In this document: in pieces, positions 1 to 37,262 of the stretch
How positions within the stretch are numbered: position 1 is the stretch's first letter
How the letters are laid out: each line of letters begins with the position of its first letter
Assembly: GCA_039802265.1 (NCBI GenBank)
Contig: JBDRWI010000017.1
Location: 1 to 37,262 of the forward strand
Direction: 5' to 3'
DNA: 37,262 nt
From: a candidate division WOR-3 bacterium
GTDB lineage: Bacteria; Hydrothermota; Tepidihabitantia; SM23-42; JAOAFX01
Notes under the pieces: generated by a model
Databases searched by the model: none
Told to the model about the DNA's origin: nothing
What the model saw: the letters and a program-made list of their open reading frames with translations, nothing else
Position numbers and translations under genes: made by a program

Positions 1-2
1 AT

Positions 3-596
3 AAGGTATTGGGGACTGAAGACTATAAGACATTTGATTATGACAGCACAGAATTGGTCTATCATTTAACCCTCCATTCGCCGCATACAAAATACAGGAT
101 TCGCTGGGTCTGGTATCATGAAGAGCAGAATAAAATAAAATTGCAGTTCAATATTGATGATATCTTTCACCATAATAAATGGGTAAAACCAGGAGAAAAA
201 ATAATAGAAGAATCCTGGATTCCTGATGCCTGTATTCATGACAATGAGATTACGATAAAAGTAAAACTCTTAAATGGCACGATTGCAGTCCTTTCAGGAT
301 TTGAGATTTATGCAGAAGAGGTTGGTGGCGGTGGTCCACAGGGTAGCGAGGCATTGCTTACAGTGCCATTTTACCTTGACAAAATATATCCCAATCCGAC
401 AAAAGGAATTTTGAAGATTCGCTACAATTCCCCGGACAATCGCAAAATCACAATCAAAATCTATGATGTCTGCGGCAGGCTGGTGCATAAAGAAAACATA
501 GTAAAATCGAAGACTGGAATTAACGAAGTCTTGGTAAGACCCAAAGGTTTTTCAGCCGGGGTTTATTTTGTTAGACTTGAGTCCAATGGCTATTAA
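3..596 (+). CDS. 3' part of a secreted protein with a T9SS type A (Por)-like C-terminal sorting domain; 5'-truncated by the window and apparently cut short by an in-frame TAA
   Basis: Frame is open from the window edge. A GGGGPQG linker is followed by IYPNP...IKIYDVCGRLV...GVYFVRL, the typical CTD pattern. The frame continues after TAA (594-596) as RVEKVILLR-TAA (597-626). Confidence 0.8.
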   Translation, partial: KVLGTEDYKTFDYDSTELVYHLTLHSPHTKYRIRWVWYHEEQNKIKLQFNIDDIFHHNKWVKPGEKIIEESWIPDACIHDNEITIKVKLLNGTIAVLSGFEIYAEEVGGGGPQGSEALLTVPFYLDKIYPNPTKGILKIRYNSPDNRKITIKIYDVCGRLVHKENIVKSKTGINEVLVRPKGFSAGVYFVRLESNGY

Positions 597-693
597 AGGG
601 TAGAAAAAGTTATTCTTCTTCGTTAAGGTAACGAGGCAATTTTGTAACACGCATTATTCATTTCAAAACATTTTATGATAGTCCATAATTCCT

Positions 694-782
694 TGTCATT
701 CTGAACAAAGTGAAGAATTTTGGTTTTTTCAATTCATTGAGAGTCTTCACCCGCCAAAAAGTATGGCGGGTGAAGAATGACA
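694..782. repeat. Palindromic REP/MITE-like element with 9-bp terminal inverted repeats and an internal 13-bp hairpin
   Basis: TGTCATTCT (694-702) pairs with AGAATGACA (774-782). TCTTCACCCGCCA (744-756) and TGGCGGGTGAAGA (764-776) form a perfect stem with a 7-nt loop. Confidence 0.6.
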
Positions 783-845
783 TTAGGAGTCGGTATCAAA
801 GGCGTGGCTTTTGTTTTTAACAAATATGTTGGCATCCCAGATGTG

Positions 846-930
846 AAGAGCTGTTCGGGACAGGACACTACCGAAGCAATACAAGGTGAGGGAGTCCATT
901 CCCTCGTCATGATATTATGACACAGCTTTT
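846..930. ncRNA. Candidate structured RNA (four-way junction with possible kissing loops); family not recognised
   Basis: Closing stem 846-854/922-930; hairpins 855-858/871-874, 888-893/900-905 and 906-910/917-921; loop GGAC (863-866) is complementary to loop GTCC (894-897). Confidence 0.4.
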
Positions 931-1143
931 TAAGTTTTTTCCCAAAAGCCTGTTCTCTTTCTGCTTTAGAGGGCAAGGAATTTGAAAAATTCCTGCACTA
1001 ATATTATGAGATTTTTCATTTATCCATGCCCGGTTTAAAAATAATTGGCGGGTTAAAAGGAAGATATTCTATTTTTGACTGAATAATCAAACCAGGCATT
1101 TTTGCGGACATAAATTAATTGTTTTTTGATTTAAATAGATTCA

Positions 1144-1171
1144 TTGACAAAGTAGCGGAAAGGGATATAAT
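1144..1171 (+). promoter_or_regulatory. Sigma70-type promoter of uppS-cdsA-rarA
   Basis: TTGACA (1144-1149), 16 bp, TATAAT (1166-1171); ATG 3 nt downstream and GTG 6 nt downstream. Confidence 0.75.
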
Positions 1172-1174
1172 ATT

Positions 1175-1882
1175 ATGGTGCCCGAAATCAGACATGTTGC
1201 AATAATTATGGACGGCAATGGCCGATGGGCAAAGAAGAGGGGATTGCCCAGGGTCGTAGGACATCGTCAGGGTGTGGAGTCTGTGCGGGAGATTGTCAAG
1301 GCAAGCCAGGAGATTGGAATCAAGTATTTGACCCTCTATACATTTTCTACGGAAAACTGGAAGAGACCCAAAGAAGAAGTTGATACACTGATGGATATGC
1401 TTGAAGAGATGCTCAAGAAGGAGACCCCCGAACTTCATAAAAATAATGTGCGGATCAATGCCATTGGCCGATTAGACGATTTATATCCGAGTGCAAGGAA
1501 TGCCTTAAATGCATCACTTGAACTTACCCGGAAGAACTCCGGACTTGTCCTGACACTCTGCTTAAGTTATGGGGGGCAAGGTGAGATTGTTGATGCGGTC
1601 AAAAAGATTATCGTTGCTGACCGCAAGATGCATATCAATCTTGATGAATTTAATGAAGAGAAATTTGCCCAGTATCTTTACGACCCCAGCCTTCCGCCTC
1701 CTGACCTGCTAATCAGAACCGGTGCCGGAAACCGCGAACGGATTTCAAATTTTCTTTTGTGGCAGATTGCCTATTCGGAAATCTATTTTACTGAAACACT
1801 CTGGCCTGATTTCCGGAAAAAAGAATTTTTGAAGGCAATTGAGAACTACAAAAAGCGGGAGCGGCTTTTTGGCGCAGTTTGA
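1175..1882 (+). CDS. uppS: Undecaprenyl/isoprenyl diphosphate synthase
   Basis: HVAIIMDGNGRWA, FSTENWKRP, PDLLIRT and RISNFLLWQIAYSE motifs. Confidence 0.97.
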   Translation: MVPEIRHVAIIMDGNGRWAKKRGLPRVVGHRQGVESVREIVKASQEIGIKYLTLYTFSTENWKRPKEEVDTLMDMLEEMLKKETPELHKNNVRINAIGRLDDLYPSARNALNASLELTRKNSGLVLTLCLSYGGQGEIVDAVKKIIVADRKMHINLDEFNEEKFAQYLYDPSLPPPDLLIRTGAGNRERISNFLLWQIAYSEIYFTETLWPDFRKKEFLKAIENYKKRERLFGAV

Positions 1883-2675
1883 TGATATTTTAAAAAGAAT
1901 AAAGACCGGATTCTTTCTCGTCATTGTGGTAATTGGCGGGATATGGCTTGATAATTTAGTCCTGCCATTATTATTGATGGTTTTTATTACCTTTGCTACA
2001 AATGAATATTTTCGATTCTGGCATCGCAAGGATGTTTATCCCCATACGCTTGGGGTACTATTTCCGTCTTATACAATACCTCTTTTATTCTACTTTGAGA
2101 TCCCTGTTCTCTTTCCCGGTTTTGTTTTATTTTTTTTTATGGTTCTGCTATCGGTGATGAGATTCCCGGGTGCGCGCCGAAAGCCAAATTTTCTTGCAGA
2201 AATAGCCGCTGGCTTACTGGCGGTCGTTTACATTTCTCTTTTGCCTTCAACATTAATTCTATTAAGAAAAGAGGGGTTTCTGGTAGCCCTGATGCCGTTG
2301 CTTTTGACCTGGATTTATGATACCTTTGCCTATATTGTGGGAACAGTCTTTGGTAGACATCGGCTTGCTCCAAGATTGAGTCCTCACAAGTCTGTGGAGG
2401 GAACCTTGGGTGCATTTTTTCTTACCTTTCCTTTCACCCTCTGGTTGAATTCAAACTGGATAAAAAAATTTGATTTGTACGATGGAATATGGATTACACT
2501 GGGAATTGGCGTGCTGGGAACAGTTGGCGATATTTTAGAATCCGGGATGAAAAGGGAAGTGGGATTAAAGGATGCCTCAAGGGTATTCCCGGGGCATGGC
2601 GGGTTTTTAGACCGCCTGGATTCTTTGATTTTCAATATTCCTTTTTTCTATTTATACTACCGATATTATGGATAA
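1869..2675 (+). CDS. cdsA: Phosphatidate cytidylyltransferase
   Basis: Multi-pass hydrophobic protein with SPHKSVEG and GDILESGMKR...KD...PGHGGFLDRLDS motifs; follows uppS. TTG start at 1869 chosen from a GGGAG SD-like sequence; start is uncertain. Confidence 0.93.
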   Translation: MAQFDDILKRIKTGFFLVIVVIGGIWLDNLVLPLLLMVFITFATNEYFRFWHRKDVYPHTLGVLFPSYTIPLLFYFEIPVLFPGFVLFFFMVLLSVMRFPGARRKPNFLAEIAAGLLAVVYISLLPSTLILLRKEGFLVALMPLLLTWIYDTFAYIVGTVFGRHRLAPRLSPHKSVEGTLGAFFLTFPFTLWLNSNWIKKFDLYDGIWITLGIGVLGTVGDILESGMKREVGLKDASRVFPGHGGFLDRLDSLIFNIPFFYLYYRYYG

Positions 2676-3879
2676 GACTCCGCTGGCCGACCGTATAAGA
2701 CCGGAGACCTTTGAAGAAGTCCTGGGACAGGGACATCTCCTTGGTCCGGGTGGTCCCATCAAACGACAGATTGAACAGGGCAGATTATTTTCAATGGTGC
2801 TATTTGGTCCACCGGGGAGTGGTAAGACGACAATTGCCCGGCTTTTTGCCAAAAAATTCTCTGCCGACTTTATCTCTTTTTCTGCTGCAACAAGCGGGAT
2901 TGTAGAGATAAAGAAATTTATGGGAGAGGTAGAGAGGAAGCACGAGCTTTTCAATCGTGATACAATCATCTTCATTGATGAGATACATCGTTTCAACAAG
3001 GCACAGCAGGATGCTTTTTTGCCCTATCTTGAAAAAGGAACAGTCATCCTTATCGGTGCAACGACCGAGAATCCATCTTTTGAATTGAATTCAAGTTTAC
3101 TTTCAAGGGTTAAGGTTTATATGCTCAATCCCCTTTCATTTGCGGATATAAAAAAAATTTTATATCGGGCTTTAAGTTCACCCAAAGGGTTGAATAATGA
3201 ATACGAAATCAGCGAAGAGGCGCTGGATTTTATTGCCAATATATCAGATGGTGATGCGCGGGTTGCACTCAACGCCCTGGAGTTATGTGCCCTGGCCGCA
3301 AAGACAAAGAGAATTGATTTAAAACTCGCCGAGGAGATTGTTCAGAAAAAGGCATTGAGATATGACAAATCGGGTGAAGAACACTACAACCTAATTTCGG
3401 CGCTTCACAAATCCCTGCGGGGTTCTGACCCTGATGCATCTTTATACTGGCTGGCAAGGATGCTTGAGGCGGGCGAAGACCCGTTGTATATTGCTCGTCG
3501 GCTTGTTCGTTTTGCAGTTGAGGATATCGGCAGTGCTGACCCCCAGGCACTGGTTGTGGCAATTGCGGCGAAAGAGGCCGTGGATTTTATTGGTAGACCC
3601 GAGGGTGACCTGGCACTTGCCGAATGCGTGGTATACCTGGCACGGGCAAAAAAGAGTAATGAAATTTATCTTGCCTATGAGGCAGCAAAGGAGGATGCAT
3701 TAAAGACCCTTGCTGAGCCGGTTCCTTTACACATCCGTAATGCACCCACACCCTTAATGAAAAAATTGGGATATGGTAAGGGCTATAAATATCCCCATAA
3801 TTATCCGGATGCAAAGGTAGAACAGGACTATTTCCCCGAAAATCTAAAAGGAAAAAAATATCTTAAAAAAGAAGAATAG
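2668..3879 (+). CDS. rarA: Replication-associated recombination protein A (MgsA/RarA AAA+ ATPase)
   Basis: PLADRIRP, Walker A GPPGSGKTT, IDEIHRFNKAQQDAFLP, GATTENPSF and HYNLISALHKSLRGSD. Confidence 0.96.
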   Translation: MDKTPLADRIRPETFEEVLGQGHLLGPGGPIKRQIEQGRLFSMVLFGPPGSGKTTIARLFAKKFSADFISFSAATSGIVEIKKFMGEVERKHELFNRDTIIFIDEIHRFNKAQQDAFLPYLEKGTVILIGATTENPSFELNSSLLSRVKVYMLNPLSFADIKKILYRALSSPKGLNNEYEISEEALDFIANISDGDARVALNALELCALAAKTKRIDLKLAEEIVQKKALRYDKSGEEHYNLISALHKSLRGSDPDASLYWLARMLEAGEDPLYIARRLVRFAVEDIGSADPQALVVAIAAKEAVDFIGRPEGDLALAECVVYLARAKKSNEIYLAYEAAKEDALKTLAEPVPLHIRNAPTPLMKKLGYGKGYKYPHNYPDAKVEQDYFPENLKGKKYLKKEE

Positions 3880-3912
3880 ATAAACTCCCATAGATAACTG
3901 AACGGGTTGCTG

Positions 3913-3940
3913 TTGACATAGGATATATCCTGTGTAAAAT
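3913..3940 (+). promoter_or_regulatory. Sigma70-type promoter
   Basis: TTGACA (3913-3918), 16 bp, TAAAAT (3935-3940); ATG 6 nt downstream. Confidence 0.7.
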
Positions 3941-3946
3941 GTTTCG

Positions 3947-5323
3947 ATGGATATATTACTCAAGACAATTGCCGAAAATGAGCACATAAATGAAATCAAA
4001 AGACTAACTCAACGGTTGAGAATTTTTTTAGTTGGTGGTGCAATAAGGGATATTTTGCTGGGGATGATGCCGAAGGATTTTGATTTTGCGGTTTGTGGTT
4101 CGGGTATAAAAACTGCGCACATTATTGCCAGAAAACTCGGGGGTACTTTTGTACTTTTAAGCCGAAATGATGATGAGGCAAGGGTGGTGAAGGATGATGT
4201 CATCTTTGATTTCAGTGGCTTTAATGAGGATTTATTGAACGATTTAAAGCGGCGTGATTTTACGATCAATGCAATGGCAGTGAATCTGGAAACCCTAAAA
4301 TTTCATGACCCTTTTAATGGATTAAAGGACTTGCAAAATAGGATAATTCGATTGACCTCAGAAAATTCTCTCATTGCCGATCCCCTCAGGGTATTGAGGG
4401 CTTTTAGATTTTCACTGGAACTTAATTTTAAGATTGATAAAAAATTTTATGAGGTGGCTAAGGCTATAAGTTTAAAAAAGGTAGCGGCAGAGCGGATTGG
4501 TTATGAATTTTTCCGAATAATGTCCTGCCCGGAATCATATAAAGCAATAGTAAAGATGAATGAACTGGGATTATTCGCGCAGATTTTTCCGGAGGCGCGC
4601 AAGATAATCGAAGATAGTTTCTTATGGGGTCATTCTCTGAATACCTACTATGCACTGGAAAGACTTATGCAGGAAGGGTTTTTCGCGGGTATCGAGCCCG
4701 AATTTTCGCAGTATCTTTCCTTACCCCGGCGAAGACCGCTCTTGAAACTTGCTGGATTATTTCATGATGTGGCAAAACCAGATACATTTTTATTGAAAGA
4801 AGGTAATGTCCATTTTTACGGCCATGACACAAAAGGAGCGAAGATAATTGAAATCCTTGGCTACAAACGGCTCAAACTCTCAAGGAGTGATGTTGGGATA
4901 TTGAAAAAACTCGTAAAGGAACATATGAGGCCACACCTTCTGGCGACCGATAATGAGTTGACAGACCGGGCAATAAGGCGCTTCTTCCGGGACCTTGGTG
5001 AGGACTATTTTGGTTCAATGATGCTTGCCTGGGCTGATGGTTATGCAACTGCCGGTAAGACCCGTCACCTTGAAGAAAAATTTTTAAGGATGATTCAGTT
5101 AAAAAGACAGGATGAGGCAAAACCGAAGATTGAAAGGTTGATCAATGGTTATGATTTGATTGCCCTGGGGTTGAAGCCCGGACCGATCTTCCGGATTATT
5201 TTACAGGAGCTCCTTGATATGCAACTTGAAGGCAGGATAAAGACAAAAGAGGAGGGTCTGAAAGCAGCACTTGATATTTACCAGCGGCTCAAGGGGAATA
5301 GTGCTAATGACCCGTCCGCCTGA
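3947..5323 (+). CDS. Class II tRNA nucleotidyltransferase with HD domain (probably CC-adding type)
   Basis: VGGAIRD..DFD, RRDFTINAMA, DPLRVLRAFRF, HD motif LFHDVAKP and C-terminal INGYDL..LG..PGP. Confidence 0.88.
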   Translation: MDILLKTIAENEHINEIKRLTQRLRIFLVGGAIRDILLGMMPKDFDFAVCGSGIKTAHIIARKLGGTFVLLSRNDDEARVVKDDVIFDFSGFNEDLLNDLKRRDFTINAMAVNLETLKFHDPFNGLKDLQNRIIRLTSENSLIADPLRVLRAFRFSLELNFKIDKKFYEVAKAISLKKVAAERIGYEFFRIMSCPESYKAIVKMNELGLFAQIFPEARKIIEDSFLWGHSLNTYYALERLMQEGFFAGIEPEFSQYLSLPRRRPLLKLAGLFHDVAKPDTFLLKEGNVHFYGHDTKGAKIIEILGYKRLKLSRSDVGILKKLVKEHMRPHLLATDNELTDRAIRRFFRDLGEDYFGSMMLAWADGYATAGKTRHLEEKFLRMIQLKRQDEAKPKIERLINGYDLIALGLKPGPIFRIILQELLDMQLEGRIKTKEEGLKAALDIYQRLKGNSANDPSA

Positions 5324-5340
5324 ATTTTTTTAAAGAGTTA

Positions 5341-5368
5341 TTGACTTACCTGCTTTCTTTAATAGAAT
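5341..5368 (+). promoter_or_regulatory. Sigma70-type promoter of mutL
   Basis: TTGACT (5341-5346), 16 bp, TAGAAT (5363-5368); ATG 5 nt downstream. Confidence 0.68.
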
Positions 5369-5373
5369 AGCCT

Positions 5374-7005
5374 ATGGGAAAAATCCGGATTCTTTCTTTG
5401 GAAGTGCGCTCCAAGATTGCGGCGGGTGAGGTAATTCTCAGACCGAGTTCGGTGGTTAAGGAACTCATTGAAAATTCTGTTGATGCCGGTGCAAAAAGAA
5501 TTGAGATTGAGATTGAGGATGGGGGTAAGTCAAAGATTATTGTAAATGACGATGGGATAGGAATGTCAAGAGAAGATGCCCTTTTGTCAGTAGAGCGATA
5601 TGCCACCAGCAAGATTGAAAGAATTGAGGATATTGAACATATTCAGACCTTTGGCTTTCGGGGTGAGGCGCTGGCAAGCATTGCCCAGGTCTCCTATTTT
5701 GAAATGGAGACATCTGATGGAAGGGAAAAGACAAAGATTCAAATTAGTGGTGAAGATAAAAAAGTCAGCGATTCTGAACGGATAAGAGGGACACGCATAA
5801 AGGTTGCCAATCTATTTTATAATCTTCCTGCCCGGCGAAAGTTCTTAAAATCCAGTATTTATGAAAGACGGTTAATCATTGAAATGGTAAAGACCTATGC
5901 CTTGATTCTGCCCGATATTCATTTCATTCTTGGGGAGGTAAATCGCAATATTCTTAATTATCCCCCGGTTACCGAGCTGAAGGAACGTTTGGTTCAGGTT
6001 TTCGGTCGGAACCCTGCCGAAAAATTATTACCCCTGACAATCGCCGTAGATTCAGTCTCCTTTGAAGGATTCTTTTCCCGACCTGATTTTTCTGAGGATA
6101 CCAATTTGAAATTTATCTATGTAAATTCCCGACCGGTGAAGTATCCAAGGGTATATCGCGCAGTCCTTGAGGCATATGGAAATCCAAAGATCCATCCATC
6201 ATTCCTGCTCAACATAAAGGTTGAACCGAATTTGTTGGATGTGAATATTCATCCCACAAAGAGTGAAGTGCGATTTAAAGATGAACGGTACATCATTGAC
6301 CTTTTGGTGCAGGGAATAAAAAGGGATATTTTTAAGACCATAAAGTCAGATGAGATTAGGGTTGGTGAAGAAAGAAAAGCGGAGGAATTGCCGGTTCGTT
6401 ATGTTCAAGAAGAGTTTGTTCCATATCCTAATGAAGTTATACCGGTATCTTCAACTTCAAGAGAGGTGGCGGAGTTCTGGCAATTACACAATACCTATAT
6501 CCTTTCCCAGACCAGTTCTGGCCTGGTGATTATTGACCAGCATGTAGCTCATGAAAGGATAATCTATGAGGCAATTCTTAGCGGGAAGTCTTCTACCCAG
6601 CGTTTACTATTTCCCATTACCATTGAACTGAATGCCGATGAATATGAGGTCTATCAAAAGACCAGGAAAGAACTCAGGTCAATGGGAATGGAGTTTAAAG
6701 AGTTTTCTGGTAGAACCCTGATTATTGATGGAGTTCCCACAGATGTGAAGATAAATAGAGAAGACCTGCTGGGTTTTTTTGGTGAAGTCAAAAACCTCGG
6801 TGATTTAATGTATGAAAAGAAGGAACTGGCGAAGGTTGTATCTTGTAGGATGGCGATAAAGGCGGGGCAGAAGCTTTCCCAGTTAGAAATGCAGAGTCTG
6901 ATTGACCGGCTATTTGCCTGTGAGAATCCTTACATCTGCCCCCACGGCCGGCCGATAGTGATAAAATTGAGCCTTGACGAACTGGCAAAGAGGTTTGGCC
7001 GCTAA
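5374..7005 (+). CDS. mutL: DNA mismatch repair endonuclease MutL
   Basis: IAAGEVI.RP.SVVKELIENS.DAGA, GFRGEALASI, DVNIHPTK, endonuclease motif DQHVAHER, clamp-binding-like QRLLFP and CPHGRP. Confidence 0.97.
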   Translation: MGKIRILSLEVRSKIAAGEVILRPSSVVKELIENSVDAGAKRIEIEIEDGGKSKIIVNDDGIGMSREDALLSVERYATSKIERIEDIEHIQTFGFRGEALASIAQVSYFEMETSDGREKTKIQISGEDKKVSDSERIRGTRIKVANLFYNLPARRKFLKSSIYERRLIIEMVKTYALILPDIHFILGEVNRNILNYPPVTELKERLVQVFGRNPAEKLLPLTIAVDSVSFEGFFSRPDFSEDTNLKFIYVNSRPVKYPRVYRAVLEAYGNPKIHPSFLLNIKVEPNLLDVNIHPTKSEVRFKDERYIIDLLVQGIKRDIFKTIKSDEIRVGEERKAEELPVRYVQEEFVPYPNEVIPVSSTSREVAEFWQLHNTYILSQTSSGLVIIDQHVAHERIIYEAILSGKSSTQRLLFPITIELNADEYEVYQKTRKELRSMGMEFKEFSGRTLIIDGVPTDVKINREDLLGFFGEVKNLGDLMYEKKELAKVVSCRMAIKAGQKLSQLEMQSLIDRLFACENPYICPHGRPIVIKLSLDELAKRFGR

Positions 7006-7006
7006 G

Positions 7007-8764
7007 ATGCCTTTAAATTTGGCGTTTTTGTTTTTATTCAACCAGTCGTTAGGCACTGGAGATTTTGTGCACCGGGGTCTATGGATAAGGGCGATATCAA
7101 TTGTTTCTCCAGATTCTATTCCCCGCATTATTAGAGTAATTGAAGATTTAGATATCACGGATGTATATGTTCAAATGGTTGTTGGTGGTTCAAGTTATTA
7201 TGAATCTCAAATCCTGCCGCGCAGCGAATATCTTGCCCGACATTCGGGAAAAGATTTCTCCCCGATTGATACATTAATTGAATATTGCCAGCGTAATAAT
7301 ATCCGTTTTCATGCCTGGATAAATGCCCTCACGGTCTGGTCATTTTATAAAAAGCCAGATTCAATCAATCATATCTATTACAAAAAGCCCCAGTGGTTTT
7401 TGAGGGATACCTGGGGAAGGAGTATGATAGAATATTCGGGTTATGAGTGGACCGACCTCGGACTGGAGGGATTATTTATCAATCCTGAAGAAAGTGGTGT
7501 AGCAGAATTCCTGAGAGATATTGTTTATGAGATTATGGAGAAATACCGAATAGATGGAATTCATTTTGACTTCTTTCGTTATCCAGGGATATACTGGGGT
7601 ATTGGTGATTCACTCAAGACATCTGTCTTTACTGGAGTGGAGGCCGAAGACATACGGTGGCTAACGCTTACACGCTATCCCCGTCTTTCTTTGTATAAAA
7701 GATGGCTGGTTTATAATTTCTATAAACTTAATAAACTTCGGGAGAAGAATCTTTATTACCTGGCGCGGACTCTCTATCAGGCAATTAAAAAAAAGAGGGA
7801 TATTACAGTTTCCTTTGCGGTCGTTGCCAGTCCCACAAGGGCAAGGTATCAGTATGGACAGAACTGGTGGGAATGGGATGGAGTCTATGACTATTGTATA
7901 ACTATGGCCTACACCCCTGATGTGTTATTATTCAAAGATTTTCTCCAGTTTACATATATGTACCGGCCAACAGCAATAATGGGGATAGGGCTTTTATGGA
8001 AGGGAATGGAGAGTAGCGTGCGGTATCAGCAATATCTTATTTCTCAAAAGGGTGGTAAGGGTTTTTGTCTTTTTGATTTTGCTGCGATTGATACAATGTT
8101 TGATGCCGCAGCGTTAAAGATTGGTAATTCAGTAATCGCGGATACTCTTTATAAAGACACCGTAACTGATTTGCTAACCGATGAATTATTTAAAGAAAAG
8201 CCACCCAGGATATTGGTTGACTCCGGGGCAACTATGACAAAATGGAATGATGATTTGGATTTCTTCCGTTTCCTTTTATCCCTTTCTTTAAATCCCCAGA
8301 GAGACCTTAAAAGAATGAATATCAGTCGTGAAGGTCTATTAGAATATATCCATGACGATGTCTGTGTATTTGAATATATCAATAAGAAGGTTTTTACCGG
8401 TCTGGAAAGGCTTTTAGAACCACCCAGCAGAGAAGTTGTTTATGAATTTTTTCCTTATGAGGATGGTGATACAATTTCGGCAATTAAGCGCGCAAAGGAA
8501 ATAAAGAAGTTATCAAAGAGACGCACCATATATCCAGCATCTATGGACCCGCTCAGTGAAGAGGCCTTTAAGGCAAAGAAGGGCGAGAAAAAGATTACTT
8601 TAAAACGTAGTGGAGTTTATTCATATATTGTCAAAAAGATAAAAGAAGGAGGCAGGAGTGTGATAGTGAAAAAGATAGAGTTGTCGCTTTTGCCTGTATA
8701 TTATTCCTGGACAATAAAGAATCGGTTTATTAAAATAATAGAGGAGGCATATGGAGAATATTAA
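7007..8764 (+). CDS. Putative exported glycoside hydrolase-like protein (GHL10/DUF187 family) with C-terminal extension
   Basis: Hydrophobic N-terminus; RGLWIR, FHAWIN, KPQW, FINP...V and YRIDGIHFDFFRYP match the GHL10 TIM-barrel pattern. ATG at 7007 lies just after the mutL stop. Confidence 0.72.
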   Translation: MPLNLAFLFLFNQSLGTGDFVHRGLWIRAISIVSPDSIPRIIRVIEDLDITDVYVQMVVGGSSYYESQILPRSEYLARHSGKDFSPIDTLIEYCQRNNIRFHAWINALTVWSFYKKPDSINHIYYKKPQWFLRDTWGRSMIEYSGYEWTDLGLEGLFINPEESGVAEFLRDIVYEIMEKYRIDGIHFDFFRYPGIYWGIGDSLKTSVFTGVEAEDIRWLTLTRYPRLSLYKRWLVYNFYKLNKLREKNLYYLARTLYQAIKKKRDITVSFAVVASPTRARYQYGQNWWEWDGVYDYCITMAYTPDVLLFKDFLQFTYMYRPTAIMGIGLLWKGMESSVRYQQYLISQKGGKGFCLFDFAAIDTMFDAAALKIGNSVIADTLYKDTVTDLLTDELFKEKPPRILVDSGATMTKWNDDLDFFRFLLSLSLNPQRDLKRMNISREGLLEYIHDDVCVFEYINKKVFTGLERLLEPPSREVVYEFFPYEDGDTISAIKRAKEIKKLSKRRTIYPASMDPLSEEAFKAKKGEKKITLKRSGVYSYIVKKIKEGGRSVIVKKIELSLLPVYYSWTIKNRFIKIIEEAYGEY

Positions 8765-9407
8765 TATTAACAGGTTCATTGACCAGACAATTTTAAGACC
8801 CGATGTAAAAAAAGATGAGATACTAAAATTTGTAGAGGGTATTAAAAAATATAATTTTTATGCAGCCTGTGTCAATCCCTGTTGGGTTGAGATTGTGCGT
8901 AAGGAATTGCCTGGAGATATCAAGGTATGTAGTGTTGTTGGTTTTCCTTTGGGTGCTACCACTACTCGAACAAAGGTATTTGAAGCCGAAGAACTGGTTA
9001 AAATGGGCTGTGCTGAGATTGATATGGTGATGAATATCGGTCGGCTGAAGGACAGGGATTTTAAATATGTGGGAAAGGAGATAAAGGCAGTTGTTGAAGC
9101 GGGTGCAGGCAGGGTTATAAAGGTTATAATAGAGACCTGCCTCTTGACCAGGGAGGAGATGATTGCTGCCGCCAATATAATAAAAGAAAGCGGCGCCCAA
9201 TTCGTCAAGACATCCACGGGTTTTTCGAAGGAAGGAGCCCGGATTGAGGATGTCAGGATGCTCAGGAAGGTTGTGGGTCCGAATTTCGGAATTAAGGCAT
9301 CGGGTGGAATTAGAGATTATAAGACTGCCCTTGAGTTTATCAATGCCGGTGCCAATCGCATCGGTACCTCAAGCGGAGAAAAGATAATGGAGGAGGCGGG
9401 ATATTGA
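8751..9407 (+). CDS. deoC: Deoxyribose-phosphate aldolase
   Basis: IDQTILRP, VVGFPLG, EIDMVMNIG, KVIIET, FVKTSTGF, KASGGIR and RIGTS. Confidence 0.97.
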   Translation: MENININRFIDQTILRPDVKKDEILKFVEGIKKYNFYAACVNPCWVEIVRKELPGDIKVCSVVGFPLGATTTRTKVFEAEELVKMGCAEIDMVMNIGRLKDRDFKYVGKEIKAVVEAGAGRVIKVIIETCLLTREEMIAAANIIKESGAQFVKTSTGFSKEGARIEDVRMLRKVVGPNFGIKASGGIRDYKTALEFINAGANRIGTSSGEKIMEEAGY

Positions 9408-9431
9408 CTTTTATAATCTGAGCGTTATAAT
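9404..9431 (+). promoter_or_regulatory. Sigma70-type promoter of tRNA-Gly
   Basis: TTGACT (9404-9409), 16 bp, TATAAT (9426-9431); tRNA begins 10 nt downstream. Confidence 0.75.
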
Positions 9432-9441
9432 ATCTCGGTTT

Positions 9442-9513
9442 GCGGGAGTAGCTCAATGGTAGAGTCACGGCCTTCCAAGCCGTTGGTTGCGGGTTCGAAT
9501 CCCGTCTCCCGCT
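9442..9513 (+). tRNA. tRNA-Gly (anticodon TCC); CCA end not encoded
   Basis: Acceptor GCGGGAG/CTCCCGC, D arm GCTCAATGGTAGAGT, anticodon stem ACGGC/GCCGT with loop CTTCCAA (TCC at 9474-9476), T arm GCGGG-TTCGAAT-CCCGT, discriminator T followed by TTTT. Confidence 0.97.
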
Positions 9514-9546
9514 TTTTATCAGTCAATAATTAAAAAGGAGGCAGTG

Positions 9547-10167
9547 ATGCCCTGTCTAAAGAATTTTTTAGGGCTGTGCTTTCTTATTATTTTATTTTGT
9601 GGGGGTAAGGAACACGGGGTTGCCACCCAAAAAATCGATGAGAAGATAGCACCGTCCGCAAAGTCTGTCCTGATTGTAATTGCACCAAAGGACTTCCGTG
9701 ATGAGGAGTTTAAAGAACCTTACGAGCTCCTTACGAAATCCGAAATGAAGATAACAATTGCTTCAACCGATACTATACCTGCAAAGGGGATGCTCGGAAT
9801 GGAGGTAAAGCCCCAGGTCTTAATAAGTCAGGTCAATCCCGATAGTTTTGATGCCCTGATCATTGTAGGCGGAACCGGTTGTCAGATTCTCTGGGATAAT
9901 GAGACACTCCATAATATTGTCCAGCGTTTTAATGAAAAGAATAAGACAATCGGTGCTATCTGTATCGCACCGGTGGTCCTTGCCCGGGCGGGGATTTTAA
10001 AAGACAAAAAGGCAACCGTCTATCCGGGGGTCAGGAATGAGTTAAAACCACATTGTGCGGCTTATACCGCGGCGGATGTAGAAGTCAGTGGGAATGTTAT
10101 AACTGCTTCCGGGCCCCAGGCAGCCAAGGATTTTGCTCAGGCAATTCTTGAGGCACTTAAGAAGTGA
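9547..10167 (+). CDS. DJ-1/PfpI family protein with N-terminal lipoprotein-like signal
   Basis: FRDEE (conserved Glu), DALIIVGG, AICIAP (nucleophile Cys) and ITASGP; SD AAGGAGG precedes GTG/ATG at 9544/9547. Confidence 0.9.
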   Translation: MPCLKNFLGLCFLIILFCGGKEHGVATQKIDEKIAPSAKSVLIVIAPKDFRDEEFKEPYELLTKSEMKITIASTDTIPAKGMLGMEVKPQVLISQVNPDSFDALIIVGGTGCQILWDNETLHNIVQRFNEKNKTIGAICIAPVVLARAGILKDKKATVYPGVRNELKPHCAAYTAADVEVSGNVITASGPQAAKDFAQAILEALKK

Positions 10168-10601
10168 AGGCAGTCTTACAAAGGGTAAGGCGGGCAGAGG
10201 TTACGGTAAAGGGGCAGAAGATTTCCGAGATTGGCGAGGGATTGTTGATTCTACTCGGTATCAAGAAAGGGGATACGGAAGAAAAGGCAAGAAAGATGGC
10301 TGATTCTTGCGTTAATCTCAGGATTTTTGAAGATAGCAACGGCAAATTCAATCTTTCATTGAAGGAAATAAATGGCGAGGCACTCGTCGTATCCCAGTTC
10401 ACCCTCCTGGCTGATACAAGTCGGGGGAGAAGGCCTTCCTTTAGTGATGCCGAAGAACCGGAAAGGGCAGAGAAACTATATAATGATTTTATTAAGTTGC
10501 TCGCGGATCAGGGGATACCCACAAAATCTGGTATATTTGGTGAAAGGATGCTTGTTCAATTGGAGAATAATGGGCCAGTCACAATCATTCTTGAGACATA
10601 A
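10164..10601 (+). CDS. dtd: D-aminoacyl-tRNA deacylase
   Basis: MKAVLQRV, LRIFED, SQFTL, GRRPSF and NNGPVT. Confidence 0.97.
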   Translation: MKAVLQRVRRAEVTVKGQKISEIGEGLLILLGIKKGDTEEKARKMADSCVNLRIFEDSNGKFNLSLKEINGEALVVSQFTLLADTSRGRRPSFSDAEEPERAEKLYNDFIKLLADQGIPTKSGIFGERMLVQLENNGPVTIILET

Positions 10602-10655
10602 GTTTATTAATGCGTTTTTCCCTTCTTTGTACTTGCTCCTAAAAAGGTAAAAGGT

Positions 10656-11528
10656 ATGTATAGTATGACCGGCATCGGCCGGGCAAGCGGGGAGATAAAG
10701 AATCCACCGATAAAGTTTGATGTAGAGATAAGGTCATACAATCATCGTTTTCTTGATATTTCGCTAAAGATACCTAATTCCTTAGCACCATTTGAGGAGG
10801 AACTGAAAAAAACTATTCGGGAGCATGTCTGCCGCGGTCATATTGTTGCAGTTGTCCAGCAGGACCACGAGATTTTTAGCAACCGGTTTGAGGTGGACAA
10901 GGAACTGCTTGATGCATATTTTACAGTCGCAAAGGAAATTAAGAAAAAATATCGGGTTTCGGGTGCGATCAATATAAATACCATCCTGGCAATTCCCGGC
11001 TTGATCCGGATCAGTCAGTATCCAACAGATACCGGTTTGCTCTTTAAGAAATTTAAACCCATCTTTAACCGGGCATTGGAGGAATTACTTAAGGCAAAAG
11101 AAAAAGAAGGAGCACACACTAAAAAGGAGATTGAGTCATTGCTTGATGTGATTGAACAGGAGATTGGTAAAATAAAAGCCCTCATTCCGGAGCGGAATGA
11201 ATACTACAAGAGACACTTAAATGAATTGGTAAAGGTCTGTAATGAAACTATTGACCGGGCAAGGCTATACCAGGAGATGCTTTATATTGCAGACCGAACC
11301 GATGTCTCTGAAGAGTATGTTAGGTTTACCGGACATATAAAATTATTCAGAGAAACATTGGAAAAAGAGAGGCATCCGGGTCGGCGTCTTAATTTTTTGC
11401 TCCAGGAGATGCAGCGCGAAGCGAATACCCTGAGTGTAAAGGCGAATTACCTAAAAATTAGTGAGTCGGTGGTGAATATAAAAGAGGCAATTGAAAAGAT
11501 TAGGGAACAGGTGCAGAACATTGAATAA
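10656..11528 (+). CDS. yicC: YicC/YloC family endoribonuclease
   Basis: SMTGIGR, SYNHRFLDI, GRRLNFLLQEMQREANTLSVK and EKIREQVQNIE. Confidence 0.95.
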   Translation: MYSMTGIGRASGEIKNPPIKFDVEIRSYNHRFLDISLKIPNSLAPFEEELKKTIREHVCRGHIVAVVQQDHEIFSNRFEVDKELLDAYFTVAKEIKKKYRVSGAININTILAIPGLIRISQYPTDTGLLFKKFKPIFNRALEELLKAKEKEGAHTKKEIESLLDVIEQEIGKIKALIPERNEYYKRHLNELVKVCNETIDRARLYQEMLYIADRTDVSEEYVRFTGHIKLFRETLEKERHPGRRLNFLLQEMQREANTLSVKANYLKISESVVNIKEAIEKIREQVQNIE

Positions 11529-12090
11529 GAAGGGGAAGGTAATTGTTCTTTCCGGACCATCGGGAGTAGGTAAGACCACGATATGTAATGAGATAATAGC
11601 CCGCAGGAAGGATATTGTCTATTCTATTTCGGCCACTTCGCGCCCAAGGCGAAGGGGCGAGAAAAATGGCCGGGAATATTTCTTTCTCTCCAGAGATGAA
11701 TTCAAACGCTGGATCGGTCAGAAGAAGTTTGCTGAATATGCTATTGTCCATGGAAATTATTATGGAACGCCGAAGAAATTTTTAGAAGACAATTTAAAAA
11801 TGGGACTGAATGTGCTTATGGACATTGATGTTCAGGGCGCAAAAAAGATTATGCCCCTGTACCCTGATGGGGTTTATATCTTTATTTTACCCCCGGATTT
11901 TGATGAGCTCAAAAAAAGACTATTAAAAAGGAATACGGATGATAAAAAAGAGATTGAAAACCGCTTGAAGACAGCCGAAGAAGAGATGAGATACATAAAA
12001 GATTATAAGTATGTAGTCAAGAATGATAATCTTGAAGAAACCATAGAAGAAATCTTAAATATTATTGACAAGGAGAAAGAGAATTATTAA
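11521..12090 (+). CDS. gmk: Guanylate kinase
   Basis: LSGPSGVGKTT, SATSRPRR.GE.NGREYFF, HGNYYGTP and DIDVQGA; TTG start overlaps the yicC end. Confidence 0.96.
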   Translation: MNKKGKVIVLSGPSGVGKTTICNEIIARRKDIVYSISATSRPRRRGEKNGREYFFLSRDEFKRWIGQKKFAEYAIVHGNYYGTPKKFLEDNLKMGLNVLMDIDVQGAKKIMPLYPDGVYIFILPPDFDELKKRLLKRNTDDKKEIENRLKTAEEEMRYIKDYKYVVKNDNLEETIEEILNIIDKEKENY

Positions 12091-12118
12091 ACCCTGAGTC
12101 TCTGATATGTTAATGTTG

Positions 12119-12138
12119 CGTCCAGATTTATCCGGACG
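12119..12138. repeat. Short REP-like palindrome
   Basis: CGTCCAGA-TTTA-TCCGGACG, an 8-bp stem with one mismatch, preceded by GTTG. Confidence 0.4.
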
Positions 12139-12171
12139 AAGAAATAAAGGTTGGAGAAGGACCAATCATTT

Positions 12172-12975
12172 ATGTTAAAGAGAAACCGAGAAATATCTAA
12201 GGATGAGATTATCTTTCTCGGCACCGGTGGTGCCCGCTTCGTTATTGCCAAGCAGCTAAGGGCAACCGGTGGTATATTCTTTAGAATCGGCGGGAATAAT
12301 ATTCTTGTTGACCCCGGTCCAGAGTCATACTACAGATTTTTGACCTACCTGCCAAAGTTCAATCCCGAGAAGATTGACCTGATAATCTTGACCCACAAGC
12401 ACATTGACCATTCGGCGGATATAAATGTCTATCTTGATGTGATGACCCAGGGTGGATTTAAAAAGAATGGTTTTCTTATTGCCCCTTCGGATGCCTTTGG
12501 TGAAAATGGTGTTATATATAAATACCTGCTTGAATTTCTAAATCAAGTAAAAACAATCAAAGCGGGTCTGGAGATAGAACTTGATAACCTGAAGATTTTA
12601 TTTCCGGTAAGGCATGAGCACCGGGTTGAAACCTATGGCTTTAAACTATTATACAATAGATATTCAATTTCATATATCACTGATACAAAATTTTTTCCTG
12701 AATTGATTTCCCACTATAAATCAGATATCATAATTATGAATTTAATAAAATTGGAGCCTTCTGAGATTGACCACCTTTCGGTTCAGGATTGTGAGGAGAT
12801 TATCAAGGGTATAAGACCAAGGGTGGCGATTATTACCCATTTTGGGATGACCGTCATCCGCGCCGGTCCCTGGAATATTGCGCGGCAGTTAAAAGAGAAG
12901 ACCGGTATTACAGTTCTTGCGGCGGAAGACGGCAAACATTACGAGGTAGAAAGATTACTTACATATGGCTTATAA
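12172..12975 (+). CDS. Metallo-beta-lactamase fold hydrolase (PhnP/RNase Z-like)
   Basis: IFLGTGG, ILVDPGP, THKHIDHSAD (HxHxDH), YITDT, DHL and ITHFG; start uncertain (12151 or 12172). Confidence 0.88.
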   Translation: MLKRNREISKDEIIFLGTGGARFVIAKQLRATGGIFFRIGGNNILVDPGPESYYRFLTYLPKFNPEKIDLIILTHKHIDHSADINVYLDVMTQGGFKKNGFLIAPSDAFGENGVIYKYLLEFLNQVKTIKAGLEIELDNLKILFPVRHEHRVETYGFKLLYNRYSISYITDTKFFPELISHYKSDIIIMNLIKLEPSEIDHLSVQDCEEIIKGIRPRVAIITHFGMTVIRAGPWNIARQLKEKTGITVLAAEDGKHYEVERLLTYGL

Positions 12976-13027
12976 TGTCACTTGGCATTCAGACATTAAA
13001 GCATCCATCTTTAGTTAGACGGAATAG

Positions 13028-13141
13028 TTATCTCATCAATATCGCCTTCCCAATTCTTTTATAACCTTCACTCTCAAGAGGTACAAAATAGACACCCGTG
13101 GATAAATTCTTCGGTGTAATCATTAATTCATTCATCATCAT
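13028..13141 (-). pseudogene. Orphan 3' fragment of a T9SS-like C-terminal sorting domain (37 aa)
   Basis: Minus strand reads MMMNELMITPKNLSTGVYFVPLESEGYKRIGKAILMR-stop, which aligns with INEVLVRPKGFSAGVYFVRLESNGY*RVEKVILLR at about 519-626. An in-frame TGA lies three codons upstream. Confidence 0.8.
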
Positions 13142-13213
13142 AAAAATTCATATATGAAATGTGAAGCCGACCCAGATTATCAAAGGACAAGCGTTGCTGG
13201 GTCATAGGGAAGA

Positions 13214-13248
13214 GTCAACATTTTTGACTCTGTGTCAAAAATGTTGAC
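13214..13248. repeat. Perfect 15-bp inverted repeat between convergent genes (terminator, operator or MITE remnant)
   Basis: GTCAACATTTTTGAC-TCTGT-GTCAAAAATGTTGAC. Confidence 0.75.
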
Positions 13249-13286
13249 AAATACTGACGGTTATCAAAATTATAACGAAACTATCT

Positions 13287-13724
13287 CTATTCAATTATCT
13301 TTTTAATCTCCCTTAACATCCTCTGGTAGTGGCTTCCTTTCCAGTAGACGCGCTGGCACTTTGGGCACTCCGCAAACTCGTCAAAATTTTTGTAGGTGTA
13401 GTAGGGAACACGACCCTTGATTTTCTCTTTCTCTACGCAGACTAACGGCTCATTACAACAAAGACAGCGCGAAAAAAAATTTAGTTTCTCCGTTAGGGCA
13501 AAATGGTTGATAATAATCCTCAGTTGAGCAGGCAGGCTTTCACTTTCAATAAAAAAGGTATTTTCTTTATCTTTTAGCCGGGTATTTCGTGTTAGAATAA
13601 TCCTTTCTTCTTTTCTTGCCAAAAGCAATGCCTTCATTCCTTCATTACAGTATATTACATCCATCCCACAAATCCTTAAATACCTACAGAGTTTACCCAG
13701 CATTCCATTACATATGAATTTCAT
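13287..13724 (-). CDS. Mut7-C (PIN-like) RNase domain protein with Zn ribbon
   Basis: FICNGMLGKLCRYLRICGMD, RIILTRN, SRCLCCN and CPKCQRVYWKGSHY. Confidence 0.88.
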   Translation of the reverse strand: MKFICNGMLGKLCRYLRICGMDVIYCNEGMKALLLARKEERIILTRNTRLKDKENTFFIESESLPAQLRIIINHFALTEKLNFFSRCLCCNEPLVCVEKEKIKGRVPYYTYKNFDEFAECPKCQRVYWKGSHYQRMLREIKKIIE

Positions 13725-13729
13725 CTCAA

Positions 13730-14680
13730 TCAAGGCAGCTTCATAAATGTATTAAACAACAAAAGCAGGTGATTGGGATTCTGCTCAAGAAGATTTAAAG
13801 AATAATTGAGCGAAAGTATTGTACTTAGAATTTTCTGCACGGGGATTCTTCTTGCCTTTTCAGCAACCACCTGATAGTATTCACCCTTTTCAAACTTTAT
13901 CCCTTGTTGTTCGTAAAAGACAAGGCGATAGAATAACAGAAGAGGATAGAAGATATCCGACAGTCTCTGATGTTCGAGTTCTTTTGATAATTTTGCTGCT
14001 TGTGCTGAATTTAGTGGACTCGTCTTGAATATGTAGTATGCCTTTTCAAAAAGGTTGTTTTCCCTTAAAATCAGGATTTCACCGGGACTGCCCAATTTAA
14101 ATTCATTCCTCCCTTCAAATATTATCTCTTTGATCTGTTCATCGGTCAGGTAATAAAATGGTACAATCTGACACCGCGAGCGAATTGTAGGTAGTAGAGA
14201 TTCGGGTCTTGAACTCGTTAGGACGAATACCGTATCCATTGGTGGCTCTTCAAGAGTCTTTAAGAAACTATTTGCAGCCTCTTCGGTCATTCGGTCGGCC
14301 TCCAAAATTAGTACAAGGCGTTTTTTCCCTTTTGCCGGCATTGTCGCCAAATGTTCAATTGCCAGTCTTATCTGTTCAATCAGAATTGATGTTCGGTCTT
14401 CAATCTCAATAACTGGATTTTCGGGAAGATAGCGCCTTGCATACTCGAATATCTTATCCTGTTTTTCTTTTATCCTCGAGGGAATTGGACCGATGAGTAA
14501 AAAATCCGGTGAATTTATAGAGATACCCAGAGTTTTTGCTAAAGAAAAAGCGGTCAATCTCTTGCCTACTCCTTTTGGTCCACAAAAGAGGAGGTTGTAT
14601 AGATTGTCCTTCCTGATTGCCGTCCGCAAAAATCGCTTGGCTATATCCTGACCGATAATTTCATCAAGATAATCAATCAT
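13730..14680 (-). CDS. holB: DNA polymerase III subunit delta-prime-like clamp loader subunit
   Basis: IIGQ, GPKGVGK, EADRMTEEAANSFLKTLEEPP and LLPTIRSRCQ. Confidence 0.87.
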   Translation of the reverse strand: MIDYLDEIIGQDIAKRFLRTAIRKDNLYNLLFCGPKGVGKRLTAFSLAKTLGISINSPDFLLIGPIPSRIKEKQDKIFEYARRYLPENPVIEIEDRTSILIEQIRLAIEHLATMPAKGKKRLVLILEADRMTEEAANSFLKTLEEPPMDTVFVLTSSRPESLLPTIRSRCQIVPFYYLTDEQIKEIIFEGRNEFKLGSPGEILILRENNLFEKAYYIFKTSPLNSAQAAKLSKELEHQRLSDIFYPLLLFYRLVFYEQQGIKFEKGEYYQVVAEKARRIPVQKILSTILSLNYSLNLLEQNPNHLLLLFNTFMKLP

Positions 14681-15711
14681 TTAGCTACCTCCTCGATGAT
14701 ACCCCCACCAAGGAGGATATCGTCTTTATAAAAGACAACGGACTGTCCGGGAGTTAACGCCCACTGGGGTTTTTCAAATGTCACCCTGACCTTTAAGGGA
14801 GTTCCCGGAATAATCCTTACGGTGGCCGGGGAAAGTGGTGCAAAGTATCTTGCCTTTGCCAGGACTTTTATTGGTTTACTCAAATCAAAATCATAAATAA
14901 AATTGAAGTTACTTGCAATGAGTTCTCTTTTGTAAACATCCTTTTTCTCACCCACATATATTGCATTATTTTCTGCATCAATCTTTACTACATAAAGGGG
15001 CTTACTGTGGCTGATGCCAAGTCTTTTACGCTGTCCATAGGTATAATAGACAATTCCCCTATGTTCGCCGATTTTTTTCCCCTCTTGGTTCAATATCGGT
15101 CCTTTCTTTTCTGGAATAATATTCTTTAAATAAACAACATAATCGGTGTCCGGCAGAAAACAGACATCCTGACTCTTCTTCCGTTGATGCGTTGGCAAAT
15201 TCATCTTTCGGGCGATGTTTCTTACTTCTTCTTTAGTGAATTCACCAAGTGGCAGCAGGATCTTTGAGAGTTGTTTTTGGTTCAAACGATACAAAAAATA
15301 TGACTGCTCATTCTTGTCCCTTCCCCTTTTTAATAGGTAAACGCCGTCTTTTTCTTCCAGCCGGGCATAGTGTCCGGTGGCAATCTTTTCAAATCCCATT
15401 TCTAATGCCTTATTAAGAAAAAGTCCGAATTTAATAAGTTGGTTACAGCGGACACAGGGATTGGGTGTCCGTCCCGACTGATATTCTTCAAGAAAATTCT
15501 CCACAATCGCTCTTTGATAGGCATCAGCGAAGTCAAAGGTATAATAGGGTATATCCAATATCTCACAAACCCGGCGGGCGTATTCAACATCTTCGTTGGA
15601 TACACCCTTGAAGAATATCGTTGCACCACTTACTGAATGTCCATTTTTTTTCAGAAGGAAGGCGGCGGTTGATGAATCAACACCGCCACTCAAGGCAACG
15701 AGTATTTTCAT
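14677..15711 (-). CDS. mnmA: tRNA 2-thiouridine(34) synthase MnmA
   Basis: SGGVDSS, GRTPNPCVRCN, ATGHYAR, QSYFL, SQDVCF and TPGQSVVFY. Confidence 0.97.
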   Translation of the reverse strand: MKILVALSGGVDSSTAAFLLKKNGHSVSGATIFFKGVSNEDVEYARRVCEILDIPYYTFDFADAYQRAIVENFLEEYQSGRTPNPCVRCNQLIKFGLFLNKALEMGFEKIATGHYARLEEKDGVYLLKRGRDKNEQSYFLYRLNQKQLSKILLPLGEFTKEEVRNIARKMNLPTHQRKKSQDVCFLPDTDYVVYLKNIIPEKKGPILNQEGKKIGEHRGIVYYTYGQRKRLGISHSKPLYVVKIDAENNAIYVGEKKDVYKRELIASNFNFIYDFDLSKPIKVLAKARYFAPLSPATVRIIPGTPLKVRVTFEKPQWALTPGQSVVFYKDDILLGGGIIEEVAK

Positions 15712-15726
15712 TTTTGTATAAATCTA

Positions 15727-16890
15727 TTATTTTTTGTTTGAGAGCGGTGATATATCTCTTAGTTCTTTTACCACTCGGGGTAGAATTTCTGATACGTAAT
15801 CAATATCTTCTTCGGTGGTGAGTCTACCCAGCGTCATTCTCAGTGAACCTCGCGCGTCCTCAACGGGGATTCCAATTGCGGTGAGGACATGGGATGGTTC
15901 AAGCGATCCCGAAGAACAGGCAGAACCGGTAGCACATTCAATACCGTATTCATCCAGACGAACAATGAGTGCCTCACCCTCAATATATTTTACTGTTAGA
16001 TGGACATTGTTGGGTAATCTCTTTTGGGGATGTCCATTCAATTTTATGTCTTCAATCTTTTCTAAAAGGGAACAGATGAGCCGGTCCCGTAGTCTTTTTG
16101 AATGTTCCACCCTTTCGGACATTTCTTTTATCGCAATTTCAGCCGCCTTGGCAAGTCCGACAATTCCCGGGACATTATGGGTTGATGCCCGCCTTCCCTT
16201 TTCCTGCGCCCCCCCATGGATGAGCGGTTCAATCCTGGTTCCTTCTCTTATATATAATGCACCGACACCCTTTGGTCCATAGAATTTGTGGGCAGATATT
16301 GATAAAAGGTCTACCTGTAAGTCGTTGACATTGGTATTGATTGCCCCGAATGACTGAACTGCATCGGTATGGATATAGACTTCCCTTTCCCGGCAAATTT
16401 TACCAATCTCTTCTATCGGCTCAATTGTACCGATTTCATTATTGGCATGCATAATTGAAACAAGAACGGTCTTTGAGGTTATTGCCCTTTTTACATCATC
16501 CGGGTCAACCATCCCATATTTATCAACTGATAAGAATGTGACATCAAAACCCTGTTTTTGTAAAAAGTGAAAGGGTTCCAAAACTGCATGGTGTTCAATC
16601 CTGGAAGTAATCAGATGATTTCCCTTTTCCTTCATTGCATAGGCAATTCCCTTGATTGCCATATTATTTGATTCACTCCCTCCGGATGTAAAGACAATCT
16701 CTTCCGGTTTGGCCCCCAGAATATCAGCCACCTTCTTCCTTGAGGCCCTGATTGCCTCCTTTGCCTCAAGACCCATTGAATGGATGCTCGAGGGATTGGC
16801 AAATTTTTCAGTAAAATAAGGCTTCATTGCCTCAAGGACTTCGGGATGGAGCGGTGTTGTGGCTGCATAATCAAGATAGACTCTCTTCAT
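15727..16890 (-). CDS. iscS: Cysteine desulfurase (IscS/NifS type)
   Basis: YLDYAATTP, FTSGGSES, MHANNEIGTI, HTDAVQ, SAHKFYGPKG and GSACSSGSLEPSHVL. Confidence 0.95.
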   Translation of the reverse strand: MKRVYLDYAATTPLHPEVLEAMKPYFTEKFANPSSIHSMGLEAKEAIRASRKKVADILGAKPEEIVFTSGGSESNNMAIKGIAYAMKEKGNHLITSRIEHHAVLEPFHFLQKQGFDVTFLSVDKYGMVDPDDVKRAITSKTVLVSIMHANNEIGTIEPIEEIGKICREREVYIHTDAVQSFGAINTNVNDLQVDLLSISAHKFYGPKGVGALYIREGTRIEPLIHGGAQEKGRRASTHNVPGIVGLAKAAEIAIKEMSERVEHSKRLRDRLICSLLEKIEDIKLNGHPQKRLPNNVHLTVKYIEGEALIVRLDEYGIECATGSACSSGSLEPSHVLTAIGIPVEDARGSLRMTLGRLTTEEDIDYVSEILPRVVKELRDISPLSNKK

Positions 16891-16907
16891 TTCAATCTTT
16901 CACCAAT

Positions 16908-16935
16908 AATATACTCAAAATATGCGGGATGTCAA
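16908..16935 (-). promoter_or_regulatory. Sigma70-type promoter of the iscS-mnmA-holB operon
   Basis: Minus strand TTGACA (16935-16930), 16 bp, TATATT (16913-16908); short leader with a GGTGA SD-like sequence. Confidence 0.6.
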
Positions 16936-16959
16936 TAGTAATTACCTATCTTTTTAATA

Positions 16960-16987
16960 TTGACATTTGGCAAAATTTTAATAAAAT
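16960..16987 (+). promoter_or_regulatory. Sigma70-type promoter of the chemosensory operon
   Basis: TTGACA (16960-16965), 16 bp, TAAAAT (16982-16987); ATG 7 nt downstream; back-to-back with the iscS promoter. Confidence 0.7.
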
Positions 16988-16994
16988 AAACTAT

Positions 16995-19900
16995 ATGGAG
17001 TTTAACCTACCGGAGTCAATTATCAACCGGCTCAGGCCCTATCTTGATAGCTATGGGGAGAATTGCCAGAAATTTTTAAATGCGGGTCATCATATCGAAA
17101 GTCGACTCCAGTCAAATTCAGAGATATTAAGTGAAATCCGTCACCAGTTTGATAATCTTTCAGCAACCGTGGAATTAGTATTTGAGGGCATCTCGGTCTT
17201 TGAAAACGAAATAAAGAAGGTAAAGGAATTACTTCAGGGCAGTATAACAGATTTTAATTCATCCCTGTCAATTCTTGCTCGGCTCAGTGACGACTTAAAG
17301 AAAATTACCGAAATATTTGACGAAATCAAGGAGTCGGGTTTGCAGCTTGCTGAGATAATAAAGAATATTAATATTGTTTCGGAGGGTATTGAGGTCGCTT
17401 CCCGCAATGCGGGAATAACCGCCTTTCATGCCGGACGGCAGGGGAGGGGTTTTGAGGTCATTGCCAGGGAGATGGGTCAGCTGGTGCGCATCTCCCGGAT
17501 TCCCACGCAAAAAATTCCCTTGACTTCCTCCGAGATTTTGAGGGGAATTGAAGAGCTTACTGCCGATCTAAAGAAAATTCAAGATATAATTTCAGATTTA
17601 AACGAGATTGCAAAGAGGTTTTCCGAAATTAACGCCGAGTTGCTTACAATTATCCCCTTTGTGGAAACGAGCCTTCAGGATATAGCGGCGAGCATTATCA
17701 CCCAGAAAGATTTACAGAAGGCGCTCATGAAGGAGAACGAGAAGCTACCGCAGTACCTATCTGAAATTTATAATATTACACGGTCATCTGCCGTTACTGA
17801 GATATTTCTGTCCGCCTTCTTTCAGCATATTAACAATATCAAAGATGGCCTCTTTACTGTTAAGGACACCGATTCATTTTATAGTTTACTTAATATTTTT
17901 AAGTCTATTCTTTTCAATATACCTGACTTTGCAGAACAGGTGGAAAGATTTTTAGACCTTTCTAATCTTAAAAAAATGGAAGTCCAGACATCGGACCGGC
18001 TTATTCTTCAGTTCGTTTCAGAGGCCAATCATCTCAATGAGATTATCTCGGCAATTGCCAACAAGGTTTTGGATTGGCTGAAGGTCTATGAGACGGCTAC
18101 CGGTGTCTTGAAAAGGGCAATGGATTTCTATAAAGTGATACTGGAGATTTTGGGATTATTGCAAAAGAAACTAATCTATCTGAAAGAATCAACCAAAAAG
18201 ATTGAAGAACCACTGCGGGAATTAAAAAGGATTACCGAACGTTCAAAATTGCTCGGACTTTATGCCCGGATTGAGAGCGCGCGCAGCGGTGAGTATGCTA
18301 CCTCATTGGGTGTTGTTACCGGTGAGATCAAAAATCTGTCCGAACGAATAAGAGATTTCGTTGGTAACATTGAATTGATTGAAAAGGAGATTGAACAGAA
18401 TTTTAAGACACTCATATCCTATTTTATATGTAGCACAAGCGATGTGGAGGAAGGTATCGGTGCAATTAAGTCAGCAGTCTCTTCCGTTGATGAGGGTAAT
18501 AATGTTTTAAAAAATCTTGATTCGCTCTCCAAAGAGATGCTTTCTTCAACAAGAAATATGGTGGCGCAATGTCGGACAATTGGCGAAAAGGTCAGAATCT
18601 TTAATGATGACTATCAGAGAATCGGAGAAGATTTTGCTGCCTATCTTGAGGCAGTGAAGTCGGGCAACGAAGATTGCAAAAAAATAACAGGTATAATTAA
18701 GGGATTTGAGAAGGACATCGCCATCGTAGTGAAACAGAAACACAGGACTCTTGTCTTCCGTGATACTACCGAACCCATAATTCTAGATCCAGCAAAAAAG
18801 ACTGACGCCACAAGCCATCAGGTAATAGAACAGATTTTTATTGGACTTCTGAGTTTTGATTCGGCAAATAATCTCATTCCCGGAATTGCCAAGTCTTTTT
18901 CTGTATCCCCTGACGGTCGTTTATGGAGTTTTTCCCTGCGAGAGAATGTTAAATTTCACGATAATTCTAAAGTAACCGCAGCGGCTGTAATAAATTCGTT
19001 CCAGCGGGTAAAGCTCGGTCCGAATGCAAACTTTATTGATTACATTGAAGATATGAAATTGATCAACGAAGGCGATGTTCAGTTTGTTTTGAAGTTTCCT
19101 TATATTCCCTTTCTGGCAAATCTTGCCTGTGGTGTCTGCGATATTGTGCCCCAGGATTTTTCCGAGAGCAATCCAGTTGGCTGTGGGCCTTATCGCTTTG
19201 TCCACTGGGAGAAAGGTCGAGAGATTATCCTTGAGGCCTTTGATGACTTTTTTGATGGGCGACCAGTCATAGACCGCTGTTTAATCAAGGTTATCCCCGA
19301 TGATAAAGAGGCGGTTGAGCGATTTAAAAAAGGTGAGATATCAATTATGAGTCTTTCGGTTGATATGATGGGTGAATTTCCTCCTGATGAGATAATCTCA
19401 GGCCCGGTTCTTTCTACTCAGTATATTTCAATTAATGTTGGACTTGATTCACCCTTTAAGGACCGCCGGGTTCGTCAGGCAATGAATTATGCGATTGACA
19501 AGGAATACTACACCAAGGTTCTTTTAAAAGGACAGGCAATTCCAGCCAAGGGTATTTTTCCCCCCAATCTACCAGCATACAATAAAAATCTTGTCGGTTA
19601 TCCCTACGATTTAAAAAAGGCAAGGGAATTGATGAGGGAGGCTGGTTTTGGCGCGGGCATAAAGGAAAGTTTTATCTTTGATATCCGGGAGGATGCAGAG
19701 GTAATCTACCGTGCCGAGTTTATCAGAGATTCACTGGCAAAGATTGGTATAAACTTAAAATTGAATCCCTTACCCTGGAAGGAATTTTTAGAAAAAACTT
19801 ACAGTGGTAAAAGCATATTGAGCCTGCGCGGATGGATTTCGGACAACGGTGACCCTGATAACTTCCTTTTTCTATTTCATACAAGGAGTTTCGGTTCATC

Positions 19901-20141
19901 TGGGAATACCTCTTTTTACTCAAATGCTGAGATTGATCATTTGATTGAGTCAGCCCGCGCCGAGCAGGTTGTAAAAAGGCGGATGGAATTGTATAAAAAG
20001 ATTGAAGAGATGTTGATTTTTGATGCCCCCTGGGTTTTCCTCTCGCACGGGGTTGAAAGTTTTGTGGTTCAAAAGAATATTGGTGGCTTCCGGGTTGATC
20101 CCTTTGGTCTGGTTCGCTTCAGAAATCTTTGGTGTGAATAG
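16995..20141 (+). CDS. Soluble chemoreceptor-like protein: two MCP signalling-like domains fused to a C-terminal ABC peptide/nickel substrate-binding (family 5) domain, 1048 aa
   Basis: MCP tip motifs NAGITAFHAGRQGRGFEVIAREM and LYARIESARSGEYATSLGVVTGEIKNLSER within heptad-rich helices. From about 18744 the SBP5 motifs are LDPA, PGIAKSFSVSPDG, LRENVKFHD, PVGCGPYRF, RVRQAMNYAID and GWISDNGDPDNFL. No signal peptide or obvious TM helix. Confidence 0.85.
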   Translation: MEFNLPESIINRLRPYLDSYGENCQKFLNAGHHIESRLQSNSEILSEIRHQFDNLSATVELVFEGISVFENEIKKVKELLQGSITDFNSSLSILARLSDDLKKITEIFDEIKESGLQLAEIIKNINIVSEGIEVASRNAGITAFHAGRQGRGFEVIAREMGQLVRISRIPTQKIPLTSSEILRGIEELTADLKKIQDIISDLNEIAKRFSEINAELLTIIPFVETSLQDIAASIITQKDLQKALMKENEKLPQYLSEIYNITRSSAVTEIFLSAFFQHINNIKDGLFTVKDTDSFYSLLNIFKSILFNIPDFAEQVERFLDLSNLKKMEVQTSDRLILQFVSEANHLNEIISAIANKVLDWLKVYETATGVLKRAMDFYKVILEILGLLQKKLIYLKESTKKIEEPLRELKRITERSKLLGLYARIESARSGEYATSLGVVTGEIKNLSERIRDFVGNIELIEKEIEQNFKTLISYFICSTSDVEEGIGAIKSAVSSVDEGNNVLKNLDSLSKEMLSSTRNMVAQCRTIGEKVRIFNDDYQRIGEDFAAYLEAVKSGNEDCKKITGIIKGFEKDIAIVVKQKHRTLVFRDTTEPIILDPAKKTDATSHQVIEQIFIGLLSFDSANNLIPGIAKSFSVSPDGRLWSFSLRENVKFHDNSKVTAAAVINSFQRVKLGPNANFIDYIEDMKLINEGDVQFVLKFPYIPFLANLACGVCDIVPQDFSESNPVGCGPYRFVHWEKGREIILEAFDDFFDGRPVIDRCLIKVIPDDKEAVERFKKGEISIMSLSVDMMGEFPPDEIISGPVLSTQYISINVGLDSPFKDRRVRQAMNYAIDKEYYTKVLLKGQAIPAKGIFPPNLPAYNKNLVGYPYDLKKARELMREAGFGAGIKESFIFDIREDAEVIYRAEFIRDSLAKIGINLKLNPLPWKEFLEKTYSGKSILSLRGWISDNGDPDNFLFLFHTRSFGSSGNTSFYSNAEIDHLIESARAEQVVKRRMELYKKIEEMLIFDAPWVFLSHGVESFVVQKNIGGFRVDPFGLVRFRNLWCE

Positions 20142-20564
20142 ATGGAGACTTTGATTGTCTTTAAGATTGCCGAAGAAAAACTTGGACTTGATATTACCAA
20201 GGTTCGTGAGGTGACTGAAATAAAAGACCTGGTTCCGGTCCCCCAGGCACCGAACTTTCTGACCGGTCTGGTAAATGTGCGGGGTGAGATTGTTCCAGTT
20301 CTTTCCCTTAAGAAACGGTTTGGTTTAGAAAAGATTGAAGAGAGTAATGTATTGTTAGTTGTTGAGGACAAAGGGCGGATAGCCGGAATACGGGTTGACT
20401 CTCTTTTGGGAACAAAGAAAATTGATGAAAATAAAATCAACAGAAGTTCTGAGATTATTTCAACGAAAAAAGAAAAGGATTTCTTCCTCGGTGTTCTGGA
20501 GACTGAGGAGAGTCCGATACTCATTTTGGATTTGGCAAAGATTTTGTCAAAAAAGGGGGATTGA
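20142..20564 (+). CDS. cheW: Chemotaxis coupling protein CheW
   Basis: LIVFKI...GLDITKVREV, VPQAPNFLTGLVNVRGEIVPVLSL and GIRVD. Confidence 0.95.
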   Translation: METLIVFKIAEEKLGLDITKVREVTEIKDLVPVPQAPNFLTGLVNVRGEIVPVLSLKKRFGLEKIEESNVLLVVEDKGRIAGIRVDSLLGTKKIDENKINRSSEIISTKKEKDFFLGVLETEESPILILDLAKILSKKGD

Positions 20565-20586
20565 TGAATTTTTATAAGGAGGATAG

Positions 20587-20946
20587 ATGAGAGTTTTAAT
20601 TGTGGACGACGCAATGTTTATGCGTCGTATGCTCAGTGACATTTTAGAAAAGGGTGGACATACAGTCTGTGGCGAGGCAGCAACTGGAAAAGAGGCAGTA
20701 GAAAAATATAAAGAATTGAAGCCCGATTTGGTCACGATGGATATCATTATGCCGGATATGAGCGGTATTGAGGCAGTAAAGGAGATAAAGAAGTTTGACC
20801 CCAAGGCAAAGATTCTTATGGTTTCAGCAATGGGTCAGCAGGCGCTGGTGCTGGAGGCGGTACAGGCAGGGGCAGTTGACTATGTTGTTAAACCCTTTCA
20901 GCCATCGCGGGTTTTGGAGTCCATTGAGCGGATAACGAAAAAATGA
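20587..20946 (+). CDS. cheY: Single-domain response regulator CheY
   Basis: VLIVDDAMFMR, PDLVTMDIIMPDMSG, VSAMGQQ and VVKPF (Thermotoga/Bacillus-like CheY); SD AAGGAGG. Confidence 0.93.
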   Translation: MRVLIVDDAMFMRRMLSDILEKGGHTVCGEAATGKEAVEKYKELKPDLVTMDIIMPDMSGIEAVKEIKKFDPKAKILMVSAMGQQALVLEAVQAGAVDYVVKPFQPSRVLESIERITKK

Positions 20947-20978
20947 ACTTCCGGGGAATTCTGTATAGTCTTTAAATT

Positions 20979-22484
20979 ATGGAAGAATATTTAGAGCTCT
21001 TCATCAGCGAAACCGAGTCATACATAAAACAGATGAATGACCAGCTCTTAATTTTAGAAGGTAACAATCGGAATAAAGATTCTATCCTTGAAGTTTTTCG
21101 CATTTTGCACACCATAAAAGGGATGGCACAGACAATGGGTTTTGAAGAAATTGCGACTGTTTCCCACAAGGCTGAAGACCTCCTCGGTGATGCTAAAAGT
21201 AAGGGTGAAATCAATCCCCGGGTCCTGTCATTTCTCTTTACAGTTGCTGATTACATAGCCAATGCAGTGCAGATGATAAAAGAGAAAAATCCGTTACCGG
21301 ATCCCCAGCAGATTGTTCAAGTCCTTGAAGAGCTTGCCCGTGGTAAAGAAATAGAATTTAGTGGTCAGGGAATTACGACAAGGGAAATCTCTGAGATAAG
21401 AATAAAGACAGAAAAACTGGATAAACTCTTTAATCTTACCAACGAATTACTTATTACTCGCTCCAGACTTCTTATGGTTAGCCAAAAAATTGGTGATAGT
21501 GAAATGGTTGATGTTTGCGAAACAGCCGGAAGGTTAATATCGGCATTGCAGGATGAGGTTATGCGATTGCGAATGCTTCCTGTTTCTACAGTCTTTGATT
21601 TCTTCCCACGCTGGGTAAGGGATGAGGCAAAGAGGCAGAATAAAGAAGTTGATTTTGTTATTAGCGGTGGTGAACTGGAAGTGGACCGTTCCATAATTGA
21701 TGTTTTAAAAGAGCCGATTATGCATCTTTTGCGGAATGCCCTTGACCATGGCATTGAAAAGAAGGGAAGGATTACACTTGCTGCCCAAAAAGAAAAGGAG
21801 TTTGTCAGAATCAGTGTCAGTGATGATGGTCGGGGTATTGATCCGGAAGAGATAAGGGAAAAGGCAATAGAGAAAAAGATTGTTGAGCCGATGGTTGCCC
21901 AGCGTTTAACAAAGGATGAGCTATATAGGTTGCTCTTAAGACCAGATTTTTCAACCAAGAAGGAGACCACCGAGATTTCTGGTCGTGGGATAGGGCTGGA
22001 TATCGTATATTCCACGGTTACCGAACTGGGCGGCCGAGTGGAGATTGCCTCGGAAAAGGGTAAGGGTTCAATTTTTACCATTGAATTACCACTCAGTCTT
22101 GCCGTTCAGCGTGCGATGGTCTTTGCGTTGGATGGTCAGCGTTTTGCCATTCCTTTAAATTATATAACCGAATCATTTTATATTGAAGAAAGTGAAATAA
22201 AGACAGTTTATGGTCGGGAATTGATTGCATTGAGGGATGATATCCTGCCCCTTGTGCGTCCGGGTAACAGGTTGAATTGTGTTTCCCGTCCCGGCCGAAA
22301 ATCAGTGATTGTTGTTCGTTATCGTAACACCCAGAGGGGTTTTGTTGTTGATGAGATTATTGCTGAGGATGAACTGGTGGTAAAGAAGATTGACCCGCTT
22401 CTGCCCGGCTCACTCTATGCTGGTTGTGCAATCTATGCAGATGGCAAGCCGATTTTAATTTTAGAGCCAAGGGGGTTTGAATGA
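20979..22484 (+). CDS. cheA: Chemotaxis histidine kinase CheA (P1-P3-P4-P5, no P2)
   Basis: Hpt FRILHTIKGMA, dimerisation LDKLFNLTNELLI, N box HLLRNALDHGIE, G1 DDGRGID, G2 SGRGIGLDIV and C-terminal CheW-like P5; only 501 aa. Confidence 0.95.
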   Translation: MEEYLELFISETESYIKQMNDQLLILEGNNRNKDSILEVFRILHTIKGMAQTMGFEEIATVSHKAEDLLGDAKSKGEINPRVLSFLFTVADYIANAVQMIKEKNPLPDPQQIVQVLEELARGKEIEFSGQGITTREISEIRIKTEKLDKLFNLTNELLITRSRLLMVSQKIGDSEMVDVCETAGRLISALQDEVMRLRMLPVSTVFDFFPRWVRDEAKRQNKEVDFVISGGELEVDRSIIDVLKEPIMHLLRNALDHGIEKKGRITLAAQKEKEFVRISVSDDGRGIDPEEIREKAIEKKIVEPMVAQRLTKDELYRLLLRPDFSTKKETTEISGRGIGLDIVYSTVTELGGRVEIASEKGKGSIFTIELPLSLAVQRAMVFALDGQRFAIPLNYITESFYIEESEIKTVYGRELIALRDDILPLVRPGNRLNCVSRPGRKSVIVVRYRNTQRGFVVDEIIAEDELVVKKIDPLLPGSLYAGCAIYADGKPILILEPRGFE

Positions 22485-23089
22485 TTGATACCAAAAACCT
22501 GACACCAAGGCAACTTGACGCACTGACCGAGGTTGCAAACATTGGCGGAGGTCATGCAGCCACTTCCCTGTCTCAGTTACTGGGTAAGAAGGTAATGATC
22601 AGGGTACCCACTCTCTTTACCGGTCCATTAGAAGATGTAATCCTGAAGATTGCCGACCCCAATGATGTTGTTGCCTCGGTACTGCTTTATTTCCTTGGTG
22701 ATCTTACCGGTCGGACCCTTCTCATCTATCCCTATGAAGATGCCCAAGAATTGACAAATCTTTTAATGCCGGAAAATCAGGAGAGTACATTAGAATTACA
22801 GGAATCGTTATTGAAGGAAGTTTCCAATATTCTATCCTGTTCGTATATGAATGCCCTTGGTGAGTTATTGGGACTTCTGATACTACCTTCGGTACCGGGA
22901 ATGATTATTGATATGGTCGGTGCAGTTCTTTCCAGTGTCATTGTTGAGTTTGGTCATGAAAAGGACTTTATCTTCTGTATTGAGACGGAATTTGATTTTG
23001 GTGATGTAAGTAAACCATTGCGTGCCTATTTCCTCCTCCTTCCTGATACTTCAAGTTTAGAATTGATTCTTAAAAAACTTAATGTATAA
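22481..23089 (+). CDS. cheC: CheY-P phosphatase CheC
   Basis: Two ExxN motifs: LDALTEVANIGGGHAATSLS and SLLKEVSNILSCSYMNAL; SVP motif. Confidence 0.93.
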   Translation: MIDTKNLTPRQLDALTEVANIGGGHAATSLSQLLGKKVMIRVPTLFTGPLEDVILKIADPNDVVASVLLYFLGDLTGRTLLIYPYEDAQELTNLLMPENQESTLELQESLLKEVSNILSCSYMNALGELLGLLILPSVPGMIIDMVGAVLSSVIVEFGHEKDFIFCIETEFDFGDVSKPLRAYFLLLPDTSSLELILKKLNV

Positions 23090-23094
23090 TTTTT

Positions 23095-25479
23095 ATGATA
23101 TCGCCTGAGGAATATAAGATACTCAAGAGTTTTGCCGAGCGAATTCCGGATAATGACCCCGGGGCACACAATAATCTTGCAGTGGTTTATTACAACAAGG
23201 GTCTTTATGAAGAGGCAATTGCCGAACTGGAGAAGGCACTGGCGATAGACCCGAACTTTCTACTTGCCCGAAACAATCTGGAGATTATCTTAAAAAAATC
23301 GGGACGCCTGGAAAATAAGGTAAAGGAACTTGCCTACCGCATTGAATCGGAGCCTTTTGATGAGATAAAGACACTGGAACTTGCGGATACATATCGTAAA
23401 TTGAATCGCTATTCCCAGGCAATAATCTTCTACCGAAAGGTCTTGGATTTTAATCCTGGCTCTTATGAGGCACATTTTGGTTTAGGATTGACCCTCAAGA
23501 GTCTTGGCAAATACGATGATGCCCTTGAGGAGATAAAGAAGAGTCTGGAGATAAAGATTTCACCGGAGGGCTACAGGGTTTTGGGTGAGATTTATTTCAA
23601 TAAGGGGGCAATCGACCTGGCAATTAAGAACTTTCAGGAATCCCTTCTTTTGGACCCGGATTCAGCCGAGACCCACTTCTTTCTGGGGTTTGCCCTTGGT
23701 GAAAAGGGAAAACATAAAGAGGGAAGAGAAGAGGTTAGAAAGGCGATAGAGTTGAATCCGGCACTGGCGCAATTTGAACCCAATTTACCCATAGAAATAA
23801 AGGAGCACAAAAGCCACCTTGATTTTCTAAAAGAGCAACTGGGAGTGCCCAAACCATCGGTCAATGAGTATCAGGTCCACTATAACCTCGGTTTGACCTA
23901 TCGCAATAAAGGTCTTTTTACCGAAGCCCGGCGTGAATTTGAAGATTGTCTGAAGATAAAATCCGATGATGTTGATCTCTATGTAATGATGGGTGAGGTC
24001 TCAATCTTTCTTGAAAAATTTGATGACGCATTAAATTATTTTGAGCGCGGTCTACAGCTTGACCCGCTTCAGCCAAGGTGTGCGAATGGCTTGGGAATTG
24101 TCTTTTTAAAGAGGCATGATTACAAACAGGCTCAGGGCTGGTTTGAAAAGGCATTAGCCTGGGATAAAGGCTTGCTTTCCGCATTGAATAACCTGGCAGT
24201 TATTCAGCTGGTTCAAAACAATCTTGAGGAGGCAATAAAGAATTTTACGACGGCAAAAGATGCTGGGAACGAAGAGGCGAAATATAATCTTGGTGTCTAT
24301 TATCTCAAAAATGGGGACTATGAAGGTGTATTAAAGTTATTTAATGAAGATACGGTTGATGGTAATTTCTTAAGGGGATTGGTCTTTGCAGAATTGGGAC
24401 GGGATGATGAGGCGGTTAGCTGTTTCAACGGAGTGATTAACCGCGCACCCAACTATGCCGGTGCATACTACAATTTGGGATTTCTTTATATGAAGATGGG
24501 AAGGTTTGAAGAAGGACTTTCCTTTATCCGTAAGGGTATGGAGATCGAGCCAAATTACGAAAAGGAAAAATTTCGGCTGTCTTTAGCCCCTGAGCTTTAT
24601 GAATATGGCTTGTTCTACCAGGCACCCAAGCCCGAAGAAAAACTGGTTGAAGAAATAGAAGAGGTCTTCCCCAAACTTGAAATTCCCACTGCCGAGAATT
24701 TTATCGCTGAGGCAGAGCGTCTCCTTGGCAACAAAAATTTCGAAAAGGCGCTGGAGATGGTGGACGAGGCAATCAAAATCAATCCCGATTTAAGTTCGGC
24801 GGTTGTCCTCAAGAGCAAAATCTTGTTTCAGTCTGACAATATTGAAGATGCAATCAATCTACTCAATACCTTTACGCAGACTCATCCTGATGATACCGCG
24901 ACCATCGCGGCTTTGGCGGGTTATCTCAAATCATTGGGAAGGTTGAAGCAGGCAAAGGATAAGTATCAACGCCTTCTTGAGTTGGAACCTGAAAATGTTA
25001 CCTGGCTTTCCGAGATTGGTGATATTTTCTATTCCCTTGATGAGATTGATGAGGCATTTGCTACATATAGAAAGTTATTATCAATTGATAGCAAAAATGT
25101 GAATGCTCATTTGGGTCTCCTTAAGGTCCATTTGAAGAAAAAAGATTTAGACCGTGCGAAGGAATTTGTTGATTTCTTTGAGCGGGAAGGCGTCAATTCG
25201 TATGAAGCCAATCTTTGCGTTGGCATCTACTGGTTGGAAAGGAATAATCGTGAAAGGGCAAGAAGTTATTTAGAAAAGGCAATTGAAATTGACCCGTCAA
25301 AGCCCCTTCCTTATTATCATCTCGGTCTTTTGTTTGTTAACGAAGGCAAATTTGATGAGGCCTGTACAAACTGGAAGAAGGCACTCCTTTTAAGCCCCAA
25401 TGAGGAACTGGCGAATAAGATAAGCCATTGCCTCAGCATTACGATGGAAATGATGGAATTTTTAAAGAAAGAGATTTAA
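23095..25479 (+). CDS. Large tetratricopeptide repeat protein (794 aa)
   Basis: Many TPRs, e.g. AHNNLAVVYYNKGLYEEAIAELEKALAIDP, HYNLGLTYRNKG and AYYNLGFLYMKMGRFEE; no signal peptide. Confidence 0.9.
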   Translation: MISPEEYKILKSFAERIPDNDPGAHNNLAVVYYNKGLYEEAIAELEKALAIDPNFLLARNNLEIILKKSGRLENKVKELAYRIESEPFDEIKTLELADTYRKLNRYSQAIIFYRKVLDFNPGSYEAHFGLGLTLKSLGKYDDALEEIKKSLEIKISPEGYRVLGEIYFNKGAIDLAIKNFQESLLLDPDSAETHFFLGFALGEKGKHKEGREEVRKAIELNPALAQFEPNLPIEIKEHKSHLDFLKEQLGVPKPSVNEYQVHYNLGLTYRNKGLFTEARREFEDCLKIKSDDVDLYVMMGEVSIFLEKFDDALNYFERGLQLDPLQPRCANGLGIVFLKRHDYKQAQGWFEKALAWDKGLLSALNNLAVIQLVQNNLEEAIKNFTTAKDAGNEEAKYNLGVYYLKNGDYEGVLKLFNEDTVDGNFLRGLVFAELGRDDEAVSCFNGVINRAPNYAGAYYNLGFLYMKMGRFEEGLSFIRKGMEIEPNYEKEKFRLSLAPELYEYGLFYQAPKPEEKLVEEIEEVFPKLEIPTAENFIAEAERLLGNKNFEKALEMVDEAIKINPDLSSAVVLKSKILFQSDNIEDAINLLNTFTQTHPDDTATIAALAGYLKSLGRLKQAKDKYQRLLELEPENVTWLSEIGDIFYSLDEIDEAFATYRKLLSIDSKNVNAHLGLLKVHLKKKDLDRAKEFVDFFEREGVNSYEANLCVGIYWLERNNRERARSYLEKAIEIDPSKPLPYYHLGLLFVNEGKFDEACTNWKKALLLSPNEELANKISHCLSITMEMMEFLKKEI

Positions 25480-25494
25480 GCAGGTAGGTAAAAG

Positions 25495-26397
25495 ATGGCA
25501 GACGAATTGATTATGGACTCCAAGGCCCTGATCTTTGCAACACTGGCCGATGTCTATCTCAGTTCCGGGATGATTGATGAAGCAATTTCAATCCTGCAAG
25601 ATGGTTTGACCAGGAATCCAAACTATACACTGGCAAAGGTTATCCTGGGACGGGCATATTATTTAAAGGGCAACATTGATGAGGCATTGAAAATTCTACA
25701 GGAGAATTATGAATCGGCCAAAGGAAGCGAGACCTTGAATCTCTATCTCGGACATTGCTACAAAAAGAAGGGGGAATATGAGAAGGCAATTGGTTATTAT
25801 GAAGCGGTACTCAAAATAAATCCCGAAAATCGTGAGGCGAAGGAGTCATTGGAGGTCTTGAAACCAACTCAACCATTGCAAAAGCCCGCATCTGAAGCAA
25901 TTGTTGAACAACCACCAGCAAAACCCCAGCCGGAGATGGTTGCCATTCCGAAGACCGATGTTGAACCCACTGCACCGACCGAGCTATTACCAGAACTCGG
26001 ACTTGAACCAATGCCTGCCCGGGCGGTTGAAGTGCCCGCACCCCTTGAGGCACTCAATGAACCGATGGGTCGCCTTCTGGAGATAAAGTCAGTGAAGGGG
26101 GCATTTATCCTTTCCCGTGATGGCCTTTTGATTCAGAACTATTATGCGGCGAGAACTGATTTGGAAGAAATCTGCGCCTTAATCGCGGGTATATTCAATG
26201 AGGCTGATGAGGCATTTAAATTCTTGAAATGTGGGGCACTGGAAAGATGTATTATTGAGAAGAAGGAAGAGACAATCTGTGTTATTACGGCCGGTGAGTC
26301 GTTGCTCTGTATTATTACAAAACCCGAGGCAAAGCCCGGGCTTGTCTTTTTGTATGCAAAGAAGATTATTGAGGAAATCAGGAAGGTATTAGGATGA
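25495..26397 (+). CDS. TPR - proline-rich linker - Roadblock/LC7 (MglB-like) fusion protein
   Basis: Three N-terminal TPRs, a P/E/A-rich linker, then VKGAFILSRDGLLI...ICALIAGIF...LLCIITKPEAKPGLV (Roadblock pattern). Confidence 0.85.
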   Translation: MADELIMDSKALIFATLADVYLSSGMIDEAISILQDGLTRNPNYTLAKVILGRAYYLKGNIDEALKILQENYESAKGSETLNLYLGHCYKKKGEYEKAIGYYEAVLKINPENREAKESLEVLKPTQPLQKPASEAIVEQPPAKPQPEMVAIPKTDVEPTAPTELLPELGLEPMPARAVEVPAPLEALNEPMGRLLEIKSVKGAFILSRDGLLIQNYYAARTDLEEICALIAGIFNEADEAFKFLKCGALERCIIEKKEETICVITAGESLLCIITKPEAKPGLVFLYAKKIIEEIRKVLG

Positions 26398-26693
26398 TGT
26401 TATCAGAATTAACCAGAATACCTCGTGTCTTCGGCGCGGGTATAGCAACCTTTGATGGTTTTATCGTTGATAGCCAGTTCATTCATGGCTATGATGCTGA
26501 GCGATTCGGCGCGATGGCGGCCAAGATTATGACCCAGGTAAAAAAGAACCTCGGTGCGGAGAGCGGTGCGGTTATTCTTTATACACAAGACATTGTCTTT
26601 CTTGCCAAGGCAAAGCCGGAGGGGGTTCTCTTTGTAGTTGGTGACAAAGAGGCAAATCTGGGACTTATTAAAATAAAATTTGAGAAGATGTAG
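26394..26693 (+). CDS. Stand-alone Roadblock/LC7 domain protein (MglB/MglC-like)
   Basis: GAGIATFDGFIVDS...AERFGAMAA...LFVVGDKEANLGLIK; ATGA overlap with the upstream gene. Confidence 0.82.
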   Translation: MMLSELTRIPRVFGAGIATFDGFIVDSQFIHGYDAERFGAMAAKIMTQVKKNLGAESGAVILYTQDIVFLAKAKPEGVLFVVGDKEANLGLIKIKFEKM

Positions 26694-26697
26694 TCTT

Positions 26698-26799
26698 TTT
26701 TGACCTGACGCAAGTTAGGCCAGGGATGAATTGCGATCTACAAAACATCTATCGCAGCCATTGAAGGGGCGGGAAATCCAGTGTTTGCGGTATCCCACC
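26698..26799. other. Three-hairpin structured intergenic element (candidate ncRNA or non-autonomous mobile repeat)
   Basis: CCTGAC-GCAA-GTTAGG (26704-26719, GNRA loop), TGCGAT/ATCGCA (26732-26737/26751-26756) and GGCGGGA/TCCCACC (26768-26774/26793-26799, one mismatch). Confidence 0.45.
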
Positions 26800-26834
26800 T
26801 GAGTATCTTGTTAAAGAATTACGAACAAACCGCA

Positions 26835-26863
26835 TTGACACCAGGATTCCTTATGGGTATGAT
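26835..26863 (+). promoter_or_regulatory. Sigma70-type promoter of pcm
   Basis: TTGACA (26835-26840), 17 bp, TATGAT (26858-26863); leader carries an AAGGAG SD. Confidence 0.62.
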
Positions 26864-26900
26864 CAACGCCCATCTAACTCAAAAAAAGGAGAGGATAGAG

Positions 26901-27635
26901 ATGAAATTTTTCTTAGGGTCATTACCCTTCTTATACAGATATATCATCATTACCACAATTGCCATTTGCTGCTCGTGCACCGAAAATACGAAAAAGGAGC
27001 ATTTATGGTATGAAGTCGCCCGAAAGGAGATGGTGGAGAAGCAGATAATTGCGCGGGGCATCAGTGATAAGGGTGTGATCCAGGCAATGCTCAGGGTTGA
27101 AAGGCATAAATTTGTGCCCAAGGAGTATGAGCGCTATGCCTATACTGATGGGCCATTACCCATTGGTGAGGGGCAGACCATTTCCCAACCCTATATCGTT
27201 GCCCTTATGACCGAGGTTTTGCAGCTGAAGGGAGGGGAGAGGGTATTAGAGATCGGCACTGGCTCAGGGTATCAGGCAGCGGTTCTTTCGCTTATTGCCC
27301 AGGAGGTATATACCATTGAAATCATCCCGGTACTGGCAAAGTCAGCACAACACCGGCTTGCGAATCTCGGGTATAAGAATGTCTATGTGCGGTGCGGGGA
27401 TGGTTTTTTAGGCTGGCCCGAAAAAGCACCTTTTGACGGTATTATTATTACCTGTGCTGCCCCACGAGTTCCCGAACCTTTAGTTGAACAACTCGCCGAA
27501 GGGGGAAGACTGGTTATGCCCGAGGGTGACCAATTCCAGATGCTTGTATTATACAAAAAGGTTAAGGGTAAATTGGAGAGACAGGAGCTCATTCCTGTTC
27601 GCTTTGTGCCGATGGAAGGCAAGATAAGGGAATGA
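26901..27635 (+). CDS. pcm: Protein-L-isoaspartate(D-aspartate) O-methyltransferase
   Basis: RHKFVP, PLPIGEGQTISQPYIVALMT, VLEIGTGSGYQAAVL, GDGFLGWPEKAPFD and VRFVPM; ATG at 26901 follows the SD. Confidence 0.96.
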   Translation: MKFFLGSLPFLYRYIIITTIAICCSCTENTKKEHLWYEVARKEMVEKQIIARGISDKGVIQAMLRVERHKFVPKEYERYAYTDGPLPIGEGQTISQPYIVALMTEVLQLKGGERVLEIGTGSGYQAAVLSLIAQEVYTIEIIPVLAKSAQHRLANLGYKNVYVRCGDGFLGWPEKAPFDGIIITCAAPRVPEPLVEQLAEGGRLVMPEGDQFQMLVLYKKVKGKLERQELIPVRFVPMEGKIRE

Positions 27636-27679
27636 TATAAAATTTGAACTCGGAGGTCTTGCAGGACCAAAGTTCCCCC

Positions 27680-27707
27680 TTGATTTTTTTTTATTTATAT
27701 ATATATT
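27680..27707 (+). promoter_or_regulatory. Possible sigma70-type promoter of alr
   Basis: TTGATT (27680-27685), 16 bp, TATATT (27702-27707); ATG 7 nt downstream. AT-rich context lowers specificity. Confidence 0.45.
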
Positions 27708-27714
27708 TGGTTTG

Positions 27715-28896
27715 ATGGATACAATCGCCGGTAGAGCCTGGGCCGAGGTTTATCTTGACCGACTTGTAAATAACTATTATCTGATAAAGAGAAAGGTTGG
27801 TAATAAAAAAATAATGGCGGCGATAAAGGCCGATGCCTATGGCCATGGTGCGGTTGAGGTGGCAAGAACCTTACAGAGGGAGGGTGTAGATATTTTCGGT
27901 GTGGCAAGCGCCGAGGAGGGGATTGAGTTGAGACTTGCCGGGATAACAGGGCAGATAATCATCCTCAGTCCAATCCTTAAGAATCAGATTGATGCGATAT
28001 TGGAGTATAATCTAACTCCTACCATTTCTGAACTCTCTTTTTTTCAAGAGTTGAATCAAAGACTTCGTAGATTAAAAAGACCAATCTTAGTGCATATTGA
28101 AATTGACACAGGTATGACCCGGACTGGTTTTCCTTACGATAAAGCAATGGCAGCAATTCAGGACATTCAAAAATCTCCCTATGTTAAGATTGAAGGGATA
28201 TTCTCCCATTTTCCCCTTGCCGATTCTGATGGCCGGTTTTCCCGGGGTCAGATCAAGAAGTTTGCCCAATTAATCGATAACTTGGGGGGAATGGGTAATA
28301 GATTCAGATTTATCCATCTGGCAAATTCTTCCGGGATTTTTCGCTACCCCAATTCCCATTTTAATTTAGTCCGTCCGGGTATATCCCTTTATGGATTAAC
28401 TTCCTCCCCCGATGTTGAATATGATAAGGGATTCAAACCAGTAATGAGCTTGAAATCCAAGATTGTCTCTCTACGCGATGTTCCACCCAATACGCCGGTA
28501 AGTTACGGGCATACATACCGGACAAGGCGAAAGAGCCGGATTGCCACAATAAGTGTAGGGTATGGAGATGGTTATCCCCGGATACTTTCCAATAGTGGTG
28601 AGGTCCTTTGCCATGGCAAAAGGGCAGGGATTGTCGGCACGATCTGTATGGATTTACTGATGGTTGATGTAACAGATATTCCCCAGGCAAAGATTGGTGA
28701 TGTGGTTACTCTTATTGGTGAAGATGGCAGCGCTGAAATCAAGGTAGAAGAACTGGCAGAGAAATGTAAAACAATTGTTTATGAAATTACATCCGGTATT
28801 GGTCCGCGGGTTGCCCGGGTATTTAAAAATGGCAATCGGGTTGTAAGTATCCGGAATTTATTAGGGAGATGGCGAAATGGACAGACCAATATTTAA
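27715..28896 (+). CDS. alr: Alanine racemase
   Basis: AAIKADAYGHG (PLP Lys), DTGMTRTG, GIFSHF, HLANS, VRPGISLYG, VSYG, GYGDGYPR and GTICMD. Confidence 0.97.
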   Translation: MDTIAGRAWAEVYLDRLVNNYYLIKRKVGNKKIMAAIKADAYGHGAVEVARTLQREGVDIFGVASAEEGIELRLAGITGQIIILSPILKNQIDAILEYNLTPTISELSFFQELNQRLRRLKRPILVHIEIDTGMTRTGFPYDKAMAAIQDIQKSPYVKIEGIFSHFPLADSDGRFSRGQIKKFAQLIDNLGGMGNRFRFIHLANSSGIFRYPNSHFNLVRPGISLYGLTSSPDVEYDKGFKPVMSLKSKIVSLRDVPPNTPVSYGHTYRTRRKSRIATISVGYGDGYPRILSNSGEVLCHGKRAGIVGTICMDLLMVDVTDIPQAKIGDVVTLIGEDGSAEIKVEELAEKCKTIVYEITSGIGPRVARVFKNGNRVVSIRNLLGRWRNGQTNI

Positions 28897-28953
28897 AATT
28901 GGAGGTCAATACATGTCCAATTCCGTCAAAAAACTTTTACTAAAGGAGGCATT

Positions 28954-29955
28954 ATGAAAAGGATAACATTTATCCTTGCCGTTGTCTTCTTGAGCAGTAT
29001 TGCTCAGGAGACAACGCATACTGTAAAACCAGGTGATACCCTCTGGGATATTGCCGGGTTTTACTATCAGAATCCGTTTTTGTGGCCCTATATATGGCGG
29101 GCAAATCTCACCCAGATAGAAGACCCGCACTGGATATATCCGGACCAGGTCTTTGTAATTCCACCCGCGCCTGAGGAATCCTTGGGTATCGTTGCTCCAC
29201 CACCCACTGAATATGTCTATGCCCCAACTCCGAGTAAAAAGGTTGCTGAAGTCATCTCGGTCGTAAAGCCGGAAGAGCGCATTTTCAGCGAGGAGATTAT
29301 CCATCGTGCCGGATTTATTGTTCTGGAAGACTTGCCTTACTGGGGAAAGATTCTTGAGACCGAGCCCAAGGGTGAAAAGAATATTACTACCTACACAGAG
29401 ATATACATTGACCGCGCTCAGGATGTGAAGACTGGTGATATATTGACAATCTATCGTCCAGGCAAGGTTATTACCCACCCCAAGACCGGTAAAACATTGG
29501 GAAAAGAGATTTTGGTCCTTGGTAAGGCTGAAGTAGAGGAAGTTGGGGCTGATGGTTCAAGGTGCAAGGTCATTGCATCCTATGATATAATTAAAGATGG
29601 TGACTTCGTTACGCCTTATGAACCGATTCTGGCACCAGAGAATGTAAGCCTTGTGCCGGCGACAAAGGAGGTAGAGGGTTATGTTGTTGAGGTGAAATCA
29701 ATAGGTAATTTGACCCCACCCCATGTTTTTGTCTATATTGACCAGGGTGAAGAGAGCGGGGCTGCGGTTGGTGATGTCTATGAAGTCTACCAGGAGCGGG
29801 TTGTTGAGGGAAAAAAGATGCCCGATTTTCCAGTCGCCAGGGTTCAGGTAGTAAGTGTCTTCGCAAATGCCTCAGTTGGTCTAATATCTTGGGAAAGAGA
29901 GACCGTAGTGGTGAAGAGGGGAGAGCGGTGCAGGTTGAAGATGGAGGCACGGTAA
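28954..29955 (+). CDS. Exported LysM peptidoglycan-binding protein, TsaP-like
   Basis: Sec signal MKRITFILAVVFLSSIA-QE, then HTVKPGDTLWDIAGFYYQNPFLWPYIWRAN..QIEDPHWIYPDQ, and two beta-rich C-terminal modules (IYID...GD). Confidence 0.82.
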   Translation: MKRITFILAVVFLSSIAQETTHTVKPGDTLWDIAGFYYQNPFLWPYIWRANLTQIEDPHWIYPDQVFVIPPAPEESLGIVAPPPTEYVYAPTPSKKVAEVISVVKPEERIFSEEIIHRAGFIVLEDLPYWGKILETEPKGEKNITTYTEIYIDRAQDVKTGDILTIYRPGKVITHPKTGKTLGKEILVLGKAEVEEVGADGSRCKVIASYDIIKDGDFVTPYEPILAPENVSLVPATKEVEGYVVEVKSIGNLTPPHVFVYIDQGEESGAAVGDVYEVYQERVVEGKKMPDFPVARVQVVSVFANASVGLISWERETVVVKRGERCRLKMEAR

Positions 29956-29998
29956 TGGAGATGGAAATTAGGGGAATTATAATTAGGGAGGTAAGAAA

Positions 29999-30463
29999 AT
30001 GAAGGAAAAGGAGGCATTAAGTCAGGTTTATCTATTCAGGGAATTGACACCGAGTGAGATGGATATATTAATCTCAATCTCCAAGGAAAGAAGGGTAAAG
30101 AAGAATGAGGTAATCTTTAAAGAGGGCGACCCCGGCGATGCCTTCTATCTTATTGTTTCAGGTAGTGTGCGTATCTCCACGGTCGTCCCGGGCGTGGGCG
30201 AAGAGGCATTGACCATCCTGCGCGAGGGTGAGTATTTTGGTGAGATGGCACTGATTGACGATGCCCCCCGTTCGGCTGCGGCGATTGCCAATGATGATAC
30301 AATTCTATTGTCAATTGGAAAAGAAGATTTCCGTCGTCTCCTTGCCCAGGATACAGGGATTGCCTATAAGTTACTTTGGGTATTTACAAGGACACTCTGT
30401 GCCCGTTTGCGAAAGACCGACGAGCAACTCAAGAGCATATTCTCAATAGCAAAGACATTCTAA
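29999..30463 (+). CDS. Stand-alone cyclic nucleotide-binding domain protein
   Basis: IFKEGDPGDAFYLIVSGSVRI and phosphate-binding cassette GEYFGEMALIDDAPRSA; no HTH; SD GGGAGG. Confidence 0.92.
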   Translation: MKEKEALSQVYLFRELTPSEMDILISISKERRVKKNEVIFKEGDPGDAFYLIVSGSVRISTVVPGVGEEALTILREGEYFGEMALIDDAPRSAAAIANDDTILLSIGKEDFRRLLAQDTGIAYKLLWVFTRTLCARLRKTDEQLKSIFSIAKTF

Positions 30464-30527
30464 TTTAATGGTAAAGAAAGGAGAACAGGGTTAAAGAAGG
30501 TTAAATAAAGGTTAAAGAAGGACAAAA

Positions 30528-30851
30528 ATGGGTAGAATTGTTTTGCTGCTTCTAACATTATCATTGATTGTGGAGCGGATTACTGAGAAGATACTATCCC
30601 TTTTGCCGAAAAAGAACAATAAATATTTTGCCTGGATTATTACAATCATCCTTGGCCTGTTGATTTCTTTCAGTTTCCGGTTTGCTTTTTTACAGGAATT
30701 GGGTTTGAAGGAGGGTACAAATGTCAGTCAGGTCGTTGATTATATCTTGAGCGGTATTTTGATTGCCTGTGGCAGTGAACCTGTTCATTCAATCGTTGAT
30801 GCCCTTTCATTTAAAAGGGATGAATTGAAACGAAAGGCAAAAGGTGTTTGA
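30528..30851 (+). CDS. Small three-helix membrane protein (putative holin-like family)
   Basis: Three hydrophobic segments, IVERITE and ILSGILIACGSEPVH motifs, basic C-terminus. Confidence 0.65.
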   Translation: MGRIVLLLLTLSLIVERITEKILSLLPKKNNKYFAWIITIILGLLISFSFRFAFLQELGLKEGTNVSQVVDYILSGILIACGSEPVHSIVDALSFKRDELKRKAKGV

Positions 30852-33800
30852 TATATTTGCGGGTAAGGACCCTCAGAAGGCACTCCAGCGGGCGCATGAG
30901 TTGATTAAAGAGGGAAGGAGTACCCAGGCGATCAGGGTCTTGCAGGATAATCTCACCCAGGGCGAAGAATCATTTGACCTTTATTTAGAACTTGCCCGAC
31001 TGTACTTTGAAAACGAGCAGAGACCGGAGGCAGTTGAGACATTACGAAACTGCTATTCATTTTTTCCCAACAGGGTTGATGAGATAATCGGCCTCTTATC
31101 CGATTATTTTTACCGTTATACCTCAATTGATGCAGGTGATTTTCTAATTCAACTTTATACCCGGGAGGGTCAGTATGACGAGGTTGCCAAGGTCCTGAGG
31201 GCGTTCAATGAGCGGGAGATAAAACTTTTAACCAATAAATATGAAAAGTTGAAACAGGGGTTAGGGGAGAAGAAGGTTTTGAGTAAACGTGACCTTGAGA
31301 TTATCATAATCCTTGGGACAATAAATTTTCTCTATCGGGAACCCCAATCGGCAATTGAGGCGGTAGAGTCCGTCGTTGAAATAGACACATTTCAGAAAGA
31401 GCTCATTGCCTGGGCAAGGACAATTTCGCGTGAACGATTCAATGACCCCTATCCCGCGCTTCTGCTTCTTAGGTTATTAATTGCCTCAAAAAATTTTACC
31501 GAGGCACTAACCCAGGCACAGCGCATTTATGAAAAATTTCCCGATTTCTTGGACCCCCTGATTGAAATGGTTTCAAAGGCGCAACCACCCCGGGAGTTAG
31601 AATCCAATTTCAGTGAATTCCTAACTGAGTTATATGTAAAGAAAGGTGACCTTGATGCATCACTCGCCCGCTTGCAACTCATCTTGAAGAATGAACCATC
31701 CCGGATTGATGAGGTGATAAAGACCCTTCGTGAATTGCAGCGGATAAATCCCAAAAACTTGAAGGTTCTTTATATCCTGGGGGATACCCTGCTCAATAGC
31801 GGACGGGTATCACTGGCAATCAGTGAATATGAAAAGATTCTGGAGATGGATAGCGGTGAGGCAGAGAAGTTGATTCAAAGATATCGACGGGCATTTGAAA
31901 AGGAACCGAATAATCCATTGGTGATTCAAAGTCTGGTTAACTTGTATCTCAAACAGAATAAACTTGATGATGCAGTAGCGTTAATTGAGCGGGCTTACAA
32001 TTTCGATCCAGGGCTTTTGGACGAGTATATCCTCAACCTCAACGCAATACTGGAAAAAGACCCCGGTAATTTTGGTGCTTTAAAAATCCTCGGTTTGTGT
32101 CTGGCACATAAGGGCGATGACGAAAATGCCGGTTTGATTATTGAAAACTTAATGGAAAACGGTAAAAATGAGATTGTCGGTGAGATGCTTGATGAGATAA
32201 TCAAGAAAAAGCCAAAAGATAATATATATGTTAATCTAAAGGCAAAAAATTTAATCGCCTTGGATAGAATAGGTGAGGCATTTTCACTAATTGCACCCAA
32301 CCTTGACGATGATTTGAACAAGACAATCATATTTGTACCGACCCTGGACGCGATTGTGAATAAAAAACCTGAATATGCACCTCAAATACTAAATTTTTAT
32401 AAAACAAAAGAGAATGAAGCGCCCGATATCTTTGGTGTTGCCCTGGCAAGGGCATATGCTTATGTTGGTGATTATGAAGGTTCTATTAAAAAATTTGACG
32501 AATGTTTTTCAAAACTGGAGCATAAAGATGCGGTAAAAAGGGCACTGATAGAGGTACTCAAAGAAAGACCCAAGGCAGTCCCCCTTCTCTTGAGTGCCGC
32601 CCGGATATTTATGAAAGAAGGAGAGATTGAGATTGCCACGCAATTTTTCAAGACTGCCCAGATGGTAGACCCCAAGGCATTCTTTGAGATTGTTGATGAA
32701 TTCTATGACACACTCAAGAATTTCCCGAAAGATAAGGAAGTGCGGATTTTGTTGATTGATACCTTTTTTAATCGGAAGCTCTATGACCGAGTGATTGAGG
32801 AGGCAAAGAAGGGAATAGAGGTCTTTGGTCAAAATGTCCAGTATTTTAACTTAAAATTGGGGCAGGCACTTGTAGAAAAGGGTAACTTGACTGATGGGGT
32901 AAGACCGCTGATGCTCGCCCTTGATGGAGAGATGGACTATTCAAAGGAGGTTTTGAGTTATCTGGATAAGATTCTTGAGGTGGATAAAAGCAATGTTCCG
33001 GCACACTTTGCCCGGGGTCGGGCACTTGCCCGTTGCCGGATGATTGATGAGGCAGTTGATGAGTATCTGCTTACTGCCCGAATCGTACCGGCGCGTGCTG
33101 AATATGTATTAGAAGAGTTAAAAAATCTCCTAACGAAGGCAATTACCAATCCCAAGTTAATTTATGCCATTGGAAATGTGGAAATTACGCTGAAGAGGTA
33201 TGAAGATGGGATAAGGCATCTCCTCCAGGCCTGCGAACTTGATTCTAATTTTGTCAGCCGGGCAATTCCAATATTTGAGAAGATGATTTATGAATTTCCC
33301 TCTCCTTTCCTTGAATTTTCCCTTGCCCGGCTCTATTCAATGGCAAACTTAAATAATTCGGCAACAAAATACTTCATTTTAGCCCAGGAGCACGATAAAA
33401 AATACCTTGAACCGGCAATCTCCGAATTGAAGAAAATCTGCGCCGAAGAATCCAAGGACACAGAATCCCGCAAGGGACTGGCACAGATCTATTTCAATTA
33501 CAATAACCTGGAGGATGCCCTGAATTTAACTGCAGAGATTTACCGATTAAATCCGAATGAGACAGACTGGGTGAAGTCATTTGTTTTTAATATCCTTTCC
33601 AAGAATGCCACCCATTTACCTTCCTATTATTTTATCGGCACAGTATTCCTGCAGGAAGGAAATTATCCGAAGGCACTGGAGGTCTTTAAAAAATTGCTTG
33701 ATATTGCACCCGGTGAGATTATGGAGGTGATTAAAAGACTCTCCGAATACAAAGAAAAAAGCCCGGAGGTGATGTTTCATCTGGCAAAACTCCACAAGGA

Positions 33801-34575
33801 CTGTGGTGACATTCAAACTGCTCTAAGGGTATTTGGTGAATTATTCAAGGTAAATAAGGCATACGCCGATTTACTTGTAGAACAATTGAAGGAGATTATT
33901 TCGAAGAATTCCAATATCGGCGAGGCGTATCTTCTTTTAAGTGAAGTCTTCATCTTTAAGGAGGAATATGATTCAGCCCTTAATATTCTGAATCAGGCTG
34001 AGCCACTCTTTCCCGAGAAAAAGGAAGAAGTTATATTGAAGATGGGACAGATTTTCTTTGAAAAGGGTGAACCGGAGAAGGCATTACAGATGTATAATCG
34101 CCTCTTGAATGAGGTCTCGGACCGAAGGAGGGTTTACCGAATAATCACGAAGACGAAAGGCGAATATCTAAAGGAGAAACTCGAAAAGATAAAAGGCGAA
34201 GGTGCGGGCGACCGGCTGAATCGTGCAAATATCTATCTATTAATGGGAGAAATAAATCTGGCTGAGAAAGAACTGGAGTTTATACCAACCGAGGAAGAGA
34301 TAAAGAAGGAATATTTAATCTTGAAGACAAAAATTCACCTTGCCCGTAACCGACCTCTTGATGCCCTTGAGGTGATTAGAACATTGCCGGCAGATGCCGA
34401 TACTGCACCAGTCTATGCTGATTGTTATGAAATGATTGGTTCCTATGAGGCCGCCGCCTCGGTACTGCGGAGTGTTGATGCAACACGATGGAAGGATCGG
34501 ATAATAAGATGTGAAAAACTTGCCCAGGAGAAGAGACTGGGTAGAACAGGGTATTTTATCGAAGGGAGGCTTTGA
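30844..34575 (+). CDS. Giant TPR/alpha-solenoid protein (1243 aa)
   Basis: GTG start overlapping the upstream gene; TPR-like repeats throughout (LYILGDTLLNSGRVSLAISEYEKILEMD, AHFARGRALARCRMIDEAVDEY); no signal peptide. Confidence 0.85.
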   Translation: MFDIFAGKDPQKALQRAHELIKEGRSTQAIRVLQDNLTQGEESFDLYLELARLYFENEQRPEAVETLRNCYSFFPNRVDEIIGLLSDYFYRYTSIDAGDFLIQLYTREGQYDEVAKVLRAFNEREIKLLTNKYEKLKQGLGEKKVLSKRDLEIIIILGTINFLYREPQSAIEAVESVVEIDTFQKELIAWARTISRERFNDPYPALLLLRLLIASKNFTEALTQAQRIYEKFPDFLDPLIEMVSKAQPPRELESNFSEFLTELYVKKGDLDASLARLQLILKNEPSRIDEVIKTLRELQRINPKNLKVLYILGDTLLNSGRVSLAISEYEKILEMDSGEAEKLIQRYRRAFEKEPNNPLVIQSLVNLYLKQNKLDDAVALIERAYNFDPGLLDEYILNLNAILEKDPGNFGALKILGLCLAHKGDDENAGLIIENLMENGKNEIVGEMLDEIIKKKPKDNIYVNLKAKNLIALDRIGEAFSLIAPNLDDDLNKTIIFVPTLDAIVNKKPEYAPQILNFYKTKENEAPDIFGVALARAYAYVGDYEGSIKKFDECFSKLEHKDAVKRALIEVLKERPKAVPLLLSAARIFMKEGEIEIATQFFKTAQMVDPKAFFEIVDEFYDTLKNFPKDKEVRILLIDTFFNRKLYDRVIEEAKKGIEVFGQNVQYFNLKLGQALVEKGNLTDGVRPLMLALDGEMDYSKEVLSYLDKILEVDKSNVPAHFARGRALARCRMIDEAVDEYLLTARIVPARAEYVLEELKNLLTKAITNPKLIYAIGNVEITLKRYEDGIRHLLQACELDSNFVSRAIPIFEKMIYEFPSPFLEFSLARLYSMANLNNSATKYFILAQEHDKKYLEPAISELKKICAEESKDTESRKGLAQIYFNYNNLEDALNLTAEIYRLNPNETDWVKSFVFNILSKNATHLPSYYFIGTVFLQEGNYPKALEVFKKLLDIAPGEIMEVIKRLSEYKEKSPEVMFHLAKLHKDCGDIQTALRVFGELFKVNKAYADLLVEQLKEIISKNSNIGEAYLLLSEVFIFKEEYDSALNILNQAEPLFPEKKEEVILKMGQIFFEKGEPEKALQMYNRLLNEVSDRRRVYRIITKTKGEYLKEKLEKIKGEGAGDRLNRANIYLLMGEINLAEKELEFIPTEEEIKKEYLILKTKIHLARNRPLDALEVIRTLPADADTAPVYADCYEMIGSYEAAASVLRSVDATRWKDRIIRCEKLAQEKRLGRTGYFIEGRL

Positions 34576-36854
34576 TGAAGTGTCCTTTTCTTGTAAAGAG
34601 AAAGGAGATATACGACAAAGATGGTAAGCGTATTGCTGAGGAGATAGAATTAAAGGATTGTATAAAGAATGAATGTATGGTTTACGATGGTTCGGCGAAA
34701 CTTTGTTCCTTTCTTTCTACAAATATCAAAAACGGCATTATCATTGAAGAATTCAAAAATGGAATAAAGGCAGTAAAAGAAGAGATGTTTCAACGCACCG
34801 AGGCCCTGGGTGTCATTATTTCTACTACAATTCAGACATTGCAGGATGCCCTGCTTGGTCGTTTTGATGTTTTAAAGAAACAGAATGAGGTTATTGCCCT
34901 GGGCTTTGACCGTCTTTCCGAAATTCAAGGTAGCCTTATTGATGCGATTAGGAATTCTTCACGGGAGGTCACTGAACATATTAACAATCTCCTCACTACC
35001 TTTAAATCAGCCGGTGATAATATTAAAGCGCTTGAAGGGATAATAGATACAATTGCTCAAGGACAGGCGCGGCTGGCAGATGAGACAAAGGATTTATTAA
35101 ACGGACTGAAGGGCGATTTTGAGAAGTTAGGAAATGTCTTTGGCAGCAGCACCGAACCCTTGAAGAATGAGATTGCCAGATTGATTACCACCTATCAGAT
35201 TGGGGTTGAGGCAATAAACGGTGAGATAAATAAATCTAATTTGACGCTTGCAGAGATTTTAAAGAAATTTGAAAATTTTGATAACCTTTTGAATAGTATC
35301 AATAGCATTGGCGATTTGATGAAGAGCGAAAGTGCTGGAGTAAAGGCGGAATTTGTTAATAGCCTGGGAACGCTGATTGGAAAGTTTGATGAATTTAGAA
35401 TTCTGTTTGTTGATACGCTGAATTTATACAAGAGCGAAATTGAGGCATTGAATAATAAGTCCCAGGAGTTGATTAATACATTTAATGCCCGATTTGAAGA
35501 TTTTAAGGCAGTATTTGCTGATGCAACAAGAAGCAATAAAGAAGACCTCCAGAGTTTACTGCAAAGATTGCAAACAATCACCGATAACATTCCCGCAAAC
35601 TTGAAAGAAACCAGTGAAATGCTGAAAAATGAGATTGGGGTATTCAAAAATGAATCGGTGGTAATATTAAGTAATCTCCAGGGTGGGCTGGATAGATTAA
35701 CCGAATTCCTGCGCGAGATTCAGAATAGTTTGGTAAAGTTACATGATACAATTGAGGTTACAAATCGCAATTATCTGGAGGCACTGGGAAGATTCTCAAG
35801 CCTTGGTGATGGCCTTAGGGCGAACTTTGAGGGTCTCGGTGCTGAACTGAAGGAGCGATTCGCCGAATATTTAAAAACTCTGAACGAAGAATTGGGGATA
35901 ATTGAAAATAGGGTTGCGAACCCGGTTGCCAGTATTCAGACGAATATTTCCCAATTTGAAGACTACCTTGGCAAGATCAATACCAGTATTGCCAATATGA
36001 GTGAGATGATGAACAATTTAAATCGCAACTATCTTGAGTCATTAGGAAAGATTGCGGGTCTTGCCGAGGGTATGCGTAAGGGTGTTGAGGCAGTTGGCGA
36101 AAATATGAATGAGGCGGTAAAGGGACTGATAAGTGAGATGAAAAAGGAGATAGGGGCACTTGAGGAACAATATCAGAAGACATTCAGCGATATTGCCCAA
36201 CTTGCCGGAAAATTTGAACAACTCAATGACAAGATTGGCAGTATGACTGACGAGATTAATAGTGAGTTTAATGAGACCTTAAAGAAACAGACTGAAATGA
36301 CCAATGTCTCAAGCGACATTTTGAAACAGATTAAAGATTACTTTGAAAAAGAGGAACTACGCCATAAAGAAGAGGAGATTCGTAAGAGAAAGAAAGATGC
36401 CCTTGACCATTTTGACCGGTCAACATTATACTATTATCGGGGTAATTACGAGCTGGCGCTTGGTGAGATAGAAAAGGCGCTGGATTTAGATAAACTTGCT
36501 GAGTATCTTAATCTTAAGGGTCTCATACTAACTGAACTGGGGAGACCGGATGAGGCTAAAACTGCCTACCAGGAGGCATTAAGATTAGAGCCGAATCTTG
36601 CCGAGTTATACAATAATCTGGGTTTGCTCTATATAAAGACAAGGAATCTGAACGATGCAGCTATGGCATTTCAGGAGGCAATAAAAAAGAATGTCAATTA
36701 TACACTTGCCTATGTCCATCTGGGCAAGGTCTTACTTGAACTGGAACGATTTGATGAGGCAATCAATGCCTTTGAGCAGGCATTGAAGATTGATCCAACA
36801 AATAAAGAGGCAAAAGAGGCAATTGCCTTGTACAAAGAAGGAAAACTTGGTTAA
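34575..36854 (+). CDS. Protein with N-terminal four-Cys motif, long coiled-coil/helical-repeat body and C-terminal TPRs
   Basis: MKCPF...DCIKNECMVYDGSAKLC, about 550 aa of heptad-rich helix and four TPRs (LYNNLGLLYIK, AYVHLGKVLLELERFDEAINAFEQALKIDP); SD GGGAGG; TGATG coupling. Confidence 0.82.
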   Translation: MKCPFLVKRKEIYDKDGKRIAEEIELKDCIKNECMVYDGSAKLCSFLSTNIKNGIIIEEFKNGIKAVKEEMFQRTEALGVIISTTIQTLQDALLGRFDVLKKQNEVIALGFDRLSEIQGSLIDAIRNSSREVTEHINNLLTTFKSAGDNIKALEGIIDTIAQGQARLADETKDLLNGLKGDFEKLGNVFGSSTEPLKNEIARLITTYQIGVEAINGEINKSNLTLAEILKKFENFDNLLNSINSIGDLMKSESAGVKAEFVNSLGTLIGKFDEFRILFVDTLNLYKSEIEALNNKSQELINTFNARFEDFKAVFADATRSNKEDLQSLLQRLQTITDNIPANLKETSEMLKNEIGVFKNESVVILSNLQGGLDRLTEFLREIQNSLVKLHDTIEVTNRNYLEALGRFSSLGDGLRANFEGLGAELKERFAEYLKTLNEELGIIENRVANPVASIQTNISQFEDYLGKINTSIANMSEMMNNLNRNYLESLGKIAGLAEGMRKGVEAVGENMNEAVKGLISEMKKEIGALEEQYQKTFSDIAQLAGKFEQLNDKIGSMTDEINSEFNETLKKQTEMTNVSSDILKQIKDYFEKEELRHKEEEIRKRKKDALDHFDRSTLYYYRGNYELALGEIEKALDLDKLAEYLNLKGLILTELGRPDEAKTAYQEALRLEPNLAELYNNLGLLYIKTRNLNDAAMAFQEAIKKNVNYTLAYVHLGKVLLELERFDEAINAFEQALKIDPTNKEAKEAIALYKEGKLG

Positions 36855-36863
36855 AGGGGGCCT

Positions 36864-37223
36864 ATGGAATTTCTCAAAAAATTGAAAAAGGATAAAAAGG
36901 CTGAATCGGTATTTGATCTGTTGATTGAAAAGAAGCAGAAGAAAGAAGAAATTGAGGAAAGACCACCAGATATGGAGGTCACCGAAATCAGTCCGGAAAA
37001 GGCACCCCCACCGGTAATTCAGGAAAAACCCGAACCGACCCCGAAGCGTGAATTTAGAACCGAAGGAATGCATGAATTTGATATCGAAAGTCTTGGTGCC
37101 TCGACGAGTGCCGGTTTAAAGATTGAATATAAAGCAAGGATTGTCGCATTGATTGATGAAGATAAAATCGACGAGGCGATTGCATTGTTGCAAGAACTCA
37201 AAGAGAAACTCAAAGGTTTATAG
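36864..37223 (+). CDS. Hypothetical protein (charged, Pro-rich linker, C-terminal helical hairpin)
   Basis: SD-like AAGGGGG, same strand as and tightly spaced with its neighbours, 119 aa. Confidence 0.7.
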   Translation: MEFLKKLKKDKKAESVFDLLIEKKQKKEEIEERPPDMEVTEISPEKAPPPVIQEKPEPTPKREFRTEGMHEFDIESLGASTSAGLKIEYKARIVALIDEDKIDEAIALLQELKEKLKGL

Positions 37224-37262
37224 TGAATGTTATTATTCCGGTTGCCGGTGAGGGAGTTCGTT
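37223..37262 (+). CDS. 5' end of a sugar-phosphate nucleotidyltransferase family gene (truncated by the window)
   Basis: GTG overlapping the upstream TAG reads MNVIIPVAGEGVR, matching the xIIPxAGxGxR NTP-transferase signature. Confidence 0.75.
   Translation, partial: MNVIIPVAGEGVR

Follow-up and report, generated by a model that had tools for sequence, protein, structure and literature searches.

The 37,262-nucleotide stretch of WOR-3 DNA analysed here (the window) almost certainly carries the kinase half of a split, methylation-competent Che pathway, apparently of the Thermotoga/F1 type. The other half lies on a second contig of the same genome, among genes for Roadblock, AAA+, PATAN and TPR proteins. 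Judging from gene context, we lean towards a reading in which an F1-like Che core would steer type IVa pili via an MglA/Roadblock/PATAN module.

Organization of the chemosensory operon

Eight same-direction ORFs occupy positions 16995-26693 (Table 1), with intergenic gaps of 0, 22, 32, -4, 5, 15 and -4 nt. The eight-gene operon of the initial annotation is confirmed as an observation by the ORF coordinates and Pfam matches, the shared transcript itself being predicted. The promoter proposed there corresponds to a promoter-like site; 7 nt separate the end of its -10 box from the ATG. A site of this kind, 6-10 nt before the ATG, scores at least 10/12 in all 29 orthologous loci, and this score was reached in 6 of 600 control windows taken from coding regions; from the position of the site, the transcript is probably leaderless. 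The Pfam scan took in 30 window ORFs and left out the first three (3-2675). CheR, CheB, CheD, flagellar families and small GTPases all went without a match in these 30 ORFs. The initial description of a window devoid of flagellar genes and mglA is upheld among the ORFs scanned, as is that of a window devoid of cheR, cheB and cheD, but the latter does not extend to the genome, where all three genes are found on contig C3.

Table 1. Features of the chemosensory operon in the window
Feature	Position	Strand	Evidence
Promoter-like site, sigma70-type	16960..16987	+	TTGACA-16-TAAAAT, 11/12 consensus match
Soluble chemoreceptor, 1048 aa	16995..20141	+	Pfam MCPsignal x2 + SBP_bac_5
cheW	20142..20564	+	Pfam CheW E 1.8e-31
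cheY, Thermotoga-like	20587..20946	+	Best PDB match T. maritima CheY, E 2e-50
cheA, 501 aa	20979..22484	+	Pfam Hpt + H-kinase_dim + HATPase_c + CheW = P1-P3-P4-P5
cheC, predicted phosphatase	22481..23089	+	Pfam CheC x2; T. maritima CheC E 2.5e-27
TPR794, 794-aa soluble TPR scaffold	23095..25479	+	TPR by Pfam; no transmembrane segment
TPR + linker + Roadblock/LC7	25495..26397	+	Pfam Robl_LC7 E 3.4e-11, 43 bits, above cut-off
RB99, 99-aa Roadblock/LC7 protein	26394..26693	+	Pfam Robl_LC7 23.2 bits, at cut-off

Proteins of the Che core

CheY contains residues D7/D8, D52, S80 and K102; its high conservation is not special, since the T. maritima CheY is about equally close. The kinase motifs are present in CheA, and its best PDB match is T. 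maritima CheA (E 7e-73, followed by 6e-66 for the next full-length CheA); the best NCBIfam model is CheA_Halo, with a score below the cut-off of that model. A P2 domain was not matched in CheA by Pfam, and the distance from the His to P3 is 91-96 aa in eight WOR-3 orthologues and about 200 in most Gemmatimonadota orthologues. CheC bears two E-x-x-N sites (E17/N20 and E113/N116). Genome-wide there are four CheW-domain matches, only one of which is borne by a kinase, making this the sole CheA found; the CheWs among the four are single-domain proteins only.

The cheR, cheD and cheB genes on C3 encode the catalytic motifs, and the single che-type matches in the genome for CheR and for CheB both lie there; the genome has a single CheA, a single CheR and a single CheB with a receiver. 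Of 35 genomes with this CheA, 33 also have CheR, and those without it are 81% and 67% complete; the two proteins have been lost together in genus g7.

The partner operon and the scaffold proteins

The seemingly compact pathway of the initial annotation proves to be half of a larger cluster. The partner operon on C3 reads, in order, RB137 (an MglB paralogue), a tandem DnaA-like AAA+ ATPase, a PATAN(DUF4388)-TPR protein, cheR, cheD, cheB and a TPR gene. The ATPase, present in 79 of 80 Gemmatimonadota loci, has no match to the DNA-binding C-terminus of DnaA in the Pfam and NCBIfam stretches. The c-di-GMP-type motif of the PATAN-TPR protein is incomplete: among 120 homologues, 30 have two half-motifs, 77 have a single one and 13 have none, and the protein of this genome does not match the strict pattern. 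The PATAN domain (DUF4388) is described as binding PilB1 and PilC in Synechocystis (bioRxiv 10.1101/2021.06.11.447907).

TPR794 matches generic TPR models only; its orthologue in Gemmatimonadota is about 900 aa long. The best PDB matches of the Roadblock domain fused to TPRs are generic Roadblock proteins, rather than MglB or MglC, and the RB99 profile matches Roadblock folds, with MglB matched weakly (E 5e-4); no MglC-named entry is present among the 45 profile matches of RB99 and the 7 matches of the fused domain. The signature of MglC (MglB_orphan1) is an Asp beside an invariant Gly, D26-G27 (PMC4719450). RB99 carries this pair as D21-G22, which together with G90 is invariant across 42 WOR-3 and Gemmatimonadota orthologues, and the TPR-Roadblock fusion carries the pair too, as do the 13 orthologues read. 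Since the same pair is described for the MglB proteins of Groups 2-5 (PMC4316618), it is not specific to MglC.

A tandem soluble receptor

The receptor contains two tandem MCP signalling hairpins, with tips near residues 146 and 431 and arms of about 141 aa, and a C-terminal DppA/OppA-type binding domain (TM 0.85 to DppA by target, in a structure comparison of the model). No hydrophobic segment exceeds 1.6, the maximum being 1.53. In the AF2 models (pLDDT 88 and 87), both tips lie at the same end. The model (114-465) aligns with the single-chain four-helix bundle 1yo7 over 120 of 120 residues (rmsd 1.9), and another such bundle, 6z0c, is aligned over 198 of 199 (rmsd 2.2). The receptor is thus modelled as a pseudo-dimer whose four-helix bundle is formed by a single chain, joined to a DppA-like domain in the cytoplasm, an architecture new here; if true, nature would have made a chemoreceptor dimer from one chain, its two tips being unequal, which would help to ask which receptor face binds CheA/CheW. 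Only one strict methylation-consensus site is present (481-490), with E485 in 58 of 71 sequences and position 486 occupied by Q in 42, L in 14 and E in 5. Elsewhere in the genome, two membrane MCPs extend 155 residues past the tip; by this arm length they may be of the 44H type.

Conservation and loss of the cluster

The neighbourhood analysis proposed in the initial annotation shows that the che-TPR-Roadblock gene order is conserved in relatives and that in Gemmatimonadota mglA lies inside the same cluster. In one WOR-3 genome (G001, L067) both halves are contiguous in a single run, in the order receptor, cheW, cheY, cheA, cheC, TPR, TPR-Roadblock, a 99-aa ORF at the RB99 position, DnaA-like, PATAN-TPR, cheR, cheD and cheB. 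The gene counts for Gemmatimonadota rest on 32 full-length loci out of 80, in which mglA and TPR794 are always present (32/32 each), followed by cheA and cheC (31/32 each) and cheR/D/B (29/32). Of 20 further Gemmatimonadota regions, picked across the score range, 17 combine cheY-cheA-cheC with mglA in a single stretch, and another 2 are truncated. A literature search found no description of this cluster.

Some loci contain only part of the set. Three in Gemmatimonadota (L126, L127 and L146) are without cheA, cheC and cheR/D/B, and have a CheY-like gene directly ahead of the TPR gene; a fourth (L173, genome G196) has che genes and PATAN-TPR without the TPR/Roadblock/mglA block. In genus g7, cheA and the receptor are each found in 0 of 11 genomes, compared with 11 for TPR794, 11 for mglA and 10 for pilB. 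The che genes are cleanly absent from both g7 loci (4/4 and 3/3 regions read), and the TPR, Roadblock, ATPase and PATAN genes have been kept. Che can thus be detached from a scaffold that stands on its own. In two g7 regions with ORFs listed, parA/parB-like genes, named from N-terminal sequence, lie just upstream of RB137.

Flagella, pili and MglA

As initially proposed, the pathway appears to be non-flagellar, judging from gene content. FliG and FliM were not found in this genome (89% complete), flagellin was found in none of the 48 genomes of the order, and FliG gave one weak match in 120 genomes of the class. In Gemmatimonadota, 71 of the 98 genomes with a CheC-like match have no FliG match; these tallies include the unpublished genomes G181 and G221.

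The genome-wide search for mglA and type IV pilus genes, likewise suggested at the outset, returned mglA, mglB and a type IVa set comprising two PilB above the TIGR02538 cut-off, PilC and PilM, along with another five ATPases of PilT size and 10 ORFs with a prepilin motif. There are two mglA genes, neither of which adjoins either che half. One forms an mglB-mglA pair on contig C35, coding for a canonical Group-1 MglA with the arginine finger and TVPGQ (E 5e-84 to 6HJH) and a coupled MglB (E 4e-37). The second, MglA2, is without the arginine finger in 15 of 15 WOR-3 sequences (Gln at the finger position), which is new here and departs from the published claim that all Group-1 members retain it. 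In 5 of 16 WOR-3 second-half loci, and also in G082, mglA2 is directly upstream of RB137. WOR-3 MglA2 groups with canonical MglA (100/100, bootstrap not converged) and not with the Gemmatimonadota cluster MglA, and its gene sits on the other side of RB137 from the Gemmatimonadota cluster mglA; for these reasons the WOR-3 mglA link is not one of simple inheritance.

Every family with TPR794 also has PilB above the cut-off. In WOR-3, PilB and TPR794 occur in 46 and 46 of 120 genomes, and their overlap is one clade; PilM is near universal in Gemmatimonadota (146/151). On both grounds, the pilus co-occurrence is weak. Moreover, mglA occurs without a PilB match in families f5, f6 (11/11 vs 0/11), f8, f10 and f12, so in this class MglA is not tied to type IVa pili in every case.

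Proposed mechanism and its alternatives

We consider it likely that Che is functionally coupled to the scaffold, and somewhat favour the pilus motor as the final target, with Che upstream. By known Che biochemistry, the soluble receptor and the two membrane MCPs would set CheA activity via CheW, CheA would phosphorylate CheY and CheB, CheC with CheD would take the phosphate off, and CheR, CheB and CheD would adapt the receptors. By gene context only, CheY~P would act on the self-standing TPR/Roadblock/MglA/AAA+/PATAN scaffold, no FliM having been found; the scaffold would set the pole or the timing of type IVa pilus extension, and the PATAN protein would be the likely contact to PilB/PilC. The TPR protein SgmX is described as binding MglA-GTP and activating pili (PMC7668184). 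The direction of signalling is not given by gene order, and the CheY homologue of the Dif pathway acts as a phosphate sink (PMC4671073). Further points against this mechanism are the families with mglA and no PilB, the grouping of WOR-3 MglA2 and the distance of both mglA genes from the che halves in this genome, the che genes of L173 without most of the scaffold, the weak co-occurrence with pili, the unexceptional conservation of CheY, the single strict methylation site of the receptor and the incomplete c-di-GMP-type motif.

More tentatively, and with some doubt, WOR-3 and Gemmatimonadota may share an undescribed class of pathway. Its F1-derived core, with a pseudo-dimer receptor sensing cytoplasmic peptides in WOR-3, would direct CheY~P to a dedicated second MglA (finger-less in WOR-3, with an altered P-loop in Gemmatimonadota) via three Roadblocks and the tandem DnaA-fold ATPase, and PATAN-TPR would lead to the type IVa pilus motor. 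If true, a kinase would here be hard-wired to a small-GTPase polarity switch, in a circuit with an origin separate from that of Myxococcus Frz. In Myxococcus, the genes between a Che pathway and such a switch are scattered; here, in two phyla, the candidate parts lie together in a single cluster and so make up a manageable set of proteins for testing. A cultured strain, Gemmatimonas aurantiaca T-27, probably carries the cluster, judging from a published table row that lists GAU_1409 as PATAN>MglA>-PATAN (PMC4316618).

An unlikely alternative is a reversed, Dif-like flow, in which the scaffold (the state of the pilus or of MglA) would localise or feed the Che core, CheY would be a sink cleared by CheC, and the output of CheA would be an unlinked adhesion, polysaccharide or c-di-GMP regulator. 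Dif is described as having the same MCP, CheW, CheA, CheY and CheC set, with DifD as the sink and EpsW as the true output (PMC4671073). The missing FliM target and the survival of the scaffold without Che fit such a flow, as does a weak match of the second PATAN protein of the Gemmatimonadota cluster to the MshE-type c-di-GMP motif model (32 bits vs a cut-off of 38). However, the adaptation set is complete (CheR, CheB and CheD) and the receptor has a sensing domain of its own, both of which suit an input that senses gradients, and the CheY-like gene stays directly before the TPR gene in the three loci stripped of cheA, cheC and cheR/D/B.

Improbable, too, is a scaffold that Che controls but that serves a polar process other than the pilus, with the tandem DnaA-like ATPase as its driver; division, chromosome handling, secretion and gliding would be examples. 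The fixed membership of this ATPase, the five families with mglA and no PilB, and the parA/parB-like genes in g7 would suit this reading, but PilB accompanies TPR794 in every family, PATAN domains are reported to bind the pilus motor where tested, and the ATPase ends with no match to the DnaA C-terminus. Very improbable is mere neighbourhood of the two gene sets, by shared regulation or history and with no direct signalling: although che genes were repeatedly lost with the scaffold retained, and L173 has them without most of it, the interleaved che-scaffold-che order with overlapping genes is maintained across two phyla, and each WOR-3 half still mixes both kinds of gene after the split. We give next to no credence to the compact, methylation-free pathway reset by CheC alone that the initial annotation had put forward, which is refuted for this genome by its gene content. 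In its favour, the window is without cheR/B/D, and in five Gemmatimonadota loci (L086, L093, L169, L175 and L181) cheA and cheC are found with no cheR/D/B in the locus itself. Against it, all three are present in this genome, with catalytic motifs and a single CheA to serve, and cheR/D/B are lost together with cheA.

Comparison with known systems

The F1 class (Thermotoga maritima, Bacillus, archaea) has CheC and CheD together with CheR and CheB. All four are present in this genome, and T. maritima provides the best solved matches for CheA, CheY and CheC. Unlike F1 systems with their flagellar (FliM) or archaellar (CheF) output, the present pathway has no FliM or FliG found in the 89% complete genome and no flagellin in the order, a CheA without P2 and a tandem soluble fusion receptor, and is embedded among TPR/Roadblock/PATAN/AAA+ genes. 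F1 is reported to use mainly 44H receptors (PMC6943060) and F9 to use 44H receptors as well (PMC9321776), and archaea are described as having solved the missing-FliM problem with CheF (PMC10117864).

The cyanobacterial Tax system, with PatA-type (PATAN-REC) regulators, likewise combines a Che pathway with PATAN, which there is reported to bind PilB1 and PilC. Here, PATAN is fused to TPRs instead of a receiver, which leaves only an indirect route for the phosphate, and MglA and Roadblocks are added. The Myxococcus Dif pathway shares the gene set, and probably also the gene order and the lack of P2 in CheA; to our knowledge it has no cognate CheR/CheB, whereas here CheR, CheD and CheB, co-lost with CheA, are joined by a soluble receptor and a linked Roadblock/PATAN scaffold.

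If the favoured reading of Che-steered pili holds, the M. xanthus Frz system (MglA/MglB/MglC/RomR, SgmX to type IVa pili) would be similar in its Che pathway, Group-1 MglA, several Roadblocks, TPR scaffold and piliated cell, with the C35 pair supplying a Group-1 MglA and coupled MglB. In contrast to the FrzE hybrid kinase, CheA, CheC and CheD stand alone here, CheA being without a receiver domain, and we know of no counterpart of the tandem DnaA-like ATPase in Frz. Here the che cluster has a second mglA within it or next to it, while mglA in Myxococcus is described as not encoded near its partners (PMC4316618). Finally, DosM of the F9 class also has two tandem signalling domains and no membrane anchor. 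Its homologues are reported to be 98% without a sensory domain and DosM to be accompanied by a triple CheW (PMC9321776), whereas the present receptor has a fused DppA-like domain (SBP_bac_5) and a single CheW; DosM is reported at both baseplates, and the model of the present receptor puts both tips at one end.

The operon and its promoter

The cluster that combines che genes with scaffold genes (here TPR, Roadblock, MglA, AAA+ and PATAN, i.e., DUF4388) is real and conserved. Within the window, the eight co-oriented, tightly spaced genes described in the initial annotation are borne out by the intergenic gaps (0, 22, 32, -4, 5, 15 and -4 nt) and by Pfam, which gives the order receptor (two MCPsignal plus SBP_bac_5), CheW, receiver, CheA, CheC, TPR (the 794-aa TPR794), TPR-Roadblock and Roadblock (the 99-aa RB99). 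The Pfam scan covered 30 window ORFs, with the first three ORFs left out, and revealed no P2 domain in the CheA. Those close homologues that carry names belong to candidate division WOR-3, and read set X1 (probably DNA, possibly from the source sample) covers all 30 bins.

A promoter-like site ends 7 nt 5' of the first ATG of the operon. All 29 orthologous loci have it as well, with a spacing of 6-10 nt, versus 6 of 600 control windows; this spacing suggests that the transcript may be leaderless. A TTG start at 16827 was dismissed for the receptor gene, because the Met codon at 16995 is conserved and follows the promoter-like site.

Features of the window (JBDRWI010000017.1), of contigs (C) of the source genome G000 and of one other WOR-3 genome, G007 (L, locus; g7, a WOR-3 genus without che genes)
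Feature	Location	Remarks
Promoter-like site of iscS-mnmA operon	window 16906-16935, minus strand	divergent, back to back with che site
pcm (isoaspartyl methyltransferase)	window 26781-27635	downstream of operon in many relatives, g7 included after che loss
Promoter-like site of pcm	window 26835-26863	
LysM, cNMP-binding, 107-aa unknown, 1243-aa TPR, 760-aa coiled-coil/TPR and 119-aa unknown genes	window 28954-37223	no specific family match for the ones scanned with NCBIfam
Tandem ATPase, two DnaA-type AAA+ modules	G000:C3:6671-8518 (L054:1672-3516)	615 aa; labelled DnaA by automatic annotation
MglA2 gene (second mglA)	G000:C14:9638-10255 (L055:6648-7256)	kept in g7 despite che loss
Tandem-MCP/SBP receptor paralogue	G000:C4:33588-36884 (L058)	adjoins gene of 726-aa coiled-coil protein
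ExeA-like AAA ATPase, cheW, membrane MCP, cheW	G000:C93:3119-6489 (L059)	ExeA-like gene after cheB also in 6 of 80 Gemmatimonadota loci (the best of 555 matches)
mglB, then four tandem mglA	G007:C12:208594-212043 (L254)	two mglA with Lys at arginine-finger site; family without PilB match

The receptor

No membrane segment was found in the operon receptor. Its AlphaFold model (pLDDT 88, pTM 0.67) consists of a DppA-like domain and a pair of long hairpins whose tips lie near residues 146 and 431. Peptides are the default ligands of this family of binding domains. A separate model of residues 1-582 (26 sequences, pTM 0.64) aligns along the full length of two single-chain four-helix bundles, and a 120-residue bundle superposes on model residues 114-465 with an rmsd of 1.9; from this alignment we read both tips as lying at the same end. 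The tips diverge from the canonical tip at complementary positions, and we infer from the models that the receptor is probably a single-chain pseudo-dimer. Foldseek searches with the N-terminal model returned mostly non-specific coiled coils. The receptor carries one, partly conserved, methylation-consensus site, and the membrane MCP on contig C93 has five. Among the best 7999 candidates scored, at least 68 proteins are homologues, and those with a taxon name are all WOR-3 or "bacterium". Two such receptors occur in most genomes carrying the operon.

The second half of the system in the source genome

The genome (2.3 Mb, 89% complete) encodes a single detected CheA, that of the window, and a genome-wide search located one CheR and one CheB, both on contig C3. 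The run on C3 comprises RB137 (an MglB paralogue, E 5e-12 to MglB), the 615-aa tandem ATPase, a 535-aa DUF4388-TPR protein, cheR, cheD, cheB and a 293-aa TPR protein. The DNA-binding domain of DnaA was unmatched in the tandem ATPase. Catalytic motifs are seen in CheA, CheY, CheC, CheB, CheD and CheR. Two membrane MCPs and one paralogue of the fusion receptor are also encoded.

A whole-genome check for mglA and type IV pilus genes was positive, with a canonical mglB-mglA pair on C35, the second mglA on C14, two PilB, PilC, PilM, five PilT-sized ATPases and ten prepilin-motif ORFs. The non-flagellar output proposed initially gains support, since FliG and FliM were not found in this 89% complete genome, flagellin was found in none of 48 genomes of the order, and FliG gave one weak match among 120 genomes of the class.

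Conservation and loss in WOR-3

CheA was detected in 37 of 120 WOR-3 genomes (E <= 1e-30), or 35 after removal of G082 and G034, where it lies in another context; likewise, 38 CheR matches were reduced to 35 by removing three weak ones. The two sets overlap in 33 genomes; CheR is missing from two CheA genomes, whose completeness is 81% and 67%. A distinct second che cluster (cheA, cheB and cheR, in G080 also cheY and cheC) occurs in some WOR-3 genomes (L062 and L071, of G080 and G082).

The complete eight-gene order is present in all six regions examined in families f1 and f2, and the receptor and cheW are absent from the operon site in the two genomes of f3. Of 18 cheR regions examined, 16 contain the second half and two have other cheR genes; mglA2 lies directly 5' of the second half in 5 of the 16. 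One genome (G001) has the two halves joined as a single run.

The genus g7 contains neither cheA nor the receptor (0/11 each) but retains TPR794 (11/11), mglA (11/11) and pilB (10/11). Its first locus reads TPR794, TPR-Roadblock, RB99 and pcm, with the upstream che genes absent in 4/4 regions, and its second (RB137, ATPase, PATAN/TPR) directly abuts suhB in 3/3. Because che genes were lost at two unlinked loci, cheR, cheD and cheB belong with the window-type CheA, and the scaffold is retained without Che. The g7 genomes are kin, and the loss therefore counts as one event, not eleven. At L261 and L262, in g7 genomes, parA/parB-like genes (named by eye from sequence) lie directly 5' of RB137.

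The Gemmatimonadota cluster

A locus scan with a DUF4388-TPR alignment gave 555 loci, of which the best 80 are nearly all titled Gemmatimonadota, the query being from Gemmatimonadaceae and unable to reveal other phyla. Synteny in these high-GC loci was determined by tblastn, as shadow ORFs distort ORF-based reading there. With upstream regions combined, the order is cheW, cheY, cheA, cheC, TPR, a second DUF4388 protein, TPR-Roadblock and Roadblock, then MglB-like Roadblock, mglA, tandem ATPase, DUF4388-TPR, cheR, cheD, cheB, cheW-like genes and TPR. No MCP matches were seen inside the clusters. The 32 full-length loci among the best 80 all contain mglA and the TPR gene, with cheA and cheC in 31 and cheR/D/B in 29. 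In 20 further regions, picked across the CheC score range, cheY-cheA-cheC and mglA occur together in 17 and cheR in 11; two regions are incomplete, and one (L173) has no TPR/Roadblock/mglA block. Three loci (L126, L127 and L146) have the scaffold and a CheY-like gene without cheA, cheC or cheR/D/B. The TPR and Roadblock genes are kept beside che genes in both phyla.

Among 151 Gemmatimonadota genomes (incomplete assemblies, with the unpublished G181 and G221 included), 98 have a CheC-like match (context examined in 20 of them), 42 have FliG and 27 have both; CheC-like matches are therefore about equally common with (27/42) and without (71/109) flagella. The tandem-ATPase profile gave 150 matches, and just two clusters among the 20 looked up carry a taxon name (WOR-3 and Gemmatimonadota). 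Some matches, of 1100-1400 aa, have the module at the C-terminus. In the ESM Atlas, residues 1-300 of TPR794 matched generic TPR clusters, the first mostly Gemmatimonadota.

The MglA proteins

Canonical and cluster mglA are both present in 5/5 Gemmatimonadota genomes tested. In a 41-row tree, whose bootstrap was not fully converged and which includes a single WOR-3 canonical sequence, WOR-3 MglA2 groups with canonical MglA, apart from the Gemmatimonadota cluster MglA. In 15/15 WOR-3 sequences of MglA2 the intrinsic arginine finger is replaced by Gln, and the cluster MglA retains the finger Arg in 85/88 (3 unparsed) and has an Arg in the P-loop. Orthology of the two is not supported by either the tree or the site comparison. 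According to PMC4316618, the Arg finger is conserved across all Group-1 MglA members. The Asp-Gly pair of the Roadblock proteins was counted from an alignment.

Proposed mechanism and alternatives

Judging from the known families, the Che proteins would share their biochemistry, and on balance the pathway would probably steer pili via the TPR/Roadblock/MglA/AAA+/PATAN scaffold. Che is linked to the scaffold because an interleaved, overlapping gene order recurs in two phyla. The scaffold is linked to the pilus because PATAN binds PilB1 and PilC in Synechocystis (bioRxiv 10.1101/2021.06.11.447907), SgmX is a TPR effector of MglA-GTP (PMC7668184), and pili are the sole motility machine found when flagella and type IVa pili were looked for. 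The Roadblock/small-GTPase switch envisaged initially as the output gains support from the two-phylum synteny and from the presence of mglA within the Gemmatimonadota cluster; the CheY partner within the scaffold and the direction of the signal are putative, being drawn from gene context. Complex prediction with CheY and full-length TPR794, both as alignments, scored 0.00, which is no evidence either way. The idea that high CheY conservation signals a new partner was rejected.

A Dif-like reversed flow between Che and the scaffold appears unlikely. That Che acts on the scaffold with a target other than the pilus is rather doubtful; in its favor, mglA is present in families without a PilB match, e.g., f6 (mglA 11/11, PilB 0/11), which weighs against a pilus-only role of MglA. 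Mere co-location of che and scaffold genes, against which the gene order shared by two phyla speaks, is improbable. A methylation-free pathway, as first proposed, is scarcely credible: it is refuted for the source genome by cheR, cheD and cheB on C3, with their motifs present, and these genes were lost together with cheA in g7.

Comparison with known systems

No description of the cluster was found in the literature searched, which lay mostly outside subscription journals and whose supplements may list such neighborhoods; it is absent from the accessible parts of PMC8050422, PMC7509429 and PMC4546325. The closest printed record found is a supplementary row of PMC4316618, among 2 of 3 such rows covered (G. 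aurantiaca GAU_1409, PATAN>MglA>-PATAN), where che genes are not given.

The operon receptor, as a modelled pseudo-dimer, would be unlike DosM (PMC9321776). The parts resemble those of the F1 class, although no flagellum was found here. The core set is like that of Dif (PMC4671073), with CheR, CheD and CheB added. If the proposed reading holds, the system would resemble Frz in function, with Che acting on MglA; it does not belong to Frz, however, having no hybrid kinase.

Follow-up and report, generated by a model that had tools for sequence, protein, structure and literature searches.

In Escherichia coli, DppA, which is a solute-binding protein, acts on the receptor Tap in trans. Like GbpA and GsiB, it is exported, has an ABC permease partner and signals through the periplasmic domain of a receptor. 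Among the principal C-terminal domains of chemoreceptors, Ortega and Krell (2020; PMC7390727, Supplementary Fig. 2) include a solute-binding protein 5 domain; they term the group of receptors with C-terminal sensors poorly characterised and give the domain only. The same order, MCPsignal followed by SBP_bac_5, occurs in soluble Clostridia proteins (e.g. P0097, about 820 aa) which carry one canonical hairpin and would homodimerise. Two signalling units within one chain have also been described. DosM of Vibrio cholerae (VC1403; F9 systems) is soluble, contains two tandem MCP signalling domains, is encoded together with che genes and, according to the accessible part of PMC7534058, forms an extended rod between two baseplates; 98% of the DosM homologues are devoid of a sensor and a triple CheW accompanies DosM (PMC9321776, in excerpt). 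The accessible sections of Mowery et al. (2015; PMC4692393) describe an engineered Tsr~Tsr single-chain receptor which signals, as well as natural soluble single-chain MCPs of unknown role, which occur in Rhodospirillum centenum and in a small number of further microbes; the engineered halves are identical, and those sections mention neither a sensor domain nor specialised tips for the natural proteins. Finally, the Dif system of Myxococcus xanthus (DifA, DifC, DifD, DifE and DifG) is a set of MCP, CheW, CheY, CheA and CheC in a cell with pili (PMC4671073, in excerpt); its DifA forms a membrane complex.

The window, a stretch of 37,262 nucleotides from a candidate division WOR-3 bacterium (contig JBDRWI010000017.1), encodes a receptor with two MCP hairpins, the tips of which deviate from the canonical one in opposite and strictly conserved ways, followed by a solute-binding domain (Table 1). 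It shares the presence of two signalling subunits per chain with the single-chain MCPs of PMC4692393. The sensor-last layout is already catalogued (PMC7390727); the unusual part is the pair of differently specialised hairpins. No description of an asymmetric double hairpin was found, and a search for solute-binding proteins in the accessible part of the PMC9321776 supplements gave no match, although double-MCP proteins with an SBP5 domain may already be included in published surveys of how cytoplasmic receptors are built.

Table 1. Features of the receptor gene and its operon in the window.
Feature	Coordinates	Strand	Basis or remark
Sigma-70-type promoter-like site	16960..16987	+	11/12 consensus matches; ends 7 nt 5' of ATG
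Receptor gene, 1048 aa (MCP hairpin 1, linker cap, MCP hairpin 2, SBP_bac_5)	16995..20141	+	Frame and Pfam
MCP hairpin 1, residues 5-288, arms 141 + 142 aa	17007..17858	+	Predicted helices, tip profile
Linker cap between hairpins, residues 289-330 (helix break and short helices)	17859..17984	+	Model
MCP hairpin 2, residues 331-574	17985..18716	+	Tip profile, predicted helices
Complete family-5 solute-binding domain, DppA/GsiB/GbpA-like	18747..20138	+	Pfam, Foldseek
cheW, begins directly after receptor stop	20142..20564	+	PF01584, E 2e-31
cheY-type single receiver	20587..20946	+	PF00072, E 6e-32
cheA (Hpt, dimerisation, HATPase, CheW)	20979..22484	+	Pfam; no P2 match
cheC phosphatase	22481..23089	+	PF04509, two stretches
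794-aa TPR protein, same gene run	23095..25479	+	Also retained in genomes without che module
TPR + roadblock/LC7 protein	25495..26397	+	PF03259, E 3e-11
Small roadblock/LC7 protein	26394..26693	+	PF03259 at cut-off, E 6e-5; position conserved

The receptor frame is free of stops, and its start is assigned to the ATG at 16995 because the promoter-like site (TTGACA/TAAAAT) ends 7 nt before it. TTGACA and a −10-like box are kept in the same place at 10/10 orthologous loci inspected; frames that begin further upstream, at 16827 or 16929, are therefore unlikely, and judged from the sequence the transcript is likely leaderless. An N-terminus extended to TTG 16827 or ATG 16929 was rejected, as it would overlap the divergent iscS or the promoter and the orthologues start at the matching ATG. 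Kyte-Doolittle hydropathy (19-residue windows) revealed no export signal or membrane segment in the receptor, which peaks at 1.53 within the SBP core; in 84 aligned homologues all windows starting in residues 1-60 stay at or below 1.37, and values of at least 1.6 are reached anywhere in the sequence by 6 of the 84. The first-pass annotation, which had described a single frame without signal peptide or TM helix and a fusion, holds on both counts. At least 95% of the receptor query is covered by 83/107 homologues, the protein is kept as one frame in 32/60 related genomes, and the MCP/SBP junction is spanned by contigs of three further runs, X5 (18591-19402), X6 (17209-19077) and X7 (18455-19468); no joints or indels are listed for the junction-spanning contigs. 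These data exclude a mis-join or two separate genes and leave a negligible probability for an assembly artefact or a recent accidental read-through of two genes, which the metagenomic origin of the assembly and the odd domain order might otherwise suggest. The junction is spanned too by contig X1, possibly the source contig. A frameshift near residue 277 occurs in one (G021) of the 35 receptor-bearing genomes. In a pattern scan of genome contigs 2/59 loci were full-length, the others matching the SBP part alone. No RNA reads are listed over the stretch, two runs labelled metatranscriptomic being marked as probably DNA.

The MCPsignal profile (PF00015) matches two separate stretches, 17301-17705 (41.9 bits) and 18174-18593 (50 bits), each above the curated cut-off of 34.6 bits on its own, and hairpin 1 aligns with the Thermotoga receptor 2ch7_A over 292/309 residues. 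The MCP-like coiled coil noticed earlier at the N-terminus is thereby established as MCP sequence with a profile match; it comprises, however, two differently specialised hairpins instead of one. The tips were compared with 130 canonical tips from 117 proteins (residue numbers of Tsr) and followed through 84 homologues, 65 of A-type and 19 more distant ones, which also served for the pocket counts given below. Tip 1 (131-166) retains N381 and G393-R-G-F396, carries T for E385 and H for R388 and has a new invariant N-helix; among the A-type sequences the canonical residue is found in 0% at positions 374-380, 385, 387 and 388, and the new residues at 375-380 are conserved to 97-100%. Tip 2 (416-451) retains L378, L380, E385 and R388, the latter two in 65/65 A-type sequences, has lost G393-R-G-F396 and exhibits a tyrosine in place of N381 and a leucine at 396, again each in 65/65. 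The pattern is the same in the 19 more distant sequences. Each tip thus keeps only about half of the canonical invariant motif, the two retaining opposite halves, and is therefore to be considered a variant of the MCP family. The tips are 284 aa apart in the receptor, within a range of 281-285 aa, a non-heptad variation entirely confined to the linker cap (39-43 aa in the 65 A-type sequences) between arms of fixed length. In the relative P0079 a tip-1-like hairpin is separated by a whole SBP5 domain from a tip-2-like one, and the central helix therefore need not be continuous. A scan for Glx residues pointed to E269, invariant in 65/65 A-type sequences, 121 residues past tip 1 and in register with the methylation sites of the genome's membrane receptor, as a candidate methylation site; the one strict methylation motif is found at 485, outside the expected zone.

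In the AlphaFold model (pLDDT 89.5, pTM only 0.65) both hairpins are folded back into one four-helix bundle with a helix break at 289-330; modelling a single chain, as was done here, biases the result towards packing within that chain. Both tips are predicted to lie at one end of the bundle, and the SBP domain at the other, attached via a linker of ca. 10 residues. Foldseek retrieved generic coiled coils only for the N-terminal model. Two small single-chain four-helix bundles superimpose on the model across both tips, 1yo7 with 117/120 residues (rmsd 1.9, range 118-462) and 6z0c with 199/199 residues (rmsd 2.3, range 96-487). In a covariation analysis between the hairpins, for which the alignment was too shallow (88/94 rows, effective 65), heterotypic registers did not stand out from the background, and one of two positive controls failed as well. 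The fold-back is thus a prediction of one modelling method.

The C-terminal domain matches SBP_bac_5 (PF00496) at residues 627-962 with E 1e-77 and 262 bits (cut-off 32.4), and the fold begins near residue 585 (nt 18747) and continues up to the stop, in agreement with the complete family-5 domain originally placed from about 18744. Profile and structure matches both indicate the three-lobed fold, which superimposes on DppA (1dpp) with a TM to target of 0.85 and an rmsd of about 2.7 Å (Foldseek E 1e-34). W947, present in 84/84 sequences, corresponds to DppA W405, and D950 (82/84) to the terminus-binding D408; D604 is kept in 84/84, and the NGDPD segment also matches DppA. The transport-type fold is accordingly intact, as had been proposed. 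The carboxylate-binding Arg355 of DppA falls into a gapped loop; R898, two residues off and present in 58/65 A-type and 9/19 more distant sequences, is no clear match. In contrast to DppA, GbpA and GsiB, the domain is fused and cytoplasmic, only about 29% identical to DppA (28-30% for the group) and far below the NCBIfam cut-offs, scoring 199.6 bits with the DppA equivalog (cut-off 1005). In a quick tree the SBP domains cluster with other MCP fusions, apart from exported SBP5s, and form one clade with the Clostridia MCP-SBP5 domains (SH-aLRT 99). This grouping fits the earlier idea of a repurposed binding protein, for which peptides, muropeptide fragments, glutathione or a metal chelate were named as candidate ligands, whereas the domain order, then regarded as inverted, is no surprise in view of the catalogued layout and the Clostridia proteins. 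No ABC permease or ATPase gene adjoins the receptor gene in the Pfam scan, as the first reading had it, and the only permease pair found in the genome is of sugar type, leaving the domain without a paired ABC permease. Searches of the 89% complete genome detected neither an Opp/Dpp permease nor a PTR2 or OPT transporter, which makes imported peptides a doubtful source.

The receptor gene is the first of a cheW-cheY-cheA-cheC operon, which encodes the sole CheA found in the genome. A CheA orthologue is present in 35/35 receptor-bearing genomes (60 searched), with cheA within about 1.4 kb of the receptor in 28/35, and genus g9 has neither receptor nor CheA (0/11 each); gene position and co-occurrence thus support the suspected link to CheA. 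A cheR-cheD-cheB set resides at a second locus, the genome encodes a second soluble receptor (paralogue B) besides two membrane receptors, and the CheW profile finds four single matches, one of them CheA P5. The set of MCP, CheW, CheY, CheA and CheC in a pilus-bearing cell (PilT 53/60, flagellin 0/60 genomes) resembles the Dif system; unlike DifA, the operon receptor is soluble and possesses two hairpins and an SBP5 domain. The genome contains mglB-mglA; the PF03029 profile found no MglA, and the PF00025 profile two MglA-like frames. Genus g9, which lacks the che module, retains PilT and the TPR gene, and these therefore do not pin the output. TPR genes lie near pilT in G017 and G027, but not in the complete genome G034; this was not counted as evidence.

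The interpretation we favour, and hold to be moderately probable, is that of a chemoreceptor in the cytoplasm in which two dissimilar MCP hairpins are folded as a single-chain pseudo-dimer; its DppA-type domain likely binds a small amine-bearing molecule, e.g. a short peptide, and would thereby tune the CheA encoded just downstream. We infer its ligand, signalling route and output as follows. In a normal homodimer two chains would perform two jobs, one at the trimer axis and one in binding CheW and CheA P5 (inner and outer subunit roles: PMC6681711 and PMC4692393, both in excerpt). Fusion into one chain would leave each hairpin free to specialise, hairpin 2 retaining the canonical N-helix face and hairpin 1 acquiring the new invariant one; F153 might then face L438/Y423 and replace the symmetric F396 stack. 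Ligand-driven closure of the SBP domain might change how the helices pack at the bundle's top. CheR, CheB and CheD from the second locus might adapt the receptor, with E269, Q237 and E514 as candidate sites, and CheY-P might target functions of the type IV pilus or of MglAB polarity instead of a flagellum. More tentatively, and with some doubt, the protein could be a naturally occurring single-chain receptor with a sensor of its own. The inner (trimer-axis) and the outer (CheW/CheA-binding) subunit of the universal dimer of chemoreceptors would here have turned into hairpins that evolve separately, after two MCP-SBP5 genes had fused in tandem and the first sensor had been lost; the tips would then reveal the jobs of individual conserved residues, and the DppA-type domain would inform the pilus polarity machinery about the peptide pool of the cytoplasm.

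The likeness to DosM (solubility, tandem signalling domains, similar tip spacing, nearby che genes) suggests another topology, in which two extended chains would be paired head to tail, so that tip 1 of each meets its partner's tip 2, and would bridge both baseplates of a cytoplasmic array with two layers as struts with built-in sensors, the SBP domains lying in the mid-plane. The tip spacing is close to the 300 aa of the DosM-like P0198, the arm lengths are compatible with either topology, unlike tips would still pair, subunits of engineered single-chain Tsr were swapped between chains (PMC4692393, in excerpt) and paralogue B is available as array partner. However, P0198 has two near-canonical tips, whereas those of the receptor are oppositely altered; the helix break and non-heptad indels of the variable middle linker, the SBP inserted between the hairpins of P0079 and the modelled fold-back all argue against a continuous rod, and CheC and CheD are present with single CheWs, no concatenated triple CheW being found in the 89% complete genome. 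We therefore consider a strut rather unlikely.

Two further alternatives concern the role of the SBP domain. With the architecture unchanged, the input might be a metal, metal chelate, thiol or redox signal instead of a peptide, received by a CxxC motif at 712-715 (C712 in 57/65, C715 in 55/65 A-type sequences) and nearby histidines (H608 in 55/65, H1018 in 77/84). Family 5 includes nickel and glutathione binders, and the missing peptide importer would suit such an input; yet none of the 19 more distant sequences carries the motif, DppA-like proteins give the best profile and structure matches and the terminus-binding aspartate is kept, which renders this input improbable. Similarly improbable is a scaffold or adaptor organising the array without a ligand signal, in which hairpin 2 alone would dock CheW/CheA, hairpin 1 would bind paralogue B, the membrane receptors or a TPR protein, and the SBP domain would play a structural part. 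The entirely new conserved face on tip 1, the disturbed kinase control of Tsr upon E385 and R388 changes (PMC6681711, in excerpt), the single strict methylation motif in an unexpected place and the position as first gene of the operon, as with scaffolding receptors, are in line with such a function; a structural role hardly explains pocket residues invariant across 25-86% identity and an SBP domain complete in the full-length homologues scanned.

Within trimers of dimers the same tip residues experience two environments, and engineered single-chain receptors aimed at separating these roles, an attempt spoiled by subunit swapping (PMC4692393, accessible sections). A natural family with oppositely diverged, conserved halves would offer this separation ready-made, and its unlike tips may have solved the swapping problem. 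The receptor would further serve as a test case for how CheA is controlled by a sensor that follows the signalling domain, with neither a HAMP domain nor a membrane segment, and would provide a handle on behaviour in WOR-3, an uncultured, non-flagellated phylum.

The two hairpins of the receptor (residues 5–288 and 331–574) carry tips that depart from the canonical form in opposite ways. Residues are given in Tsr numbering, anchored to the tip motif; the reference comprised 130 canonical tips out of 117 proteins, and the window's own cluster, P0050, four partial proteins, P0079 and the single-hairpin hits were excluded from the tip alignment. In the 65 closer double-hairpin sequences (A-type), the canonical residues of tip 1 are absent at positions 374–380, 385, 387 and 388, which are occupied by a near-invariant new sequence, while N381 and G393-R-G-F396 are retained. 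Tip 2 retains L378, L380, I384, E385 and R388 and carries Tyr at 381 and Leu at 396 in 65/65 of these sequences, GRGF being missing. The same two-tip pattern recurs in 19 more distant sequences. Judged from the alignments, such opposite conserved changes are as would be expected of two halves of one dimer and not of independently homodimerising tips. Both tips of the DosM-like protein P0198 are near-canonical.

AlphaFold modelling (input alignments of 84 and 94 rows; pLDDT 89, pTM 0.68 and 0.65) predicted helices at residues 5–145, 147–288, 331–430 and 432–574, with a break containing short helices at 289–330. The shape of the model was inferred from structural matches. The small single-chain four-helix bundles 1yo7 (Z 15.3, 117/120 residues, rmsd 1.9, range 118–462) and 6z0c (Z 18.0, 199/199 residues, rmsd 2.3) align across both tips at once, which makes the model a folded-back bundle in which the two tips lie together at the same end; the Thermotoga receptor 2ch7_A was aligned to hairpin 1 alone (292/309 residues). 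The asymmetric double hairpin is predicted on this basis to be a natural single-chain dimer. Tip-to-tip length variation restricted to the linker and not occurring in heptad steps, and the insertion of an entire SBP5 between the tip-1-like and tip-2-like hairpins of P0079, agree with the fold-back model. Against it count the bias of a one-chain prediction towards intrachain packing and the subunit exchange of engineered single-chain Tsr, as described in PMC4692393; a covariation test on the hairpins did not set heterotypic registers apart from background. An extended head-to-tail dimer, in which the unlike tips would be paired in the same manner, is a less likely alternative to the predicted fold-back arrangement.

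The first-pass annotation had claimed a single frame uniting MCP sequence with a family-5 solute-binding domain and devoid of signal peptide or TM helix. The fusion was borne out, and by hydropathy no signal or membrane segment was found. The gene forms a single uninterrupted frame (1048 aa) with Pfam SBP_bac_5 at residues 627–962 and MCPsignal in two stretches, each exceeding the curated cut-off in a genome profile search. The highest hydropathy window (1.53) is located in the SBP core, and windows starting within the first 60 residues never exceed 1.37 in 84 aligned sequences. A possible mis-join at the MCP–SBP junction was checked against contigs of three further runs, which span it without joints or indels. 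The same promoter–ATG layout is found in 10/10 orthologous loci inspected (window locus counted in), which settles where the receptor begins, with no space for a leader; the transcript looks leaderless in all ten. By all genomic signs, the receptor is real, conserved and functional.

The homologue search returned 107 proteins out of 8000 scored candidates; in 83 of the 107 (window's own cluster counted in), coverage of the query is 95% or more. Named homologues belong mostly to candidate division WOR-3, the farther ones being labelled TA06, Edwardsbacteria and Stahlbacteria, and the window takes its WOR-3 label from these relatives; the stretch was found in runs from hot-spring metagenomes. 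The receptor occurs in 35/60 related genomes, 32 times in a single frame, twice truncated at contig ends and once frameshifted near residue 277. The latter (G021:C217, L095) and P0067, a protein beginning at residue 308, are single-member cases of a gene interrupted or beginning close to the linker, reflecting either assembly error or a natural split. A second, diverged paralogue exists in at least 28 of the 35 receptor genomes; that of the own genome (paralogue B) lies directly behind tRNA-Met and ahead of a 726-aa coiled-coil gene, an order shared with genomes G004 and G034.

The C-terminal domain has a complete DppA/GsiB/GbpA-type fold (28–30% identity) and scores far under every NCBIfam equivalog cut-off. 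D950, conserved in 82/84 sequences, corresponds to DppA D408, which according to PMC3295651 touches a charged ligand terminus; the D436R change of entry 8z1z maps onto this position. W947 and D604 are invariant (84 sequences), a counterpart of the DppA partner Arg is uncertain, and a CxxC at 712–715 is typical of A-type sequences only. The own genome (89% complete) yielded no Opp/Dpp permease and no transporter of the PTR2 or OPT type, and our preferred guess is therefore a ligand made inside the cell, e.g. protein-turnover peptides.

A quick tree computed from 57 SBP domains groups the 25 double-hairpin receptors with six single-hairpin fusions, all soluble, and with the C-terminal SBP of P0079 in one clade (SH-aLRT 99), outside of which the exported SBP5s branch, including those of the own genome. 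An origin by tandem fusion of two MCP–SBP5 genes and loss of the first sensor would fit this topology. P0079, an MCP–SBP5–MCP–SBP5 tandem of 1605 aa whose cluster has a member labelled Dependentiae, looks like an intermediate; its first SBP is placed on a long branch. The SBPs of P0100, P0104, P0106 and P0107, membrane-anchored single-hairpin MCPs with C-terminal SBP5, branch apart from the double-hairpin family, suggesting a separate fusion event. The SBP_bac_5–TonB_C protein has matching frames of similar length in many relatives, with genus g9 among its hits. The locus with two exported-type SBP5 genes lacks a permease, which suggests a signalling role for family-5 domains in this lineage.

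Receptor and associated loci (G000, the receptor's own genome; C, contig; L, locus)
Feature	Position	Strand	Description or basis
Receptor gene	window 16995–20141	+	
Promoter-like site	ends 7 nt before receptor ATG	+	sequence
Back-to-back promoter-like sites	window 16906–16987		between receptor and iscS-mnmA-holB genes
TPR and coiled-coil genes	window 30844–36854	+	downstream; 1243-aa TPR protein, 760-aa coiled-coil plus TPR protein
Paralogue B	G000:C4:33588–36767, L060:7589–10768	-	1059 aa, 30% identical to receptor
SBP_bac_5–TonB_C gene	G000:C9:36137–38179, L064:3138–5180	+	680 aa, lipoprotein-like, TonB_C C-terminal
SBP5 locus	G000:C25:3630–9849, L063	-	two exported-type SBP5 genes, then HAMP histidine kinase, receiver-like gene, EAL gene
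cheR-cheD-cheB locus	G000:C3:6261–13273, L096:3262–10274	+	MglB-like, double DnaA-type ATPase, TPR protein with MshE-type c-di-GMP motif, cheR, cheD, cheB
MCP cluster	G000:C93:3119–6489, L062	+	AAA_22 ATPase, cheW, membrane MCP, cheW

Directly 3' of the receptor lie cheW, cheY, cheA, cheC, a TPR gene and two roadblock genes; Pfam gave no match to a P2 domain in this CheA. A CheA orthologue is present in 35/35 receptor genomes, adjoining the receptor in 28, and among the 25 genomes without receptor only one has this CheA, in a more distant form. Receptor, MCP domain and such a CheA are all absent in 11/11 genomes of g9 searched, which counts as one or a few losses because kin are not independent; genome G027 has retained the TPR–roadblock genes, its five che genes being gone. 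The own genome further encodes two membrane receptors, mglB-mglA, two PilB-type and five PilT ATPases and, on another contig, cheR-cheD-cheB, a locus joined with the che operon as one cluster in G048. The MCP between the two cheW genes carries multiple membrane segments; a sensor domain was not recognised in it. Flagellin was found neither in the own genome nor in any of the relatives searched (0/60), and PilT is present in 53/60. In gene content the operon is similar to the Dif system of Myxococcus (PMC4671073); its signalling may act on type IV pilus or MglAB polarity functions.

The fusion with SBP5 in last position, put forward in the first-pass annotation as an inverted order, is real, although not a new layout: in Supp. 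Fig. 2 of PMC7390727, SBP5 is catalogued, uncharacterised, among the principal domains C-terminal to the MCP domain. An unlike-tipped double hairpin with SBP5 was not described in the searched literature on SBP_bac_5 chemoreceptors, DosM, WOR-3 chemotaxis and pili, and single-chain or tandem receptors, several relevant reviews being outside the search. The unlike double hairpin goes beyond the inverted SBP5 fusion, as it lets the question of inner versus outer subunit be tested directly.
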